Shown here piece by piece: positions 1 through 64,000 of a stretch of 64,000 bases of DNA. The stretch lies in the IMG/VR virus record IMGVR_UViG_3300029342_000002. One strand, written 5' to 3'. The stretch's first letter is position 1. Every line of letters begins with the position of its first letter. Source of the stretch: a virus. Under the pieces are notes generated by a model that had not been told where the DNA came from, did not search any database, and was given only the letters and a program-made list of their open reading frames with translations. The position numbers were made by a program, and so were the translations under genes.

Positions 1-2
1 AT

Positions 3-3000
3 GCAGAGAAAGAGTTTGACAAGTTTATCGGTCAGCTTGCAGCAAGGTACAAGAAAGAATTTCCGAATATCGTCAACAGTACGCAGGAACAACAGGCGAT
101 GCAGACGATGCTGAAGAACTTTCTTGCGCTGAAGGGCGCGAGCGAGGAAGCCACCATGCAGATACGTTCGGCTCTGAACCGTGCGCTTGGCCTGGAGGAC
201 AAAGACATGGAACAAGCCTTCGCAAGCAAACTCATGAACATGGTGGACTCTGCCTTCCCCGAGATAGCGGACAGGATTCGCGGACACAAGGAACTGGACG
301 CGGAAAGCAAGCGTAAAGTGGAGAACCTTATGCGAGGTGCCGTCAGCGAGCTTAGCATCGCCTATCCGAAATGGGAGACGGAGCTGCAACGCCTCCTTGC
401 CAACTCGTCATTTGAAGCGAAGATCCTGCTTGTGTATGATACGGGAATGATAGACAACTTCGATCCGTTCACTGGACGCATATATAATAATGTGCTCGGC
501 TCAAATATCACACAATGGAAGGAGAATGCCGAGAAGTTCCAAGAGCTTAAACCTTTGCTGAAGGGAGTAAACGATATGTATACCGCCCGCAATAACGCAA
601 AGACCGAACTGGAGAAGCGTTATAACATATGGAAAGCAGAGGAGGACGCCAAAAAGAAGGGCAAGGGTGACGAGGCGACAAGACTGGCAGTAAAGAAGAA
701 ATACGAAGACCTCAGGAAAGCCGCCTACTTAGGACTTGGTTATGAATATGTCCCAGAGGACAAGAAGAGCAACAGAGTGCCTAAGGGTAAGGGTGACAAG
801 GAAGATAAGGTGCTGAAGGCTTGGGAGGAGCGTCTTAATGCGTTTAAGTCTGCCCGTCAGATGTATCAGAAGTATAAGGGGCTTCCCAACTGGGGAGCCA
901 AGAAGGCTGACGATATGGTCAGAGGGCTGTTTCCTGAGGTGGGCGACCTTAGCTTCGACAAGTATCTGGAGAGTCTGGAGAAGTTAGAGAAGGCGCTGAA
1001 GCCTACCACCACGGAGAGAAAGAAAGCCATTACCGCGCTGCATAGGGAGAGAAGCGAATGGAAATACTCCGAGATGCTGAAACCCGAGGCAGACCGACTG
1101 GCTGCTGACTTTGCGGAGATACTGGAAAGAGGCATCCGCCAGGCAGACCTCCATAAGGCGCTGATGGAGAAGACAGGAGATGAGAACTTCGCCTCACTTG
1201 CCTTCAGAGACGGCATGATGTGGGACGACCAGACCCGCGGTATGGCCCAGATGTTCGAGGAAATGACCGGCAGGAAGATAGATGGTCTGCTGGACGCTAC
1301 CGACGCCACAGCCAAGAAGGCATTGGAGGACAACACCGACGCCTATAACCTGTGGAAGAAGATAACCGACCTCGTCAGAAACAACTATACGGGTTACCTT
1401 GAGAAAGCCGCTGACGCCATCAAGGAGACGGCGACTTGGGAGGAGAAGCTGATTGCCGTGGACGCGAAGTGGGACGAGCGCATAAAGCAGGCTGACAGAC
1501 GCGGTGACACCTCCACCGCCGAGCGTTTCCGTCAGATGCGTGACAAGGAGAAAGGACAGGTAATGGACGCTCAGTTCAAGCAGAGCCAGGACTACCTGAA
1601 CTTCTTCGGTGCGATAACCGAGATGGGCGAAGTGAAGGCGCGTGAAGTGGCGGCAGAGATACGTCAGTATCTTAACACAGCCCTGAGAGACGGCAGCATC
1701 GACGCAAGAGAGTATGCAAAGCAGATACAGCAGATAGACGAGCAGCTGCGCAAACTGAGCGAGCGCAGAAAAGGCTTCTTCAACGGCGGCATCGTCGGCA
1801 TAGCCGAGCGTAAGACGGAAGAAGGTAACGCGAAAATCTCAATGGGCGCGACCAGCGTGGCGGCTGGCGAGGAGAAGATCCGCGAGGGCAGGATAAAGGG
1901 TGACATCGCCCTTGTGGCGGAAGGACTGAAGCTCAAGGTGACCGGTGAGGACCTTATCAGAACCGGCAAGAAGCTGGTAGAAGAGGGTATGACGCTGAAG
2001 AAGCGCTTCGAGAACATCGGCAGCGCCCTCGGCGAGATAGCCAATATCGCTAACGGTATCAACGACGCCTTCAACCAAGTCAAGGACATGGCAGACGCCC
2101 TCGGCATAGACACCGAGAGTGACGGATGGCAGGACGCACAGGCAGCGATGTCGTCGCTGACCTCTATCACGGGCGGCATCTCGAAAACCTTCAAAGCCGT
2201 GAAGAGCGGTGACATCGGCGGCGCAGTGAGCGGTGTGGCAAGCATCATAACTGGCCCGATAACCGCCTTCGCCAAGGCCCATGACGCTAAGAAGGAGCGT
2301 CAGATAAAGCTGGCAGAGCGCGAGCTGAAAGCCCTCGAAAACATGCAGACCACCATCAAGAACGCCATCGAGGACAGCTTGGGCGGCATCTACAACTACC
2401 GTATGGACGCGAAGACGACGGCGAAGATGAACAAGATAGTCAGCAGCTACGAGAATGGCGAGAAGAGCAACATCATGCGCATCGCCGGCATCAATCCGAG
2501 CGCCTACAGCAAGGAGACGTACGAGGCAGCACAGAAGAGCCTCGCTGACCCGACGGATGCCTATCAGGCAGAGCTGACGGGCCTGATGGCACAGCGAGAC
2601 CAGCTACAGCGTCAGCGTGCCAACGAGGACGCCAAGAAGAAGACTGACAAGGACAAGCTGGCCGACTACGACCAACAGATAGAGGAGATGGAACGCTCTA
2701 TAAAGAACGCCGCCAAGAACTTCCTCAAGGAGCTGTACGGCGTGGACATGAAGAGCTGGGCAAGCCAACTGACAGACGCCGTGGTGAGCGCCTGGGAAAA
2801 GGGCGAGGACGCCATCGACGCCTACAAGAAAAAGGCGAAGGAAATGGTGAAGGACCTCACGAAGAACATCATCTCGCAGAAGATAATGGAGCAAGCCCTT
2901 CAGAAGCCCCTCGACTTCCTGACACAGCAGATAGAGAAGAAGGGCAGACTGGACGAGTATGACGTGACACAGCTCGCCTCCGACCTCTACTCAGCCGGTG

Positions 3001-3362
3001 AGAACAGCGTGGCGAACATCACCGCTGTCCTTGAGGAGCTGAAGCGCAGAGGCTGGGATTTCTCCGAGAGCGGCAGTTCATCGACCACGAACACCATAAA
3101 GGGTGTGACGGAAGAGACCGCCGACCTCCTTGCCGCATATCTGAACGCCATCCGCCTGGATGTGAGCGTGAACCGCGAGAATATCAAGGCAATAGCCACG
3201 AACGTGTCGCTCCTCCCTGCGATGAGCGAGATACAGAAGAGTCAGCTTGCAGCCATGAACCAACTCGTGACGCTCGCCCAGGTGCGTAACGACCGCATAG
3301 ACGAGATAGTGACTTGGACCCGCAAGGTAAGCAACGGCTCATCAAAGATTTACGTGAAATAA
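3..3362 (+). CDS. tail tape measure protein, 5'-partial (frame open to window edge)
   Basis: No stop between nt 3 and the tracked ATG at 99, so the gene begins upstream of the window. More than 1087 aa of K/E/A/Q-rich helical, coiled-coil-like sequence. Directly precedes tail genes on the same strand. Confidence 0.8.
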   Translation, partial: AEKEFDKFIGQLAARYKKEFPNIVNSTQEQQAMQTMLKNFLALKGASEEATMQIRSALNRALGLEDKDMEQAFASKLMNMVDSAFPEIADRIRGHKELDAESKRKVENLMRGAVSELSIAYPKWETELQRLLANSSFEAKILLVYDTGMIDNFDPFTGRIYNNVLGSNITQWKENAEKFQELKPLLKGVNDMYTARNNAKTELEKRYNIWKAEEDAKKKGKGDEATRLAVKKKYEDLRKAAYLGLGYEYVPEDKKSNRVPKGKGDKEDKVLKAWEERLNAFKSARQMYQKYKGLPNWGAKKADDMVRGLFPEVGDLSFDKYLESLEKLEKALKPTTTERKKAITALHRERSEWKYSEMLKPEADRLAADFAEILERGIRQADLHKALMEKTGDENFASLAFRDGMMWDDQTRGMAQMFEEMTGRKIDGLLDATDATAKKALEDNTDAYNLWKKITDLVRNNYTGYLEKAADAIKETATWEEKLIAVDAKWDERIKQADRRGDTSTAERFRQMRDKEKGQVMDAQFKQSQDYLNFFGAITEMGEVKAREVAAEIRQYLNTALRDGSIDAREYAKQIQQIDEQLRKLSERRKGFFNGGIVGIAERKTEEGNAKISMGATSVAAGEEKIREGRIKGDIALVAEGLKLKVTGEDLIRTGKKLVEEGMTLKKRFENIGSALGEIANIANGINDAFNQVKDMADALGIDTESDGWQDAQAAMSSLTSITGGISKTFKAVKSGDIGGAVSGVASIITGPITAFAKAHDAKKERQIKLAERELKALENMQTTIKNAIEDSLGGIYNYRMDAKTTAKMNKIVSSYENGEKSNIMRIAGINPSAYSKETYEAAQKSLADPTDAYQAELTGLMAQRDQLQRQRANEDAKKKTDKDKLADYDQQIEEMERSIKNAAKNFLKELYGVDMKSWASQLTDAVVSAWEKGEDAIDAYKKKAKEMVKDLTKNIISQKIMEQALQKPLDFLTQQIEKKGRLDEYDVTQLASDLYSAGENSVANITAVLEELKRRGWDFSESGSSSTTNTIKGVTEETADLLAAYLNAIRLDVSVNRENIKAIATNVSLLPAMSEIQKSQLAAMNQLVTLAQVRNDRIDEIVTWTRKVSNGSSKIYVK

Positions 3363-3375
3363 GAAAGGAAACCAC

Positions 3376-3879
3376 ATGAAAGAAAGACAGTTATCCGACA
3401 AGATGAAGGCAGAGGCTATGGGACTGGGCCTCTGCCAGCAGTGGACAAACGAATGGGAGGACAACACCTCGAAGGACGAGATGGTGAGGAAGTTCGTGCG
3501 CGGTATAGACTTCTGCATAGACCACGACTGGCCCGACGTGAAGACCATAAAGCGTCAGTTCGGCGACGTGATACACAACCACGGCGTATGGGCGGACGAG
3601 AACGTCAGCGTGACGAACGCCCCGATGACCATCCTCAACGGAGAATGCGTATGCGACGCGACGTTCGACGGGACGGGCGCGGGCGAGGTGTACGTCCGTC
3701 ATGGGAGCGTGCTCAGAGTGAAGGCGACCGGCTACGCACGGGTGTTCGTGACGCTGAGGGATGCGGGAGAGGTGTATGCCGAGACGGAAGGTCACGCCAA
3801 GGTGTTCGTATACAGATACGGCGGTGAGGTGAGGCTGGCGGCAGGCGACGTGACGGTACGTGAGAAGAAGAAAGAATAA
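3376..3879 (+). CDS. hypothetical tail-module protein
   Basis: 167-aa ORF starting 14 nt after the tape measure stop, same strand. No family recognised. Confidence 0.6.
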   Translation: MKERQLSDKMKAEAMGLGLCQQWTNEWEDNTSKDEMVRKFVRGIDFCIDHDWPDVKTIKRQFGDVIHNHGVWADENVSVTNAPMTILNGECVCDATFDGTGAGEVYVRHGSVLRVKATGYARVFVTLRDAGEVYAETEGHAKVFVYRYGGEVRLAAGDVTVREKKKE

Positions 3880-3893
3880 AAAAATATCGGATA

Positions 3894-3948
3894 TTGCATA
3901 AATATTCACATCATAGTGTATATTTATGCAATATTTTTACTAATTTTG
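3894..3948 (+). promoter_or_regulatory. 12-bp perfect inverted repeat plus TAnnTTTG-like box upstream of next tail gene
   Basis: TTGCATAAATAT (3894-3905) pairs with ATATTTATGCAA (3920-3931). TAATTTTG at 3941-3948 lies 19 nt before the ATG at 3967 and matches the Bacteroidetes -7 consensus TAnnTTTG. Confidence 0.3.
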
Positions 3949-3966
3949 GGACTAAAATAGAGCAGT

Positions 3967-4422
3967 ATGCAATATTATAAAGTGTTGATGCAAAGAGAGA
4001 CGGCAGGAGCTGCCGTAACGGACACCATTTCGGCGTTCGGCATGTACTGCATGGACATTCCCTTCACGATGGCGGCCAAGGCAAAAGAGCCTTCGAAGCG
4101 CGAATGGAAGGACGAGGACGGCGACGACGAATACATACCCGCCGAAGGTCTGAAGATGAGCGCCTATGAGATGAGCGTGAAGTTCGGCATGAAGGGTGAC
4201 AAGGACACGGCGAACAAGAACCTGAAAGCCTTCCTCGACTATCTGCGCGGCGGCACGATGAAGCTGTATTGCGACTACACAAAGATAGGCAGGCAGAACG
4301 TGCGCTTCGTGAGCATCGGCGAAGACGCTACGCTTGTAAGAGACGCCAACGGCGACTTGCTGATAATAAAGATAACATTCAAGGTGAACGATCCTGTCAC
4401 CGACATAACCCTTACGATATGA
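3967..4422 (+). CDS. tail component, possibly distal tail protein (by position only)
   Basis: 151-aa ORF whose stop overlaps the next start (ATGA at 4419-4422). Occupies the slot after the tape measure. No motif confirmed. Confidence 0.55.
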   Translation: MQYYKVLMQRETAGAAVTDTISAFGMYCMDIPFTMAAKAKEPSKREWKDEDGDDEYIPAEGLKMSAYEMSVKFGMKGDKDTANKNLKAFLDYLRGGTMKLYCDYTKIGRQNVRFVSIGEDATLVRDANGDLLIIKITFKVNDPVTDITLTI

Positions 4423-7400
4423 AAGAGCGTATACGAGTGTACCATAAAGACGGAAGTCTTCTGAACGACATGGAAGGCAATGCCGTGGAGCTTAGCGCCG
4501 TGGAGATGACGGACGGCTGGATGGAGGACTGCTTCGTGCAGACCACCATCGAAAGCGCGTACCCCATAAACTTCTCCATCGGCGACTACATTGTATACCG
4601 TGGCGAGCGCTATGAGCTGAACTACGACCCCGGCAAGGCGAAGACAGCAAGAGCAGGCAGTGACAGAGGCGCTTTCAGATACGAGAACGTGAAGCTGAAC
4701 GCCTTGCAGGACGAGCTTGTGAGAGCGCAGTTTCTGGACGTGGTATTGGGAATGGAGAACACGGAAGAGCAGACGATACCCTACACAGCCCTTCCAAAAT
4801 TCGGCTTCTACGTGCAGACCGTGGACGACCTCCTGGACCGCATACAGGCGAACATGGACGAGCAGATGGGCGCAGGACTCTGGGCGCTGTACTCACGAAA
4901 CAAGGAGCGCAGTCTGCAACGAGGCTGTGACGGAACCGTATGGGAGGAGATGTATGGCAAGGGCACTACTGAGACCATCATAGACTCCGCCGCTCTGACC
5001 ATCGACAACCAGAACTGCTGGAACGCCCTCGCGTTAGTGAACTCGAAATGGGACATCAACTTCGTGGTGAGAGGACGCAACGTCTTCGTGGACACGACGG
5101 GGCTGGAGGTTCCGTACGAATTTGTCTACGGCAAGCGCAGGGGTCTGTACGAGATAACACAGACCGCTGATGACAGCCAAGCCGTGACCACCCGTCTGCG
5201 TGCCTACGGAAGTGAGAAGAACCTTCCGACACACTATTATGCCAATCTGTGCGTGGACGTGTTCGGAGAAACATCGAAGATAAGTCATCTTGCCTCCTCG
5301 ACGAACACCGTCCTGCATGTGACCATCCCGAGCCTTAGCTGGGCAGCAGCGGGCAGCTACTTCACGTCAGTGAGAGACGGATCGGCAGCGGAGAGCAGAG
5401 AATATAACGTGACGGTAAAGGCGGGCGACGTTGAAGGCAGAGGCTATGCCGTGTCGTCAGCACGAAAGGAGGGTGAGGGGACAGTCACGATAATCCTGAA
5501 CTCGTCAAACGACGAGTATGGAATGACGATGAATGACGTGGAGGACTTCTACACCGCAGTGATGAAAGAAAGAAAGGTGTACTTCCTTCAAGGCGTGAAC
5601 AAGCAGAGCTTCCCCTCGAAGAACATGATAGCCAATACGGACCAGATGCCGTCCCACATGGCAGTGACAAGGCTGATGCTGCCGGGATTTCCAAAGATGT
5701 CCGTAAAGGAATGGTGGGACACGCAGGCTACCGAGGAAGAGAAGGCTTGGATAAACCCGAGCGGCAAGGAGCACCTTCTTTCAGAACTGAAGAACCGTCC
5801 CTACGTGGACTCGGTGAACATCAAGGAGCTTGGCGTGAGAAACGGCAGCGTGATGTTCGATACGGAGAACAAGAAGGAAGGCATCATCGAGATATATCCG
5901 ACCATCGAAGAGATGACGGTGGACGGACAGCGCATAGACGAACTGAACAGCGGTTCTGCCATCAAAGACAACGGCATCTTCAAGGACGGACAGACCGTGC
6001 CTCCCTTCTCGGTGACGCTTTCCCCGAAGGTGAACTTCGACATAAACATGCTGAAGAAGGAGGACTTCACAATCAGCATGAAGGACGGCAAGTGTGGCGG
6101 CAGAGAGTTTAAGGTGAACGGATCAGTGAAGGAGAACGGCGTGTGGAAGCTGACCCTTGACCGTGTGAAAGACGATGCCTTAGAGCTGTACTTCCCGAAC
6201 AAGGACTTTCAGATGGAGAGCGGAGACCACTTCGTGCTGACCGGCATAGAGATGCCCGACTCTTACGTGGAAGCTGCGTCGGCAAAACTTCTGAAATACG
6301 CCCTCGCATGGCTGGACAAGAACGACTATACGCGATACGTGTTCGAGCCGAAGGTGGACGAGATATTCATGGCGTATCAGCATGACAAGGCGAAGGCAGA
6401 CACCACCGGCAAGACGGCGAGCCTTTACGAAACCCTCAAGGCAGGCAGTCTGCTGCACTTCAGCGACACAGACCTGAAGATAGACAAGAGCGGCGTCATA
6501 GAGAGACTCATCATCCGTGAGGAGCTTGGCAGCATCCCCACTTACGATGTGACCATCAAGGAAGACAAGGACGTGGGAACGCTGCAAAAGATGCAGGACG
6601 CCATAGACACGGTCACGATGAGCGTGAAGTCGGGTCTCTCGTCGGCGCAGATAGAAGGTCTGATACGCAGCAGGGGAGCGAAATACTTCCTCTCAAAGAC
6701 AGATCCCGACACAGCGCAGGACGTTATCCGCTTCCTTCGCGGTCTTACCGTTGGAAGGACTGGGGACGGATATGGCGTGACGGGCGAAGGGGCTGCTACG
6801 CTGAGCAGCTGTGTGGTGGAGAGCGTGCGCAACGCTGAGGCTACTGACGAGGACCGAACCATCGTGGGCGGCAAGGGCTTTGACCTCTATATGGGCAAGG
6901 ACGGCAAGAGCCACCTCTACATTGACTACCTGACGACACGCACGAAGTTCTTCGCAGCAAGCGCTGAGGTAAGAAAGGTGAGCTATTCGGGCGGTACTAC
7001 GCTCTTCTCAAACGCTGGCAGCACAATAATGAAGGTGGCTCACGTACTGGATGATGCAGGAGTGACTGTCGGCTACAAATGCTATGCTGCTGCTGATGAC
7101 GGCACAACACGGACGGCAAACTGGTGGCATGTGGGCATGATGGCGCTGTGCCAGACCTTTAATGTGAAGGCTGGTGAGACGGAGAACCTTCAGAACCGCT
7201 ACTACTGGCGCCTTGTGGTGGGCACGGGACAGGAGACGTTAGAGGACGGCAAGCTGTATGACTACGTGATACTGTCAAACAAGAGGGCGTTCATGGGCAG
7301 CGAGGCTTGCGTGCCGGTGACATCGCAAAGGGTGATAGGCGCTGACGGCAAGGCGTTAGTGTTCGGCGACGTGATGATACAGGTGACCACAACGGGCGAG

Positions 7401-10268
7401 AAGCAGAGCTTGGCGGCGGTGTTCGAGGAGCAGGAGGGCAAGACTACTGACGACGGCAACAACACCATAGCAAACCGCATGTTCTTCGGCTACGAGCCAT
7501 CCGCGGACGGTGGGGAGCCTGACGTGCCACAGCCCTACGACGTGATAGTACAGGCAGGAGACCAGATACAGTGGAACCGCTTCGGCAACCTCATCAAGCT
7601 AACGACATCTACGGAGGACGGAAGCGACAACGGAAACGCGCCCGCTATTGCGATGTATCATGCGATGGGTGCGCCTTACAAGGCGGGAGACACGGTGAAT
7701 CCGTATCAGTGGAAGACGCTGACTTCCTTAGATTCCCCTCTCCTTGTGCTCAAGAATGCCAAGAACTTCAAGTTCTTCACCGATGACAACCCTGACAATA
7801 TCATCGACCCTGTGACGGTGACTTACGACCTTGTACCATCCTCGGAATATATCATCCGCAAGCCGAACTCGCAGACGGCGACACCGAACGACGTGACCTT
7901 CACGCTGACAAAGCGCACGGGCAACGTGTCGGAAACGATGAAGGACGGATATTTGCTGACGGCAGACTACACTACCACGGACGGCGAAAGCAAGAGCGGC
8001 GTGGCGATAAACCGCCTGTCTGACATCGGCGTGAGCTTCTACCTCCTCGCTTCGGTGACGGTACGGGCAACTGTCAAGGCGGACCACACCACCGTGGCTC
8101 TGACACTTCCGATCCTCTCTGACGGCGCGAAGGGCGACACGGGCACAAGCTTCAAGGTGCTCGGCTACGCTCTTGCCCATGCCAAGACATACGCGGAGCT
8201 ACAGCAGATAACGCCCACCGAGAACGGCCTTTATCTCGTTGACGATACTACGGGCATGGAAGGTGGCAGCAAGCGTCCCTGTGTGGTGCAGTGGAAGAAC
8301 GGAAAATATATCGTGTGTGACTCAAACGACGGCGACTCATACAAGATAGGCGAAATACTCTGGACGAATACGGGCACGTACTGGCTGGACATAGGCAGCG
8401 TGAAGGGCGAGGGTGTGGTGATATCGGACATGAGCGTGACGTACGCCATATCTGACAGCGCTACGGTGACACCTACGGAATGGCAGTCGGCCATCATCGC
8501 CGCCACCGACGCGAAGCCCTATCTCTGGACGAGGACAACGGTGACCTACAAGGATTCGGAGGGAGAGCATACGACGGTGTCATACGCCATAGCCTACAAG
8601 GGCAAGGACGGCGACAAGGGAGACCCCGGAGCAAACGGCAAGGACGCGGTGGAGTTTATTCTAAAGAATGCGCCTCTTGTGTTTGACACAGACGAGAACG
8701 GCGTGGTATCGGCAAGTGTAAGCAAGACCGCCACCATACAAGTGATGCGTTCCGGTAAGAACATCACATCGGAGGTGAGCAATCTCTTCCCGAGCAACAG
8801 CAACATGGGCTGCGGAAAACCGACGCTGACAAAGCGGACTGACGGCATAGACGTGACGATATCGGGAGCTTCGATAAACAAAGACAGCAAGCTCGGTGTG
8901 AGTGTGACGAGCGGATACGTAATCGTGTATATGGCAATCGGAAGTACGCTATACTCTCAGCAGATACCCTTTTTGGTGAACTTGGCAAAGTTTACGGGGA
9001 CGATATCGGCTGACAACAAGAAGCTGCGGACGGATTATACGGAGCTGACGAACCGTGTAGGAGCAGTGGAGACGGACGTAAACGGAATCCCTATCAAGAC
9101 GCAGGAAAAGCTGACGAAATACACCTCGACCATTGAGCAGACGGCCCGTGAAATATCGCTGAAGGTGACGGAGGAGACCGTGAACATGGCACGTAACTGC
9201 ATCGTCGGCTCGGCGCTGAGGGAATATGACGAAATAACGCCAATCAACGGTACGAAGAACGTGACGATAATGACGCAGGGCGTGGGTGGCACTAACTATG
9301 CCCAATGCTACTGTATCGGAGCCACTGCAAACTCTTGGACGGGCCTGTACTTCAAGGACGTGCGCGTGAAGCCGCAGACAAAATACATATTCAGCGTATG
9401 GATGAGAATGACGGCAAAGCCCGACAATGGCAGCTACGTGGCTATAAAGACATACAACACCTCCGTGACTGGCACGGAGGTGGCACGCATCCCGTTCCCT
9501 GACAGTCAGACACTGAACGTTTGGGCATTGTACAAGGTGGCGGTGAGCGTTCCGGCAGCATGTAACCGCCTTCTGATAGAGACAGGCGTGAGAAAGAACG
9601 GAGCGATAGACCTGTGTCGTCCGATGCTGGAAGAAGGCGATACGTACCAAGGCTGGAGCCTCTCGCCTTACGACGTAACCATAGACGATGCAGTGGTGGC
9701 GACAGGCTTAGACATCAAGAACGGCATCATCAAGGCAACGGCTGATAAATTCGAGATAAGAAACAACAACGGCGAACAGACGGCTACCGTGAACGAGAAG
9801 GGACGCTTGGAGGTAAAGAGCGGTTTGTTTTCGGGTTTTATAGTGAAGAAGATGACGACACTCACTCCTGATAACATTTCCGAATATCTTAAAAGCTCAC
9901 AGAGCAATGGCTATTTAGACATAGACTTTTCGACGGCTGGCTCATACGTGTGCTTTACGGGCGCGATGAAGGCGAAATTTGGAGACAATTATCCTTCACC
10001 TGTACTTCCTTACTACAATATAGGCAGTATAAGTGCATCACTCGGCGTAACGGCGGAAGAAGCAATATCCTACATAGGACAAATCGTGATAATAGCGAAC
10101 AAGAGCGATACGACGGTAAACGTTGTTTGCGGAGGAACTATCAAGGGTGGCGGCACACAGTCGCAGTGGATAGAAACGGGCTACATGGCTGTGTTGACTT
10201 GCGAGTTCGAGTACACATCGGTAAAGAACTATAAAATAGTATGGAATGGATATTGTGTGAAAATATAA
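4419..10268 (+). CDS. giant tail/baseplate host-recognition protein (~1949 aa) with short collagen-like runs
   Basis: ATG at 4419 overlaps the preceding stop. The tracked start at 4269 would overlap the previous gene in another frame. G-X-Y runs at 8124-8150 (GAKGDTGTS) and 8601-8645 (GKDGDKGDPGANGKD). Size and position are typical of a tail-tip or receptor-binding protein. Confidence 0.75.
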   Translation: MKERIRVYHKDGSLLNDMEGNAVELSAVEMTDGWMEDCFVQTTIESAYPINFSIGDYIVYRGERYELNYDPGKAKTARAGSDRGAFRYENVKLNALQDELVRAQFLDVVLGMENTEEQTIPYTALPKFGFYVQTVDDLLDRIQANMDEQMGAGLWALYSRNKERSLQRGCDGTVWEEMYGKGTTETIIDSAALTIDNQNCWNALALVNSKWDINFVVRGRNVFVDTTGLEVPYEFVYGKRRGLYEITQTADDSQAVTTRLRAYGSEKNLPTHYYANLCVDVFGETSKISHLASSTNTVLHVTIPSLSWAAAGSYFTSVRDGSAAESREYNVTVKAGDVEGRGYAVSSARKEGEGTVTIILNSSNDEYGMTMNDVEDFYTAVMKERKVYFLQGVNKQSFPSKNMIANTDQMPSHMAVTRLMLPGFPKMSVKEWWDTQATEEEKAWINPSGKEHLLSELKNRPYVDSVNIKELGVRNGSVMFDTENKKEGIIEIYPTIEEMTVDGQRIDELNSGSAIKDNGIFKDGQTVPPFSVTLSPKVNFDINMLKKEDFTISMKDGKCGGREFKVNGSVKENGVWKLTLDRVKDDALELYFPNKDFQMESGDHFVLTGIEMPDSYVEAASAKLLKYALAWLDKNDYTRYVFEPKVDEIFMAYQHDKAKADTTGKTASLYETLKAGSLLHFSDTDLKIDKSGVIERLIIREELGSIPTYDVTIKEDKDVGTLQKMQDAIDTVTMSVKSGLSSAQIEGLIRSRGAKYFLSKTDPDTAQDVIRFLRGLTVGRTGDGYGVTGEGAATLSSCVVESVRNAEATDEDRTIVGGKGFDLYMGKDGKSHLYIDYLTTRTKFFAASAEVRKVSYSGGTTLFSNAGSTIMKVAHVLDDAGVTVGYKCYAAADDGTTRTANWWHVGMMALCQTFNVKAGETENLQNRYYWRLVVGTGQETLEDGKLYDYVILSNKRAFMGSEACVPVTSQRVIGADGKALVFGDVMIQVTTTGEKQSLAAVFEEQEGKTTDDGNNTIANRMFFGYEPSADGGEPDVPQPYDVIVQAGDQIQWNRFGNLIKLTTSTEDGSDNGNAPAIAMYHAMGAPYKAGDTVNPYQWKTLTSLDSPLLVLKNAKNFKFFTDDNPDNIIDPVTVTYDLVPSSEYIIRKPNSQTATPNDVTFTLTKRTGNVSETMKDGYLLTADYTTTDGESKSGVAINRLSDIGVSFYLLASVTVRATVKADHTTVALTLPILSDGAKGDTGTSFKVLGYALAHAKTYAELQQITPTENGLYLVDDTTGMEGGSKRPCVVQWKNGKYIVCDSNDGDSYKIGEILWTNTGTYWLDIGSVKGEGVVISDMSVTYAISDSATVTPTEWQSAIIAATDAKPYLWTRTTVTYKDSEGEHTTVSYAIAYKGKDGDKGDPGANGKDAVEFILKNAPLVFDTDENGVVSASVSKTATIQVMRSGKNITSEVSNLFPSNSNMGCGKPTLTKRTDGIDVTISGASINKDSKLGVSVTSGYVIVYMAIGSTLYSQQIPFLVNLAKFTGTISADNKKLRTDYTELTNRVGAVETDVNGIPIKTQEKLTKYTSTIEQTAREISLKVTEETVNMARNCIVGSALREYDEITPINGTKNVTIMTQGVGGTNYAQCYCIGATANSWTGLYFKDVRVKPQTKYIFSVWMRMTAKPDNGSYVAIKTYNTSVTGTEVARIPFPDSQTLNVWALYKVAVSVPAACNRLLIETGVRKNGAIDLCRPMLEEGDTYQGWSLSPYDVTIDDAVVATGLDIKNGIIKATADKFEIRNNNGEQTATVNEKGRLEVKSGLFSGFIVKKMTTLTPDNISEYLKSSQSNGYLDIDFSTAGSYVCFTGAMKAKFGDNYPSPVLPYYNIGSISASLGVTAEEAISYIGQIVIIANKSDTTVNVVCGGTIKGGGTQSQWIETGYMAVLTCEFEYTSVKNYKIVWNGYCVKI

Positions 10269-10279
10269 AATATTAAGAT

Positions 10280-10882
10280 ATGAAAAAGATACGTATAGGC
10301 AATGACATTAACTTCCGATGGACTGTCAAACGTGGCGGAGAGGCAGAAAGCTTTGAGGGGAAAACTGTCAAGGTTCTACTGCGTAATACGTATGGTCGTC
10401 ATTGTGATATTGACTGGCATACAGAACCAGGCGGTATCATCGCTGGCACGTGCTACGGCTCTACGCAGCATTACCTTGGAGCTTACACCCTCACATTAGT
10501 TGAGAACGACGGCGAACGAGGCATGAACACTGTAGATAAAATTGACGTATGGCAGCTTGTGGCACAGCAGGATAGTTCTGTTATGGAGACTAAAAATGAT
10601 TGTGTCGGTTCGCAAGTAGAAACCGTCACGGCTCTCATAGAGTCGGAAATAGGTCTTGGTGGAGCAGCGCAAGTGACAATAGATGTGGAATTAAACGAAG
10701 AGTCATACAACGCCATCGCCAATGCGTCTGTAACAAAGGCTTTCAAGGAAGTGCGTAAAGATGTTGATTCTTTGAATTTGGAAATGAAGGAACTGAAACC
10801 ACGTGTTGAGACGTTGGAAGAAGTTAAAACAGAAGCAATAGACCTAAAGGGCATTGATGATGCCTTTAACGATAGCATATAG
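10280..10882 (+). CDS. hypothetical tail-associated protein
   Basis: 200-aa ORF 12 nt after the giant tail gene. C-terminal helical segment. No family recognised. Confidence 0.6.
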   Translation: MKKIRIGNDINFRWTVKRGGEAESFEGKTVKVLLRNTYGRHCDIDWHTEPGGIIAGTCYGSTQHYLGAYTLTLVENDGERGMNTVDKIDVWQLVAQQDSSVMETKNDCVGSQVETVTALIESEIGLGGAAQVTIDVELNEESYNAIANASVTKAFKEVRKDVDSLNLEMKELKPRVETLEEVKTEAIDLKGIDDAFNDSI

Positions 10883-10946
10883 CATTACAATGAGATTTTT
10901 TACAATCTATATATCAATGTTTTATTAATTAATTTTTTTAAGAATT

Positions 10947-12143
10947 ATGGCAAAGTATTTAGACGAGAAAGGTCTGTCAAGACTCGTTGTGAAGACCAAA
11001 GAGTATGCGGATCATTCTTCCGCAGCAGTGAAGACAGCTGTAGATGGCTATACCATCAACGGCAAAAAGATTTCCACTAACCCAGTGATTGCAAAGGCTG
11101 ATGTGGGCTTGGCTAACGTGGACAACGTTAAGCAGATACCTGCATCGGAGAAGGGTAAGGCGAACGGCGTGGCAACTCTCGGCACTGACAGCAAACTTAC
11201 AGCGGCACAGATGCCGGCAATGAAGACAATTAACGGTGAGAGCGTCGTGGGTTCTGGTAACATCAAAATAGACCTGTCACTCTACAAGGTTGTTACTGAC
11301 TTTCCTACATCAAACATTGATGCCACGAAGATTTACTTGAAGCTTGCTTCAAGCACAGCTGAAAAGAATGTCTATGCGGAGTATATTTATACTGGTGACA
11401 CAACGGCAGCATACGACGCATCAAAGTGGGAAAAATTGGGTGAGGCGCAGACATCAATTATCGTGGATGCAGCATTCTCTACATCATCGACCAATCCGGT
11501 GCAGAACAAGGTTGTCACAGCTAAGATAAATACAATTCAGGACAATCTTACCGCCCACACCACCAACAACAAGAATCCGCACGGAGTCACCAAAGTTCAG
11601 GTAGGTCTTGGCAACGTAACAAACGAGGCGCAGATACCCTTAAGCCAGAAGGGTGCAAATAACGGTGTAGCTGCTCTTGACGGTGACGGGCACGTCAAGG
11701 ACAGCCACCTGTGGGATGCTTCGGAAGGTTTCCACGGTCTCATTTCAGCAGACGACTGGAAGAGACTTGATGATGTGTACGGTGTGTACGACAGCAAAAC
11801 CATGATGGTCAAAGAGGGTGCTATCCCCACATCCGCATACGGCGTAGTTGAGTTCGGCGGAATGACATCTGGAGAAAACGTCACCATGTCAGGTTCTACA
11901 ACACAAGGAAAGATAATGTTCAACACAACCAAGAAGTGTTTTGTTGAGGTTGTCGGCTCGACACAGTACGGTGCGCTTAGTGGCGGAAACATGTATGGCA
12001 CTCTTTCCGGCGGACTGATCAAGCCTACAGCAGGAAAGATTTACTCAATGGGCACAAGCCTGTATATGCTTGACGCTACGTCAGGCGGTCTTGTCCTTAT
12101 CAACGGCAGGATAGACGAGACCTACATCGAATCATTGTTCTAA
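10947..12143 (+). CDS. tail fibre protein
   Basis: N-terminus MAKYLDEKGLSRLV and internal STNPVQNKVV motif are both shared with the next ORF. G/T/S/N-rich sequence typical of fibres. Confidence 0.7.
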   Translation: MAKYLDEKGLSRLVVKTKEYADHSSAAVKTAVDGYTINGKKISTNPVIAKADVGLANVDNVKQIPASEKGKANGVATLGTDSKLTAAQMPAMKTINGESVVGSGNIKIDLSLYKVVTDFPTSNIDATKIYLKLASSTAEKNVYAEYIYTGDTTAAYDASKWEKLGEAQTSIIVDAAFSTSSTNPVQNKVVTAKINTIQDNLTAHTTNNKNPHGVTKVQVGLGNVTNEAQIPLSQKGANNGVAALDGDGHVKDSHLWDASEGFHGLISADDWKRLDDVYGVYDSKTMMVKEGAIPTSAYGVVEFGGMTSGENVTMSGSTTQGKIMFNTTKKCFVEVVGSTQYGALSGGNMYGTLSGGLIKPTAGKIYSMGTSLYMLDATSGGLVLINGRIDETYIESLF

Positions 12144-12198
12144 TTTTTAATTCATCGCTACGCTCACCTTATTGGTGGGCGTGGCTCAATTTTCTACT

Positions 12199-12915
12199 AT
12201 GGCATATCTTGACGATAAAGGACTCTCCCACCTTGTGACGAAGCTTAAGACAATGCTTTCGTCCTATTTCAACAAGGTAGAGACAATAGGTAGCGGAAAC
12301 GCCATCACTGATGTCACGATAGATGGCAACAAGCTAACCTTTAAGCGCAATACGACATTTGCAACAACCAACAATAACATAACGGTTGACTCGGCTCTCA
12401 GCAGTACATCCACCAACCCGGTGCAGAACAAGGTTGTCTATACGGCTCTCAACGGCAAGGCTTCGACAACACACAGCCACAACATCACATCCCTTAACAA
12501 CGTAAGCGTCACATTGAAGAATGTCACGACGGGAGGTTGGGAAGTTATCGGTTCGGACTATAGCACGGGCACATGGCTGAGGGTCATCAAAGGTGCCAAT
12601 AACGCTCCCGCATGGTACGCCCCAAAATACGCAAGCGGTCTTGCTTTCGGCGTAGGCGACATCAAGGGTGTGCTATCATTGTCGAACTCTCTGACAAAGG
12701 TCTGCTTCGCCTCCGGAGGCATTGCGCAAGGGACTCCAGGCTGGTATTTTACATTGACAGGAACAACCGAGAAAGAGTATAGTCTTGACAACATACCGAA
12801 AAGCAAAATGGCAGCGCAAGCAGAATTGTCTTCCTCAGCATCATTAACAACCGTAATAAACAAAGTAAACGCTATTATAAAAGCATTGAAGACGGCAGGA
12901 ATAATGAACTCTTAA
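12199..12915 (+). CDS. tail fibre protein (paralogous N-terminus)
   Basis: ATG at 12199 gives MAYLDDKGLSHLV, parallel to the previous gene. The tracked start at 12172 is TTG. Shares STNPVQNKVV. Confidence 0.7.
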   Translation: MAYLDDKGLSHLVTKLKTMLSSYFNKVETIGSGNAITDVTIDGNKLTFKRNTTFATTNNNITVDSALSSTSTNPVQNKVVYTALNGKASTTHSHNITSLNNVSVTLKNVTTGGWEVIGSDYSTGTWLRVIKGANNAPAWYAPKYASGLAFGVGDIKGVLSLSNSLTKVCFASGGIAQGTPGWYFTLTGTTEKEYSLDNIPKSKMAAQAELSSSASLTTVINKVNAIIKALKTAGIMNS

Positions 12916-12940
12916 AAAGGGATTTGGCAATGAACGATGA

Positions 12941-12980
12941 GCCTCAATGAGCCTTTCTAAGCCTATCTGTGCCGCTGCTT
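12941..12980 (+). repeat. 10-bp phased GCCT repeat array (locus 1 of 5)
   Basis: GCCTCAATGA GCCTTTCTAA GCCTATCTGT GCCGCTGCTT, in the gap between the fibre gene and the endolysin. Confidence 0.6.
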
Positions 12981-13027
12981 AATGGGCGCAAATAAGAAAC
13001 AATAACTGACAAATAACAAATAAGAAG

Positions 13028-13546
13028 ATGACACCTAAGGAATTTTGTAAATGGATGGCTCCTGCGGCTTATAATGCGGACATTTCGCCCGTGTTTATCA
13101 TTGCTCAGGCGGCACTGGAGAGCGGATGGGGCAAGAGCACCATCGGCAAGTATAATGTATTTGGTATAACGAGAGGCGGGTGGCCTGTGGAGAAATGCCT
13201 GCTTGTCACAACGCATGAGTATTTCAGGACTAAGACGGTGAGGTTCACGGCGCCGGAGAAGGTGGTGAAGATTGAGTATGTGGCTGGCAAGGGTCTGTAT
13301 AAGTATACTTGCAAGCGGCTGTTCCGAAACTACGCCACTCTTGGCGAGGCGCTGAGAGACCATGCGGCTGTGCTGAAGCATTCATGGCCGGAAGCTTGGG
13401 CGTACCGTATGAGTCCTGAGAACTACGTGAAGAAGATACAGGAGGGGCGGAAAAAGTATGCGACGGCTCCGAACTACGTGGAGACTATGGAGAGGATGTT
13501 CGGGACGGTGAGAAAGGCTATGAAGGAGGCTGGACTGAGCTGCTAA
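13028..13546 (+). CDS. endolysin, GH73 glucosaminidase/FlgJ-like
   Basis: AQAALESGWGKS signature of mannosyl-glycoprotein endo-beta-N-acetylglucosaminidase-type lysins. Followed by holin-like and spanin-like genes. Confidence 0.85.
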   Translation: MTPKEFCKWMAPAAYNADISPVFIIAQAALESGWGKSTIGKYNVFGITRGGWPVEKCLLVTTHEYFRTKTVRFTAPEKVVKIEYVAGKGLYKYTCKRLFRNYATLGEALRDHAAVLKHSWPEAWAYRMSPENYVKKIQEGRKKYATAPNYVETMERMFGTVRKAMKEAGLSC

Positions 13547-13616
13547 GCTTCTTGGCTTTTAGGAAGGATTATTCTTTTGTTTGGGATTTTTTGTTAATGT
13601 AAAAAAGATTGATTGG

Positions 13617-14093
13617 ATGGTTAATAACTTGACTACAAGTACGGGTAAGGCCGTCGTTTTGGGGACAATGGGAGGGGAGGCGCTGTCTGCGCTCTTCGAT
13701 TTGAGATGGATGTTGGTGCTGATAGTGGTGCTGATAGTGGCGGACTTCTGGTTCGGCGTGAGCGAGAGTCTGCATAAACATGAGCATTTCCGCTTTTCGA
13801 GAGCGGGCAGAAGAACGTGTAACAAGGCGGTGGACTATATCACGTATCTGATATTAGGTTCGGTGCTCGGTCTGGCTATCTTCGAGCCGTTGGGATGGAC
13901 GAATCATGTGGTGACGGCGGCGGTAGGACTTGGCTTTGGGTGTGTATGGGAGGTGGACTCTATCGTCGGGCATGTGTGTGAGCTGCACGGCGTGAAGAAC
14001 AGGTTCTCGATAAAGCGCTTCATTATAGCATTGATGAAGAAGAAAGACGAGGACATCGGCGAGGCTGTGGAGGAGGCGATGAAAAAAGAGTGA
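13617..14093 (+). CDS. holin-like membrane protein
   Basis: ATG at 13617 (tracked start 13581 is TTG). Three hydrophobic helices (LVLIVVLIVADFWFGV, ITYLILGSVLGLAIF, VVTAAVGLGFGCVW) and a charged C-tail. Lies next to the endolysin. Confidence 0.6.
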   Translation: MVNNLTTSTGKAVVLGTMGGEALSALFDLRWMLVLIVVLIVADFWFGVSESLHKHEHFRFSRAGRRTCNKAVDYITYLILGSVLGLAIFEPLGWTNHVVTAAVGLGFGCVWEVDSIVGHVCELHGVKNRFSIKRFIIALMKKKDEDIGEAVEEAMKKE

Positions 14094-14124
14094 AGGAAGA
14101 TAAAGTTTTTAAGGAGAAACGGTT

Positions 14125-14670
14125 ATGATGGACGAATTATATAGTAAATTTGTAGGAGCACTGTGGGGGATGCTGCTCTGCCTGATGGTCAGTATGCTGG
14201 CCGGCTGCGGCGCGAAGAAGCCCGCGGTGCTGACAAGAACGGACAGCGTGAGGGTGACGAAGGTGGCGAAGGACACTGTGTACTGGAACCGCATAGTGCT
14301 GAGATACGTGGAGAGGGCGAAGACGGACAAGACCGTGAACAGGGACTCGACGGCTACGACCGTGGACGAAGACGGAAACGTAAAGAAGACGGAGGCTTGG
14401 CACTGGAGGGACAGGTACGTGGAGAACTCGCTGAACACGCTAATGAAGGACAGCTTGGAGACGTACAAGGCGATGGTGGACTCGATGGCGAACATTGGCA
14501 GAAAAAACAATGACGTGCCTGTGCCGGTGGAGAGAAAGCTGAGCTGGTGGGAGAGAAACATAGAAAAGCCCATCGCGTCCTGCATCGTTGTCATAATAAT
14601 AGGCGCTGTGGTTCTGCTGACTCTCAGATATGCGAGAGGAAGGCTGAAGAACGGCGGGAAGAAAGAATAA
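14125..14670 (+). CDS. lipoprotein with C-terminal TM helix (unimolecular spanin-like architecture)
   Basis: Signal peptide with lipobox LAGC (MLLCLMVSMLAGCG) and a C-terminal helix IVVIIIGAVVLLTL. Last gene of the lysis cassette. Confidence 0.5.
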   Translation: MMDELYSKFVGALWGMLLCLMVSMLAGCGAKKPAVLTRTDSVRVTKVAKDTVYWNRIVLRYVERAKTDKTVNRDSTATTVDEDGNVKKTEAWHWRDRYVENSLNTLMKDSLETYKAMVDSMANIGRKNNDVPVPVERKLSWWERNIEKPIASCIVVIIIGAVVLLTLRYARGRLKNGGKKE

Positions 14671-14908
14671 AAAAGAAATTGTTTGGATTATTAGATATGG
14701 TTAATGGCTTTAGTTATTAGTTTTTTAATTTAAGGTTAATAGATTTGTTTCAGGTAAGCCTTGCCCGTCCGTAGAGGATAGGTAAGGCTTTAATTTCCAA
14801 ATTGTAATAATAAACCTTTTTTACATAACACTTTGCCACTTAAATCAAGTATGTATTAACTATTTGAAAAATTAACAGTTAAATTAACTGCATTCTGATA
14901 ATTTTTGC

Positions 14909-14916
14909 TATATTTG
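14909..14916 (+). promoter_or_regulatory. candidate Bacteroidetes -7 promoter box
   Basis: TATATTTG matches TAnnTTTG and lies 30 nt upstream of the ATG at 14946, within a 275-bp AT-rich gap. Confidence 0.3.
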
Positions 14917-14945
14917 CACAATATCAGATTTTAGACTAAACGATT

Positions 14946-15452
14946 ATGACAGAAGAAAAGAAAAAGGCACTCCTTTCTGTTTTAGACGGAATGGACGTGA
15001 GCGAGGTTATCTCGCTGTTAATAATGAGTGGTAACAGCTATTCAAGAAGATTGTTGAAATTCATCAAGTGGATAACTAAATGGCTACCTATATGTATAAT
15101 GGTGTGGCATAGTTTTGCCATGTTGGATTTCTCAAAGAATCCGAGAGAAATGTTTATCGTGCATTCCGAACACTGGCCAAGCTACGCATTTATATATGTG
15201 TTACTGTATGTATTACCACTTGTGCTCATACTGTTCAGTAGATTCTTCTGGCTGTGTTGGGTATACAGGATTCCGTTCTTTTATTACTTCGGTGTAAATG
15301 CTATACATCTCACTTATTGGTCTTGGTATACCACTAAAGAAATGGTAATGTCATGTATGTCTGTAATAGTAATGACAGGAGTATTTTACTTGTACTGGGT
15401 AATAGATTGGTTATTAACAAGAACAAGAATAGGTAAAAGGATTTTCTTCTAA
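14946..15452 (+). CDS. multi-pass membrane protein (paralog of 17749-18156)
   Basis: Four to five hydrophobic segments. Shares WV[YW]RIPF[FL]Y and an upstream YA.IYV.L motif with the 17749 ORF. Confidence 0.6.
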   Translation: MTEEKKKALLSVLDGMDVSEVISLLIMSGNSYSRRLLKFIKWITKWLPICIMVWHSFAMLDFSKNPREMFIVHSEHWPSYAFIYVLLYVLPLVLILFSRFFWLCWVYRIPFFYYFGVNAIHLTYWSWYTTKEMVMSCMSVIVMTGVFYLYWVIDWLLTRTRIGKRIFF

Positions 15453-15458
15453 AGCAAA

Positions 15459-15812
15459 ATGGCTATGAAAAGAAAAGTATTCAACTATTACACCTTGGCT
15501 CTCATTCTGAAATCTCTGTATGAGAGCTGTATGAAGGCATGGGAACAACAGAAGAATGGAGAAAAGGTAACAGCTTGTGGAATGTCAGATGAAGATATAG
15601 AAGAATTATGCGAAGACTATCTTCCGAATCTGATGAATCCTATGATGTCTAAAGAAGAAGTACAACGTAAGCTTGGTGTCAGTGAAGCTACACTCAACAG
15701 AATGGTAAAAAGAGGTGATATTCCAAACGGACAGCAAGACGTAGGAGGTCATGTTAGATGGTGGAAAAAATGGGATATACTACCATTCATAAGGAAAAAG
15801 CATAAGAAATGA
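15459..15812 (+). CDS. HTH DNA-binding protein (AlpA/excisionase-like C-terminus)
   Basis: Segment EVQRKLGVSEATLNRMVKRGDIP resembles a MerR/excisionase-type helix-turn-helix. Confidence 0.55.
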   Translation: MAMKRKVFNYYTLALILKSLYESCMKAWEQQKNGEKVTACGMSDEDIEELCEDYLPNLMNPMMSKEEVQRKLGVSEATLNRMVKRGDIPNGQQDVGGHVRWWKKWDILPFIRKKHKK

Positions 15813-15866
15813 TAGTATATGTTATCAACGTAAACAACTGAATTTCAGAGAATAATAAAAAATGTG

Positions 15867-15906
15867 AGCGTGTTATGGCTTTATTGGTCGTAACACGCTA
15901 ATTTTG
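15867..15906 (+). terminator. hairpin terminator candidate
   Basis: AGCGTGTTA (15867-15875) pairs with TAACACGCT (15891-15899), followed by AATTTTG. Confidence 0.45.
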
Positions 15907-15964
15907 TGCCTGTAACGTTACAGAATAGTGTTAGTTAATATTGAGGATTTAAAAAGATTGTATT

Positions 15965-16690
15965 ATGGAGATGACAGATGCAAAAGTAGTAGAGAAGAAA
16001 ATCTACGAAGAGGGAAAGAAGCACGATGATTATGCTTCTAAGGCAACAGGTAATGCTGGTCTTACCCTTGGTATCATCGGCACGGCACTCGGTGCTGGCG
16101 CTTGGTTGCTTGGCGGTAACAACCGCAGCGTGTTTGGTTCTCTCGGTGGCAGCAACATGCCTGAGAACGTGAACATCAACGCCTATGGGGCTAACGCAAG
16201 CTCAAATCAGCCAACCGCCTTGCAGGTAATGGAGAAGGAATGCGCTGATGAGGTGAAGCTGCTTACCGACATGTTCGGTTTGAAGCTCGACACCGCTAAC
16301 AAGTTCTACGCTATGCGTGAGACTGACATCGCAGAGAAGTTCTCTATGTACAAGGGTGCTAACGATGCTATCAACGCTGAGAACCGCCGTGCAATGCAGG
16401 CTGAGTTTGGTCTTTACAAGTCTCAGATTGATGCGGACTTCGGTCTGTACAAGAATCAGAGAGACCAGTATGACGCACTACAGGCTAAGTATAGTGACCT
16501 CGACAAGAAGGTAGCCGTGATGGAGGCTCTTACTCCTTACAAGGAGAAGCTGATGATGGCTTACGTTAACGAGAAGTGTTGCCGCAAGATAGATGGTCAG
16601 CTTGTGCTCCCTTCTACGCCAGTAGTTACTGGTTACGGCAGCTATTGCTGTAACGGTACTGCTCCTTCCACTCCCACTACAGGAGCGTAA
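15965..16690 (+). CDS. hypothetical protein with one TM segment and GLYK repeats
   Basis: 241 aa. Contains GLTLGIIGTALGAGAWLLGG and the repeated FSMYKG / FGLYKS / FGLYKN. No family recognised. Confidence 0.6.
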   Translation: MEMTDAKVVEKKIYEEGKKHDDYASKATGNAGLTLGIIGTALGAGAWLLGGNNRSVFGSLGGSNMPENVNINAYGANASSNQPTALQVMEKECADEVKLLTDMFGLKLDTANKFYAMRETDIAEKFSMYKGANDAINAENRRAMQAEFGLYKSQIDADFGLYKNQRDQYDALQAKYSDLDKKVAVMEALTPYKEKLMMAYVNEKCCRKIDGQLVLPSTPVVTGYGSYCCNGTAPSTPTTGA

Positions 16691-16813
16691 CAGAGCTGTA
16701 AGGAAGTCGGTTAGACGGACTAAGAAAAAATGAGTTGGTGAGGGGCGTTTGCCCTCGTTGGTGGATGCCCTCTCACCTCTCTATAACATATCACCAACTT
16801 AAAGATATTGATT

Positions 16814-17305
16814 ATGATGAATTTTGGAAACAGCCCATTATTGGATATGGGTACAGGCCAGCAGCATCCGCAGATGATGGATGCCGAGCTACAGAAGATG
16901 TATGAGGCAATACAGCAGAAGCGAGCATCTATCAATATGCAAGCACAGCAGTCTTCCACCCCTTTATGGGATGAGATTGACAAGATTGAAGACAATCTTA
17001 CGGGCGCACAACGTCAGTACTTGATGCAGAATCAAGAGTACGTTGACAGCTTGCAATATGTGTCAAAACTTGTGCAAGACGAGGAATTGCGCATCATACG
17101 TCCTCGTATTGAAAGCACTCAGCAAGGACAAGACGCATTGAAGAAACATCTATCATTGATGCAACGACTGAGAAAAGAAGTAGCGCAAGCAGAGGAACAA
17201 AAATCAGCTATGCTTAACGATTATATGACAAACCATAGTGACAAGACTTGGCAGGAATATCTTGCTATGGTTCAAGGAACGAAGAAGGGAGGGAATAAGA
17301 AATGA
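16814..17305 (+). CDS. hypothetical protein
   Basis: First ATG at 16814 (tracked start is TTG at 16808). Stop overlaps the next start. Confidence 0.55.
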   Translation: MMNFGNSPLLDMGTGQQHPQMMDAELQKMYEAIQQKRASINMQAQQSSTPLWDEIDKIEDNLTGAQRQYLMQNQEYVDSLQYVSKLVQDEELRIIRPRIESTQQGQDALKKHLSLMQRLRKEVAQAEEQKSAMLNDYMTNHSDKTWQEYLAMVQGTKKGGNKK

Positions 17306-17733
17306 ACTTACAAAAACTGAAAGAACGTCTTGCGCCGTCAATGGAAACCTGGATAGACGCAAGAATTGACGACATGATAAAAGGCAATCCGTCGCTTGCC
17401 ATACCTTCTGTGTATATGAAACGAGCAGCGCACAATATCGTTTGTCGTAACAAGGAAAAATGGGAAGAGAAAATTGACGATCTATCCCTGTTTGTCGCTG
17501 ATGAAAATGGAGTTGTTGATGCGGAATCTGTTTTCGAAGACGCGATGCAAATACTGAAAGCGATGGAGAAAAAGCCTTTTGATATCGGGCTTCTTCATGG
17601 CACAATAGGCGAAGGATGTATCTCTATTGATATGCCTGACGGTATTATCTCTGCCTTGTTGTTTGGCAGCAACAAGAGTATAGCCATTACCACAGATGAT
17701 ATTGCCGAATTAAAGAATATATTAATCACGTAA
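17302..17733 (+). CDS. hypothetical protein
   Basis: 143-aa ORF with a 4-nt overlap to the upstream gene. Confidence 0.55.
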   Translation: MNLQKLKERLAPSMETWIDARIDDMIKGNPSLAIPSVYMKRAAHNIVCRNKEKWEEKIDDLSLFVADENGVVDAESVFEDAMQILKAMEKKPFDIGLLHGTIGEGCISIDMPDGIISALLFGSNKSIAITTDDIAELKNILIT

Positions 17734-17748
17734 GATAAATTTAGCGGT

Positions 17749-18156
17749 ATGAAAACAATACAGACAAATACGCTTGCCGAAAAGCTGTTTTGGTTTTACA
17801 GAATCGGCATAAGAGTGATACCTATACTCCTTATGGTTTTACACTGGCTGGGTGTGCATTGGTTTCACCATAACGCCGCATCAATGGGCTTGGATCTGAA
17901 CGAGAACGCCGTTTTGGTGGTGTCGTTATACGCATTGGCGTATGTCGTACTGCCTGCCGTTCTGCTGCCGGCAAGCTTTCTTTTCAAGTTCGGCTGGGTG
18001 TGGCGAATACCGTTCCTGTATCTTGCAGGAGTTATTCTGATAAGGTTAGGGCACGGCACGCTGTGTATTTCAGAAACGACACGGATAGCGGACTATACGC
18101 TGATTGTTCTAACGTTACTGCTGTACGGTCGGGCGTTTACGTTGCAGGATAGATAA
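17749..18156 (+). CDS. multi-pass membrane protein (paralog of 14946-15452)
   Basis: Shares FGWVWRIPFLYLAGV with FWLCWVYRIPFFYYFGV of the 14946 ORF. Four hydrophobic segments. Confidence 0.6.
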   Translation: MKTIQTNTLAEKLFWFYRIGIRVIPILLMVLHWLGVHWFHHNAASMGLDLNENAVLVVSLYALAYVVLPAVLLPASFLFKFGWVWRIPFLYLAGVILIRLGHGTLCISETTRIADYTLIVLTLLLYGRAFTLQDR

Positions 18157-18157
18157 C

Positions 18158-18206
18158 AAAAAAACGCGCACGGACAACAAGATGTTACTCCTGCTGCCCG
18201 TGCGCG
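18158..18206 (-). terminator. hairpin terminator between convergent operons
   Basis: CGCGCACGG (18165-18173) pairs with CCGTGCGCG (18198-18206). The A7 run at 18158-18164 gives a T-run on the minus strand. The loop is long (24 nt). Confidence 0.45.
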
Positions 18207-18218
18207 GTTGACATCGGT

Positions 18219-18965
18219 CTACTCTCCGAAGTTTTCCGGTCTGTACTCCGGGTTCAGCTGCAACGCATACTCTCCTGCGCGGTCGTAGATGCCCTCGTTA
18301 GAGAGTTTCGTTATGATATTCTTCGCTGCCTGAACGCTGTCCGCATCGTCGTTGATGTCAATGTCCGGCATCCCCGGTATCGAGTTTATTACGGACTGCA
18401 TGGCGTTGTTCCAGTTGTGTTGCAAATCCAGAGCATTGCCTTCGTTGAAGTCCGGGCGCAAGTCTATTCCTATCCTCTTCTGGATATTGTCAAACAGGTT
18501 TCTGAACAGGCTTACCGCAACATCTATCAGCACCATTGCCGCCTCCATACGGGCGATGATTTTGCTCTTCGGCACATGGTTCTTCAAGAAATAGTTGTCG
18601 ATGCAGTAATAGAGCGTTTTGACGAGCGGTTTGAGTTCCGCCTCCGACGCGTCAGACAGGTCAAGCCAAAGCTGATAGCGGTCGGCAAGAACAAAGCGCA
18701 TCTTCGCATCCCATGTGTTGTATGCGGCAAGAGCCTTGTTGATGCTTTGCTTTGTCTTTTGACGATACAGCTTCTTGTCCTCTTTAATTGCGCCCCAAGC
18801 GTCTATCATAGCTGTCTGGGCAATATTGTACGCCGACCCCATTGTGATGTAATACAGCGAACAATAGCGGTCAATGCTCTTTAACAATTCCTCTTTCTGC
18901 TTTACGCTTGGCGCAATGACATACGGTCTTCTTGGGGTGCGGCTTATTAAATAGCTTGCGTTCAT
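18219..18965 (-). CDS. hypothetical protein
   Basis: ATG at 18965 lies 2 nt after the stop of the upstream gene. The longer tracked ORF would overlap that gene. No family recognised. Confidence 0.6.
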   Translation of the reverse strand: MNASYLISRTPRRPYVIAPSVKQKEELLKSIDRYCSLYYITMGSAYNIAQTAMIDAWGAIKEDKKLYRQKTKQSINKALAAYNTWDAKMRFVLADRYQLWLDLSDASEAELKPLVKTLYYCIDNYFLKNHVPKSKIIARMEAAMVLIDVAVSLFRNLFDNIQKRIGIDLRPDFNEGNALDLQHNWNNAMQSVINSIPGMPDIDINDDADSVQAAKNIITKLSNEGIYDRAGEYALQLNPEYRPENFGE

Positions 18966-18967
18966 GA

Positions 18968-19303
18968 TTATATCGCGTTTGTGATTTGTAAATCGTGCGT
19001 CTCGCCTATCACGCCGACAACCGGTATTCCGCAAGCGTCAGCCACACGGCGTTCTGTTTCACAGCCTTTGGAACAACGCCATCGGTTCGGTACGACAATG
19101 CCGTCGCAGCCGAGGAGCAGACGTAAGTCCTCTTTCATGTGCTCCGTGTGCGGCGCAGAGTCGGGCAGCGGTTTAGCCATGGGATTGACTGCCTTGTAGC
19201 CGAGGATTGTCAGTTCATTCTCGATCCGAGCGAAAAACTTGTGTCGCTCGTTGAGGTTGTAGCCAGTAATCGGCGATGATATGTATATTTTCTTTTTGCT
19301 CAT
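18968..19303 (-). CDS. DUF4406 / nucleoside 2-deoxyribosyltransferase-like protein
   Basis: N-terminus KKIYISSPITGYN....F......L...GY.AVNP is the pattern I associate with DUF4406 (NDT-like Rossmann fold). 111 aa. Confidence 0.55.
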   Translation of the reverse strand: MSKKKIYISSPITGYNLNERHKFFARIENELTILGYKAVNPMAKPLPDSAPHTEHMKEDLRLLLGCDGIVVPNRWRCSKGCETERRVADACGIPVVGVIGETHDLQITNAI

Positions 19304-19317
19304 TTTTGTTTATCAGA

Positions 19318-20328
19318 TTAAAATATCACTTCTTTGTAGCTTGATGTTGGCTTCTTGCCGGACAGGATTGCATTGCCACAAGTAATCAGTCCGTTGTCCT
19401 CGTCATACGACGGAACGAACACTATTACATCAAATCCGTTTGCCTTCAAATCTTCTTCCACTTTCTTGTACGGCACAAACGAGTCGTAACCTCCGCTTGT
19501 CTGAATATGGTTGGCTTCGCAGCTGTTCGTTCGGTGGAGCGGTGTAATCTTACACATGAACTTGCTTGGGTCGAACATGGACGCAAGTACCTTGCCGTCA
19601 ATGATAGAGTCGTCAGCAAGTGCGAAGTTAAGAGTGTACTTGCGACCGCGCGGAGTTTCGAGTGTGTCAGCAAGCTCTGCAATATCTTTCAATGGTAGAG
19701 CATTGCCCGAGAACAGGTATTCTCGCTGCGCGTCGTCGGTAGAGTTTATAGAGAACTGCAAGCCTGCGTTTCCGTTGTAGTCGGTATTCTTAACTCTAAC
19801 CCATTTGTGGATAAAATCATATAAGTTACAATTATGCTTCGGGAGCATTGTGCTTACTACAGGATGCACAAGTGAATTTCCGATGTAGGGAACAATATCT
19901 ACGCGCAAGAAGAAGCGCGCGTGCTCGATTACAGCCTCGTTCCATGTCGGCTCGCCCATGCGTGCATAGTGTACATTAAGGCGTTTGGTGTGATTAACCT
20001 CTGGGTGCATACTTAATGCCGTTGTTATCTCGTTGCGCAGGTCGTTCAGTGTCACGTTGCGTCCCGGTCCGACTTTCGGCACGTCACAGAACTTGCAGTT
20101 CATCGAACAGCCGTACTGGGTAGAGATTGTTATCACCCATTTTTCGGTTAGGGGCATTGGCGTTCCGTTCGGCACACCATTCAGCTCTCTTGTTATGCCG
20201 AGGAAGTCGGCTTTGATGTTTGCATCTTTCCCGTAGTCGGCTACTGTCAGAAACTCCAACACGCCTTTGTTTCCTTTTGCGGTGTAGATTTCACCTGTAG
20301 GAACTTTGATTTCTTTGAGTATTTGCAT
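19318..20328 (-). CDS. radical SAM enzyme, RlmN/Cfr-like
   Basis: ISTQYGCSMNCKFC (CxxxCxxC in the RlmN-like context SxQxGCxxxCKFC), MGEPTWN, LQFSINSTDDAQREYL, CKITPLHRTN, and C-terminal GFDVIVFV..DNGLITCGNA. These parallel RlmN blocks as I recall them. Confidence 0.65.
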   Translation of the reverse strand: MQILKEIKVPTGEIYTAKGNKGVLEFLTVADYGKDANIKADFLGITRELNGVPNGTPMPLTEKWVITISTQYGCSMNCKFCDVPKVGPGRNVTLNDLRNEITTALSMHPEVNHTKRLNVHYARMGEPTWNEAVIEHARFFLRVDIVPYIGNSLVHPVVSTMLPKHNCNLYDFIHKWVRVKNTDYNGNAGLQFSINSTDDAQREYLFSGNALPLKDIAELADTLETPRGRKYTLNFALADDSIIDGKVLASMFDPSKFMCKITPLHRTNSCEANHIQTSGGYDSFVPYKKVEEDLKANGFDVIVFVPSYDEDNGLITCGNAILSGKKPTSSYKEVIF

Positions 20329-20330
20329 TG

Positions 20331-20579
20331 CTATTTGATTTTGCGTGATGTTTTACTTTTAACTGCGCCAATTCTTATGCGCACGTATCGAGTTATTAGT
20401 TCTCTCGTACGATACCACCTAAGCACCTCGTACGTAATAAACACGCCGCACATTTTAGGGTATTGGCGTGGTTCTGTTTCGATTGATGTGCTTACCTTCT
20501 TAAACTTCACCTTAATAGTTTTATGGAACCACACACGAAACTTTAATTTGTAACGCTTCTTTGTTTTTCTAATCTTCAT
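20331..20579 (-). CDS. small highly basic protein
   Basis: ATG at 20579. 82 aa rich in K/R. Its stop lies 2 nt before the radical SAM start, so it fills the gap exactly. Confidence 0.45.
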   Translation of the reverse strand: MKIRKTKKRYKLKFRVWFHKTIKVKFKKVSTSIETEPRQYPKMCGVFITYEVLRWYRTRELITRYVRIRIGAVKSKTSRKIK

Positions 20580-20949
20580 TTTCTTTCTTTTTATAGTCCA
20601 AACAGCCTTCCTCCATTGTTGGCATGATACGGAAGCCGCCGTTCTCAGCATCATCAATAAGTTCTTCTGACGCATGAAACGAGTTGAACATTTTGGCGTT
20701 ATGGTACTTCAAGCATACATTTACATGAATTTCTTTTTCGTATTCATGTTCGCGCCCTGTTTGTGGATGAAACCCCGTCCTTGTAATAGTTGCGGTTTGC
20801 TCCGTTTCTTTGTACCACTTGCATGAATAGCAAGCGGCAAGATTGCAAGGTGATTTGCCGCAATACTTTTCCTCATGTTTTACGCAACCTCTTTCCGTAA
20901 GGAACAGCTTTCCGCAGTACGAGCAGCTGTATGCGTCTACTCTAATCAT
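20569..20949 (-). CDS. Cys-rich zinc-finger-like protein
   Basis: CSYCGKLFLTERGCVKHEEKYC plus further CxxC pairs. 126 aa. Confidence 0.6.
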   Translation of the reverse strand: MIRVDAYSCSYCGKLFLTERGCVKHEEKYCGKSPCNLAACYSCKWYKETEQTATITRTGFHPQTGREHEYEKEIHVNVCLKYHNAKMFNSFHASEELIDDAENGGFRIMPTMEEGCLDYKKKENED

Positions 20950-21079
20950 GCTCCACCTCCTTCTTAATGGCTTCGAGCTGCTGTATGATGTTGCCTATCG
21001 TCTTGCCGCTGTAATCAACGGCAATTTCTTTCAGTACGGCAATCTGTGCCGTCAGTCTGATGTAATCTGCCTGTTTCAT
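20942..21079 (-). CDS. small hypothetical protein (45 aa)
   Basis: Hand-translated as MKQADYIRLTAQIAVLKEIAVDYSGKTIGNIIQQLEAIKKEVEHD. Overlaps the next start by 8 nt. Below the ORF-track size cutoff. Confidence 0.4.
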   Translation of the reverse strand: MKQADYIRLTAQIAVLKEIAVDYSGKTIGNIIQQLEAIKKEVEHD

Positions 21080-21094
21080 TGTTGCTTTGTTTTA

Positions 21095-21238
21095 TTAAAT
21101 TTTCCGTGAACCATTCTTTGCTTCTCTGTTCGATAGCTTCAAAAGCTGTATAGCTTCGAGCATTGACATGCTGCTGCCACAGTCGAACCCTGCGTCTTTT
21201 AGTTTCTTTATATGCTGATTCTCCTCTTCATGTGTCAT
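21095..21238 (-). CDS. small hypothetical protein (47 aa)
   Basis: Hand-translated as MTHEEENQHIKKLKDAGFDCGSSMSMLEAIQLLKLSNREAKNGSRKI. ATGA overlap with the upstream ORF stop at 21235. Confidence 0.4.
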   Translation of the reverse strand: MTHEEENQHIKKLKDAGFDCGSSMSMLEAIQLLKLSNREAKNGSRKI

Positions 21239-21417
21239 TGTTCTCTGTTTTCGGGTTTGTGTTCTTCGTTCCATTCTTCCTGAAAGTCCGCGAGTTTTCT
21301 GATAATACCCATGAAAACGCTAATATTTATAGGTTCCGTGTTTGTCGGATCTGTAATTCTGACGTGTCTCTCATCGTCAGACATCCGAACTCTAAATGTT
21401 ATCGTTGTTTCCTGCAT
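21235..21417 (-). CDS. hypothetical protein
   Basis: 60-aa ORF in the operon, coupled by overlap on both sides. Confidence 0.5.
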   Translation of the reverse strand: MQETTITFRVRMSDDERHVRITDPTNTEPINISVFMGIIRKLADFQEEWNEEHKPENREQ

Positions 21418-21808
21418 CTTCGCCTCCTTTCTGCTTGTCGTGGATGTTGCCGATAATTATAAACCGAATGTATTTCAGTATCACTCCCAAAGGTATATCG
21501 TCACACTTTCCTTTTTCTCTTATGGGCCTTAAAGTGAACGCTCCGAGGTTTTCGGACCACTCCACTGCAAAGGTCGAGTTGTCATATCTAAGTATATCTC
21601 CCTCATATATTTCTTTGCCGTTTTTGTCTATGCAGCCTGTGAACTGGCAGACGGTATCGGGGTCAACCGTAAAGTAGTTGAATATAGTATCATGGTCGTG
21701 TTCAAATATTCTTACCGTTCCGTCGGGAAAAGTAAGGAGCGAGCCGCATGCTATCTTGCCTTTACATTTAGGGCAAGTGCACTCGCCCTTAAATTTGATT
21801 GTTCTCAT
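21392..21808 (-). CDS. YopX-family protein
   Basis: DKNGKEIYEGDILRY ... IIGNIHD is the characteristic YopX core and C-terminal motif. Confidence 0.7.
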   Translation of the reverse strand: MRTIKFKGECTCPKCKGKIACGSLLTFPDGTVRIFEHDHDTIFNYFTVDPDTVCQFTGCIDKNGKEIYEGDILRYDNSTFAVEWSENLGAFTLRPIREKGKCDDIPLGVILKYIRFIIIGNIHDKQKGGEDAGNNDNI

Positions 21809-21829
21809 TCTATAAATCCTTTTATGTTG

Positions 21830-22171
21830 TTATTTTGCTTCTAATAGTCTTTTCTCGCAAATCACACCGAGGCCTTCAATGAGGTCCAGACATGAGTCAC
21901 ATTCCAAGCAGAATGTAGAGCATACATGAGGGCTGTCTTGATAGTAAGGACAGCCCGTCGCCTTTTTCATATAAAGTTTTTTGTCCTTTACAAAGGCGTA
22001 GAATGCTTTTACAAGCCTCGTTGGCCTCTTTTCTTCGTTCAACTGACGTACCACATCGTTGTAGTCGTCCATGAGCTGATGCACACGATGCGCTAACACA
22101 ATGTTCTCTGCCTTCAGGTTGGCGATGACATAGGCAAGCGCCTCCATGCTTTTGTTTTCTTCTGTTTCCAT
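21830..22171 (-). CDS. hypothetical Cys-rich protein
   Basis: 113-aa ORF. No family recognised. Confidence 0.55.
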   Translation of the reverse strand: METEENKSMEALAYVIANLKAENIVLAHRVHQLMDDYNDVVRQLNEEKRPTRLVKAFYAFVKDKKLYMKKATGCPYYQDSPHVCSTFCLECDSCLDLIEGLGVICEKRLLEAK

Positions 22172-22204
22172 TGTTTTATATGTTTTTATAGATGCTCTTG
22201 GTAT

Positions 22205-22262
22205 AGGCAGCTCTAACGGGGCTATCTATTATAGAGGCTGGCGCCTTACTGGGGCTTTCTGT
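22205..22262 (+). repeat. phased GCCT/GGCT repeat array (locus 2 of 5, degenerate)
   Basis: GGCAGCTCTAAC GGGGCTATCT .. GCGCCTTACT GGGGCTTTCT, in an intergenic gap. Confidence 0.4.
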
Positions 22263-22266
22263 TGTT

Positions 22267-22467
22267 TCAGTTTCGGAAGAGCTTGATTCTCGTTACCTTG
22301 TTCTTGGCTCTTGGGTTCTGGCGTCGCCATTCTTCGGCGAGCTGACGTTCGAGCTGTTCGTGTCGTATGAAGCGGTCTCCGATGGGTATCTGGAAGACAG
22401 CCTGTAGGACGCTTCCATCTGAGAAATGGATGAGTCCGTGTCTGGTGATGGTGTGAGTGTATATCAT
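22267..22467 (-). CDS. hypothetical protein
   Basis: ATG at 22467 forms an ATGA overlap with the stop of the upstream gene at 22464. Confidence 0.5.
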   Translation of the reverse strand: MIYTHTITRHGLIHFSDGSVLQAVFQIPIGDRFIRHEQLERQLAEEWRRQNPRAKNKVTRIKLFRN

Positions 22468-22721
22468 TGTTTTATTTTTATGTTGAAGGGGGTGTGCTTG
22501 AGTATTTCCTGCCAATATTCTTCGGCGTTGCGGAAGGGGAGGTGAACATCATTCGGCTTTATACGAAAACAGTCTTGGTATGCCACAACCGAATCAAGAT
22601 TCAGTTCGTCCTTGTTGCCGTCTATGTCTATCCATCTTGAGCCGTTCTTGATTTGAATGGTCTTGCCTTCCGCAAATGCCAGTATCAGAGGAAGGACATT
22701 CTTTATTTGTTCTTTTGTCAT
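22464..22721 (-). CDS. hypothetical protein
   Basis: 85-aa ORF in the operon. Confidence 0.55.
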   Translation of the reverse strand: MTKEQIKNVLPLILAFAEGKTIQIKNGSRWIDIDGNKDELNLDSVVAYQDCFRIKPNDVHLPFRNAEEYWQEILKHTPFNIKIKQ

Positions 22722-22761
22722 AATATCTATTTTTTATACTTTTAATGAGTTTTCGTAGGGA

Positions 22762-23184
22762 TTAAGGTCTATCCAGTTCAAATTTACTATCCAAGCCCAA
22801 GCCAAATAAGAGGTGTTGGAACTGGTGAACATATTTTAGTTCTATAATACTATCACGATATTCAAAATCAGCGAAATAGAAAAATCTGTCAAACATATCA
22901 TATTGTATATACACTTCATCCTTGTAGTAGAGCAGAGTCCTATTGCTTGATTTACTTTTCTTCCACTTCCCATTCTCCTCCAGTATTTCGGGAGTTAGAG
23001 GAATAGGCTTTATATCTACAGGTCTTACTTCTATGGAAAAGTAAGCATCGTCATACTCAATATCAGGATTATAGTCATGATGGCATACTTTTATGAAATA
23101 ATTGGTCTTGTAGGTTTCCAAAACCCTTGCCAATTTTCTTCTGAATATAACCCAATCACCTGGGATGTATCTGTCTTTTTTCAT
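22762..23184 (-). CDS. paralog family member 1 (ILEKNGW ... VHxLQHLL family)
   Basis: PLTPEILEENGKW and KYVHQFQHLLFGLG, shared with 23323, 26469 and 30485. Confidence 0.65.
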   Translation of the reverse strand: MKKDRYIPGDWVIFRRKLARVLETYKTNYFIKVCHHDYNPDIEYDDAYFSIEVRPVDIKPIPLTPEILEENGKWKKSKSSNRTLLYYKDEVYIQYDMFDRFFYFADFEYRDSIIELKYVHQFQHLLFGLGLDSKFELDRP

Positions 23185-23189
23185 CCGTT

Positions 23190-23312
23190 TTACTTTTTAA
23201 TACTTTCTGAGCTATCCTCGCCCCTGTCATAAGGGCAATTAAACATCTGAGGACAAAGACCGCAACCTACAATATGCTTTAGGTCACATTTCTTTCTTGA
23301 TTTGTAACTCAT
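23190..23312 (-). CDS. small Cys-rich peptide (40 aa), tentative
   Basis: Hand-translated as MSYKSRKKCDLKHIVGCGLCPQMFNCPYDRGEDSSESIKK. Fills the gap between two genes. Confidence 0.3.
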   Translation of the reverse strand: MSYKSRKKCDLKHIVGCGLCPQMFNCPYDRGEDSSESIKK

Positions 23313-23322
23313 AAATTCTTTG

Positions 23323-23772
23323 TTAGACAATTATTTTTATGCTCTCCTTGGTGGCAGCGATGATATTCTGTATCTCGTGAAGGAAGGATATCTCGCACAA
23401 TTCACATGCGCAATAGAATGCGCTGTAGGCATCGTATTGAAGGTAATGCCAGATTTCCAAACAACTATCTTCATGCTCGTATTGACACCATTCAAAACCA
23501 TCTTCATCTATGTGATGTCTGACATTTTCGAAACCGTTCTTTCTGAGAAACTCACTGTTGATAGGAATACCCTCGATGTCATCGCACCAAACACCGTGAG
23601 AGAACTCCCATTCTTCCCTAACGATTTGAAGTAGATCTGCAAGTCCTTTCTTTTCTTCATGTGTCCGCTCGGAGTCTATGGCTACGACCTCACAAAGTGC
23701 TCCTTTGGGAAACATGCAGTTATCACTGCTGACCCTTACATAATTTCCTATTCTTAAATCTTCCGCTTTCAT
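23323..23772 (-). CDS. paralog family member 2 (divergent)
   Basis: N-terminus DLRIGNYVRV, GIPINSEFLRKNGF, and C-terminal ISFLHEIQNII. Confidence 0.6.
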   Translation of the reverse strand: MKAEDLRIGNYVRVSSDNCMFPKGALCEVVAIDSERTHEEKKGLADLLQIVREEWEFSHGVWCDDIEGIPINSEFLRKNGFENVRHHIDEDGFEWCQYEHEDSCLEIWHYLQYDAYSAFYCACELCEISFLHEIQNIIAATKESIKIIV

Positions 23773-23807
23773 AGTCTCTGTTCTTCCTTTGTCATTATTG
23801 TTTATTT

Positions 23808-24101
23808 TTATTGTTTATAATCCGATTCATCGTCAAGTATGTCGTTGAGCCTTTTGTTTTCCTTGCGATACCACTCCGATGTACGCTTTAGCTCTTCGTA
23901 ACGATTCTTTCTATCTTGCCATCGGGTGACGGGGGAAAGCAGGAAACCCGTGATTCTTTCTACGAAAATGAAGTATTCGTCGAAAACGAAATTGTCTGTC
24001 AGCCCCTTGAAGATGGCGAATGGGATGTAACCTATGAGCATTATGGTAAGGATAGGGGACAGAAGAATGGCACAGATGATTCTTGTAATGACTTGTTTCA
24101 T
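23808..24101 (-). CDS. small membrane protein
   Basis: Two hydrophobic helices (IICAILLSPILTIMLIGYIPFAIF). Confidence 0.55.
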   Translation of the reverse strand: MKQVITRIICAILLSPILTIMLIGYIPFAIFKGLTDNFVFDEYFIFVERITGFLLSPVTRWQDRKNRYEELKRTSEWYRKENKRLNDILDDESDYKQ

Positions 24102-24117
24102 GTTGTGTTACGTTTTG

Positions 24118-24408
24118 TTATTTATCACTTATACGGGCTTTAAGATTTTCGATTTTACACTCACATTGTCTGATTCTTTCCCGTAAGACAAAATAAGAGT
24201 CGTATTCGCCGACCCAATAAAGTCCACACTCCAACATGTTGGGGACGTAGAGATTATCAGCCTCTTGAGTAAAGGCATTTAAGGCAAGAATATATTTACT
24301 ATTGTGAGGATGATACATAAGATACTCCCAAGTCTTAAACTCTCCGTTGTGGATCCTTGTTATCGTGCAGCCGGGTGTCAGCTGTGATATGTCTTTTAAT
24401 TGCTTCAT
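24118..24408 (-). CDS. hypothetical protein
   Basis: ATG at 24408 (MKQLKDISQ...). The longer tracked ORF runs through the upstream hairpin CCTCTCCCCA..TGGGGAGAGG at 24425-24452. Confidence 0.5.
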   Translation of the reverse strand: MKQLKDISQLTPGCTITRIHNGEFKTWEYLMYHPHNSKYILALNAFTQEADNLYVPNMLECGLYWVGEYDSYFVLRERIRQCECKIENLKARISDK

Positions 24409-24464
24409 GTTTTCTTGTTTTTGCCTCTCCCCAGAGGATAGTGGGGAGAGGGTTGTTAGTTTTT

Positions 24465-24644
24465 CTATTTCGTAAACTCTATCATATATTGCGCGAGCAC
24501 GGCACTTACATAACATAAAGTCATAAGTATTGTAGCTACAGATGCAACTATAATGCTTACCGTTCTTACCTTTGGTGTTTCAGACCAAAATAATGCACTA
24601 ACTATCAGGAAAATAGTTCCTAAAATTGTCAATAATGTTACCAC
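24465..24644 (-). CDS. possible 59-aa two-TM peptide (GTG start), tentative
   Basis: Hand-translated as VVTLLTILGTIFLIVSALFWSETPKVRTVSIIVASVATILMTLCYVSAVLAQYMIEFTK. Its start lies 8 nt from the IS target duplication. Confidence 0.25.
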   Translation of the reverse strand: MVTLLTILGTIFLIVSALFWSETPKVRTVSIIVASVATILMTLCYVSAVLAQYMIEFTK

Positions 24645-24651
24645 ATTTCTA

Positions 24652-24660
24652 TCTATTTAT
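24652..24660. repeat. IS target-site duplication (left copy)
   Basis: TCTATTTAT immediately outside the left IR. An identical 9-mer is at 26293-26301. Confidence 0.8.
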
Positions 24661-24687
24661 TAGGGTGTCCAGTTCGTTGTACCAATT

Positions 24688-25872
24688 TTAGCTCACTTTT
24701 CTAAGCGTTTTGGTTCGTTCTGTAACCCAGTTTTTGGACAAGTGCTCGGTTGACCAAGTACTGATGTCCTTAAGTTTAACATTTACAATGCGCTCTTTGA
24801 AATTAATTGTTTTTGTAACGGATTCGTTCGAGACTTTTGAATATAACGGTATCGTCAGAACAAAAGACGTTACACCGTACAGCTTGTTCGGCGACTTTTT
24901 GCTCTTATAGATGCCAAAAGTAGATTCAATGATGTCGGATGATATATTGATGCTCATGTTAGCAGTGAGAAGTGCTTCTTCCCTATTGAAGTATTCAAGC
25001 ATCTTGATACCAGCATGTACCTGTCTGGAATGTGCATTTCCTAAGACATGAGTAATGATATGGAGCTTGCACTTCTTGCTCGTCATGATTGAGAAGCCTT
25101 CGTTCTTGCAGATGGCCTCGACGTGTCTTACAGCACAAAGTACAGCCTGCAGTTCCTTCAGCAGAGATTCATAATCCTTTATGAAGGCATACGCTTCCTG
25201 TATTTTCTCTGGTAGCGTGTCATAACAGTCAAGCATTTCATTACCCCAGAACACCCATGAAGACATATTCATGAACCGTGATATAGTTCTCATATTGGGA
25301 GGCAGCAAGTATGCCTTGTCGGTCAGATGATACTGCAATCGTTTCTTGCCAAGGAGTGTTGTAAACTCCACAAAATCAGATTGTTTCTCATAGACATTCT
25401 TGAGAATCACACCCATGGAATGACTGATGTCTGCATGATGTATATGCCTGGAGCCAGTGATGCCCTTGGTCAGATTATGACCATTGTCACTTATGATGTA
25501 ATCGGGAGCATTTCCTGCAGATTTCTCTGCTTCCTCTATTCTGCTTTGAACGTCATCGCCGTTGAAGCCCTTGCTAACCGACATGTCAAGAATTGTTACA
25601 TCCTCGTGTTTTATAGGGCGCCCCTGATGCTCGGAAGGAATTGCAAGAGTCAGGAGAAGCTTCTGCCCGTTTATGGCAATGCTTTCGTCTACGACCATTG
25701 CAAACTTCTTGTCCTTGCATGGCTGCTCATCCTGATAGACAGAGAGACCAAGTTTCTTCACCCAGTTTTCTACGGTGTTGTAGCACGGAACCTTTCCAAA
25801 TGTATCACCCAACAGCTCGGCGAAGATCTCCAGGATAGTCACGACTGTGCGCAGCCCACATGGTGTACGCAT
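24688..25872 (-). CDS. transposase catalytic ORF (orfB)
   Basis: 394-aa ORF inside the IS with D..D..E-like blocks (MVVDESIAING, YIISDNGHNL). Its frame stays open upstream as far as the A9 run. Confidence 0.7.
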   Translation of the reverse strand: MRTPCGLRTVVTILEIFAELLGDTFGKVPCYNTVENWVKKLGLSVYQDEQPCKDKKFAMVVDESIAINGQKLLLTLAIPSEHQGRPIKHEDVTILDMSVSKGFNGDDVQSRIEEAEKSAGNAPDYIISDNGHNLTKGITGSRHIHHADISHSMGVILKNVYEKQSDFVEFTTLLGKKRLQYHLTDKAYLLPPNMRTISRFMNMSSWVFWGNEMLDCYDTLPEKIQEAYAFIKDYESLLKELQAVLCAVRHVEAICKNEGFSIMTSKKCKLHIITHVLGNAHSRQVHAGIKMLEYFNREEALLTANMSINISSDIIESTFGIYKSKKSPNKLYGVTSFVLTIPLYSKVSNESVTKTINFKERIVNVKLKDISTWSTEHLSKNWVTERTKTLRKVS

Positions 25873-25898
25873 GTAGATAAAAACGCAAAGTTGAATGA

Positions 25899-26123
25899 CT
25901 ATAAGAGGGAATCTATGTCCGGGAACAGGCTCGAGAGTAATTGACTTTGTTCGTCGGTCAATGTTATCTTCCGAACGTCTTTTTTTTTAAGCTCCTTCTT
26001 GGTCTTGTCATACTTAGCCTTGATTTTGTCTTTTTGAGATGCAAGTTTCTTGTTCTCTTTACGAAGACGTTTCAGCTCCTCAAGGAGTGAGTCTTTATCT
26101 AGGTTTGAATCTAACTTTTTCAT
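25899..26123 (-). CDS. transposase orfA (coiled-coil/leucine-zipper-like)
   Basis: MKKLDSNLDKDSLLEELKRLRKENKKLASQKDK... An A9 run inside it links to orfB in the -1 frame. Confidence 0.55.
   Translation of the reverse strand: MKKLDSNLDKDSLLEELKRLRKENKKLASQKDKIKAKYDKTKKELKKKDVRKITLTDEQSQLLSSLFPDIDSLL
25980..25988 (-). promoter_or_regulatory. A9 slippery run: candidate -1 frameshift or transcriptional slippage site joining orfA and orfB
   Basis: Minus strand reads CTT AAA AAA AAA GAC. Hand translation of the -1 frame from the last A (AGA CGT TCG ...) runs without a stop into the orfB frame (..IVIQLCVFIYMRTPCGL). Confidence 0.45.
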
Positions 26124-26292
26124 TGATTTACATATTTTGAAATTATATTCAAAGTTACTAAAAATCAACGAGTTATGCAAATTTTCAAAGAACTATTTCG
26201 TTAATTGAAACGTTAAATATCAGAGCGTTATATTAATAACTTAACGGGTGATTTCAGCATCTGTTTTTCGGAACATCTAACTGGACACCCTA

Positions 26293-26301
26293 TCTATTTA
26301 T
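26293..26301. repeat. IS target-site duplication (right copy)
   Basis: TCTATTTAT immediately outside the right IR. Confidence 0.8.
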
Positions 26302-26313
26302 GCCCGAAGGCGG

Positions 26314-26466
26314 TTAAACTTCCAACATTCTATCAATAAATCTTTTCACAACTTCCACTGCCTTATACTCTTCTACTCTTATCCTTTTTTCGTATCTGTT
26401 ACAAAGCAAGTTCAATGAACCTCTAAGATTTATTAAATCTTCTTCAGCGAGCTTATCATTATTCAT
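26314..26466 (-). CDS. small hypothetical protein (50 aa)
   Basis: Hand-translated as MNNDKLAEEDLINLRGSLNLLCNRYEKRIRVEEYKAVEVVKRFIDRMLEV. Starts 2 nt after the upstream stop. Confidence 0.4.
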   Translation of the reverse strand: MNNDKLAEEDLINLRGSLNLLCNRYEKRIRVEEYKAVEVVKRFIDRMLEV

Positions 26467-26468
26467 AT

Positions 26469-26837
26469 CTACACCTCCATTTCTTCTTCAATCCGAAAAG
26501 CAAACAGGATATGCTGTAACTGATGAACACAAAAGATATAACCTCCCATAATGTCACCGTTTATTGAAACAGACCATTTGGTTTCATCTTCGTCTGTGCA
26601 AAGTTTAATTCTTGGAATCCGACTATGCGTAAAGTATACTTGCCCCTTATTCCAACCATTCTTTTCAAGGATAGCAGATGTAAGATCCACTGGTTTTATA
26701 TCCTCAACATCCACATAGCAGTACGTCAACCCTACTTTAGGACAATACAAGTCAAAGTGACTTCCATTTGGCTCTTTGATTACCATGATTTTGTTGTCAT
26801 ACGTGACAATATCATTAATAATATATTTCTGTTTCAT
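26469..26837 (-). CDS. paralog family member 3
   Basis: DLTSAILEKNGWNKG and FCVHQLQHILFAF. Confidence 0.65.
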   Translation of the reverse strand: MKQKYIINDIVTYDNKIMVIKEPNGSHFDLYCPKVGLTYCYVDVEDIKPVDLTSAILEKNGWNKGQVYFTHSRIPRIKLCTDEDETKWSVSINGDIMGGYIFCVHQLQHILFAFRIEEEMEV

Positions 26838-27252
26838 GCGCTTGGGTCTTTCTGTTTTCTACACTGTATACATTGTCGATGAATACTTTTGCGAGTTTTC
26901 GACTTGCTTTTATATAGAATGCTTGTTTTGTCGTTTTAGCCAAATCGACAAATGTTTTTTCCATGCTTTCGTTGTCTTCACGATCACAACAGAATCCAAT
27001 GCGTGCGGATTCAAGCATATCACGATCTCCACTCCTCTTGGCATATATGAGGTTAAGCGTCGGTTTGTCACGCCCCTCATACTTGGCAATATACGTACAT
27101 AGAAAGTATCCATTCAGTATGGGAGGGAGGAGATTTAATATTCTTTTTGTAGGTATGCACCAACGTAAGAAGTCGTCAGATGTCTGAAGGATTTTTCTTA
27201 TATCGTTGAATTCTTCTGCCCATCTTTCGATTTCATATTCTTCGATTTCCAT
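26815..27252 (-). CDS. hypothetical protein
   Basis: ATG at 27252 (MEIEEYEIERW...). The longer tracked ORF overlaps the upstream ASCH gene. Confidence 0.55.
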   Translation of the reverse strand: MEIEEYEIERWAEEFNDIRKILQTSDDFLRWCIPTKRILNLLPPILNGYFLCTYIAKYEGRDKPTLNLIYAKRSGDRDMLESARIGFCCDREDNESMEKTFVDLAKTTKQAFYIKASRKLAKVFIDNVYSVENRKTQAHETEIYY

Positions 27253-27290
27253 AATGATATGTTTTTTTATGATAGTGGGGATAGACGATT

Positions 27291-27908
27291 CTATGTGTTT
27301 GGAAGGGAGACTGTCTCGAAGTCGTAGACGAAGACGTAGGGGTTGGACTGCCATGTGCCTTTGCCGTTGATTTTGTCTATCAAGGCAGCGTAAGCTTCTC
27401 TTGCGGTTCTGTACGGTGAGTTTGCCAGTCCTGTGTACCAATATGTCACGCCTTCAAGTCCTACGTCATGCGCCTCCCAAATGCCTTCTGCCAGACAGTC
27501 TTTTTCGCTGATGTCTTGCAAGCGCTCAAAGCGAATATTAGTAATGCGGATATGATGGAGCATGTGGTCTGCACGGACGAACATCTTGTTGGCGTAGCCT
27601 TTGCTTTGTGACAGTTCGGGCTTAAGTTCGAGGTCAGCGCCGGTGGTCTTTCTGAGGTATTCTTGGATGGTTTTGTAGGACTGGGCGATGGATATGGTTT
27701 CGCCGAGCTTGTACCGAGCAGTTTTAAACTTATTGCCACAGAGTGTAAGCAGAGCCTGTCCGTTGTCGAGTTTTTTGAGTCGGAAATCTTCATTATCAAA
27801 CACAACAAACCCATTTTGCGTATAAGCGATTCTTCTTGTCTGCGTTTTTCTGCCTTCGAGGACGGCCTCACACAGGCCGTATCGGTCGTTGAACATAATT
27901 TTCTTCAT
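27291..27908 (-). CDS. ASCH domain protein
   Basis: N-terminus MFNDRYGLCEAVLEGRKTQTRR resembles the ASCH/YqfB-type motif (..ILxGRKTxTxR). Confidence 0.6.
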   Translation of the reverse strand: MKKIMFNDRYGLCEAVLEGRKTQTRRIAYTQNGFVVFDNEDFRLKKLDNGQALLTLCGNKFKTARYKLGETISIAQSYKTIQEYLRKTTGADLELKPELSQSKGYANKMFVRADHMLHHIRITNIRFERLQDISEKDCLAEGIWEAHDVGLEGVTYWYTGLANSPYRTAREAYAALIDKINGKGTWQSNPYVFVYDFETVSLPNT

Positions 27909-27923
27909 ATTTATTTATATCTC

Positions 27924-28190
27924 TTACCTTGTTTCATTTTTGGTTTTATCTAATAATGTCAAAATATCATCACTAACTATTTCGTCTGCATAACGCGAAG
28001 GAATGAAATCACTTTTATAGCCCCTTACGGCACAATTATTAACAGTAAGTCTATGATTAATTCTAAAAATTAACTCATGCACATCGTCGTCTGATTTACA
28101 TTTTCGTAACCCATCTGCTATATCTCCTCTAAGAAGGCACGGAACATCGTGGGTTTTTATGTAATTTAAAACTATTTCTTTGTAGCTCAT
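27924..28190 (-). CDS. hypothetical protein
   Basis: 88-aa ORF. Confidence 0.5.
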   Translation of the reverse strand: MSYKEIVLNYIKTHDVPCLLRGDIADGLRKCKSDDDVHELIFRINHRLTVNNCAVRGYKSDFIPSRYADEIVSDDILTLLDKTKNETR

Positions 28191-28345
28191 GTCAATTCAT
28201 TATGTCATTTTCAAACATCTCTCTTAAAATCTCCAGATATACCTTACACGCTATCCACCACCAATCAAATCCGTATCTCTATATTCTTCAATTTGATTAT
28301 AGCAAGATCCGCTCTCTGGCATTGTTACCGGTTTATTGTGTGTGA

Positions 28346-28531
28346 TTAATGTTTCTTACGATGTGTTTTCTTGTTCTTGTTTTTCTTGTGCCGCTTAGCG
28401 ACTTGCTTTCTGTAATAAGCTTCGTTCTTGGTCCTGCGGAATTTACACTTGCCGACATTGAAGTTTGGAAATGACGGCTTAAGATGAAAATAGTAATAGT
28501 CTGAGAATATATATGATAGTGATGAATCCAT
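28346..28531 (-). CDS. small basic protein, tentative
   Basis: 61-aa ORF with a K/R/H-rich tail. Confidence 0.35.
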   Translation of the reverse strand: MDSSLSYIFSDYYYFHLKPSFPNFNVGKCKFRRTKNEAYYRKQVAKRHKKNKNKKTHRKKH

Positions 28532-28615
28532 AATTACGATAATAATATTATATAGATTTATACATTGATTTTGTTAGCGCGTTCTTAATTTTCTGTTTCG
28601 TCGTTTTTGTTGAAT

Positions 28616-28786
28616 TTACTGATTATAATTATAATGACCTACTACAATGAGTAGAAAGACAAAGTTCGAGAAGGCCACAAAACCGCCATACTTTTCCGAT
28701 ATGTATACTAAGGCAAGTCCTAAGAACAAACTCATGCCAAGACATACTATTATTTTTCCCACTTCTTTTAAATCCTTATCTTTCAT
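28616..28786 (-). CDS. small membrane peptide (56 aa)
   Basis: Hand-translated as MKDKDLKEVGKIIVCLGMSLFLGLALVYISEKYGGFVAFSNFVFLLIVVGHYNYNQ. Two hydrophobic segments. Confidence 0.4.
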   Translation of the reverse strand: MKDKDLKEVGKIIVCLGMSLFLGLALVYISEKYGGFVAFSNFVFLLIVVGHYNYNQ

Positions 28787-28883
28787 TGCCTTTTAGTTTA
28801 AAGCACCCTGTCCTTAAGAGTAGTAAAAGACAGGGGCTTATTCAATTCATATTTGCCGGACCTCTTTACGAAACCACTTTGAA

Positions 28884-29597
28884 CTATTTAGACAGCTTGT
28901 CTTTTCCGTAGGCTTTGGGAAGCTTGCAGATGGTGGAGGAGCCGTAGCTGTCCTTGGTGAGGAGGACGAATTGGTGGACTGTGGTGGAGTCGTTGAGACT
29001 GATGCCTTTGTCTTTGCAGAAGCTCTCTCGTCCCATGCGGCACGAGCCGGTGAGAACGTGATGATAAGCGAAGAGGTCACGGTTCGGGTAAGGGGTGTCG
29101 TAGTCGGGGAATTTCTTGCGGAAAGCCTCGATTCGTTCCTCTTCGGTGCTGCCATCGTAGAGTTTCTCTTGCAGGGACATGAAGGCATCGTGCAGGGTGT
29201 CGCCGTGAGCGAAGTGGTTTTGTTCCTTGACGATGTAACATGGTTGTAGGGTAAGGTCATGATTTAGAATGAAGCCTTGTGCGATGTTGTCACGGACGGA
29301 TTTTATAATCGTTGGTACGCCGTCTATTACATAAACCTTGTCGCCATTCAGATCCTTTATGCCATCGCCAGAGCCATCGCCATCGCCAGAGCCATCGCCA
29401 GAGCCATAGCCATAGCCATCGCCATAGCCATCGCCATAGCCATAGCCAGAGCCATCGCCAGAGCCATCGCCATCGCCATCGCCATAGCCATAGCCATAGC
29501 CATCGCCATAGCCATCGCCATAGCCATCGCCATAGCCATCGCCATAGCCAGAGCTGATGTTTAAGAATGCTTTGATGCGTGTTTCTAACGTCTCCAT
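28884..29597 (-). CDS. protein with N-terminal (G-[YS]-G-D)n low-complexity tract and conserved C-domain
   Basis: ATG at 29597 (METLETRIKAFLNISSGYGDGYGDGYGD...). About 65 residues of GYGD/GSGD/GDGD repeats are followed by a globular 160-aa domain. Confidence 0.65.
   Translation of the reverse strand: METLETRIKAFLNISSGYGDGYGDGYGDGYGDGYGYGYGDGDGDGSGDGSGYGYGDGYGDGYGYGSGDGSGDGDGSGDGIKDLNGDKVYVIDGVPTIIKSVRDNIAQGFILNHDLTLQPCYIVKEQNHFAHGDTLHDAFMSLQEKLYDGSTEEERIEAFRKKFPDYDTPYPNRDLFAYHHVLTGSCRMGRESFCKDKGISLNDSTTVHQFVLLTKDSYGSSTICKLPKAYGKDKLSK
29366..29561 (-). repeat. hexanucleotide-periodic coding repeat (GCCATC/GCCATA/GCCAGA)n
   Basis: About 32 consecutive 6-nt units on the plus strand, encoding the GYGD/GSGD tract. 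They also generate spurious repeat ORFs on the other strand and frames. Confidence 0.85.
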
Positions 29598-29881
29598 GCT
29601 TTTACCTCCTCTATTGACTTGACGGCTTTGTCCGAGCAAGTGATAATCTCAATCGCATCGAGAATGGTGATGCTGTCTACTGAGACTGTGAACTTGCATT
29701 CTTGCGGTTTTGATGTTCCTTCTTGGGCGAGCTGTGAGAGTGAAGCTGCTCCAGCCCAGTACCAGATGCGTCGGGCGTTATGCAGGGTTACCTCTCTGCC
29801 GTTGTGTGCTACGAGTGTTCCGAACTCAACTCCGCTGCGGTCGCCGCGGATGATTACTTTCTTTCCAATGTTTGTTTCCAT
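29585..29881 (-). CDS. hypothetical protein
   Basis: 98-aa ORF with the motif RRIWYWAGAASLSQLA. Overlaps the next gene by 13 nt. Confidence 0.6.
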   Translation of the reverse strand: METNIGKKVIIRGDRSGVEFGTLVAHNGREVTLHNARRIWYWAGAASLSQLAQEGTSKPQECKFTVSVDSITILDAIEIITCSDKAVKSIEEVKAWRR

Positions 29882-29917
29882 TGTTTTGTTGTTTATATTT
29901 AATGATTGTAATATTTT

Positions 29918-30289
29918 TTATCTCCTTATGCTGCCGCTCATTGTTGAGCAATCACCTTCGATAATGTTACATCTGACGCTGCCGCTCATTGTTCCTACAT
30001 TACCCTTAACGGTCTGACAATGTACGCTGCCGCTCATTGTTTCGACATTTGTTACGTCACCTTGGACATGTACGATTCCGGTTGTGGTATTTATCGACTT
30101 GACGGAGCCTGTAATTTCGATTTTGAGCGGAATGTTGCTGTATTCTTCGACAGGTTTGCCATTGATGAATACCATGTTGTTTTTTACTCTGATTTCTTTG
30201 GCCGCACGTATAACGTTGCCGTTGATTATCACTTCTCCGTCTATGTCAGTTCCGAAGAACTGCTGACAGTTGTTGTCGAATATTTCCAT
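29918..30289 (-). CDS. hypothetical protein with three TMSGS[VI][HR] repeats
   Basis: VETMSGSVHC, VGTMSGSVRC and CSTMSGSIRR. At DNA level, CTGCCGCTCATTGTT occurs three times (about 29931, 29966 and 30028). Confidence 0.6.
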   Translation of the reverse strand: MEIFDNNCQQFFGTDIDGEVIINGNVIRAAKEIRVKNNMVFINGKPVEEYSNIPLKIEITGSVKSINTTTGIVHVQGDVTNVETMSGSVHCQTVKGNVGTMSGSVRCNIIEGDCSTMSGSIRR

Positions 30290-30293
30290 ATCT

Positions 30294-30482
30294 TTATTTT
30301 GTTGGTTTTAACGGTTTGGGAGGCTCAGTAAATTTGCGCACAATGCGTAGAGCACGAAGCAGACGTTGGTTCTCTAAGTGTAAAATCAAGTTGGGAATAA
30401 TATCTGTATTATACCCATTCCAATAATTAGCTTTATCACTTCTGTTCCTCTTGGTAATTTTCCTTGCCTGTCGAAGTTTCAT
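30294..30482 (-). CDS. hypothetical protein
   Basis: 62-aa basic ORF, tightly packed in the operon. Confidence 0.45.
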   Translation of the reverse strand: MKLRQARKITKRNRSDKANYWNGYNTDIIPNLILHLENQRLLRALRIVRKFTEPPKPLKPTK

Positions 30483-30484
30483 AG

Positions 30485-30922
30485 TTATATCTTTAAGTTT
30501 GCGTCCTCGCCGAGCGCCCAGAGGATGTGCTGTAGTTCGTGGACGTACTGGAGTTTATTCCCAAAACGATAAGTTGAGTCGGCTACAACAAACTCAAATC
30601 CTTCTTGTTTTTTATAAATACTTTGTTCTAAGCTTACATAAAAAGCGTCTTTGCCTTTTGAGTAAATATCGCAAGAAGAAGTTAGATCATGTCTCTTATT
30701 CCATCCGTTTTTTTCGAGGATGTCGGGGGTAAGGAGGATGCCTTCGATGTGGTCTCTGATGGTGTACAGGTCTTGTCTACAGTCAGATTCACTGGGGCTG
30801 CGGAGACCAATGTAAATTTCAGAGATGTCTATTACTACGAATATGTCGCCTTGCTTGTATTCGGGAAGGTCTACGGTGATCTGCACGAGGTCGCCGAGAC
30901 GTAGGTCTTTTTGATGAATCAT
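30485..30922 (-). CDS. paralog family member 4
   Basis: DLRLGDLVQI, LLTPDILEKNGWNKR and QYVHELQHILWALG. Confidence 0.65.
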   Translation of the reverse strand: MIHQKDLRLGDLVQITVDLPEYKQGDIFVVIDISEIYIGLRSPSESDCRQDLYTIRDHIEGILLTPDILEKNGWNKRHDLTSSCDIYSKGKDAFYVSLEQSIYKKQEGFEFVVADSTYRFGNKLQYVHELQHILWALGEDANLKI

Positions 30923-30950
30923 GTGATGGAATTTTTAGATATATATTTAA

Positions 30951-30990
30951 GCCTTTCTGGACCTTATTGAGCCTCTTTATGAGGCTGCTT
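30951..30990 (+). repeat. 10-bp phased GCCT repeat array (locus 3 of 5)
   Basis: GCCTTTCTGG ACCTTATTGA GCCTCTTTAT GAGGCTGCTT. Overlaps the stop region of the 30964 gene. Confidence 0.5.
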
Positions 30991-31374
30991 GCGGGCTGAC
31001 GCCGTTATCGGGAGAGGTGTTTTCGGGGGGGCGGGGTCGTTTTTCAGCATTTCGTGGCGGAGACCCATGAGCCATGAGCGGAGGTTGATGGTGGGCTTGT
31101 GGGTTAGGTTGGCTTCCCGCCATTCAGCGTACTGGTCGTAGGACATGTTGTACTCAAGGATGAGAACCATCTCGTCTGGGGCGAGAAAGTCGGTGTCTTC
31201 GAAATCGCAGAGTCCGCCTGGGGTGTCAAGTATCCAGTGAAATTCACGGGAATCCTCGAAGAGGCGGTGATTGATGCGTTCGGCGAGTTCGTTGCATACG
31301 TTGCTGAACTTTTCGCACAGGGCTAAGTTGGTGCAGTGCTCACGCATGTTGTCTATGATTTCCTGTTGTTTCAT
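30964..31374 (-). CDS. hypothetical protein
   Basis: 136-aa ORF. Confidence 0.55.
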   Translation of the reverse strand: MKQQEIIDNMREHCTNLALCEKFSNVCNELAERINHRLFEDSREFHWILDTPGGLCDFEDTDFLAPDEMVLILEYNMSYDQYAEWREANLTHKPTINLRSWLMGLRHEMLKNDPAPPKTPLPITASARKQPHKEAQ

Positions 31375-31376
31375 TG

Positions 31377-31898
31377 TTATACGTTTACGATATTGTCATA
31401 TATGTCGAGGTGGGTCCACCAGTGTTCTTTCTCTGCTTCTACGTATGGATTGACGGGTATGGGGAGACGATTGACCTCCTTGATAATCTCTTGCGGGATG
31501 TAGGCTCCGTAGGGTTGCAGGGAGGTGTCTTTTTCCGCTATGAGAAAGAGGGGACGGTATTGTTTCTGGAAGCGGTAGCAGAGGGCTATGTGTGATTCTT
31601 TGTGTGCCTCGCTTACGAAGAGGACCTTGTAGCGATTGCCGCGGTGGAGTGCAGCGAGGGCGTGCAGGAAATCCTCGTGTCCGACGTGCGTATGTCGCTT
31701 GCCGTTGAGTTCGTAGAAGTAACAACCGAAGAGGTCGCGGCGCATGAAATACCAGAGGTAGTCGAGGTCGTCGTCAGACATTTGGGGGATGCTCTTATAT
31801 ACGATGTCCCGCCAGACATGCTGACGAAGGTGACTGCCACGCGCGAATCCTTCCACTGCATAGAGGAAGTCGTGATGGTCGAGGTAGAGGGATATCAT
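31377..31898 (-). CDS. hypothetical protein
   Basis: 173-aa ORF starting 2 nt from the neighbouring gene. Confidence 0.55.
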   Translation of the reverse strand: MISLYLDHHDFLYAVEGFARGSHLRQHVWRDIVYKSIPQMSDDDLDYLWYFMRRDLFGCYFYELNGKRHTHVGHEDFLHALAALHRGNRYKVLFVSEAHKESHIALCYRFQKQYRPLFLIAEKDTSLQPYGAYIPQEIIKEVNRLPIPVNPYVEAEKEHWWTHLDIYDNIVNV

Positions 31899-31924
31899 AT
31901 TTATTACTTATTATTTTGTATTTG

Positions 31925-32689
31925 TTATTTGCCGGGGGCGTCGGTTGTGCCGAGAAGATGTTCGTTACCTTCGTAGGGGATGCACTGCTTGAAGGAGCAT
32001 CCAAAGCACTGATAAGGAAGAGTTGACCCCAGTTTAAGGAAAGCGAAGAATTCAGGACTCCAACATTGGTTGTCGTTATCGCGAACGAGCACACGGTCGT
32101 AGGGCTTGAATGTAGGTTCGGACGAGGGTTTTGGATGGGTGTTGGGCTTAGGAATGTCGAATTCGAGGGTTTCGGAGTTGAAACGACCTCCGTAGTGTTC
32201 TTCAGCGGCGGCGAAGAACTGCGCACGCTCATTGTCGGTGGCTTTGCGGAAGTCGAGAGTGTGGAACAGTCCGTAGAGCTTGACGCCCCAGATGTCCTCC
32301 TTATTGTCGTACTCGACTGTTGTACGGAATTCAGTGTAATCCTCAGAATTCCATCCTTCGAAGACTGCCGTGACGCCTAATCCGACGCAGACGACCACGT
32401 CGCCGCGTCGGAAGAACTTGGTCCATTCCTGCATTTCGAGGGAGGGTAAGAGGACGCATTCTCCGTTGGGAAAGATAACGTCGAAACGGCCCGTGGGGGT
32501 CAAAGAGAAGAGCTTGCGGTCTCTCGGATTTGTGTTTTGACAAACCGGTTTTAAGATGATTGGATGGTTAATACCAGGGCCTTCATCTATTGACTGAAGC
32601 TCAACCTTGCCGGCTATTCTCGAATAAAGAGGCGTTCCTGCCGGGCAGTCACGCAGGATGTCTGCGATGTTGATGTCAGAATTGTTCAT
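31925..32689 (-). CDS. hypothetical protein
   Basis: 254-aa ORF. Confidence 0.55.
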   Translation of the reverse strand: MNNSDINIADILRDCPAGTPLYSRIAGKVELQSIDEGPGINHPIILKPVCQNTNPRDRKLFSLTPTGRFDVIFPNGECVLLPSLEMQEWTKFFRRGDVVVCVGLGVTAVFEGWNSEDYTEFRTTVEYDNKEDIWGVKLYGLFHTLDFRKATDNERAQFFAAAEEHYGGRFNSETLEFDIPKPNTHPKPSSEPTFKPYDRVLVRDNDNQCWSPEFFAFLKLGSTLPYQCFGCSFKQCIPYEGNEHLLGTTDAPGK

Positions 32690-32787
32690 TGTTGTTCGTT
32701 TTTAGAATTGTTAACAGAATCTCTTCCTATGATAAACGCCACGGCTGCTACGATGATGTAGGAGATGGCTTCGGTGATTGCTATCAT
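32686..32787 (-). CDS. 33-aa single-TM peptide, tentative
   Basis: MIAITEAISYIIVAAVAFIIGRDSVNNSKNEQQ. ATGA overlap with the next start. Confidence 0.3.
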   Translation of the reverse strand: MIAITEAISYIIVAAVAFIIGRDSVNNSKNEQQ

Positions 32788-32802
32788 GTGTATAGGTGAT
32801 AT

Positions 32803-32937
32803 TTAGGGTTGACGTGTGTGTTTGTTGCCGCTGCACCACAGTTCGATTTCGATGCGGGCGCCTGCCCATATCGCTTCGCGTGGTGTGGCGTCGGGGTGTT
32901 GGCTGAGCCAAAGTTCGATGCGCTGACTGAGATTCAT
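32803..32937 (-). CDS. small hypothetical protein (44 aa), tentative
   Basis: MNLSQRIELWLSQHPDATPREAIWAGARIEIELWCSGNKHTRQP. ATGA overlap with the upstream stop. Confidence 0.35.
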   Translation of the reverse strand: MNLSQRIELWLSQHPDATPREAIWAGARIEIELWCSGNKHTRQP

Positions 32938-33809
32938 ACTGCCTTACGATTAAGAGACGTGACGCTCGGTGTCCAGCTTATACCGAGGCGATGTGTGAGT
33001 CCGCTCTGATAAGCCTGCAACGCAATCTGACCCTGTAGGGACTTTGGGTTTTGTTCGAAAGCCTCTATAGCATCGAGGATGCGGTTGCGCTGTGCTTCCT
33101 TGCGTGCCGCTTCGTTTTCTGCTGCTTGCTTCTTGCGAGCTTCCGCCTGCTGCTGAATCTGCTCGTCAGTGAGTTCGGGAGCTGGTGCGGGGGACTCTTC
33201 CTTCTGAACGGCAGCTGCGTAAGCCTTGAAGCTGCCGTCGAGGACACGTGAGAAATTCTCGGGGCGGAGAATCCAATCGAAATCGGCTACCCAGTGACGC
33301 TTGCCAGCTCCGTTGAGGTAAGGTGAGGCGAACGCCTGCTCGAAGGCGTCACGGATTTTGCGGGTGTCGCCGTCGTACTCGAGAAGACGAGCCTCGATGA
33401 GAGCTATGCGCGTGCGATTGAGACGATGGATCTGCGGCATGCGGGAGCCTGTCTCGCGGATGCGACGATTCCAATAAGCGATGAGACCTTCGGCATTAAA
33501 TGTGGGGTGCTGCTCTTTCTTCGCGGTCTTTCCTTTTCCCTTGGGGGTCTTTCCTTTCTTCGCCCAACGCTTCTGCGCATTCTCGCGATTCTTGCGGCAT
33601 CGCGCCTCGCGGGCGGCACGCTGCGCGTCGATGTCCTCCTTGATAAAGGCGAAGGCTACGTGGACCACCTGAGGGGCGTTGTCGCTGACAAGGGTGCTAT
33701 CCTTGGCATAGAGAAAGACGGCACGCATAAGGATGCCGAGCTGAAGGTCGGAGAGCTGGCTGACCGCCTCGTAATGGGCGATGTTGAGAGAAAATCTATT
33801 GTCTGACAT
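32934..33809 (-). CDS. putative replication-module DNA-binding protein (replisome-organizer/DnaD-like, tentative)
   Basis: ATG at 33809 (MSDNRFSLNIAHYEAV...). A basic linker (KRWAKKGKTPKGKGKTAKK) joins two helical domains. Lies directly downstream of the SSB/Exo/RecT genes. Confidence 0.4.
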   Translation of the reverse strand: MSDNRFSLNIAHYEAVSQLSDLQLGILMRAVFLYAKDSTLVSDNAPQVVHVAFAFIKEDIDAQRAAREARCRKNRENAQKRWAKKGKTPKGKGKTAKKEQHPTFNAEGLIAYWNRRIRETGSRMPQIHRLNRTRIALIEARLLEYDGDTRKIRDAFEQAFASPYLNGAGKRHWVADFDWILRPENFSRVLDGSFKAYAAAVQKEESPAPAPELTDEQIQQQAEARKKQAAENEAARKEAQRNRILDAIEAFEQNPKSLQGQIALQAYQSGLTHRLGISWTPSVTSLNRKAV

Positions 33810-33950
33810 AGGGGGAAGGATTTTGAAAGTTATACGGAACGGGTAAGAAAGAGATTTCGGGGTAAGAGAAAACCAAGGGGCGGCTAAGACCCCTTGGAAG
33901 CGTGAACTATACAAACATCAAAGCTTCTGAGGAAGCTGTTATTGATCAAA

Positions 33951-34364
33951 TCAAAAGGGCAGTCCGTCGGAGCCTCCTGCCGGTGCAACGGGTGCTGCTG
34001 AGGGGGGCGGGGGTGTGGGGATGCCGAGAGCCGACCCTGGTGCGCCTACGGGTGGGAGAACGGACGGCTGCGGCGTAACGACGGGCTGCGGTGCGCCGTG
34101 GAGCACGCTCCAGCAGCGGACGGCGTTGAACCAGCGTCCCTGGTATTCGTGTGCGTCGATGTCGAAGGAGACAGTAAGCGACTCTCCGACCTGTATGTTG
34201 AACTTTGCGATATTGTCCTGTCCGAAGACATCAAAGACCATCCGCTTGGGGTACTGGTCTTGCGTTTCGAGGACGTAAGTGGCGCTCTGCCACGGCTTGC
34301 CGCTCTTTGCAGAGACGCCAGACCGGATGGGCAGTGCGCAGATGATTTTTCCGAAGATTTCCAT
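33951..34364 (-). CDS. DUF3127-type single-stranded DNA-binding protein
   Basis: OB-like N-domain (GKPWQSATYVLETQDQYPKRMVFDVFG), a Pro-rich tail, and a terminal DGLPF resembling the SSB acidic tip. Confidence 0.65.
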   Translation of the reverse strand: MEIFGKIICALPIRSGVSAKSGKPWQSATYVLETQDQYPKRMVFDVFGQDNIAKFNIQVGESLTVSFDIDAHEYQGRWFNAVRCWSVLHGAPQPVVTPQPSVLPPVGAPGSALGIPTPPPPSAAPVAPAGGSDGLPF

Positions 34365-34379
34365 TATTAAGACTTGTGG

Positions 34380-35060
34380 TTAGACATTGAAAGTTTTGGC
34401 TATGTAATCGTTGGCGAGACGGACGCGCTCTTCGAGGAGGCGGATGTCGTCGTCGTTACGTTCTATATGGACGATATGGATGGGGGAGGAGAGCCATGCG
34501 CAGTAAGATACGAAATCGGCTGACGTGCAGCCTGTGCAGGACATCTCTGCCATCACTTGCCAGTAATACTCGGGCTTGACAGCCTTCAACGAGGCTGCAT
34601 CGTGTATCTCTGCGACATATCGTGTATGGACGGCGAGAGAGGGGCACTTGATTTCGAGGCACTTCTGCTCCTCTCCGCGGACTATTCCGTCGGGAGAGGC
34701 AGCAAAGTGCGGGATGATATCGTGTGCGCATGAGGAGACCTCGAAGACCTCCACATCGTCGTTAAGAGAGGAGTAGAGCTGGCGGGCGGACTCCTCTTGC
34801 TGGACGCCCCATTCCATAGCCCGCGTGGAGACGGCGACCTGGTCAAGATAAGACTGGAAAATGTCGTCGTCAGAAAGGAACTGGGGATTGAACAGCCTTT
34901 CGGCAGCTATCTGATAGATGTACGTCTTGGCTGTTTCGGACCAAGGCTCGTCTTTCTTGCGAGGATTGGTCATAAGCTTGTGGACCTCGGAACCTGTAAC
35001 AGAACCGAAGCGTGCGCGGAACCATGAGATTTCGCGCTGATTGGACTCGGTGTTAATCAT
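34380..35060 (-). CDS. YqaJ-type recombination exonuclease
   Basis: N-terminus SWFRARFGSVTGSEVHKLM plus PD-(D/E)xK-like blocks (ASPDGIV, CLEIKCP). Overlaps the annealase gene by 4 nt. Confidence 0.75.
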   Translation of the reverse strand: MINTESNQREISWFRARFGSVTGSEVHKLMTNPRKKDEPWSETAKTYIYQIAAERLFNPQFLSDDDIFQSYLDQVAVSTRAMEWGVQQEESARQLYSSLNDDVEVFEVSSCAHDIIPHFAASPDGIVRGEEQKCLEIKCPSLAVHTRYVAEIHDAASLKAVKPEYYWQVMAEMSCTGCTSADFVSYCAWLSSPIHIVHIERNDDDIRLLEERVRLANDYIAKTFNV

Positions 35061-35923
35061 TTCTTGTCCTCCTTCTTGTCCTCCTTCTTGGCGGCGGCAT
35101 TCTTGGCTGCTTCAGCTGCTGCGGCAGCGATGGTGTTCTTGGTTTCCTCTTTGCGGTAAGGTTTCATAAGCTCATCGACGGTTGTGTCGCCGTCGGTGAG
35201 TGACTGCGTGATGCCGAGGAGGAGGGCTATTTCGTTGGCCTTGATCTGATTGACGGTCTTCTTTCCGCAGAGCATTACCACCTCCTGCTCTGTGATGCCG
35301 AACTCGTCCTTGAAGTAATCAATGCACTTCTTTCTGCGGGCGATAATCTTATCCTCGTCAGAGAGGTCGCCGGTGATGCAGCGCTGCGCCGCCTGATAGA
35401 CCTTGTCGGTTATGGCTCGTGGGATGACTGAGAAAACGGCGTTGCGGTAGGCTATGGAGTTGGCAGCATTGCCTGTAACAGTAATCATGTCGTCAGAGAA
35501 GCGCTGTCCTGTACGTCCGACGATAGAGCGGCGTACTTCGAATGCCGTAGCGACGTTGTTTTCGAGGTCCCAACATGTGCCACGCGAGATGACCTGCTTG
35601 TCGGTAATCTGAACGACCTTGGCTTCGGCTCGAATGTTTCCATAATTGGAAACTATGAGTTTGGCGAGGTGAACGGACGGTCCGGTGATGGGTTTGCCGC
35701 CACGAGGAAGGGCGTAACCGCAAGACTGAGCTGTAGGAATGTCCATTGTGGCCATTGCTACGGAATTGTTGATGGCTCGGCGAAGGTCGCGCGGGTATTG
35801 CTTGGCTGTGGCAATCTGGGAATCTACGTTTGCGCGTTCGATGGTGTCGAGCTGAATGATGTTCTGGTCATGCTGGACCTGTGTCACTTCGTAAGCGTCA
35901 AGTGACTGTAAGCTGTTTTCCAT
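35057..35923 (-). CDS. single-strand annealing protein, RecT-like
   Basis: Position upstream of the YqaJ exonuclease. Blocks GYALPRGGKPITGPSVHLAKLI and AIAYRNAVFSVIPR resemble the RecT layout. K/E-rich tail. Confidence 0.6.
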   Translation of the reverse strand: MENSLQSLDAYEVTQVQHDQNIIQLDTIERANVDSQIATAKQYPRDLRRAINNSVAMATMDIPTAQSCGYALPRGGKPITGPSVHLAKLIVSNYGNIRAEAKVVQITDKQVISRGTCWDLENNVATAFEVRRSIVGRTGQRFSDDMITVTGNAANSIAYRNAVFSVIPRAITDKVYQAAQRCITGDLSDEDKIIARRKKCIDYFKDEFGITEQEVVMLCGKKTVNQIKANEIALLLGITQSLTDGDTTVDELMKPYRKEETKNTIAAAAAEAAKNAAAKKEDKKEDKK

Positions 35924-35926
35924 ATA

Positions 35927-36106
35927 TTAAAGTGTTTTGTATTTACAGAATTTGAAGCCGTTGGCGTTTTCGTGCCTTTCGCAGAAACCTTCCGCGTAGT
36001 CGGCTGCTACGGCTCGACGCTGCTTTTCTCTTGCCACTTCGTACGGCAAGTCCATGATGTCATGGAATCTGATTTGCAGCATTTCGACTGATATCTTCTT
36101 TCTCAT
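35927..36106 (-). CDS. small hypothetical protein (59 aa)
   Basis: Hand-translated as MRKKISVEMLQIRFHDIMDLPYEVAREKQRRAVAADYAEGFCERHENANGFKFCKYKTL. Confidence 0.4.
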   Translation of the reverse strand: MRKKISVEMLQIRFHDIMDLPYEVAREKQRRAVAADYAEGFCERHENANGFKFCKYKTL

Positions 36107-36117
36107 TCTGAGGGGTG

Positions 36118-36588
36118 TTATTCGTTATGGTCTTCTACGTCGAGTACGACGTCGATGACTTGTGTTTCGGAAATGGACACGATGCGATAGTCGATCATGG
36201 AGGAAGAGAGCACCTTGTCAATGTTCTGACGTGCCGTGTTGATGTCGTTGCACTGGACGAGATAATATATCGTCTGACGTCTTTCTCTTGCCGTCTTCTC
36301 GTCGTAGGTGATGAATATGACCTTCGCCTTGCAGAAGATTTCGCCCTTGTCGCAGTCTTCATCGACGAGGAAGACCTCTCGGTACGGGGCGATGGCAATC
36401 TTGGTGACCTCGGGTTCTTGTTCTGAGGGGAAGAGGCATACTTGGTCGGCGATGCGTTCCTCGGCTTCGGCAAAGGACTTTGCATCGAAGACGTATGTGT
36501 GGGACTTTCTGACAATAAGACCTTCCTCATTCTGAGGGAAGGTGAGGGCTGTGGCTTCGAACCACTTGGGTGATGTTTTTGTTCGCAT
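36118..36588 (-). CDS. hypothetical protein (DUF4494-like, tentative)
   Basis: 156-aa ORF with an internal two-fold pattern. Family assignment is from memory only. Confidence 0.5.
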   Translation of the reverse strand: MRTKTSPKWFEATALTFPQNEEGLIVRKSHTYVFDAKSFAEAEERIADQVCLFPSEQEPEVTKIAIAPYREVFLVDEDCDKGEIFCKAKVIFITYDEKTARERRQTIYYLVQCNDINTARQNIDKVLSSSMIDYRIVSISETQVIDVVLDVEDHNE

Positions 36589-36627
36589 AGATAGAATGTT
36601 TTTGTACTGAAATTATAACTGTTTCTG

Positions 36628-36765
36628 TTACTGATAACGCCACTCCCAGAACGGGCATTTGACGGGGGTGACCTTCCGTTGGGTCTCCGTGCGGGGACAA
36701 TCGGGGAAGTCGCGCCATAGGCAGTCGTCGCAATCGGCGTATAACGTGCGTCTGAATTTGTGCAT
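36628..36765 (-). CDS. small Cys-rich peptide (45 aa)
   Basis: MHKFRRTLYADCDDCLWRDFPDCPRTETQRKVTPVKCPFWEWRYQ. Confidence 0.35.
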   Translation of the reverse strand: MHKFRRTLYADCDDCLWRDFPDCPRTETQRKVTPVKCPFWEWRYQ

Positions 36766-36783
36766 GATGAAATAAATAATTAA

Positions 36784-36810
36784 TGCGGAACGGGAAGGAA
36801 TCGAACCTTC
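36784..36810 (-). other. tRNA 3'-end-like fragment (T-arm plus acceptor strand)
   Basis: Minus strand reads GAAGG-TTCGATT-CCTTC-CCGTTCC-G-CA. I could not find a matching 5' acceptor strand or an anticodon arm upstream. Confidence 0.4.
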
Positions 36811-36964
36811 GCTAAAACGGCATCCACGCCGTCGTCCCTCCAGGAATCACTTCCATTTTGCAATAAAAACTAATAATAACAACGTCCGGGATTTGCACCA
36901 GGATGAGACTCCTTGGGTCTCATTTTTAATGATTAATAAAAAAAATTGTATAGATGAAAGTTAC

Positions 36965-37591
36965 TTAAATAGCCGAGATAAACTTGATGCCGTACCGCCT
37001 GGAGAAATACTCTTCGTTGGGTGTGCGGCGTGTCTGTTCGTCGTAATGGAGTGTAAGACGGTCGGTTTCGCTTCGGAAATAGTTGTGTAGAGTGACGAGG
37101 CGCCGTATGCTGTTGCTTGTCTTTTTCGGCAATATTGATATCCGGAGCTTGGTCTGCTGACGCATGCCTGACATTATGCGGAACCTCTCCATGCGCATTG
37201 TCTTTCTGCGCTTGGCGGAGCGCTTGCTGATGATTTCGGGTGTATTGAGGTGTTCCGTCTTAATATTCTTGTATCTCTCCTTTCTCCTTTCTATTGTCTC
37301 GGGGGTGTGCTTGAGTTTCAGTTGTCTGGCCCATTGCCGTATGGTGGACTGTGGAACGCCGAACTTCTCCTCGAGTTCACGCGGGAGCATGTCGGGATAG
37401 TTCTGGATGATGACAGGCTTCAGACGGCTGCTTCGGCACAGAGGCGCTTCCGCCGTGACTATCCCGCTGAGAATGCGCGATACCGAACCCGACGAGATGT
37501 GGACTTTTTCGGCGATTTGCCGGTGTAAGAGTGTCCCTCTCAGACTGAGCACTTCGTCAATCTGCTGTTGCGTGATACGATGTCTTGTCAT
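36965..37591 (-). CDS. DNA-binding regulator with two HTH-like segments
   Basis: ATG at 37591. Contains LLHRQIAEKVHISSGSVSRIL and LEEKFGVPQSTIRQWARQL. Confidence 0.55.
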   Translation of the reverse strand: MTRHRITQQQIDEVLSLRGTLLHRQIAEKVHISSGSVSRILSGIVTAEAPLCRSSRLKPVIIQNYPDMLPRELEEKFGVPQSTIRQWARQLKLKHTPETIERRKERYKNIKTEHLNTPEIISKRSAKRRKTMRMERFRIMSGMRQQTKLRISILPKKTSNSIRRLVTLHNYFRSETDRLTLHYDEQTRRTPNEEYFSRRYGIKFISAI

Positions 37592-37842
37592 AAAGCACGT
37601 ATGTAGTTGGGGTTCTTGACGAGTCGGGCGTAAGCTTCGATTCCGAAGCGCTGCCACATTCCGTTGGAGAACTGTACGATGTAATCGCCTGCATTGGCCC
37701 GAAGGGAGCCGTTGGTGAGGTCCTTGGAGAGGACCACGACGAGTCCGTCGCCGTGGTCAGCCACAGCTACGACACAGGGCAGGGCGAGAAGCCTGTCCGT
37801 GTTGGCTTTGGTGACGTGTATGGAATCAATGACTTTTACCAT
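37588..37842 (-). CDS. hypothetical protein
   Basis: ATG at 37842 (MVKVIDSIHV...). ATGA overlap with the next gene. Confidence 0.5.
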   Translation of the reverse strand: MVKVIDSIHVTKANTDRLLALPCVVAVADHGDGLVVVLSKDLTNGSLRANAGDYIVQFSNGMWQRFGIEAYARLVKNPNYIRAL

Positions 37843-37870
37843 TGTGTATATCGTTTTAGTGGGTTCGTAA

Positions 37871-37903
37871 ATAAAAATCGGGTGCGACTCGCGCCGGACC
37901 CGA
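37871..37903 (-). terminator. hairpin plus T-run terminator candidate
   Basis: On the minus strand TCGGGT pairs with ACCCGA (37878-37903), followed by TTTTTAT. Confidence 0.45.
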
Positions 37904-38040
37904 CTAAGAAAGCTCTTTTGAATGAAAACAAAAATGCGTGTGGTGCGCCCTCGCTTGGGCAGCAAGTTGAATTAAAAATTTTTATGGAAAAAATCTTCTA
38001 ACAATTAATATCAATTTTATATTTATAACATTATGACGAG

Positions 38041-38104
38041 AAGGAGAGGCGGGACTCAAACCCGCATTCTTTGGTTATTGTACTGTCAGTTGTACGACTC
38101 TCCC
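38041..38104 (-). ncRNA. tRNA-like element lacking a normal anticodon arm
   Basis: Minus strand: GGGAGAG-TC-GTAC-AACTGACA-GTAC-(14 nt)-GCGGG-TTTGAGT-CCCGC-CTCTCCT-T. It has a 7-bp acceptor (one G-U), a 4-bp hairpin and a T-arm. Only 64 nt in total. Confidence 0.4.
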
Positions 38105-38245
38105 TATCCAACATATTATTTAAAAAAACGACAAAGAATTGCTGTTTTATACCGATTATGTATGGATTTGTGTGTGTGTGCTGTTTTATAGATCTCAGCA
38201 ATCTTGCCAGTGTCACGGGACGTCTGGCAGCCCGCTGCATTTCGT

Positions 38246-38258
38246 TTCTCTCCGCCTG
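38246..38258 (+). repeat. 13-nt copy of the tRNA-Ser 3' end/att core
   Basis: TTCTCTCCGCCTG is identical to 39982-39994. Confidence 0.4.
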
Positions 38259-38424
38259 CGCCAACATGGAGTGTGGCGTGGTTCGTTTGACGGTACTCGG
38301 AAGATGCGTTAGTGGGTCTTTCGTGGCGTGCGTTCCTTCATGGGTCGCGGCGTCCAAAACGCTGCCATTACTACTTTTACACGCTCACTGTATGTAACCA
38401 ATAAGTCAAAGAACAACAAGAAAA

Positions 38425-38521
38425 TGGTCGGCAGACGAGGAATCGAACCTCGCGGACTGGCTGTCAAGGGAATGAGATGGAAAGTGAATGTATTCAGCCT
38501 AATCCGCCGCCTGCTCTGCCG
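38425..38521 (-). ncRNA. tRNA-like element with encoded CCA and a 62-nt insert in place of the D and anticodon arms
   Basis: Minus strand: CGGCAGA-(62 nt)-CGAGG-TTCGATT-CCTCG-TCTGCCG-A-CCA. The 7-bp acceptor is perfect and the T-loop canonical. I could not build a D-arm or anticodon arm by hand. Confidence 0.45.
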
Positions 38522-38695
38522 TAAACTGGCGATTCTCACGAAGGGCCAGATCAATTCATGTCTTAAAATTTTTCACCTTGTTTCGCTAAACAAAGATTTG
38601 AAGAACGATAAATATCAACTTCTCAATTTTCAAAAAACTACTACCTAACCTAACAATCTCAAAATGAGAAAAATATATGAGTATGATCTGTGTTT

Positions 38696-38893
38696 CTAAT
38701 ACACTCGGTTTGCTGCGATGAGTCGGTCGATGTCGCGTTTGCGATAGAACACGGTCTTTCCGACTTTGGAGTAGGGAAGCTGTCCGTTGGCTCTGAGACT
38801 CTTGAAGAACTCCACCCCGACACCGAGGTATGCCTGCGCCTCCTTGTTGGATAGCCATATCTTTTCGATGGCTGTGACTGTCGCCTGTTTCAT
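38696..38893 (-). CDS. excisionase-family HTH protein
   Basis: IWLSNKEAQAYLGVGVEFFKSLRANGQLPYSKVGKTVFYRKRDIDRLI is typical of the excisionase/MerR-type HTH_17 pattern. Confidence 0.65.
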   Translation of the reverse strand: MKQATVTAIEKIWLSNKEAQAYLGVGVEFFKSLRANGQLPYSKVGKTVFYRKRDIDRLIAANRVY

Positions 38894-38943
38894 AATCTTT
38901 CTTGCTTTAAGTTTGGTTTATGTTGTGGCGGCAGTACCGCCGA

Positions 38944-39117
38944 TTACCATCGCTTGACGTACCCGAGTTCGTGTGCTCGTTTGCGTATGAGGTTCTGGAT
39001 GTCCGTGTCGGCGTCCCAAAGTAGGGCGCGTCGGACTGTCGCTACTCCGACTCCGCAGTCTTGCGCCAGCTTGACTTGGCATCCTCGTCGAAGTTTTATG
39101 GGTTTTCGCTTTGCCAT
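38944..39117 (-). CDS. Cro-like small HTH protein (57 aa)
   Basis: Hand-translated as MAKRKPIKLRRGCQVKLAQDCGVGVATVRRALLWDADTDIQNLIRKRAHELGYVKRW. Divergent from the CI-like gene. Preferred over the plus-strand ORF 38954-39148. Confidence 0.5.
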   Translation of the reverse strand: MAKRKPIKLRRGCQVKLAQDCGVGVATVRRALLWDADTDIQNLIRKRAHELGYVKRW

Positions 39118-39332
39118 TTGGATTTATTTCGTTATATTTGCATATTAAACATATAATGAGCGTTTAGCGAGCTGTTGGGTTTGTTTCGCTTGCGCTCTGT
39201 CAACGATTGCAAAGGTACAAAAAGTCAATAAAATATCAATACTAAATCAAGTTTAAAGTTGATTTATTTACATTTTTTGCATTTATAGTTGACTTAATAT
39301 TGATTTATAAACACTCGTTAACATATACAACT

Positions 39333-39851
39333 ATGGATGGAAAGATTACTTCAGTTGACTACGCTGTATCGGAAAGAATGAGGCTATTTATGTCGCACTC
39401 TGGTTACACCCAAGCTGCTATTGCCGAAGCGTGCAATGTTGACGTATCAACATTGAGCCGATGTATGAACAACAAAAAGCCGTGGTCAAGCAAAATGCTA
39501 CAAAAGATTGGTTCGGCTTTCAATGTTGCCTTCCTTTGGCTGCGTGATGGTGTAGGCAAAATGATAGCCGAGGAGAAAGCCATCGGCAAGGCGCAGTTTG
39601 CTGCCTTCAGCCAGATGCTCGACGCGAATACAAGCCCTGTGTCGCAGAATATCATCAGCGGCGATAACTATCAAGGCACGCAGACGATAAACGACACAGA
39701 GGGCGAAATAGTGGCATTGAGGCAGAAAGTGGAACTGTTGAAGCGTCTGCTTGACGAGAAGGACAAATTGCTTGAGGAGAAAGACAAGCTGATAAAAGAA
39801 AAAGACAAGCAGATAGACCTTATGTATATTCTTATCAACGACAAGAAGTAA
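39333..39851 (+). CDS. CI-like repressor (XRE-type HTH plus C-terminal leucine-zipper coiled coil)
   Basis: ATG at 39333. Contains GYTQAAIAEACNVDVSTLSRCMNNKK and C-terminal LLKRLLDEKDKLLEEKDKLIKEKDKQIDL. Confidence 0.65.
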   Translation: MDGKITSVDYAVSERMRLFMSHSGYTQAAIAEACNVDVSTLSRCMNNKKPWSSKMLQKIGSAFNVAFLWLRDGVGKMIAEEKAIGKAQFAAFSQMLDANTSPVSQNIISGDNYQGTQTINDTEGEIVALRQKVELLKRLLDEKDKLLEEKDKLIKEKDKQIDLMYILINDKK

Positions 39852-39931
39852 AATAGTGGTAAAGGTAGTGGACTTTGTAAAATAAAGAACCGCAAACAAA
39901 TAGTAATCAAGAAGTTACAGAAATAACAAAT

Positions 39932-39990
39932 CGCCTGGAAAGCGTGTAGGCGTCAAAAGCGTCTCGCAGGTTCGAATCCTGTTCTCTCCG
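39932..39990 (+). other. 3' two-thirds of a tRNA-Ser(GGA) gene (no 5' half): putative att core
   Basis: Anticodon loop CTGGAAA (GGA at 39937-39939), a long variable arm (AGGCG-TCAAAAG-CGTCT), T-arm GCAGG-TTCGAAT-CCTGT, acceptor strand TCTCTCC and discriminator G. No GGAGAGA 5' strand or D-arm lies upstream. An integrase gene starts 160 nt downstream. Confidence 0.7.
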
Positions 39991-39991
39991 C

Positions 39992-40011
39992 CTGATAATC
40001 AGTGAGTTACG
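39992..40011 (+). repeat. 20-bp direct repeat, copy 1
   Basis: CTGATAATCAGTGAGTTACG. Copy 2 at 41898-41917 differs at one position. Confidence 0.8.
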
Positions 40012-40149
40012 CAATTAAGACGATTCCTGTGGGATCGTCTTATTTTCGTTTTAGGCGGTTTGAAATGGTGTTTTTAGGCGGTTTTGAGGGGTTTTGGTGG
40101 ACTTATTGGTGGACTTTTTTAGTGGACTTTTAATCAAAAACCGATTGTT

Positions 40150-41334
40150 ATGAGGTATTTTATCAGTACTAAGGAGAGTAAAAGGAACGAGAGCGGGATG
40201 ATTCCCGTATCGGTGGTGTTCCGTCACGAGGGTAGGGAGTTTGCTGCTTCAACTGGCATAGCGGTGAAGTACGCAATGAACGGCATGGTGTTCTCGGCAG
40301 AGGAGCCTAATCTGAAAGCCAAGACAAGGAGGCTTATGTGTATCATGGACGAGGTGGATAGGTATGTCCTTGAGCACGTGGATTCGGATTATGAGCGGAT
40401 GAAGGAGGATTTGCGCTGCATCGTTACGGGCAAGGACCCGAGGGAAAAGAGGTCGCTTGCAAGTTTTGTGCGTGAGTTTGCCGAACTGAAGAGTGGGAGT
40501 ACAAGGAAAATATATCTCAGGACGGCGGCGTTGATTGAAGGCTATGCGCCTGAGGCGACGTTCGGTTCTGTGAACGGCTCGTGGCTTGACGGCTTCGTGC
40601 GGTCTATTGGCGAGAATGCAAGCGTGAACTATGCTGCCATCAACCTGAGGAATATACGTGCGGTGTTTAACTGGGCGATAGACAACGAATGGACATCGTG
40701 CTATCCGTTCAGACGCTACAAGATAAAGTCGGAGAAGGTGGCAATCAACAATATCTCGCTGGAGCAGCTGAGGGCGGTGCGTGACTTTCCTCTTGATGAC
40801 TGGCGTCGGATTTACCGGGACTTATTCATGTTGTCGTTCTATCTGTGCGGCATCAATCCTGCGGACTTGCTGCGATTGAAGGCGTCGGATATGAAAAACG
40901 GGCGTATTCGCTACAAACGGGCGAAGACAGGGCATTTGTTTGACATTCCAGTACCGAAGCCCGCTGAGGATATTATAAGCCGCTGGAGGGGCAGGAAATG
41001 GCTTCTATGCCCTCTTGACAACTATTCCGACTACAGGGGCTTTTATTGTCACTGGAATGCTGCTCTGAAGAAAATCGGCAGTCTAGAGCTTGCCCCGGAC
41101 AAGTCGGGTGGGTTGCGCAAGAAGGTCTGGCGTCCGATTGTGGAGGGTCTGACGACGTACACGGCTCGTTATACGTTTGCGAGCATCGCCGCGGAACTTG
41201 AGATTCCGCGTGAGACTATAGCTCTTTGTCTCGGTCATTCGTGGGCTGATGTGACGAGCCACTACATCGCCTATGACACTAAGCGCATAGATGATGCGGT
41301 GGCTCGGATTGTGGCTTACGTGGAGGGGAGCTGA
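40150..41334 (+). CDS. int: tyrosine recombinase / phage integrase
   Basis: C-terminal catalytic blocks (TYTARYTFASIAA, LCLGHSWADVTSHYIAY). 394 aa. Adjacent to the tRNA fragment. Confidence 0.8.
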   Translation: MRYFISTKESKRNESGMIPVSVVFRHEGREFAASTGIAVKYAMNGMVFSAEEPNLKAKTRRLMCIMDEVDRYVLEHVDSDYERMKEDLRCIVTGKDPREKRSLASFVREFAELKSGSTRKIYLRTAALIEGYAPEATFGSVNGSWLDGFVRSIGENASVNYAAINLRNIRAVFNWAIDNEWTSCYPFRRYKIKSEKVAINNISLEQLRAVRDFPLDDWRRIYRDLFMLSFYLCGINPADLLRLKASDMKNGRIRYKRAKTGHLFDIPVPKPAEDIISRWRGRKWLLCPLDNYSDYRGFYCHWNAALKKIGSLELAPDKSGGLRKKVWRPIVEGLTTYTARYTFASIAAELEIPRETIALCLGHSWADVTSHYIAYDTKRIDDAVARIVAYVEGS

Positions 41335-41699
41335 GGGTTGTCAAGCTCGATACTGACGTAGATTTGGCAGAAATCGTAGGCGAACTGCTTGAGTGGTTTG
41401 CCTGCGGCTTCTGCCTTTCTCGTTTCCTCGCTGAGAGTTTCGAGGTCGGGTGGCGGGAGCTGCGGCTGAGGGGTCAGCTGTAAGGCTTCGTCGTCGAAAC
41501 GGAGTGAGATGCGGATGAACTCGCGTTGGAGGTCGTCGTAGGATGTGATGTCGCCGGCTGCTGCTGCGTAGAGCGCTTCCATCGCGAGCTTGTCATACTT
41601 GCTGCGCAATGCTGCCATCTGCTTGGCTTCCGGCGGAAGATAGCTATGCAGCTCCTCGGCTCTGGCCTTGAGATTCTGTAGGTGTTCTTCGTTGTCCAT
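41316..41699 (-). CDS. hypothetical protein
   Basis: ATG at 41699 (MDNEEHLQNLK...). Convergent with int and overlaps it by 19 nt. Confidence 0.5.
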   Translation of the reverse strand: MDNEEHLQNLKARAEELHSYLPPEAKQMAALRSKYDKLAMEALYAAAAGDITSYDDLQREFIRISLRFDDEALQLTPQPQLPPPDLETLSEETRKAEAAGKPLKQFAYDFCQIYVSIELDNPQLPST

Positions 41700-41897
41700 A
41701 TCTGTTTTGCTGTTTAAAAAAAATAAAAAATTGACACACACGCTTCACAGCTCTCGCGTGCGAGAGTGTGAGTATATAGATGTTATGTATAGCTATTAGG
41801 ATATATGAATGTATATGAATATATACTAATAGCTATATATAATATCTATATATATATAGTGCAATCGCATGCAATCGCATAGGCATAATCGGACGTA

Positions 41898-41917
41898 CTG
41901 ATAATCAATGAGTTACG
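41898..41917 (+). repeat. 20-bp direct repeat, copy 2
   Basis: CTGATAATCAATGAGTTACG. Confidence 0.8.
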
Positions 41918-41996
41918 ACGATGGAAATACGTCGGGAAATACGTCGGATTATGCGATTTATGCGATCGCATTTTTCGCATGTTTTCGGAGGTGTTT

Positions 41997-43031
41997 TTAC
42001 TGGTCTTCGGGATAGTCTTTTCCGACCGCATGGAGGGCGTTCATTTCGCGTTCGGCGCGTTCTGCTCCGGGGAGCTGGAAGGCTGCGAATGTCTCGGGTG
42101 AGAGTCCGATTTCTCGGACGATGTACCGCTGCGTCATGGAGATGTTGGGGACGTTGCCTGACATGTGTCCCATGCAGAGGGCTATCTGTTCGATGGGGAT
42201 GCCTTTGATCGCGAGGTTGGTGGCGAAGGAGCGGCGACCGGTGTGTGAGGAGACGAACTCCCACTTGTGTCCTCTCTGCGTGCGTCCTGCGCGGAAGACC
42301 TTGGTGATGGTGTCTATTCCGCATGCCCGGCAGATGTCGCGTATGTTGTCGTTGTAGCACCTTACGGAGATTTCTCTCGGCTCGGTGGGGGAGGTCCGTT
42401 GCAGATAGATGCGCAGCCACGGATGGATGGGGACCTTGACGACGGTCTTGGTCTTGTGCGAGACGTATGTGATGATGCGTCCGTCCTCGCTGATGTTGTC
42501 CGGCGAGAGTGTGAGGCAGTCGGAGAGGCGTGCTCCGCACAGGCATTCGAGCATGAAGATGCGCTTGGCGTGCTTGGCTGCTTTGGTGCGTGGCGTGAAC
42601 TCGTGGATGCGCCGTATCTCGTCGTCGGTGAGCGCTACGGACTGCGACGGGACTTTCTTTGTGCGCAGGACTGTCCCGAAATTGAGTGACGGGACGGGCT
42701 TGGAGGAGTTTTCGCGTATGATGGCGTTGACTTCGGCGAAGATGGTCTTCGCTGAGTTTGGCGCGTATGATGACGCTATCTCCTCTCGGAAGTCCTGAAG
42801 GTTGTCGTCGGTGAGGTCTTCCCACATGGGCGGGCGTCCGACTATGCCCTTGAAGATGTTGACCACCTTTACTCGTCCCGGATGTTTCCATATCCAGGCT
42901 CCGTAGAAGGTGTGGCGCCAGGGATAGCCGTCGTATGTGGCGAAATAGCCTTGTCGGATGGCATTGGCGTACTTTTCCTGCTGTTCGGGAGTGAGCATCT
43001 CCTGCCAGCGTCTTGTCTTGAGTTGTGTCAT
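41997..43031 (-). CDS. second tyrosine recombinase
   Basis: GARLSDCLTL, SSHTGRRSFATNLAIKGIPIEQIALCMGH and MTQRYI correspond to the R..HxxR..Y catalytic blocks. 344 aa. Confidence 0.8.
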   Translation of the reverse strand: MTQLKTRRWQEMLTPEQQEKYANAIRQGYFATYDGYPWRHTFYGAWIWKHPGRVKVVNIFKGIVGRPPMWEDLTDDNLQDFREEIASSYAPNSAKTIFAEVNAIIRENSSKPVPSLNFGTVLRTKKVPSQSVALTDDEIRRIHEFTPRTKAAKHAKRIFMLECLCGARLSDCLTLSPDNISEDGRIITYVSHKTKTVVKVPIHPWLRIYLQRTSPTEPREISVRCYNDNIRDICRACGIDTITKVFRAGRTQRGHKWEFVSSHTGRRSFATNLAIKGIPIEQIALCMGHMSGNVPNISMTQRYIVREIGLSPETFAAFQLPGAERAEREMNALHAVGKDYPEDQ

Positions 43032-43172
43032 AATATGATGGATTAAGACTTCCTCATCTCTTTCCCTTTTGCAAAGGTATAATATTATAATATAATATGG
43101 ATGAGGAATGGATGGTTTAACTTGGTTTTAACATTGTGCGCATCTGGATGTGCTTTTTGGCATTAAACGGAA

Positions 43173-43213
43173 AATCCGCAATAAGGGACTTTTTGTGTCG
43201 GTTATTGCGGATT
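43173..43213 (-). terminator. hairpin terminator candidate downstream of the lipoprotein gene
   Basis: AATCCGCAATA pairs with TATTGCGGATT (11 bp), followed on the minus strand by a T-rich stretch. Confidence 0.45.
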
Positions 43214-43227
43214 CATTGGAATACGAT

Positions 43228-43827
43228 TTACTGGTTGTAAAACAGATTTTTGAGATGATATTTTTCTACGATGCTGTCTTGTAGAGCAACAAAGACACGC
43301 ATGGAATAAGTATCGTTTCCCCAACCTGGAGCAGCCTCAGACTTGGTTATGGTGAGAGAAACCGTTTTTGTAGGAGATTCCCATGTGTATTCTTGAGATT
43401 TCCTCTTAAACAGCTTCTGGTCGTCTTCTTCCGGTGAACCTACAGTCATTTTGTACTGGCGGGCAGACATGTACTTGAAGAATTTGGTTACATCGGACTG
43501 AAAAGCGTCTTTGTTGGCATAAGGATCGCTGATGTACGACAAGCTGTTGACACGACCATCCTTATGGCGTATTAAAGCCTGACATTTAAAGGCTATACCT
43601 GCAAATGTGTTGTCAGTAAGCAGATAGAAGTTTTCGTAGTCTATCTCTGGTACTGCCAATCCTTTCTTCACAAGATTAAGGACGGTGTCTCCCATCTGGA
43701 TTTTTTCATTCAGGTAAAGACTACTGTCTGCTTTTGGGAGGTTCTCGGCTTTTGATGGATTTCCTTCACAAGAGAACGACAGGGCAACAATGGCGAGCGG
43801 AATAAATGGAAGCTTTTTTGATTTCAT
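43228..43827 (-). CDS. lipoprotein
   Basis: MKSKKLPFIPLAIVALSFSCEG is a signal peptide with a lipobox Cys. Confidence 0.65.
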   Translation of the reverse strand: MKSKKLPFIPLAIVALSFSCEGNPSKAENLPKADSSLYLNEKIQMGDTVLNLVKKGLAVPEIDYENFYLLTDNTFAGIAFKCQALIRHKDGRVNSLSYISDPYANKDAFQSDVTKFFKYMSARQYKMTVGSPEEDDQKLFKRKSQEYTWESPTKTVSLTITKSEAAPGWGNDTYSMRVFVALQDSIVEKYHLKNLFYNQ

Positions 43828-43940
43828 AATTTTAAGATGATAATTGTTAAAAGTGTGGCCTCTGTAATTTCAAGATAGGTTGTTCTTTGCGCGAGACTAC
43901 AAAATATTTAAGAGAGGAAGTTTGCATAATAGTTGTAAGT

Positions 43941-44010
43941 GGCTCAGGTGGGCCTTACTGGGCCTATCTGAGCCTCTTTAGGTGATGGGCCTCGCTGGGC
44001 CTCTTTATCT
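43941..44010 (+). repeat. 10-bp phased GCCT repeat array (locus 4 of 5, longest)
   Basis: GGCTCAGGTG GGCCTTACTG GGCCTATCTG AGCCTCTTTA GGTGATG GGCCTCGCTG GGCCTCTTTA. Confidence 0.6.
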
Positions 44011-44373
44011 GATGTGGTCGGCTATGCGGAGGACCTTGTACTTGCGGTGGAGGTCGGCAATCTCGTCGCGGAGCTGTTCGATCGTGCGCTTCAATCCGGC
44101 GTTTGTGGCATCTCTGCGCTCGATTTCGGCATGGAGGGACTTGACGGTGTTCTGTAGTTTGCCGATGCGGTAATTGAGCATATTGTTATCGCTCTTCGCT
44201 TTTTCTGCCTGTCTTTGTAACTCGGCTTCGCCTGTATTGCTCTTTCGGAGGGTGTCGTTCTCTTTGCGAAGCATGCAGATGAGGTCGAGGAGCTTCTGGT
44301 AGTTGCGTAGGATGTGGAGCATCTGATGCTCGAATGGTACGTCTTCGTTGGTTTTGTTTTGTGGTCTAAACAT
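44005..44373 (-). CDS. coiled-coil protein
   Basis: 122 aa with heptad-like, L/E/K/R-rich sequence. Confidence 0.55.
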   Translation of the reverse strand: MFRPQNKTNEDVPFEHQMLHILRNYQKLLDLICMLRKENDTLRKSNTGEAELQRQAEKAKSDNNMLNYRIGKLQNTVKSLHAEIERRDATNAGLKRTIEQLRDEIADLHRKYKVLRIADHIR

Positions 44374-44448
44374 CTTTTGACTTGACCGTGATGTCGAGGG
44401 CTTGGTTAATGGTGCCAGGGCGAGCCTGGCGGTTTTAGACGGGACGGG

Positions 44449-45042
44449 TTAGACGAGGGTGACGGTGTAGGCGTGGTGTGGCAGCTGTTTGTATTGACCA
44501 AACCATGTCTTATATTTGCGCGAAACGATGAAGCCGAGCATCTTGAGAAGACCGATGGCATTGGTAGCGTATGGCTCGTCTATGACGATGAATGGGGAGC
44601 CTGCGGAATCGAGGTTGATAATGTCTCGCATGAATTGAGGGAACGGATATTCGTATTCGTCCCACTCTCTTGGTTGTTCGCAATCCAGATCGTACTCTCT
44701 TATGTGGCTGCGGCTGACGGTTTTCTCACCGTTTTCTATACGTTCTATGTTTACGGTATAGTATTTTATCATTTCGCCCCAAACGTTCTTTTTTTTCTTC
44801 CACTTTTTTTCATTGACAACGTAGTGTGTAATGATAGGGACAGTGGAAATGAAAAGGGGATTTTTGGGGGCGTTCTTGTAATCGAGAAAGCGCATTGTTC
44901 TGATTGTGAGCTTTGCGGACATATCGTTCTCGCGGAAGAACTCGACCACCGCGTTTTGGAATGCGGCGGTGTCGAAGGGTGGGGCTTTGAAGCCTTTTTC
45001 TTTAAGAATGTCCTGTGCTCGGACAAATTTGGTTACTGACAT
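44449..45042 (-). CDS. hypothetical protein (first gene downstream of the RT locus)
   Basis: 197-aa ORF with the array-type leader (plus strand CATAATTG..TTTGGTTGATAG) and an upstream hairpin. Confidence 0.6.
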   Translation of the reverse strand: MSVTKFVRAQDILKEKGFKAPPFDTAAFQNAVVEFFRENDMSAKLTIRTMRFLDYKNAPKNPLFISTVPIITHYVVNEKKWKKKKNVWGEMIKYYTVNIERIENGEKTVSRSHIREYDLDCEQPREWDEYEYPFPQFMRDIINLDSAGSPFIVIDEPYATNAIGLLKMLGFIVSRKYKTWFGQYKQLPHHAYTVTLV

Positions 45043-45256
45043 AATTGTTTTATTGTTTGGTTGATAGTGGCGGAGGAGGCGATGTGTGCGCCTCGCTACG
45101 CCTCTTCAGGCTGGCTGTGCTAAGATTGTGAATACAAAGGTAGTGATTTTTGCGATTATCGGACAGCCTTTTGGTGATGTTTTTTTCAAGGAAAAGCGGA
45201 CACGCTCTGAGGATGTGTTGCATTTCTGTAAGTGAATGATCGAAGACCGTTCTGAG

Positions 45257-45299
45257 AAACAGATCTATATCGACAGGTGCTGTCGATAAAGATCTGTTG
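45257..45299. ncRNA. 17-bp interrupted hairpin in the RT-downstream region
   Basis: AACAGATCT-at-ATCGACAG-gtg-CTGTCGAT-aa-AGATCTGTT. Confidence 0.4.
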
Positions 45300-45374
45300 A
45301 TGCAAACAGTCTGGAGTGAATGAATCCTCCTTGCGTGTCCTGTGGGATGCAATTCCCGTGGTGCGGACTTCTCA

Positions 45375-45460
45375 TGAGTGGCGGCACATGGCTGTAGGTG
45401 TGTGATGTGTCCAGAACGTGTGCGGGATGTGTGAGGCGGATGCCGCCTTGAACATCCCGC
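45375..45460. ncRNA. RT-associated structured module, copy A
   Basis: GGCGGCACATGG-CTGTAGGTGTGTGATGTGT (motif 45392-45410), then the nested hairpin GCGGGATGT..GGCGG-atg-CCGCC..ACATCCCGC (45422-45460), then GCTGAAC. Confidence 0.4.
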
Positions 45461-45558
45461 ATTAAAGCTCTGGATGCTGAACGGGACTCTCTTGAAGAAC
45501 GCTTCCCTGTGCTTGGGATGATTGAGAGGCTGAGCCTTTCTGAGGGGCGGCTGTGATG

Positions 45559-45680
45559 TCTTGGCACGTGTCTGTAGGTGAATGATGTTGCCTGCGTAGC
45601 AGAAGGCAGCGGTCCCAGTGGGTAACACTCGGGACCGTGCCTTCTTGCTATTGCCGGTATCTGAATGTGACATCCTTGCT
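45559..45680. ncRNA. RT-associated structured module, copy B
   Basis: GTCTTGGCACGTGT-CTGTAGGTGAATGATGTT (45572-45589), then the hairpin GAAGGCAgCGGTCCC..GGGACCGTGCCTTC (45602-45644), then CTGAATGTGACATCC. Confidence 0.4.
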
Positions 45681-45715
45681 CCGCGATGCCCTGTGCCGGG
45701 CTGGTGATGCGGCTC

Positions 45716-46981
45716 TTAGAGGTTGGCTACGATGGTGTCGTAGGCGGCTTTGCTGGTAAGCAGGGCCTTGCGGGCGCAGCCTAATGTGAGGTAGCCGGTG
45801 ATGATGGGGGCGGTCTTGCTGCGGTTGGCGGTGACGTTTCGTCCTCGTCCTCTCTGTATGCAGCCGACCTGCTGATTCTTGACGAACCCTATGCCTCCTA
45901 TCTTTCGCTTGCCCGTCTTGACGGCTCGGAGGCAGTCCATGACGAACGTGTTGAGCGTCTGGACGTCCTCTTCGACGTTTATGATGGGCAGGACCTGCGT
46001 GGACCATGAATGTCCTTCGTACCCCTTGTATAGATAGCGGTTGACGGAGTTTATGGCTTTTTGCAGGGTGACGTCACGCTTCTTGACTGTGCGCTTCTCG
46101 ATTTCCTTCTGAAAAGTCTTGATGCGCGTAGACGAGAGCGAGATGCTGCTGCCCTTGATGGAGAATCCGAGGAACTTGAACCAATGGTCAGCGTCGAGGA
46201 ATTCTACCTTCTTTGGATTGAGCTTCATCTGCATCTTCGCCAGCTCTTCCTCCATGATGCGCTTGGCTTCCTGCCAGTCCTCGCCCACGAAGATGGCGTC
46301 GTCCGAATAGCGGCAGTAGACGCCGCGGAGACGGGAGAGGCGCTCGTCAATGTGATAGAGGACCACGTCGGCAAGCCATGAGGCTACGCTGCATCCCTGC
46401 TTGAGCGACTGGTATTTCTCGGAGAGAGTGCCGTCGGTGTCGAAATAGAGATTGCAGTGGTAGTAAGCGCGTAGGACGTCTATCAGAGCGGAATGACCGT
46501 GACGAAGCTCTACCTGATCGAACGCCCAGTCGATGTACGACAGGAGCACCGTATCGAAATACTTGGACAGGTCGGACTTGAAGCCTCCGATGCGTCCTTC
46601 CGCGAAGGATATATGTCGGGATATGTTCTGTACGACGCGTCCGCATCCGATGCCCTTCTGATATGATGTGCAGCAGGGATGGACCATTTCGGGTGTCAGT
46701 TCGAAGAGGAGGTCGTTGGCAATGGAGAGGAGTATGCGGTCGGCAGGCTCGTTGATGTAGACGGTGCGGAATTCTCCGTTGTCCTTCGGTATAAGAGCCG
46801 TGTGAGGTGGCATTATCCTGTACTTGCCGTCGCGTATCTTCTGATACATCAAGGCACGTGCCTCGGGTGTGGTGAGCTGATAGAGCGTGGCTTTGTTGAT
46901 GTCCTTGTCGAGTCCTTTCTGTATGGCGTACTGCCAACGCTCGGACTGGAAGGCCATCTGTAAGATTTTGTCTTCTTTCAT
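45716..46981 (-). CDS. reverse transcriptase (stand-alone; class not assigned)
   Basis: ATG at 46981 with the array-type leader. RT motifs 1-7: FRTVYINEP/DRILLSIANDLL, FKSDLSKYFDTV, LKQGCSVASWLADVVL, YCRYSDDAIFVG, MKLNPKKVEF, FKFLGFSI. About 140 aa of thumb-like tail. No other domain recognised. Confidence 0.85.
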   Translation of the reverse strand: MKEDKILQMAFQSERWQYAIQKGLDKDINKATLYQLTTPEARALMYQKIRDGKYRIMPPHTALIPKDNGEFRTVYINEPADRILLSIANDLLFELTPEMVHPCCTSYQKGIGCGRVVQNISRHISFAEGRIGGFKSDLSKYFDTVLLSYIDWAFDQVELRHGHSALIDVLRAYYHCNLYFDTDGTLSEKYQSLKQGCSVASWLADVVLYHIDERLSRLRGVYCRYSDDAIFVGEDWQEAKRIMEEELAKMQMKLNPKKVEFLDADHWFKFLGFSIKGSSISLSSTRIKTFQKEIEKRTVKKRDVTLQKAINSVNRYLYKGYEGHSWSTQVLPIINVEEDVQTLNTFVMDCLRAVKTGKRKIGGIGFVKNQQVGCIQRGRGRNVTANRSKTAPIITGYLTLGCARKALLTSKAAYDTIVANL

Positions 46982-47084
46982 AATTCTTTGGATTTTATGG
47001 TTAATAGAGCGTGAAACATAATGTTTCACGCAGTTTCTGGCGGTGAGGCTCAGAGGAGCGGTGCCTGGATATAAACGGATGATC

Positions 47085-47150
47085 TGGTACTGTCATCTGT
47101 AGTGACGTCGCCGGGATGATATGGCCGGCGACGTCCCGATTGTGACAGTG
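47085..47150. ncRNA. RT-associated structured module, copy C1 (weaker motif)
   Basis: CTGTCAT-CTGTAGTGA overlaps an 11-bp perfect hairpin, GACGTCGCCGG-gatgatatgg-CCGGCGACGTC (47104-47134), extended by CTGTCA/TGACAG. Confidence 0.35.
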
Positions 47151-47209
47151 CCGATGAATGTTCTTCTGCCTCCTCACGGGAAGGACGACAAATCCTTTGC
47201 GGTGCAGCC

Positions 47210-47320
47210 GTGGGCTTGGAGTCTGGCTGTAGGCGAATGATCTGACGACTGCGGTTCGAGGTCAGGACCCAGCCACGGTAATCGACCTGGCTGGTTCCTG
47301 AGTCTCAGAGAGCAGCGTGT
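47210..47320. ncRNA. RT-associated structured module, copy C2
   Basis: GGCTTGGAGTCTGG-CTGTAGGCGAATGATCT (47227-47243), then the hairpin CAGGAcCCAGCC..GGCTGGtTCCTG (47263-47300). Confidence 0.4.
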
Positions 47321-47369
47321 GAACGATGCCCACCCACTGCACGGCGGTGACTTTCGGGGTGATGACGGA

Positions 47370-48380
47370 CTATCGGTCAGCCCACTCGTCAATCTTGTCG
47401 CTCACGGACATGTCTGAATCGGCGATGAGCTGCTTGAGCACGCCCAGCAAGCGCCATCCCTCATCTTCGCGGGCATACTCGGCAGCCTTGCTTTCGATAT
47501 GCTCAAGAGACTTGGCTTCGGACATATTGCGACGGCCCTGCTTGAAGTGTGCTCCGTGGAACAAGACCATGTTGCGCATGGTGAAGTAGGCGCCGGAACC
47601 CTTGTAGGCGTTGATGAACGCCTCGGACTGCTTGGTGTCGGCAGGGAGACGCTTCATAAGCTTGTTGAACTTGACAACAAGACGATAGAGACGTTCTCCG
47701 TTGACGTCATTCATTGCAAGGGCAAGGTCGCGGAAAGGGCTGTAAAGCTTGGACTCCAAGTCAGAGACGAAGATATTCTCTCTGCTAAGACGTACATAGG
47801 GCTTACCCTTGCAAGTGTGAGTGCCTTGGCGCAACAGCTTTTCGATGTAAGAGCGGAGCTTCTGAACATAGTCGAACGCCATGTATGAAGCTACCCTGCC
47901 GTTGAACCAAAGGGCACGCTGTTCGTAGCAGACCTTGTCCTTGTGCTTGAGCATCTTGTACTGGTCGAGCAGTTCCTTCTCAAGCATGCGCCACTGATAG
48001 GCGTAGCCCTTGTTCTGCAAGAGGGCGTTGAAGGAGACGTTCTGACGCTCCATGCGGTCGAGCATGTGGAACATCTGTGACATTACCCAACGGCGGTAGA
48101 GCGTGTAGTTGCGGATGTGACCCCCTCCTGCGATGCTCGCGAAGACGGGATCGTCGTCCGTAACCTGTACGGGGACTCCGTCAACGACCTTGACGACCAT
48201 CTCCTCTCCCATGGGAAAGTAGTTGGAAACGTCTACGCCTGCTGCCTTGAGAGCTGCGATGCGTGTTGCCGCTGACTTCGCCTTTGGCGCTGTTGTGTTC
48301 TGCGACTGTGCCTGTGTGTCGGCGTTAGCTACCTCTGTCATTGTGAACTCACCTGAAATGATAAGATTTCTCTTTTTCAT
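47370..48380 (-). CDS. hypothetical protein
   Basis: 336-aa ORF with the array-type leader and an upstream hairpin (GGCGAGGGGATGCCTCGTC). Confidence 0.6.
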   Translation of the reverse strand: MKKRNLIISGEFTMTEVANADTQAQSQNTTAPKAKSAATRIAALKAAGVDVSNYFPMGEEMVVKVVDGVPVQVTDDDPVFASIAGGGHIRNYTLYRRWVMSQMFHMLDRMERQNVSFNALLQNKGYAYQWRMLEKELLDQYKMLKHKDKVCYEQRALWFNGRVASYMAFDYVQKLRSYIEKLLRQGTHTCKGKPYVRLSRENIFVSDLESKLYSPFRDLALAMNDVNGERLYRLVVKFNKLMKRLPADTKQSEAFINAYKGSGAYFTMRNMVLFHGAHFKQGRRNMSEAKSLEHIESKAAEYAREDEGWRLLGVLKQLIADSDMSVSDKIDEWADR

Positions 48381-48480
48381 AATTCAAAGATTTAAAATTG
48401 TTAATAATGTTGGTTGATTGGTGGGCGAGGGGATGCCTCGTCCTGTTTTTTGGTGGTGAGAATGGCAGGGGATAGGATTG

Positions 48481-48520
48481 GCCTCACTGAGCCTCACTGA
48501 GCCTTACTAAGCCTTTTGGG
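48481..48520 (+). repeat. 10-bp phased GCCT repeat array (locus 5 of 5)
   Basis: GCCTCACTGA GCCTCACTGA GCCTTACTAA GCCTTTTGGG. Confidence 0.6.
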
Positions 48521-48526
48521 GCGTCC

Positions 48527-48982
48527 TTAATCTTCTTTTGACTTTGGCTCTACCCATTGTCGGAGGATAATGAGGTCCTTGTCGTTCGGGGACTGCCAAA
48601 ACCAGCTGCCCCACTTGCTCTGCCATTGGAGCTGTCCGTCAAACAACATGAGAAGGACGAAGACTTCGAGCTGGCAGCGTGCCACTTCGCGTGATACGCC
48701 GTAGAGCATGTCGTGGTCAGAGAGGTCTTTCTCAGGGAGAGCCTTGAAATAACTGCGTCGGTGTGACTCGGAGCGCTCAGAGGGGATGGAGTGCTTGTAC
48801 TGCTGGTAATACCTTTCGATTTCGCGGAGCATAACGGACCCGTTGAGAGGGAGGATGTTGACATCGTCGAGACTGACAAGCTCTCTGTCCAGACGGAGTG
48901 TGCGCTTCTCGAAATTGACGGTGAAACGTGAGCCGAGTTCTACGGCTTGTGAGATGTTCTGCATAAATTGCGTGTGTGTCAT
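48527..48982 (-). CDS. hypothetical protein
   Basis: ATG at 48982 carries the array-type leader (plus strand CATAACTCTTGATGTTTTGGTTTG). The tracked start at 49015 lies upstream of that leader. Confidence 0.55.
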   Translation of the reverse strand: MTHTQFMQNISQAVELGSRFTVNFEKRTLRLDRELVSLDDVNILPLNGSVMLREIERYYQQYKHSIPSERSESHRRSYFKALPEKDLSDHDMLYGVSREVARCQLEVFVLLMLFDGQLQWQSKWGSWFWQSPNDKDLIILRQWVEPKSKED

Positions 48983-49204
48983 AACTCTTGATGTTTTGGT
49001 TTGTTGGCGGTACACTCAAAGGGAATGTCGCATGACTATATGGCGTTGATGTTATCCCGTGTGAAGCACGCGGAGATGTCTGAGTGATAGCTTCAGACAT
49101 CTCGCGTATCTCGTACGGGAAACCAAATAATCCCTCCTTGTGTACCCATTCAGGCTGCGATACCTATTGCTGGTCCATAATCATGTTTTGATGGTTGATG
49201 ATGT

Positions 49205-49320
49205 GGCGTGACGAAGACTTGGCGCATTACTGTAGGTCGTTGATGTATCCAGCGGTAGACTCATCCGGGTAGTGTCCCGGATGAGACGCTGGAGACTGAA
49301 TCCTGTCTTCGCTCACGCCT
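49205..49320. ncRNA. RT-associated structured module, copy D (detached)
   Basis: Closing helix GGCGTGAcGAAGAC / GTCTTCgcTCACGCC. CTTGGCGCATTA-CTGTAGGTCGTTGATGTAT (49230-49248). Hairpin CCAGCG-gtaga-CTCATCCGGG-tagtgt-CCCGGATGAG-a-CGCTGG (49249-49292), then CTGAATCC. Confidence 0.45.
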
Positions 49321-49348
49321 GTTTAAGGCTGCGCTACCTTGGCTTAGG

Positions 49349-49570
49349 TTATAACTGCTGCCACTTGGTTGTGCCGTTGGCCTCCTCTGTGCGGTAGTAA
49401 TCTTGGTCTTCTTCGACTTCGATGCAGTTGTCTATATAATCGTCACTTGTCAGAACGATGTCGTTTTTGAGATAAGCATCTCTTATACGCTGTACAGCTT
49501 CTGCTTCGCTGTCGGCATTCACACTTACCACCTTGTTGAGAAACTCGGTGATTGATACATAATACTTCAT
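49349..49570 (-). CDS. hypothetical protein
   Basis: 73-aa acidic ORF with an array-type leader variant and a hairpin (CAGAGGGA..TCCCTCTG). Confidence 0.55.
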   Translation of the reverse strand: MKYYVSITEFLNKVVSVNADSEAEAVQRIRDAYLKNDIVLTSDDYIDNCIEVEEDQDYYRTEEANGTTKWQQL

Positions 49571-49624
49571 ATTTGTCTTTTTTTTATTTGGTTGAACTTG
49601 CAGAGGGATTGCTCCCTCTGAGGT

Positions 49625-49897
49625 TTAGGCGTAGATGTTGTGCGTCTCGATGAGGCGCTTGTACTTCTTAGGGAATTTGTCCCAACCGTAGTAGACCTGT
49701 ACAATCTGGCAGGAGGACCAGGAATTGAGAGCGTACTCGTAGATGTAGTAGCACTTCTTTTGTCCCGTGTCGTCATAGAGAATCCAATCGCCTGAAGCGA
49801 GTGAACCCTCGCTGAGGTGGATGGCATAACCGCCTGCATCCTCGTAGCGGAAGACGAGGTCGTCAACATAATGGTAGTCACATCTGAATTTTCTCAT
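49625..49897 (-). CDS. hypothetical protein
   Basis: 90-aa ORF with the array-type leader. Ends in GCC-TAA. Confidence 0.55.
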   Translation of the reverse strand: MRKFRCDYHYVDDLVFRYEDAGGYAIHLSEGSLASGDWILYDDTGQKKCYYIYEYALNSWSSCQIVQVYYGWDKFPKKYKRLIETHNIYA

Positions 49898-49989
49898 AAT
49901 TTATATAATATTTGGTTCTTATTGTTCCGTTGTCGGTGTCGCTCCGATTGTGGTTTCTTTCCCCAACGGATAAGCCATGCTACTACGTT

Positions 49990-50145
49990 TTAGGCAGGAG
50001 AAGCTCTGAAATCGAAAATATAGCCATTGTCGCGCATTTCACGTGCGTACTCCAATGCCTTACTTCTTGAACTGAATATCTGCGGAGTCATGCAATAACC
50101 CCACGAAGTCCACATCTCCAATTTTGTTCTGATAGGTTTTCCCAT
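49990..50145 (-). CDS. small hypothetical protein (51 aa)
   Basis: Hand-translated as MGKPIRTKLEMWTSWGYCMTPQIFSSRSKALEYAREMRDNGYIFDFRASPA. Array-type leader at 50145. Ends in GCC-TAA. Confidence 0.45.
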   Translation of the reverse strand: MGKPIRTKLEMWTSWGYCMTPQIFSSRSKALEYAREMRDNGYIFDFRASPA

Positions 50146-50202
50146 AATTCTTTAATTGTTGGTTAATAGCACTCTCCGCGAGGGAGAGTCTTTTTTTAGC
50201 TT

Positions 50203-50883
50203 TTACATGCGGGTAGGACTTACGATCCGCACGCTGTAATAAGGTGTATTGAAGGGGTATTTGACCTCGTTGACGCAATACATCACGGAGGGCGTGCTCA
50301 TAGTGAGCGTGTCTTGACAAATGACATTGGCGTTCATGCCGTGAGCCATGAGATTGAGGGCGCACATCTTGCAGGCTATGGGGTCAACGTCTTGTGCAAT
50401 GTATCGGAAACGGCGTCCTGCCGAATGGTCAAGACTGCTCTTCTCCATATAATGAGCGAGAAGGAGACGACCGCTGCCAGAGGCGCAGTCGTTGACTATA
50501 CCGCTCTGCTTTTCGTTCAACGAAGATATGCGTGACATGATGTCGGCTACGCTTGGCGGTGTGAAAAACTGTCCTGTATGGGACGCCTTGCCACGTGTGA
50601 GATACAGCTCCTCGTAAAGGATGCCGAACACGTCAATCCACTTGCCTTGCTCCATAGCTGTAGCAACGTCTGTGAGCCACAGGGTAGCGAGACCGGCAAA
50701 TTCGGGACACTTTTGTGTGCAGTCAAGAAGATGCTGATGATAGGTGTCGGGACCGGACTGGAAAGCCTTTACGCTGAAAAACTCGAGCAGATAGTCGAGG
50801 AAATCATTAAGAGCCAACTCGTGAGGACGATGGTTCTTGTCTGCCTGTGCAGAAATGATGTCGATGTACTTTTTCTTTTCCAT
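50203..50883 (-). CDS. HsdM/N6-adenine methyltransferase-like protein, truncated (no NPPF/Y motif seen)
   Basis: GQFFTPPSVADIM (motif X) and VNDCASGSGRLLL (motif I) are present. The protein ends about 25 aa after ..VICQDTL, with no recognisable catalytic NPP[FY]. Confidence 0.5.
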   Translation of the reverse strand: MEKKKYIDIISAQADKNHRPHELALNDFLDYLLEFFSVKAFQSGPDTYHQHLLDCTQKCPEFAGLATLWLTDVATAMEQGKWIDVFGILYEELYLTRGKASHTGQFFTPPSVADIMSRISSLNEKQSGIVNDCASGSGRLLLAHYMEKSSLDHSAGRRFRYIAQDVDPIACKMCALNLMAHGMNANVICQDTLTMSTPSVMYCVNEVKYPFNTPYYSVRIVSPTRM

Positions 50884-50958
50884 AATTCTTGTTTTTTAAT
50901 GGTTGATGGTGCCACGCACAAAGGCGTGGCGGTTTTCAGGCTGCTCCGTAAGTCTTTT

Positions 50959-51948
50959 TTAGGCTGTTTCGGAATCGACGTAGCTGCGTGCCGTATCGTA
51001 AATCTCGGCAATCTGTTTTTTGTCAAGACGATAGCAGCCTTTAATATTGTCCGAAAATTCTTCGAGCGTAAGCATCGGGTCGTTATAGAGGGACTCGCAA
51101 CAATATTCGAGACACTCGTCGTAATCCCAAGACGTGCAGTAACACTCCCAATAGTTGTCGCTGCCATAGCTGGCACAGCCGCATTCTTCGTCAGGTTCGT
51201 AAGGATAGACGGACGTGCAATGCTCTATGAGGTGGCAGACAAAGCTGTAACACTTCTGGACGTCCTCGATAACTGTGAACTCATGGTCGGTGTGCGGTTC
51301 GTAATAACCGCAGGACATATTGATGCACGATACGGTGACACCGTTTCTGCGCAATGCCTCGACATCGGTCATAAGACCCGTGCTGACGACATATCCGTAG
51401 CTTGTGCAGTCGGCATCCTTGATGAATTCGTCAGAACAGATGCTATCAAAGGAAATACTTGTGACCATATCGCTGTTGCCGCGACGGTCGATCTGAGCAC
51501 AGAAGCGACAATCGTTGAAGAAGCTGATGTCGGCAGCACTTGAGCCTACGCATCCAATCTCTTCGCCTACGAAGAACGCACACTTGAGAACGTCGTAACG
51601 CTCAAGGCATTGCAGGGCGATGAATATGCCGTTCTTGTCGTCAGCACCGAGACCGCACTGCTTGCGGACTTTTGGCGAGTAGCCAAAGATGACACCTTGA
51701 CTCTCAACGCACACGAAGTCCTTGGGATGAAGATGCTGCACCTGGTCCATGTGTGCGCACAGGCAAGGATAGCTCTCTGCTTCGCCTTTGGTGACGAAGA
51801 GATTGCCGTACTCGTCCTGTGTGACAATGGCTGAGGGAACAATGTTCTTGATGTGTTTCTTGATGAAACGACGCATGCGCTTCTCTTCGTCACTTGGCGA
51901 GAATACGCAATAAAGACTCTTGAGTAGGTCAAAATTCAATTCTTTCAT
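50959..51948 (-). CDS. M42/M20-type metallopeptidase-like protein with Cys/acidic C-terminal extension
   Basis: CAHMDQV, GLGADDKNG and FFVGEEIGCVGS resemble the metal-ligand blocks of M42/M20 aminopeptidases. Confidence 0.45.
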   Translation of the reverse strand: MKELNFDLLKSLYCVFSPSDEEKRMRRFIKKHIKNIVPSAIVTQDEYGNLFVTKGEAESYPCLCAHMDQVQHLHPKDFVCVESQGVIFGYSPKVRKQCGLGADDKNGIFIALQCLERYDVLKCAFFVGEEIGCVGSSAADISFFNDCRFCAQIDRRGNSDMVTSISFDSICSDEFIKDADCTSYGYVVSTGLMTDVEALRRNGVTVSCINMSCGYYEPHTDHEFTVIEDVQKCYSFVCHLIEHCTSVYPYEPDEECGCASYGSDNYWECYCTSWDYDECLEYCCESLYNDPMLTLEEFSDNIKGCYRLDKKQIAEIYDTARSYVDSETA

Positions 51949-52020
51949 AATTCTATTGTTTTTAAATCTAAATTGGTTGTACTTGGAAGGCAGGAGGAGG
52001 AAGGTCCTCCCGCCTTAGTT

Positions 52021-53676
52021 TTAGGCTACAACAACAAGAGCATGTTGTTTTCTGTACTCAGCTTCGGCTTTGTCGGCGCACTCCTCGGAGCAATAGAATT
52101 CACCGGTGATGTCTGAATAGCACTCGCCGTCATAATCGCCAGGATACCACTCGCCGCATTCGGCGCATTTGGTATCTCTACTACGGTCGAGATACGAATT
52201 GACCACGCCGCTCCATACGGCATTGTCCTCATGGATGTATTCGTCGTGATAGACGGACCATTCGCAGTCGTCCCTGAGCTGATATTCGCCGTCGATGTCC
52301 TCTTCGCAGTCTTTAAGGAGACGATAATCCTGCTCTTTCTCTACGTAGCAGCACTCGTCGTCGAACAGGTAAGCACTCTCGTATTCAGACCATGCCCAGC
52401 GACCGTCTTCGTCTATGCGGCTCTCGTTGATATGGATGCGTCTACCATGATATATGGCGTCTTCGCTTTGGCTGCTATACATCCAGTCTTCGTTGTAGTC
52501 GTCGTAAACGCTATCGTCTTCAGGAATAATGCACTCGTTCCAATCGGAATAATTACCTTCCGGCTCGAAATTTTCATCCGTGGAATCGAGTTCGTAATCG
52601 TAATACGCAGAAGAGTTGTTGCAGGACGTGTTGTCGTTGTAGTCGTAATAGACGAACGAATCCTGATAACTGAGAACGTCGCCATGTTCGAGACAGCAAT
52701 CAATGTGAAGTGTAAGGTCGCGCATTGACTCACCGTTGTTTCGAACAAAGTTCCTATTGTCGTGACAACTGGCACCGACACGCTTGTAGCCGTCAATCTC
52801 GCCTGCCTTGATAAGTTTGTCAACAAGTATCTGCTTGAGGACATCGTCTTGACCGGAAGAGTATTGACGCTCGGCGAGGCTGTAATGATTGTTGTTCTCG
52901 TCCCATACGTCAGTATAGACAATGCAACGGGCGACAATCATATCGTCTTCGTCGGTGATGTAGGCAGCCTTGGCTTTTATGGCGTCACGATAGAAGGTGT
53001 AATGTCCTTTGTCTGTCATGCAGCTTCCAAAGTCGCCAAGACAGCGGTCGCTATCATAGATAGCCTCGAAATCGTCGTCAACATGCAGGGTGTAATCGTT
53101 GCTGACACGCTGTTCTGCATAGACCTGCCAATCACGTGCGAACTCTTCGCCTATCCAGCGTTTGAGCTGTTCAGGCATATATTCGCGTGGGATGCGGCAC
53201 TCCTCGATACATCTGGTGATGAACTTGCCTGCCTTCATCTTGAAGATTCTTCCGCGCTCTATATTCTCGTAACGTATGGACTTGGAGTCTCCGTCGGTAC
53301 ATATACCATTGAGACTGTCAAGGCTTAGCGTAGTGGAATAGAGGGCGTAGGGGAAGTCGTTACCAAAATAAATCTGATACAATGTGTCTTCATTGTCTGG
53401 GTCGTTATATACAAGACTGCTTACCATGTGCTTGGCAAAAGTCTTCAGGTCGTCCATGTTGGTGGCACGAAGGTAGTCGTGGTTCTCATACAGGTATTTT
53501 TTGTCTGTTCTGTCGCACCACTCCTTGAAGCCGAGCCACCAGTGGAAGAGCTTTCCGTCCTTGAGGCAAGCCAAGAGAATCTTGTTCTTGCGTGACACAA
53601 CGCCGTTGCCGTGCTTTACGACACCGAACAACTGCTTGAACTCGTCGTAATTCTTGAAACTCTTAATGTAAATCAT
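52021..53676 (-). CDS. large acidic hypothetical protein with C-terminal Cys cluster
   Basis: 551-aa, D/E/Y-rich ORF ending in CAECGEWYPGDYDGECYSDITGEFYCSEEC. Array-type leader. Confidence 0.6.
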   Translation of the reverse strand: MIYIKSFKNYDEFKQLFGVVKHGNGVVSRKNKILLACLKDGKLFHWWLGFKEWCDRTDKKYLYENHDYLRATNMDDLKTFAKHMVSSLVYNDPDNEDTLYQIYFGNDFPYALYSTTLSLDSLNGICTDGDSKSIRYENIERGRIFKMKAGKFITRCIEECRIPREYMPEQLKRWIGEEFARDWQVYAEQRVSNDYTLHVDDDFEAIYDSDRCLGDFGSCMTDKGHYTFYRDAIKAKAAYITDEDDMIVARCIVYTDVWDENNNHYSLAERQYSSGQDDVLKQILVDKLIKAGEIDGYKRVGASCHDNRNFVRNNGESMRDLTLHIDCCLEHGDVLSYQDSFVYYDYNDNTSCNNSSAYYDYELDSTDENFEPEGNYSDWNECIIPEDDSVYDDYNEDWMYSSQSEDAIYHGRRIHINESRIDEDGRWAWSEYESAYLFDDECCYVEKEQDYRLLKDCEEDIDGEYQLRDDCEWSVYHDEYIHEDNAVWSGVVNSYLDRSRDTKCAECGEWYPGDYDGECYSDITGEFYCSEECADKAEAEYRKQHALVVVA

Positions 53677-53812
53677 ATTCTATTGTTTTTAAATGGTTGA
53701 TAATAGAAATCCCCACTCTCTTTGTTGAGGGTGGGGATTGAGTTTCAGGCGATAAGCTTTCTTAACACACTCTCCTTTTCGGGTGTGTCACACTTTTTGG
53801 ATTTGTTCAGAC

Positions 53813-54184
53813 TTAATAACCACGATACAGGATTCTCTTGACAAGCGGATATTCGTAATCTCCGTTCTGCGCTACGCAATAGGTAAAGCTTGGCTTGTTG
53901 TTCCAAAGCTCGACCCACAGACGGGAAAGTATACCACGGTTGAGTATTCTATTGTACTTCATGTTATAGAACACCGTGTCGTACTTTCTTTTCTGACAGC
54001 ACAGCGTATGGCAGAAGCCGTCAGACAGCTCACGTAGGGCGTCGTCGGTAAGCTCAAAATCAATCCACTCGCCGGACTTGCGGTCGTATATTCCCCGCTT
54101 GCTCAGAAAATCGTCCATTGTAAACTGCTTCTTGTCGTACGCTCTAAGCAAACCGGCAAGAGTCTTGTAAGTTCTTTTCTTCAT
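53813..54184 (-). CDS. hypothetical protein
   Basis: ATG at 54184 with leader CATAATCG..TTGGTTGG and the hairpin CCTGTGTG..CACACAGG. Confidence 0.55.
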   Translation of the reverse strand: MKKRTYKTLAGLLRAYDKKQFTMDDFLSKRGIYDRKSGEWIDFELTDDALRELSDGFCHTLCCQKRKYDTVFYNMKYNRILNRGILSRLWVELWNNKPSFTYCVAQNGDYEYPLVKRILYRGY

Positions 54185-54249
54185 AATCGTATGTTGGTTG
54201 GTAATGTTCCTGTGTGTTATCCACACAGGATGATTCGGGCAGCAATGTG

Positions 54250-54432
54250 CTAATCGTGATAAGCTATGCTCACGATTTCGATTATGGCGCGATGGAAGTC
54301 ACGCTCCGCGCGTGGGTCTTCGTAACCGGTCATGCGGTTGTTGTGCATCTTACGGGCTGCAATCTTGGCTCTGCTGATTTCTGCGAGCAGTGTGCGCTCG
54401 AAATTCTTGTCGCAATTTCTGTCTCTAAGCAT
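54250..54432 (-). CDS. hypothetical protein
   Basis: 60-aa ORF with the array-type leader. Confidence 0.5.
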   Translation of the reverse strand: MLRDRNCDKNFERTLLAEISRAKIAARKMHNNRMTGYEDPRAERDFHRAIIEIVSIAYHD

Positions 54433-54493
54433 AATTCAAATTGGTTTTTATGGTTTGTGTGTGCCTCCGTGAGGGGGAGGCTTTTCTGGTCGG

Positions 54494-54856
54494 TTACTTT
54501 TCGTCCGTGTTGTACTCGAAGATGATATTGCCAGAGCGTATGTCATTGAAGTACACGGCGATGGTGCTCAGCTTTGTGTTAGCATCAAGGGAATTTTCGT
54601 TGACACCGGTGCGGACGATTTCGAGCCATTGGCTAATCCGCGACTTGATGTCCGAGCTGAGAGGATGGTCGAGGACTTTGAAGCGTACGACGTTTGAGCC
54701 GTATATGTACGACATCTTGACAACGTGACGATGGACAAATCCTATCAGCACGCCGTGTCCGTCGCAGCAATACGCATTATCGTCGAAAAGGTCGTCGAAG
54801 AGAACGTCGCTGCATAGGTCTTTCTCGTTGATAGGGCATGGAATGTCTGTTTTCAT
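54494..54856 (-). CDS. hypothetical protein
   Basis: 120-aa ORF with the array-type leader and the hairpin CCTCCCCGAAGGGAGG (54885-54900) upstream. Confidence 0.55.
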   Translation of the reverse strand: MKTDIPCPINEKDLCSDVLFDDLFDDNAYCCDGHGVLIGFVHRHVVKMSYIYGSNVVRFKVLDHPLSSDIKSRISQWLEIVRTGVNENSLDANTKLSTIAVYFNDIRSGNIIFEYNTDEK

Positions 54857-54922
54857 AATTCTTGCGGTTTGTTGGTTATTTGTACCTCCCCGAAGGGAGG
54901 CGGTTTAGGTGGCTGTCTTGTC

Positions 54923-55228
54923 CTACGTGTATTTCAGAGAGTCGCGCTCAACTCTTCGCATACATTCATGGCAAGCGTCAAGGAATACTTTGTACGCAAC
55001 CTTGAATGTTGGCAGACTTTCTTTCCTGTCAGAGCAGATGGGAACAGCGTCATTATACACACGTCCCCATACTGTAAGGTCTGTATTAATGCCTACTGTG
55101 TACGACATCTTGCTTTCCTTACAGCGGAAGTGTAGGATGTACTCTTTGTTCTTACGTCTTTTCAGACGTGACAACGTCATTCCTAAATCGGGACGGACGT
55201 TAAAATCTTTGTCTTGTAGTATTTTCAT
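54923..55228 (-). CDS. hypothetical protein
   Basis: ATG at 55228 with an array-type leader (CATAATCC). Confidence 0.5.
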   Translation of the reverse strand: MKILQDKDFNVRPDLGMTLSRLKRRKNKEYILHFRCKESKMSYTVGINTDLTVWGRVYNDAVPICSDRKESLPTFKVAYKVFLDACHECMRRVERDSLKYT

Positions 55229-55297
55229 AATCCGTAATGTTTTAAGTGGTTGATAATTGTTAAGGATGCTACTTGCTGACAAATAGCATCCTTATGT

Positions 55298-55546
55298 TCA
55301 GGCGATGCGGTAAGCGGAAACGACATGGTCGTAAAAACCACGCGCGGTGTCTTCATCCATGAGAGGAGAGTCTACGAGCGCATGACCGATTTTGTCATTG
55401 ATACACACGCTGTATCTGTCTCCCCACGTCCATTTGATAATCTTCACGGTGTACTGATAGTTGGATTTCTCGTCTATCACGTCACAGGCGAGCAATGGGT
55501 CGTTCGTCAGGATTTCATCTAACTCATTTCTTTCCTTTTCTGTCAT
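55298..55546 (-). CDS. hypothetical protein
   Basis: 82-aa ORF with the array-type leader. Ends in GCC-TGA. Confidence 0.55.
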   Translation of the reverse strand: MTEKERNELDEILTNDPLLACDVIDEKSNYQYTVKIIKWTWGDRYSVCINDKIGHALVDSPLMDEDTARGFYDHVVSAYRIA

Positions 55547-55637
55547 AATTCTTGCGGTTTTGGTTTGTGTGTGATGGGGAATTTCATCCCCATCGTTTTA
55601 GGCTTTACAAACAGGATGTGTAGCCCGTACTGTAGAG

Positions 55638-56099
55638 TTACTTTTGCGGCGTTGTCAGCTGGTCGCAGATCGCGATGCGCTGACTGGCGCGGATAAGCTT
55701 CGGAAGATACTTGTCGAGGCTGTAGTTAGGAAAGCCTGTCATCTTGTTGAGTTTCTCTGTATGCCTGTTTATGAGTGGAGTACCGAGGATTTCGGCAACT
55801 TTGACCGCATCCTCATTGTAACACTCGTAATAATCGCCGACACGGAAAAGCAACAGGCAGTCGGGATGCTTCTCCCTAATTTCTGCCCATTTCTTGTATG
55901 GCGTCGGTTTCTCGGGCTGCGGAACATACGACTCCTCTGTGTGAGAAATCGCTTCTCCGCACATGTAGTAGATGTCACTCGAACGGTAGCCGAGAATGTC
56001 GTAGAGATAATACTCTATCTGCTCTGTCTCCCAGTCGTCGGGACAGCCCTTTATTGTTCGGACGGTGGCTGTCTGATAATCCATAATTGTTATTTCCAT
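55638..56099 (-). CDS. stand-alone MutS domain I (mismatch-binding domain) homolog
   Basis: KHPDCLLLFRVGDYYECYNEDAVKVAEILG...MTGFPNYSLDKYLPKLIRASQRIAICDQ aligns by eye with the E. coli MutS N-terminus, [29 protein letters not shown]...[28 protein letters not shown]. Only 153 aa, with no ATPase domain. Confidence 0.7.
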   Translation of the reverse strand: MEITIMDYQTATVRTIKGCPDDWETEQIEYYLYDILGYRSSDIYYMCGEAISHTEESYVPQPEKPTPYKKWAEIREKHPDCLLLFRVGDYYECYNEDAVKVAEILGTPLINRHTEKLNKMTGFPNYSLDKYLPKLIRASQRIAICDQLTTPQK

Positions 56100-56162
56100 A
56101 ATTCTTGATGTTTTGGTTCGTAGAAATCCTTACTCTTACGGGTAAGGATTGTTTTGGGCTTG

Positions 56163-56402
56163 TTAGTGTTTGTCGAACATGAGCATGTCTACCATTCTGT
56201 AGAATGTATATCCGTCAACTTGGTTGTAGATGAATCCGATGAAACGACGGCGGGATTCCATGTTCAATGAGCGGTAATAACTCTTGAAAGTGGAATAGTT
56301 CCCGTTTACCCATGCCTCCCAAATAAGGTCCATCATTTCCATCTCGTCATGTACTTCGTAGTACTTTGCCTGCTGGAGCAGCGTCTTGCTTCTTCTTGTC
56401 AT
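56163..56402 (-). CDS. hypothetical protein
   Basis: 79-aa ORF with the array-type leader. Confidence 0.5.
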   Translation of the reverse strand: MTRRSKTLLQQAKYYEVHDEMEMMDLIWEAWVNGNYSTFKSYYRSLNMESRRRFIGFIYNQVDGYTFYRMVDMLMFDKH

Positions 56403-56450
56403 AATTCTTTGTTTGTTGGTTCGTTGTGGGGGAGGCTGGCTCCCCTTGGG

Positions 56451-56864
56451 TTAGGCATAAATAATTGACCTGCCATGAGTATTACGTAATACTTTCAGGA
56501 GGTGCGGGTCTGAATTGTGATACTTACGTATATACTGCTCACACTTCTGCTTTGTATCAAAGTAGACAACTTCGTGTGGGTTGTTAGGCTTTACGCAAAA
56601 CCACATCCTACCACCGAAAACATCACCAATGCCACATGGCACCACTTCAAAGCGTGGGTAGACTTTTGTTTCTTCGGAATATACGTTATCGTAACATGCG
56701 TAAACCTCCATTGGAATACCATACACTTTTCTTTCGTCTGCATCATGGATAGCCTCCATTTTTGCAGAAGTACAATTATTGTTAGTTGCTGAATAACTGC
56801 ACAATACACCTCCGTCAGTTGGGTCGACGAGTACATAGCCCGTCAATTTTTTTGTTTGTTCCAT
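56451..56864 (-). CDS. hypothetical protein
   Basis: 137-aa ORF with an array-type leader variant. Ends in GCC-TAA. Confidence 0.55.
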   Translation of the reverse strand: MEQTKKLTGYVLVDPTDGGVLCSYSATNNNCTSAKMEAIHDADERKVYGIPMEVYACYDNVYSEETKVYPRFEVVPCGIGDVFGGRMWFCVKPNNPHEVVYFDTKQKCEQYIRKYHNSDPHLLKVLRNTHGRSIIYA

Positions 56865-56918
56865 ATTCTATAATTTTGTTGGTTAATAGTAGCGGAGTTG
56901 TATCTCCGCTTGTTTAGG

Positions 56919-57083
56919 CTATCTGCCGAAGTATTTGCGCTCGAAATCTTCGTAACTCTCGCAGTTGAAGACAATCGCAACGCATTTCAAACCACGGGCA
57001 ATTAAACTCTGTTTGACTTCTTTTGTAAGTTGTTCGCCTGTGTACACCTCAAAAGGAGGGAACACGAAATAATCCTGTGTCAT
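56919..57083 (-). CDS. small hypothetical protein (54 aa)
   Basis: Hand-translated as MTQDYFVFPPFEVYTGEQLTKEVKQSLIARGLKCVAIVFNCESYEDFERKYFGR. Array-type leader and the hairpin CCCCACGATCGTGGGG (57107-57122). Confidence 0.45.
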   Translation of the reverse strand: MTQDYFVFPPFEVYTGEQLTKEVKQSLIARGLKCVAIVFNCESYEDFERKYFGR

Positions 57084-57137
57084 AATAATTCTGTTTGGTT
57101 AATAGACCCCACGATCGTGGGGGTTTTAGGCTGTGGC

Positions 57138-57431
57138 TTACTTGCCGGCTTTCTCGTTCACGTAGGCTACAAGGCGCTCGAACTTTGCGTCGTTTTCTTC
57201 TGTGCTGTAGAACGGATTGAATGAGAAATACTCATTGTAAGTGAGGGAATCTACGTCTTTCTTGTCCTTATTGTAGCCAACGCAAACGCCGATTTGGGCA
57301 GATATGCAGGGATCTACCACAATAGATAGGCCCAGATGCTTGTCAAAAAATGTTCTTCTCTGCATCTCCTGTATTTTTGGGAGGATTACTTTGGCTATCC
57401 TCTCAGACTCTGTAAGCTTTTTCTTTTCCAT
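57138..57431 (-). CDS. hypothetical protein
   Basis: ATG at 57431 with the array-type leader. The tracked longer start lies inside the upstream hairpin region. Confidence 0.5.
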   Translation of the reverse strand: MEKKKLTESERIAKVILPKIQEMQRRTFFDKHLGLSIVVDPCISAQIGVCVGYNKDKKDVDSLTYNEYFSFNPFYSTEENDAKFERLVAYVNEKAGK

Positions 57432-57498
57432 AATTCTCTTGTTTTTATTGGTTATCTTGAGCCGTGACACGCACAATAATAGTGCTGCCACGGCATTT

Positions 57499-57633
57499 TC
57501 AGGCGATGAAGGCTACAGTGAGGAATTTTCCGTCATAACTAAGAAATTCAACGTGTGTATACATTTCCTGCATCTTTGCGAAAACTCTTTCCATAAATGC
57601 TGCACCTTTGCACTCAATTCTTCTTGTACTCAT
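57499..57633 (-). CDS. small hypothetical protein (44 aa)
   Basis: Hand-translated as MSTRRIECKGAAFMERVFAKMQEMYTHVEFLSYDGKFLTVAFIA. Array-type leader. Ends in GCC-TGA. Confidence 0.4.
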   Translation of the reverse strand: MSTRRIECKGAAFMERVFAKMQEMYTHVEFLSYDGKFLTVAFIA

Positions 57634-57690
57634 AATTCTGTGATTTTAATTGGTTTGCTGGAAGGTAGCCAAACGGCTACCCTTTTGAGA

Positions 57691-58014
57691 CTAACCTCGT
57701 TTTTCGAGGGCTACACTGACGAAATAAGGAAGACTCTCACATTTTACCTCGTTCCATTCGCAGTTAACAACGGCACTCACATACTTGCTCTCCTGCTTGT
57801 GAATAAGACGGGTAATTGTACTTCTGCTTATAGTGGAAGATTTTTCCACCTCAAAACTGGCGTGAGCCATATATCCGTCCTGTGAAAAATCAACAAGTCC
57901 CTGTCTTCTCGCTACTGCGACAATTCCGTGAAAAGCGTTGATAAAAACGTATTTCTCACCATCAAAATACACGTCGATGCGTGTGTGATTTTCTTGCGTC
58001 TTAAAGTATTCCAT
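57691..58014 (-). CDS. hypothetical protein
   Basis: 107-aa ORF with the array-type leader. Confidence 0.55.
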   Translation of the reverse strand: MEYFKTQENHTRIDVYFDGEKYVFINAFHGIVAVARRQGLVDFSQDGYMAHASFEVEKSSTISRSTITRLIHKQESKYVSAVVNCEWNEVKCESLPYFVSVALEKRG

Positions 58015-58076
58015 AATTCTGATTTTAGTTGTTAATGATGTGCGGACGCATCATTTGCGATACGTCCCTTTTAGGC

Positions 58077-58253
58077 TTAGAAACAACGCGGACGAGAGAA
58101 ATGACGTTCTATCTCCTTCGCTTTCCTGTCTGCTTTCGCAGCTCTCCGTGAATACTCGCGCTCGTCAAGGTGTCTTCTCTCACACTCAGCTGAAATAACT
58201 CTCTTGTAGCTTGCCACAATCGCAGCAAGAAACATTCTGTCTCCGTTTGTCAT
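58077..58253 (-). CDS. small hypothetical protein (58 aa)
   Basis: ATG at 58253 with the array-type leader. Confidence 0.45.
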   Translation of the reverse strand: MTNGDRMFLAAIVASYKRVISAECERRHLDEREYSRRAAKADRKAKEIERHFSRPRCF

Positions 58254-58311
58254 AATTCTTTTTGTTTTGGTTAATAGAGCCACCCAAATAAGAGTGGCGT
58301 TTTGGCGTGAA

Positions 58312-58578
58312 TTAGTCGCTGACATTGAAGAGCAGAACCTCTTCTTTGTCGTTGATACTCAGACGTAAGTCAGGAGTGAACCTTTCAATACTACCCATCC
58401 TTTCATGGTCCCATTTGTAGACCGCTATCCATATTCCAACGGGAAGCGAGTGATCTTCTTTCGTCCCGCAGACCACTTTTGTGCCCACATGGCTGAAATG
58501 CCAAAAGATATTCCACTGGCCATTGTCAAGCCCTTCACATCTGATTGCGTCAATCAATAAAAATGTCTTGTACTTCAT
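58312..58578 (-). CDS. hypothetical protein
   Basis: 88-aa ORF with an array-type leader (CATAATCC). Confidence 0.5.
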   Translation of the reverse strand: MKYKTFLLIDAIRCEGLDNGQWNIFWHFSHVGTKVVCGTKEDHSLPVGIWIAVYKWDHERMGSIERFTPDLRLSINDKEEVLLFNVSD

Positions 58579-58646
58579 AATCCTTTGTCTTTAATTGGTT
58601 AATTATCGTACTGCCCGACTTGCAGGCAGCTTTTAAGGCTGGAACT

Positions 58647-58841
58647 TTAGAAGCAGAAATCAACGTATACATTACGCGTACCGCCGAACTCGCTCCAATG
58701 ATTTACATTGTCGTACTTGTAGGCTTCGTACTTTCTCGAACTTCTGTTGTATTCGTCACGTACCCAAACAGGGGCGCTCTCTGATTCTGACAAGCGGAAA
58801 AATTCACCAACTCGTACTTTACGCAATTCTGTCTTTTTCAT
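58647..58841 (-). CDS. hypothetical protein
   Basis: 64-aa ORF with the array-type leader. Confidence 0.5.
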   Translation of the reverse strand: MKKTELRKVRVGEFFRLSESESAPVWVRDEYNRSSRKYEAYKYDNVNHWSEFGGTRNVYVDFCF

Positions 58842-58858
58842 AATTCTTTAAAGGTTTA

Positions 58859-59140
58859 ATTATCGTACTACCCCAAAACAGGGTAGCAATTAAGGCTCAA
58901 CACTTTCCAGGCACAATTTTCGTACTGCTCAGGATTCTGAACTCGGCTTGAGGAGGATCTTTTCCAAGCGCTCATTCTCACGCACGAAATTCTTGAAGAA
59001 TCCGTTGCCAATTTTCGTACTGCTCCAGAAATAGAGCAGAAACAATATGTAAAGGATTCCAAGCACACTGATTATCGTACTGCTTAAAATAAGCAGACAC
59101 GGAACAAGCTGAAGGTTTCCAAGCACAATTATCGTACTGC
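58859..59140 (+). repeat. array of five ATT[AT]TCGTACT[GA]C 13-mers (a sixth copy at 58602-58614), spacing about 57-95 bp
   Basis: Copies at 58859, 58916, 59011, 59071 and 59128. Three are preceded by TTCCA[AG]GCACA. Confidence 0.65.
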
Positions 59141-59165
59141 TACGTAAAATCTGTCTCTTTGTCAT
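58929..59165 (-). CDS. possible 78-aa hydrophobic repeat protein (coding status uncertain)
   Basis: Has the array-type leader at 59165, but the body consists of the 13-mer repeat units (SSTIIVLG / SSTIISVLG / SSTKIGNG). An alternative frame, 58868-59068, is also open. Confidence 0.35.
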   Translation of the reverse strand: MTKRQILRSSTIIVLGNLQLVPCLLILSSTIISVLGILYILFLLYFWSSTKIGNGFFKNFVRENERLEKILLKPSSES

Positions 59166-59225
59166 AATTCTGAATTTTTGATGGTTAACTGGAAGGTAGC
59201 CAAAAGACTACCCTTTTTAGGCGGA

Positions 59226-59405
59226 TTAGAAATACCTGTCATGCAGGTATAAAACATAGTTCTTGAATCTACTCATATATGGGTCGCGGGCTGCAAAACA
59301 ATAGTCAGCAAAATCCGCACGTGTCAAAAATCCCATGTTGTAGATTTCAATGGCATGCTCAATCTCTGAGTACATAGCCCATAAATTTACATTCGTTGTC
59401 TCCAT
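59226..59405 (-). CDS. small hypothetical protein (59 aa)
   Basis: ATG at 59405 with the array-type leader and the hairpin CCCCACAATCGTGGGG. Confidence 0.45.
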   Translation of the reverse strand: METTNVNLWAMYSEIEHAIEIYNMGFLTRADFADYCFAARDPYMSRFKNYVLYLHDRYF

Positions 59406-59521
59406 AATTCTTTTAGGTTTGGTTTGTAGACCCCACAATCGTGGGGAATTTTCTTAGGCTATACGGATTTGTAGAGCAGCCACAAGGACCGCTTTACTAC
59501 AAATCCAAACAGTTTCCCTTT

Positions 59522-59710
59522 TTAGGCTTGAGTTCTAAGGAACTCTACTTCTGACGGAGTTAGGGATAAGCCTATAACAAAAAAGTCAACTATCGACTTT
59601 TTAAAATTTGTACGCTTTAAGTCTGCTATCATTTCCGTATAGGTATCAATAGCATTGATGTCTGAGCCTGCATTTACTTTCTCAATCTTTTGCATAATTT
59701 GTTCTTTCAT
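59522..59710 (-). CDS. small hypothetical protein (62 aa), first gene of the array
   Basis: ATG at 59710 with the array-type leader. The tracked longer ORF extends into the non-coding leader. Confidence 0.45.
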   Translation of the reverse strand: MKEQIMQKIEKVNAGSDINAIDTYTEMIADLKRTNFKKSIVDFFVIGLSLTPSEVEFLRTQA

Positions 59711-60340
59711 AATTCTATAATTTAATTGGTTGTTAATTGGTAGAGCAGCCACAAGGACTGCCCTAATTTGCCTTAGGACGTGCATCTTGGCACCGCGTTT
59801 GTCGTTATTGTCTTCTCTCACGGCTCACGCCCTACCTGTAACGCTGAGGTGCGCCCTGTTTCCTAACAGCTGACAGGGAACTGCTTTTTCTCAATTTGGT
59901 ATGCCCTTTTGCGTATAGCTCACTGCAACCACCACGTTGCAGACGATTTAGCGAGTAACTAACTCGCACGCTCGTGACACGTTAGAATATGAATTATGAA
60001 TTATTTGATTTGTCCCGCTGCTCTCACGCCGAGCACGTTCTGCGAACCTTCGGTTTTGCCGTTCGTAATTCCGCTCTTCTTGCTTCGCTGCCTTCAGTCA
60101 TCGCTGCTTTCCCTTACGTCTTGTCAACTGCTAAGTTCCAGAGCTAAGGGCTTTTCGTGGTGGTGGATGTCTTTTCCACAAGTCACGGAAAACCCTGTCG
60201 GACAAATTGCCCAACCTGTGCCTGTGCGAGGAACAAACAAGAGAGTTTGTGTCGCTGAAACAATGGTTAACGGAATTTCAAACGGCTTTCCTAATGGTCG
60301 CTGCCGTCAGTGTTCCCAATAGGGAACGTATGATTATAGT

Positions 60341-60387
60341 CACACATAAGGGATTCGAACCCTTACAATAACGTTCCAAATGTGTGT
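60341..60387 (-). ncRNA. tRNA-like minihelix (acceptor stem plus T-arm only)
   Basis: Minus strand: CACACAT-(15 nt)-AAGGG-TTCGAAT-CCCTT-ATGTGTG-A. The 7-bp acceptor is perfect and the T-loop canonical. There is no room for D or anticodon arms. Confidence 0.4.
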
Positions 60388-60420
60388 GTGGGCGGAGCCT
60401 TCCACCCTGTGTGGGCGGAG

Positions 60421-60454
60421 CCAAAAAAAGGTAGCCACTTTTGGCGTGGCTACC
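60421..60454 (-). terminator. rho-independent terminator
   Basis: Minus strand GGTAGCCAC-gccaaaa-GTGGCTACC followed by T7, 24 nt after the stop of the 60478 gene. Confidence 0.75.
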
Positions 60455-60477
60455 TTTTAGATTGATGTAATGTTTTG

Positions 60478-61044
60478 TTACTTGCTTTCTTTCAACTCGG
60501 CTTCGAGTCGCTCAACTTCCGCCATAGCGGCGGCGGCGGCGGCTCGTTTGGCGGCTAATCTTTCCTCAGCAGAACGACGGGCGGCCTTTTGCGTGTCCGC
60601 CTGTTCTTTCGTTTTCTGATAGTCTTCTATCATGTCCGCCATAAGACTCGCAATTTTTGCGACTGACGAAACGTCCGCACAGCCTTCTTTTAGGGCGGCT
60701 AATTTGCCGTTATCCTGTGCCCACTTTACAAAGTTCTTGGAAAGTCCACGCATGTGGGCTACATTTTGTGCTGCAAAATCAATAGCGGGGTTAGCATACT
60801 TTGTAAAAGTTTCGCCACTCTGCCAAAGTACGTAACAAACGGCCTTGTCAAAGGCCTTTTTTGCGTCCTGTGCCTTTTCATACAGGGAATGAAGCGAATC
60901 GAAGGAGGGTTTTCGTTTGTCGTCGTCCTTTGCTGACTCTGCTATGACTAGGAGGCGGAGTTCATTACATACATCTGCGTTAGATGTCACAACCTCGCTC
61001 TCCTTGAGTACGTCTTGTACTTCTTTAACTGAATACTTAATCAT
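60478..61044 (-). CDS. hypothetical protein with Ala-rich coiled-coil tail
   Basis: 188-aa ORF followed by a clean terminator. Confidence 0.6.
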   Translation of the reverse strand: MIKYSVKEVQDVLKESEVVTSNADVCNELRLLVIAESAKDDDKRKPSFDSLHSLYEKAQDAKKAFDKAVCYVLWQSGETFTKYANPAIDFAAQNVAHMRGLSKNFVKWAQDNGKLAALKEGCADVSSVAKIASLMADMIEDYQKTKEQADTQKAARRSAEERLAAKRAAAAAAMAEVERLEAELKESK

Positions 61045-61293
61045 GTTGTCGTATTGTTATGTTATACCGCATTGTTTCCTGTGTGTGCGGTGCGGTGCGT
61101 GCCGTATACACACAGGGACGTGGCCACGGCACACATAGTGTGTGCCTAACTTTAGACCGCTGTCACCCTATAAAAAGCAAATATCATACCTATAAATATT
61201 GAATTAACATTTTTAACAATTAGCTAACTTGCTGATATATTGTAAGTTAGCAAGATTTTGATATGAATAAATATTCATCAAGTGTATAAAGAC

Positions 61294-61348
61294 TGACAAA
61301 GTGGCAAAATTAACTTAAAATACCTTAATTGTCAGTGACAAAGTGGCA
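61294..61348 (+). repeat. direct repeat TGACAAAGTGGCA x2 in an AT-rich divergent control region
   Basis: Copies at 61294-61306 and 61336-61348, 42 bp apart. The second is preceded by TGTCAG, the inverse of the CTGACA in the first. Confidence 0.55.
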
Positions 61349-62275
61349 GTTGTTAGAAAAGTTTAACTTTTGTGGAACATTTTGGTATGTATAAATATTC
61401 AGTCAGAGAAAATAATATAATGATATAATGTGTTGTAAATCAACGAGTTACAAAATATAATAATATGACGGAGTGTGAAACATTGAAATTATTACAAATT
61501 GGCGTTTTAACAAATATTATACCATATAATATGGACAAAAAGACCCCCCACACCCCCGGCAGCGGACGCCCAGCGCTTTGTAGTCACCTCACCTGAAAAT
61601 TTTTTCTTTTTTTTCTAACTTACTGACAACTAACACCTTATATTTGCCTTTTGGGTCTTTTAGTAGTGCATAAATAGTGAATATTAATACTGCGTGTTAA
61701 TTCGTTGTGAATGACTGTGAACGACTGTTAACTTGCATATATATACATATTGGGTTTTTGGGTTTTGGTTGGGGTCGTATGGTCGGGTGTCGGGAACATT
61801 GTTATGATGCGTTTTGTAATGATGCAGCTTATCTTGCATCGTATGGAGGGAATTATGCAGCAAATTATGTTGTTTTATCGGTATAGTGCAGTATTGAAGG
61901 ATTATTATTACGTATCTTTGTGTGTGCGTGTATGTAGGGTATAGGGATTTAAGCAGAATAGCTGCACCTACCCGACATATAGGGGGAAAAAGCTGCATCG
62001 GATGCTGCATAAGTCTTGTTGGGAACTGCATAGCTTGGAACGGCTTTGCGTGAACAATGTAAAAAGGCTTGCCAGTAGGTCTTATGACGTATGGTGATAG
62101 GTCTTATTGCGGGGACAAAGTTACCGATTTTTCTTTTGCTGTGCAATGGTCTTGCTGGATAGTCTGGTGTGGTTTGGATGTTAAAGTTTTTAACTTTTGC
62201 GTTTTGTGGCATGGCTGCTATGCGGTTGTGAAGAGATGGAGGAGATATGGGTACCGTTCAAAGAAAGGAGTAACA

Positions 62276-63067
62276 ATGATTAACAGAGAGGACATTAAGA
62301 AGGGCTTGAAGTTTAGGATGCCCAACGATGTAATCAGGAGGAAGTATCAAGTAGCGAGCTTTCGAGGTGCTACGGATATGTGTGAGTCTATCCAGTATCT
62401 GACAACGCTGAAAACTCCGCACGGAGACAAAAACTATGTGACACCCAAAGTGCCGCTTTTCGAGGTGTGCGTCGGTCCGAAACTGATAAGTTTCGCCGAT
62501 AAGAAAGACCCGTATTGCGCATGGGTCGGCGAGTACATCAAGGTGCGCAGCGATGCGCTCGGGAAGAAACCGCTCTACATATCCCTGTACGACGTGATGC
62601 AACACGGAAGACGTGCCATCGACGCTAATCTCTACCCTATTTTCAGTACGGAGAACCCGAAGAACAACTGGGCGTACAACACCTTTTTTGCCGGCAGTCG
62701 TAGCGGCTGTAAAAGATTCCGTCTGGAGTATTACGGATTTACCTCTGACCCAGTTGGCGTTCTTGCAAAGCCTTCCGCGTTTACTAAGCAGCCAACTGGA
62801 GATGCCGATGCCTTCCGCGACATTACCAACGGCATGTACGACACCTTCAAGGCTAAAAGTTCCGATTACGGCAATAGTTTCTCGGAATTGTTTGCGGAGT
62901 GCGGCATGACATACGCCTACGGACACATGGCAGAGAAGTTGAAGCGCGTGAAGTCACTGATGTCTGACGAGGCGAAGGTGAAGGGCGAGAGTATGAGAGA
63001 CTCATTGCTTGACCTCGCCAACTACGCGGTACTTACAATCATGGAACTTGACAAAACAAAGAAATAA
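62276..63067 (+). CDS. protein with C-terminal DUF1599-like (all-alpha NTP-pyrophosphohydrolase-like) domain
   Basis: ATG at 62276, preceded by AAAGGAG. The C-terminus KSSDYGNSF...AEKLKRVKSL...ESMRDSLLDLANYAVL matches my recollection of the DUF1599 pattern. Confidence 0.5.
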   Translation: MINREDIKKGLKFRMPNDVIRRKYQVASFRGATDMCESIQYLTTLKTPHGDKNYVTPKVPLFEVCVGPKLISFADKKDPYCAWVGEYIKVRSDALGKKPLYISLYDVMQHGRRAIDANLYPIFSTENPKNNWAYNTFFAGSRSGCKRFRLEYYGFTSDPVGVLAKPSAFTKQPTGDADAFRDITNGMYDTFKAKSSDYGNSFSELFAECGMTYAYGHMAEKLKRVKSLMSDEAKVKGESMRDSLLDLANYAVLTIMELDKTKK

Positions 63068-63089
63068 TTGCAACTTAAAATCTAATAAT

Positions 63090-63869
63090 ATGCAAGAGAT
63101 TGTATTTAGGAGTAGCGACAATCAGGCGCTGACAACGAGTGCGATTGTTGCGGAGAAGTTTGGCAAGGAGCATAAGCACGTCCTTGAAGCTATCAGAAGT
63201 ATTCTTTGTACGAGAGACGAAAATTCGGCTTTCGTTGATAGTCAGCAACTTGCGAAGATGTTTGCCCTTACTGAGGTGGAACAGCCGATGCCTGTTGGCG
63301 GCGGCGTGAAGAAAATCCCGGTGTATGTGATGAACAGGGATGGTTTTACTCTGTTGGCTATGGGCTTTACTGGAGCGAAGGCTTTGGCTTTCAAGCTGGA
63401 GTATATTAATGCCTTTAACGCCATGGAACAGCAGATACGTCAGAGCAGCGGAGTCCCTCAGTCGTTCGCTCAGGCTCTTATGCTTGCTGCCAAGCAGCAG
63501 GAGATGATAGAGGCTCAGCAGAAGCAGCTTGAGGTGCAGCAGCCTAAGGTGGAGTTCTTTAATGCTGTCGCTGAGAGCAAGACTGCGATTGAGATGAAGC
63601 TTATCGCGAACACTCTGCACTTCAAGAATGTCGGCAGGAACAAGCTGTTCTGCATCTTGCGTGAGCAGGGCATTCTCAACGGCGGCAACGTGCCTTACCA
63701 GAGATACATAGACTGCGGTTATTTCAGGACCATCGAGCAGAAGTATACGGTTCCGAGCGGCGAGACGAGGATCAACATCAAGACTCTCGTGTATCAGCGT
63801 GGCTTGGACTATATCCGCAAGATGCTGAAGCGGCTCGGATATGTGGAGGCTGAAGGTAGTTTATTTTAA
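63090..63869 (+). CDS. Rha-family regulator with KilAC/ANT antirepressor domain
   Basis: ATG at 63090. N-terminus LTTSAIVAEKFGKEHKHVLEAIRSI (Rha). C-terminus PKVEFFNAVAESKTAIEMKLIANTL...GRNKLFCILREQGIL (KilAC). Confidence 0.7.
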   Translation: MQEIVFRSSDNQALTTSAIVAEKFGKEHKHVLEAIRSILCTRDENSAFVDSQQLAKMFALTEVEQPMPVGGGVKKIPVYVMNRDGFTLLAMGFTGAKALAFKLEYINAFNAMEQQIRQSSGVPQSFAQALMLAAKQQEMIEAQQKQLEVQQPKVEFFNAVAESKTAIEMKLIANTLHFKNVGRNKLFCILREQGILNGGNVPYQRYIDCGYFRTIEQKYTVPSGETRINIKTLVYQRGLDYIRKMLKRLGYVEAEGSLF

Positions 63870-63891
63870 TCATTAATCAATTATAGAGAAT

Positions 63892-64000
63892 ATGAATACT
63901 AAGAACATTATCCTTGCATCGGCTTTGCTGGTGTTTGCCATCATCATCGGTACGTTGGTGGCGGGTTATTTCAGTTACAACAACCGCGAGATTTCGCTTC
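63892..64000 (+). CDS. membrane protein, 3'-partial at window end
   Basis: MNTKNIILASALLVFAIIIGTLVAGYFSYNNREISL.. runs off the window. Confidence 0.45.
   Translation, partial: MNTKNIILASALLVFAIIIGTLVAGYFSYNNREISL

What the first reader, a model, noticed from the sequence alone, without database searches (positions are those of the whole stretch)
45375..45680. Repeated ~90-130 nt module: GGCRC-N4-CTGTAGGYG-NN-TGATGT, long hairpin, CTGAAY (4-5 copies)
Plus-strand copies are:
- A: motif 45392-45410, hairpin 45422-45460.
- B: motif 45572-45589, hairpin 45602-45644.
- C2: motif 47227-47243, hairpin 47263-47300.
- D: motif 49230-49248, hairpin 49249-49292.
- C1 (weaker): motif 47097-47107, hairpin 47104-47134.

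The single-stranded motif is conserved (CTGTAGGTGTGTGATGTGT / CTGTAGGTGAATGATGTT / CTGTAGGCGAATGATCT / CTGTAGGTCGTTGATGTAT). The following hairpins differ completely in sequence but keep 9-14 bp stems. B and D also share upstream G[AT]CTTGGC[AG]C and downstream CTGAAT..G[TA]C[TA]TC..GCTC. A conserved motif combined with structure-only conservation is what a functional RNA family looks like. I saw the motif nowhere else in the window.
Basis: seen in the sequence. Interest (0 to 1): 0.75.

Follow-up and report, generated by a model that had tools for sequence, protein, structure and literature searches.

The report
ncRNA array of phage UG27 retroelement
The repeats are six clear copies and one decayed copy of a 120-150-nt structured non-coding unit that always accompanies a phage reverse transcriptase (class UG27) and lies on the strand opposite to it; this is real and biologically interesting, but a 2022 paper predicted an RNA here and a September 2026 preprint appears to describe these arrays, so it is not new.

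Summary
A covariance model finds six strong copies in the window, all on the + strand, plus one degenerate copy (C1), and nothing else in 64 kb.

Each unit has the same plan:
- a closing stem P1;
- a ~25-nt conserved single-stranded stretch J1 (YGGCRC-RTNN-CTNTA-N6-TGAT);
- a long hairpin P2 of free sequence (median 67 nt);
- YRAAY (J2), then P1'.

The units flank a three-gene UG27 reverse-transcriptase system: RT 45716-46981, RTas337 and RTas346, all on the - strand.

In 80 related viral contigs and 11 of 13 Bacteroidales prophage loci searched, arrays of 4-8 units start just after the RT stop codon. Every unit checked is antisense to the RT. Among 120 viral stretches matching a 14-base J1 pattern, every true unit was UG27-linked.

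Stems covary, both within orthologues and between paralogues. G.U outnumbers A.C 2.4:1, so the + strand is the folded strand.

Best reading: an array of RT-partner ncRNAs whose conserved core is the RT handle and whose variable hairpin is the cDNA template.

A UG27 ncRNA was predicted in 2022. A preprint of 24 Sep 2026, which I could only probe by word counts, mentions "UG27 ncRNA", "ncRNA array" and "cDNA hairpin". I rate this as already known.

The parts
45197..45341 (+). P1 45198-45214 / 45324-45340; J1 45216-45240 (TGTTGCATTTCTGTAAGTGAATGAT); P2 about 45241-45318; J2 TGAAT 45319-45323.
   Evidence: Covariance model 41 bits, E 2e-9, not in the seed. Inverted repeats I1 and I15. Folds. Compensatory changes against L002.
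45365..45499 (+). Unit A. P1 45368-45379 / 45486-45497; J1 45382-45406; P2 45407-45477; J2 TGAAC 45478-45482.
   Evidence: Covariance model 21.6 bits, E 2e-4, not in the seed. Fold. Inverted repeat I4.
45543..45686 (+). Unit B. P1 45544-45560 / 45669-45682; J1 45562-45586; P2 45587-45661; J2 TGAAT 45662-45666.
   Evidence: Covariance model 51 bits. Fold. Inverted repeat I10.
47040..47180 (+). Unit C1, a degenerate copy. It keeps the same layout (P1 47041-47058 / 47161-47179, hairpin 47082-47155) but the J1 motif has decayed.
   Evidence: Covariance model only 6.8 bits, E 0.19 with filters off. Direct repeat D11 with C2. Folds.
47198..47349 (+). Unit C2. P1 47198-47215 / 47328-47346; J1 47217-47241; P2 about 47242-47319; J2 TGAAC 47320-47324.
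   Evidence: Covariance model 42 bits. Fold.
49007..49148 (+). P1 49007-49024 / 49131-49147; J1 49026-49050 (CTATATG variant); P2 about 49051-49123; J2 CAAAT 49124-49128.
   Evidence: Covariance model 58 bits, the best hit in the window. Direct repeat D8 with D. Fold.
49201..49321 (+). Unit D. P1 49205-49218 / 49305-49319; J1 49220-49244; P2 49245-49296; J2 TGAAT 49297-49301.
   Evidence: Covariance model 55 bits. Fold.
45716..46981 (-). Reverse transcriptase of class UG27 (421 aa from the ATG at 46981; catalytic YSDD present).
   Evidence: PADLOC RT_UG27 E 2.6e-212 over the full length; Pfam RVT_1. The nearest solved structure is the group II intron RT GsI-IIC, E 3.5e-13.
47370..48380 (-). 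RTas337, an accessory protein of UG27 systems; function unknown.
   Evidence: PADLOC RTas337 E 4.3e-101. No Pfam, PDB or Foldseek relative.
48527..48982 (-). RTas346, an accessory protein of UG27 systems; function unknown. The likely start is the ATG at 48982; the listed ORF runs to 49015.
   Evidence: PADLOC RTas346 E 2.8e-50. No PDB relative.

Best explanation
The repeats are the non-coding RNA partner of the phage's UG27 reverse-transcriptase system, present as a dispersed array: three units after the RT gene, two between RT and RTas337, and two upstream of RTas346.

Each unit is an independently folding RNA of about 120-150 nt, read from the + strand, antisense to the RT operon.
- A sequence-free closing stem P1 brings the unit's two ends together.
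- The conserved core is J1 (YGGCRC-RTNN-CTNTA-N6-UGAU) on the 5' side and YRAAY on the 3' side. It includes a probable U-A / G.A / A.R / U.Y stack of box C/D type directly under the hairpin. I infer that this core is what the RT, possibly with RTas337 and RTas346, recognises.
- The long, near-palindromic hairpin P2, whose tip is free to change, is the cargo. I infer that it is reverse-transcribed into a hairpin cDNA, one product per unit. The logic resembles a retron msr/msd, multiplied into an array.

Shown here: the units, their architecture, covariation, strand bias and exclusive linkage to UG27.
Inferred: transcription of the + strand, RT binding, and cDNA synthesis from P2.
What the cDNA hairpins do for the phage is unknown.
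For: Linkage to UG27:
- The RT is UG27 and its neighbours are RTas337 and RTas346.
- All 80 related viral loci have arrays next to the RT: 573 covariance-model hits at E<=1e-3, and the 300 listed are all antisense to the RT.
- Eleven of 13 prophage loci searched (Segatella copri, Leyella, Muribaculaceae, Alistipes, Butyricimonas and Bacteroides, plus Faecalimonas and Acutalibacteraceae bins), with RT identity down to 55%, give 48 of 48 hits antisense. Nearly all lie downstream of the RT, the first starting 13-25 nt after it.
- Of 120 viral stretches matching a 14-base J1 pattern, 59 carry the UG27 proteins. The only 2 others with true units are fragments of RT-bearing contigs.

Structure:
- 277 of 326 unit windows fold as P1 + J1 + P2. 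Median unit length is 148 nt and median P2 length 67 nt.
- Orthologue alignment A1: 98.1% of cells paired, 12 compensatory pairs, 0 of 500 shuffles as high.
- Paralogue alignment A4: 277 double-change cells against 120 in shuffles.
- The base right after UGAU covaries in Watson-Crick fashion with the base right before YRAAY.

Strand:
- G.T 491 against A.C 203 in P2 arms, with an expected ratio of 1.15. 73 units have more G.T and 14 have more A.C. A control inside the RT coding region gives 885 against 1080.
- Alignment A1 contains an invariant G.U pair (62:128) and a near-invariant U.G (60:132, 40 of 48).
- All seven window units fold better on the + strand.
- Weak extra support: a promoter-like site on the + strand at 44488-44518 and a terminator-like site on the + strand at 48423-48452.

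Literature:
- Mestre et al. 2022 (PMC9226505) predicted a structured ncRNA beside UG27 RTs in gut phages.
- The preprint 10.64898/2026.09.22.753630 holds 'UG27' 74 times, 'UG27 ncRNA' 11, 'ncRNA array' 10, 'hairpin' 33, 'cDNA' 24 and 'cDNA hairpin' 2.
Against: - I have no expression data.
- No canonical Bacteroidetes promoter (TAnnTTTG) is conserved on either strand within 4 kb of the RT in the relatives.
- In the relatives the array fills the whole gap between the RT stop and the next same-sense gene. This suggests that the sense transcript also crosses the array.
- P2 terminal loops are mostly 3-4 nt with no excess of GNRA or UNCG. That is more like a plain palindrome than an ornate RNA.
- G.T wobbles are also the best-tolerated mismatch in folded ssDNA, so the strand bias does not strictly prove RNA.
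- I could not read the preprint. Its content is inferred from word counts only.
- The cDNA step is an analogy (retrons, DRT2) plus those counts, not a result obtained here.
Confidence: 0.6

Rival explanations
1. The folded, selected molecule is + sense single-stranded DNA. In this reading the RT operon transcript (- strand sense) runs through the array, the RT copies it, and the resulting + sense cDNA carries the conserved motif and folds into the hairpins. The 'ncRNA' would then be on the same strand as the RT.
For: - The array fills the intercistronic gap of a same-sense gene string in the relatives, and no + strand promoter is conserved there.
- On the - strand, the reverse complement of A0 is a long hairpin followed by GCTTTTCC, which resembles a terminator.
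- Terminal loops are mostly triloops.
- G.T is the mildest DNA mismatch, so it could produce the bias seen.
Against: - A sense RNA template would carry C.A mismatches at the positions of the invariant G.U (62:128) and the near-invariant U.G (60:132).
- The UGAU/YRAA sheared-GA arrangement is a classic RNA motif.
- The + strand folds are 1.6-18.6 kcal/mol more stable under RNA parameters in six of the seven window units and equal within 0.2 in D0.
Confidence: 0.17
2. The units are + strand ncRNAs that work without being copied. Examples would be scaffolds or regulators of the RT complex, antisense regulators of the RT operon, or protein-binding (k-turn-like) decoys.
For: - The structure, strand and linkage evidence is the same as for the best explanation.
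- The conserved GA motif suggests a protein-binding platform.
- The antisense position relative to the RT operon fits a regulatory role.
Against: - Hypervariable, near-palindromic hairpin tips look like cargo rather than like a binding surface.
- The units lie in intergenic DNA, so they are not antisense to coding sequence.
- The preprint's word counts point to cDNA hairpins.
Confidence: 0.13
3. The units are cis-acting elements of the sense (- strand) mRNA, such as terminators, RNase processing sites, stabilisers or antitermination sites.
For: They are intergenic hairpins inside a co-oriented gene string.
Against: - The wobble bias favours the opposite strand by 2.4:1.
- - strand folds are weaker.
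- The 25-nt conserved single strand and the closing stem are unnecessary for such roles.
- The units occur only at UG27 loci, not at other operon junctions of the same 64-kb window.
Confidence: 0.05
4. The units are DNA-level elements: attC-like recombination sites, single-strand replication or priming sites, or MITE/REP-like selfish repeats.
For: - Same-orientation hairpins with free stem sequence resemble arrays of attC sites.
- P1 looks like terminal inverted repeats.
- Two tyrosine recombinases lie 2-5 kb away.
Against: - There is no R''/R' core (GTTRRRY). The invariant positions are CTNTA, TGAT and YRAA.
- The copies share no sequence in P1 or P2, unlike MITE or REP elements.
- No unit gain or loss is seen among near-identical phages.
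- Linkage to an RT is exclusive.
- The array position is fixed across prophages of many genera.
Confidence: 0.05

Closest known systems
UG27-associated ncRNA (Mestre et al. 2022, NAR, PMC9226505) and the 'UG27 ncRNA / ncRNA array' of bioRxiv 10.64898/2026.09.22.753630
   Same: - Same RT class (UG27) and same accessory genes (clusters 337 and 346).
- Same setting: gut phages and prophages of Bacteroidales.
- The structured non-coding element lies in the intergenic DNA beside the RT.
- The preprint's vocabulary (ncRNA array, hairpin, cDNA hairpin) matches what I see.
   Different: - The 2022 paper described one putative ncRNA 'with three long stem-loops' and did not validate it. What I resolve is a tandem or dispersed array of autonomous units of about 148 nt, encoded antisense to the RT.
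- I could not read the preprint, so I cannot say whether the antisense orientation, the P1/J1/P2 anatomy, the GA motif or the hypervariable tips are already reported there.
Retron msr/msd ncRNA
   Same: - A closing stem formed by the two ends (a1/a2 in retrons, P1 here).
- A conserved region with G residues right after the 5' strand of that stem.
- A long hairpin of free sequence that is the cDNA template in retrons.
- Overall size of 120-200 nt and genetic linkage to an RT.
   Different: - The RT is not of the retron clade.
- Retron ncRNA is single-copy, upstream of the RT and on the same strand. These units are multi-copy, mostly downstream and antisense.
- There are no msr stem-loops and no Rfam msr match.
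- A 2'-5' branch is unknown here.
DRT2 (UG2), DRT3 (UG3+UG8) and DRT9 (UG28) ncRNAs
   Same: These are UG/Abi-family RTs that need a dedicated structured ncRNA encoded next to the gene. From my own knowledge of the published work, the DRT2 ncRNA serves as both scaffold and template.
   Different: - Those are single ncRNAs in host defence islands. From my own knowledge they lie on the RT strand; state only their position (5' of the RT ORF for UG2 and UG28, at the 3' end of UG3+UG8).
- UG27 is phage-borne and not enriched in defence islands. Its RNA is arrayed and antisense.
Box C/D (kink-turn) RNAs
   Same: UGAU(G) on the 5' side and (C)UGA on the 3' side of a helix can form U-A, G.A, A.G, U.U and G-C, exactly like box C paired with box D. 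The window copies have the canonical UGAUG...CUGA.
   Different: - There is no 3-nt bulge or canonical C-stem geometry; a 24-nt strand takes its place.
- Relatives have UAAA or CAAA instead of CUGA.
- There are no guide elements and no L7Ae or fibrillarin context.
Integron attC arrays
   Same: Same-orientation imperfect hairpins between genes. Structure rather than sequence is conserved, the terminal part is variable, and folding is strand-specific.
   Different: - No attC core sites.
- A long conserved single-stranded motif, which attC sites lack.
- Strict linkage to an RT rather than to an integron integrase.

Membership tests
UG27 RT-associated ncRNA / ncRNA array | Encoded beside a UG27-class RT together with the accessory genes of clusters 337 and 346 | tested here: met
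   PADLOC RT_UG27 2.6e-212, RTas337 4.3e-101, RTas346 2.8e-50. The units flank all three genes.
UG27 RT-associated ncRNA / ncRNA array | Conserved secondary structure supported by covariation | tested here: met
   A1: 98.1% of cells paired, 12 compensatory pairs, 0 of 500 shuffles as high. A4: covariation score 0.458 against 0.157.
UG27 RT-associated ncRNA / ncRNA array | Co-occurs with UG27 across genomes and is absent elsewhere | tested here: met
   80 of 80 viral loci and 11 of 13 prophage loci searched carry units. In the pattern scan, all 61 stretches with true units were UG27-linked and the other 59 were structure-less chance matches.
UG27 RT-associated ncRNA / ncRNA array | Match to the published covariance model or figure (2022 Suppl. 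Fig. S6; 2026 preprint) | not testable with these tools
   The supplement is not held, the preprint is not readable, and there is no Rfam family.
UG27 RT-associated ncRNA / ncRNA array | Expressed RNA that is bound or copied by the RT | not testable with these tools
   No transcriptome or cDNA data are available here.
Retron msr/msd | RT of the retron clade | tested here: not met
   Retron models score E 2.5e-13 (PADLOC) and 45.9 bits against a cutoff of 235 (NCBIfam), compared with UG27 at 703 bits.
Retron msr/msd | Single ncRNA upstream of the RT on the same strand | tested here: not met
   The units are multi-copy, antisense to the RT and mostly downstream of it.
Retron msr/msd | Terminal inverted repeats (a1/a2) that close the RNA around a long hairpin of free sequence | tested here: met
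   P1 encloses J1 and P2 in 277 of 326 units. P1 covaries with all pair types.
Retron msr/msd | Branching G with a 2'-5' RNA-DNA link | not testable with these tools
   Conserved G residues follow P1 (positions -9 and -8, 81% and 75% G), but the chemistry is unknown.
Box C/D k-turn RNA | Box C RUGAUGA paired with box D CUGA through tandem sheared G.A pairs | tested here: inconclusive
   GAT of UGAU and one A of YRAAY are invariant in alignment A2, and the U and a second A are at least 90% conserved. The flanking pair covaries. The window copies have UGAUG/CUGA, but the R position is A in many relatives. The geometry is inferred only.
Box C/D k-turn RNA | 3-nt bulge next to a canonical stem; guide sequences; snoRNA-like models | tested here: not met
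   The 5' strand between P1 and the G.A pairs is about 21-24 nt. There is no Rfam snoRNA/sRNA hit at threshold.
Integron attC | R''/R' core sites (RYYYAAC / GTTRRRY) at the base of the hairpin | tested here: not met
   The invariant or near-invariant positions are C..CTNTA..TGAT and T.AA. No GTTRRRY-type core is conserved.
Integron attC | Adjacent integron integrase (IntI) | not tested
   Two Phage_integrase-family genes lie at 40150-41334 and 41997-43031. They were not examined for the IntI-specific insertion.

The most novel reading that the evidence does not exclude
The units are encoded antisense to their own RT and carry a box C/D-like G.A platform. Each feeds a different, rapidly diversifying palindromic hairpin to the RT, so the phage makes a library of hairpin cDNAs. 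These could be, for example, DNA decoys or primers used against host defences or for phage DNA metabolism. Tip turnover would then be under diversifying selection rather than neutral. If the 2026 preprint does not cover the antisense layout, the G.A platform or the tip hypervariability, those parts would be new.
Probability: 0.2. Interest if true: 0.8.

Novelty: already known. Interest (0 to 1): 0.45.

Why it matters
UG27 is the one large UG/Abi reverse-transcriptase class carried by phages rather than by host defence islands. The 2022 survey counted thousands of gut Bacteroidales phage genomes with it, and its role is unknown.

This analysis gives a precise experimental handle on that question. 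The non-coding partner is an array of autonomous units with a conserved core and a free hairpin, on the strand opposite to the RT. From that follow unit boundaries, a covariance model, a prediction of the expressed strand, and candidate residues for mutagenesis.

If each unit templates a hairpin cDNA, the system would be a natural multiplexed producer of ssDNA. That is of interest for retron-style genome-editing tools.

Tried and rejected
- Rfam, at gathering thresholds on the window and at E<=10 on 44000-50500: only chance-level hits.
- Phage GenBank megablast of 43000-52000: no match.
- The 207-aa ORF 45050-45673(-) that spans the array: its translation is low-complexity and not protein-like, so I reject it as a gene.
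- Sigma-54 promoter idea (TGGCAC-N5-TTGC): by inspection of the motif, the -12 GC is replaced by TA and the GGCAC is degenerate in many paralogues. Rejected.
- Frpo-like ssDNA promoter idea: by inspection, the stems are too short to hold two promoter boxes. Rejected.
- Canonical Bacteroidetes promoters: no position-conserved TAnnTTTG on either strand in 71 loci.
- Unit-level indel between near-identical phages: my regex suggested that B was missing in L001 and L002. An alignment showed B is present with a G-to-T change in the motif.
- Hairpin 'targets': P2 sequences match nothing else in the window beyond 12 nt, which is chance level.
- RTas337 function: no Pfam, NCBIfam or PHROG family, no PDB sequence hit, and a fair AF2 model (pLDDT 79) with no Foldseek PDB match. 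RTas346: nothing.
- A column-wise dynamic-programming consensus on the MAFFT paralogue alignment gave meaningless isolated pairs and was discarded.
- GNRA/UNCG loop asymmetry as a strand test: uninformative, with 1 GNRA among 23 tetraloops.
- Reading the 2026 preprint and the 2022 supplement: not held. One word-count probe returned a different paper.

Full report
**Context.** The genes around the finding all lie on the - strand. PADLOC identifies three of them:
- 45716-46981 is a reverse transcriptase of class UG27, E 2.6e-212 over the full length.
- 47370-48380 is RTas337.
- 48527-48982 is RTas346.

Pfam sees only RVT_1 in the RT. The nearest solved structure is a group II intron RT. The catalytic YSDD is present in the sequence. 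The region sits in a temperate Bacteroidales phage. Integrase genes and a lambda-exonuclease-family gene are nearby. The RT has relatives of about 72-75% identity in Segatella copri, Prevotella and other gut Bacteroidales genomes.

**Check of the observation.** The motif is real and non-random: 5 hits against 0.08 expected. I aligned 61 diverse units from the window and related loci (A2) and built a covariance model from them (R1).
- The model recovers six units in the window, all on the + strand, at 21.6-58 bits. Two of them were not in the seed.
- It finds nothing else in 64 kb.
Its true motif position is 47060-47083, not 47097.
- The units sit in three intergenic gaps: A0, A and B after the RT stop; C1 and C2 between RT and RTas337; D0 and D upstream of RTas346.

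**Anatomy.** Constrained folding of 326 distinct units gave the same plan in 277 of them:
- P1, a closing stem of free sequence. It often has a small pyrimidine-rich internal loop and a 3' strand resembling YCCTYCTTG.
- J1, about 25 nt, with consensus YGGCRC-RTNN-CTNTA-N6-TGAT.
- P2, a long hairpin (median 67 nt).
- J2, YRAAY.
- P1', the 3' strand of the closing stem.

The median unit length is 148 nt. In the paralogue alignment, the base immediately after TGAT covaries with the base immediately before YRAAY: T-A 21, A-T 11, G-C 10, C-G 7, T-G 5. P2 therefore abuts both motifs. This places 5'-UGAU-3' opposite 3'-AARY-5', which can be read as U-A, G.A, A.R, U.Y. That is the arrangement of a box C/D (k-turn) non-canonical stem, and the window copies have the canonical UGAUG...CUGA. 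This reading is an inference from sequence, not a tested structure.

**Covariation.**
- One orthologous unit in 48 phages (A1): 98.1% of cells are paired and 12 pairs show compensatory changes. None of 500 shuffles, and no slid control, comes close.
- 59 units from 18 sources, aligned to the model (A4): 68.7% paired against 44% for shuffles and about 40% for slid controls; 277 double-change cells against 120; covariation score 0.458 against 0.157. This alignment is fitted to the model, so it leans towards the structure.
- Even between 99%-identical phages, the A0 hairpin shows T-A to C-G and A-T to G-C swaps plus one G-C to G-T change.
- The distal 30-40 nt of P2 is replaced by unrelated but still self-complementary sequence among otherwise near-identical orthologues.
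- Its loops are mostly 3-4 nt with no GNRA or UNCG preference. The tip therefore behaves as a free palindrome.

**Which strand folds.**
- An nhmmer profile of J1 hit 454 times in the window plus 80 loci, always in one orientation.
- I aligned each P2 arm to its partner with a scoring scheme that treats G.T and A.C alike. This gave 491 G.T against 203 A.C. Composition predicts a ratio of 1.15. 73 units have more G.T and 14 have more A.C. The same test inside the RT coding sequence gives 885 against 1080.
- Alignment A1 has an invariant G.U pair (62:128) and a near-invariant U.G (60:132).
- All seven window units fold more stably on the + strand.

The folded strand is therefore the window + strand, antisense to the RT. 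This fits RNA best. It does not strictly exclude a + sense ssDNA.

**Linkage to the RT.**
- All 80 viral loci recovered with the RT have arrays of 4-8 units with a period of 155-190 nt, starting within about 25 nt of the RT stop. The model gives 573 hits at E<=1e-3, and all 300 listed are antisense.
- In the relatives the gene order is RT, array, small ORF, RTas346, RTas337, then one more unit. In the window lineage the accessory genes lie upstream of the RT and units are interspersed among them.
- The same arrays occur in a clade with 60-63% RT identity.
- They also occur in 11 of 13 searched prophage loci (Segatella, Leyella, Muribaculaceae, Alistipes, Butyricimonas, Bacteroides, plus a Faecalimonas bin and an Acutalibacteraceae bin). 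All 48 hits there are antisense.
- As a reverse test, I scanned the viral collection for a 14-base J1 pattern and obtained 120 stretches. 59 encode UG27-system proteins. Of the other 61, only two contain model-positive units, and both are short pieces of contigs already known to carry the RT. The remaining 59 are chance matches without the structure.

**What is known.** Mestre et al. 2022 (PMC9226505) defined UG27. They showed that it is carried by gut phages of Bacteroidetes and Firmicutes together with clusters 337 and 346, and that it is not enriched in defence islands. They reported a putative conserved ncRNA 'with three long stem-loops' in the intergenic region beside the RT, which they said needed experimental validation. 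The full-text index also returns a bioRxiv preprint dated 24 Sep 2026 (10.64898/2026.09.22.753630, 'Coevolutionary mining of prokaryotic non-coding elements with a genome language model'). I could not open it. Word counts show 'UG27' 74 times, 'UG27 ncRNA' 11, 'ncRNA array' 10, 'hairpin' 33, 'cDNA' 24, 'cDNA synthesis' 3, 'cDNA hairpin' 2 and 'opposite strand' 1. One of the hairpin-DNA phrases is in the abstract. I take this to mean that arrays of UG27 ncRNAs giving hairpin cDNAs have just been described. That reading is inferred from counts only.

**Mechanism.** The best-supported model treats each unit as an autonomous RT-partner RNA.
- P1 brings the 5' conserved strand (with its G residues) next to the 3' YRAAY.
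- The conserved core is the recognition and initiation platform.
- P2 is the template for a hairpin cDNA.

This is the logic of a retron msr/msd, but with a non-retron RT, many units per locus and an antisense layout. The steps shown here are architecture, covariation, strand bias and linkage. The inferred steps are + strand transcription, RT binding and cDNA synthesis.

Points against, or unresolved:
- No conserved canonical promoter was found on either strand.
- The window has only a weak promoter-like site on the + strand (44488-44518) and a terminator-like site on the + strand (48423-48452).
- In the relatives the array fills an intercistronic gap, so the sense transcript probably crosses it.

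The main rival is therefore that the sense RNA is the template and the + sense cDNA is the folded product. The other rivals fit the data poorly, for the reasons given under each: an ncRNA that is never copied, sense-strand mRNA elements, and attC/MITE-like DNA elements. The accessory proteins gave no functional clue.

**Verdict.** The element belongs to the UG27 ncRNA kind that is already in the literature. The points I could not find in the accessible literature are the antisense orientation, the P1/J1/P2 anatomy with a G.A platform, and the hypervariable hairpin tips. These may or may not already be in the 2026 preprint.

Noticed in passing
window 43938-44012, 45526-45545, 48467-48514: A second, unrelated repeat: decamers of the form CTGAGCCTNN (also CTGGGCCT) in intergenic DNA. 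One set sits between units A and B and another between RTas337 and RTas346. Their copy number differs among 99%-identical phages (L002, L003, L004 and the window), so they expand and contract quickly. They could be a regulator-binding array or slippage-prone DNA.
   Followed up: partly
L-loci, alignment A1 columns about 70-110 (e.g. L013:5635-5803, L016:5629-5797, L023:5612-5780): The distal 30-40 nt of the P2 hairpin is swapped for unrelated, still self-complementary sequence among orthologous units that are otherwise almost identical. Some variants are short deletions. The window's hairpins match nothing else in the window.
   Followed up: partly
window 48423-48452 (+): The best intrinsic-terminator-like site of the region (8-bp stem with 6 G-C pairs, then TGTTTTTT) is on the + strand, between two - strand genes (RTas337 and RTas346). 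This hints at antisense transcription across the RT locus.
   Followed up: no
window 44488-44518 (+): A full Bacteroidetes-type promoter consensus (TTTG-N19-TATATTTG) lies on the + strand inside the - strand ORF 44449-45042, about 680 nt upstream of unit A0. It is the only two-box match in 43000-51000.
   Followed up: no
window 43822-43856, 45043-45072, 46976-47010, 48381-48415, 48983-49010, 50878-50912 (- strand sense): Most - strand genes here are preceded, about 20 nt upstream of the ATG, by a conserved TYAACCAAA/TTAACCAT word followed by an A-rich stretch and AATTATG. The same word precedes genes in the related loci. It may be a phage-specific translation or transcription start signal.
   Followed up: no
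window 45050-45673 (-): A 207-codon ORF spans the whole A0-A-B array. Its translation is rich in R, H, S, T and P and is not protein-like. Gene callers could mis-annotate the array as a hypothetical protein.
   Followed up: yes
window 45135-45142 (- strand TACCTTTG) and 45160-45197: On the - strand, the reverse complement of unit A0 is a long hairpin followed by GCTTTTCC. About 50 nt further on lies a -7-box-like TACCTTTG, upstream of the gene 44449-45042. This may be the terminator of the RT operon followed by the next gene's promoter.
   Followed up: no
window 49349-49570 (-), 50203-50883 (-), 40150-41334 (+), 41997-43031 (-): The neighbours of the RT system include a DpnD/PcfM-like protein, an N6-adenine methylase fragment and two tyrosine recombinases. 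These features are typical of a temperate or mobile element's early, anti-restriction region.
   Followed up: no
window 99-3362 (+), 4269-10268 (+): Two very large ORFs (1087 and 1999 aa) have no Pfam match at all.
   Followed up: no
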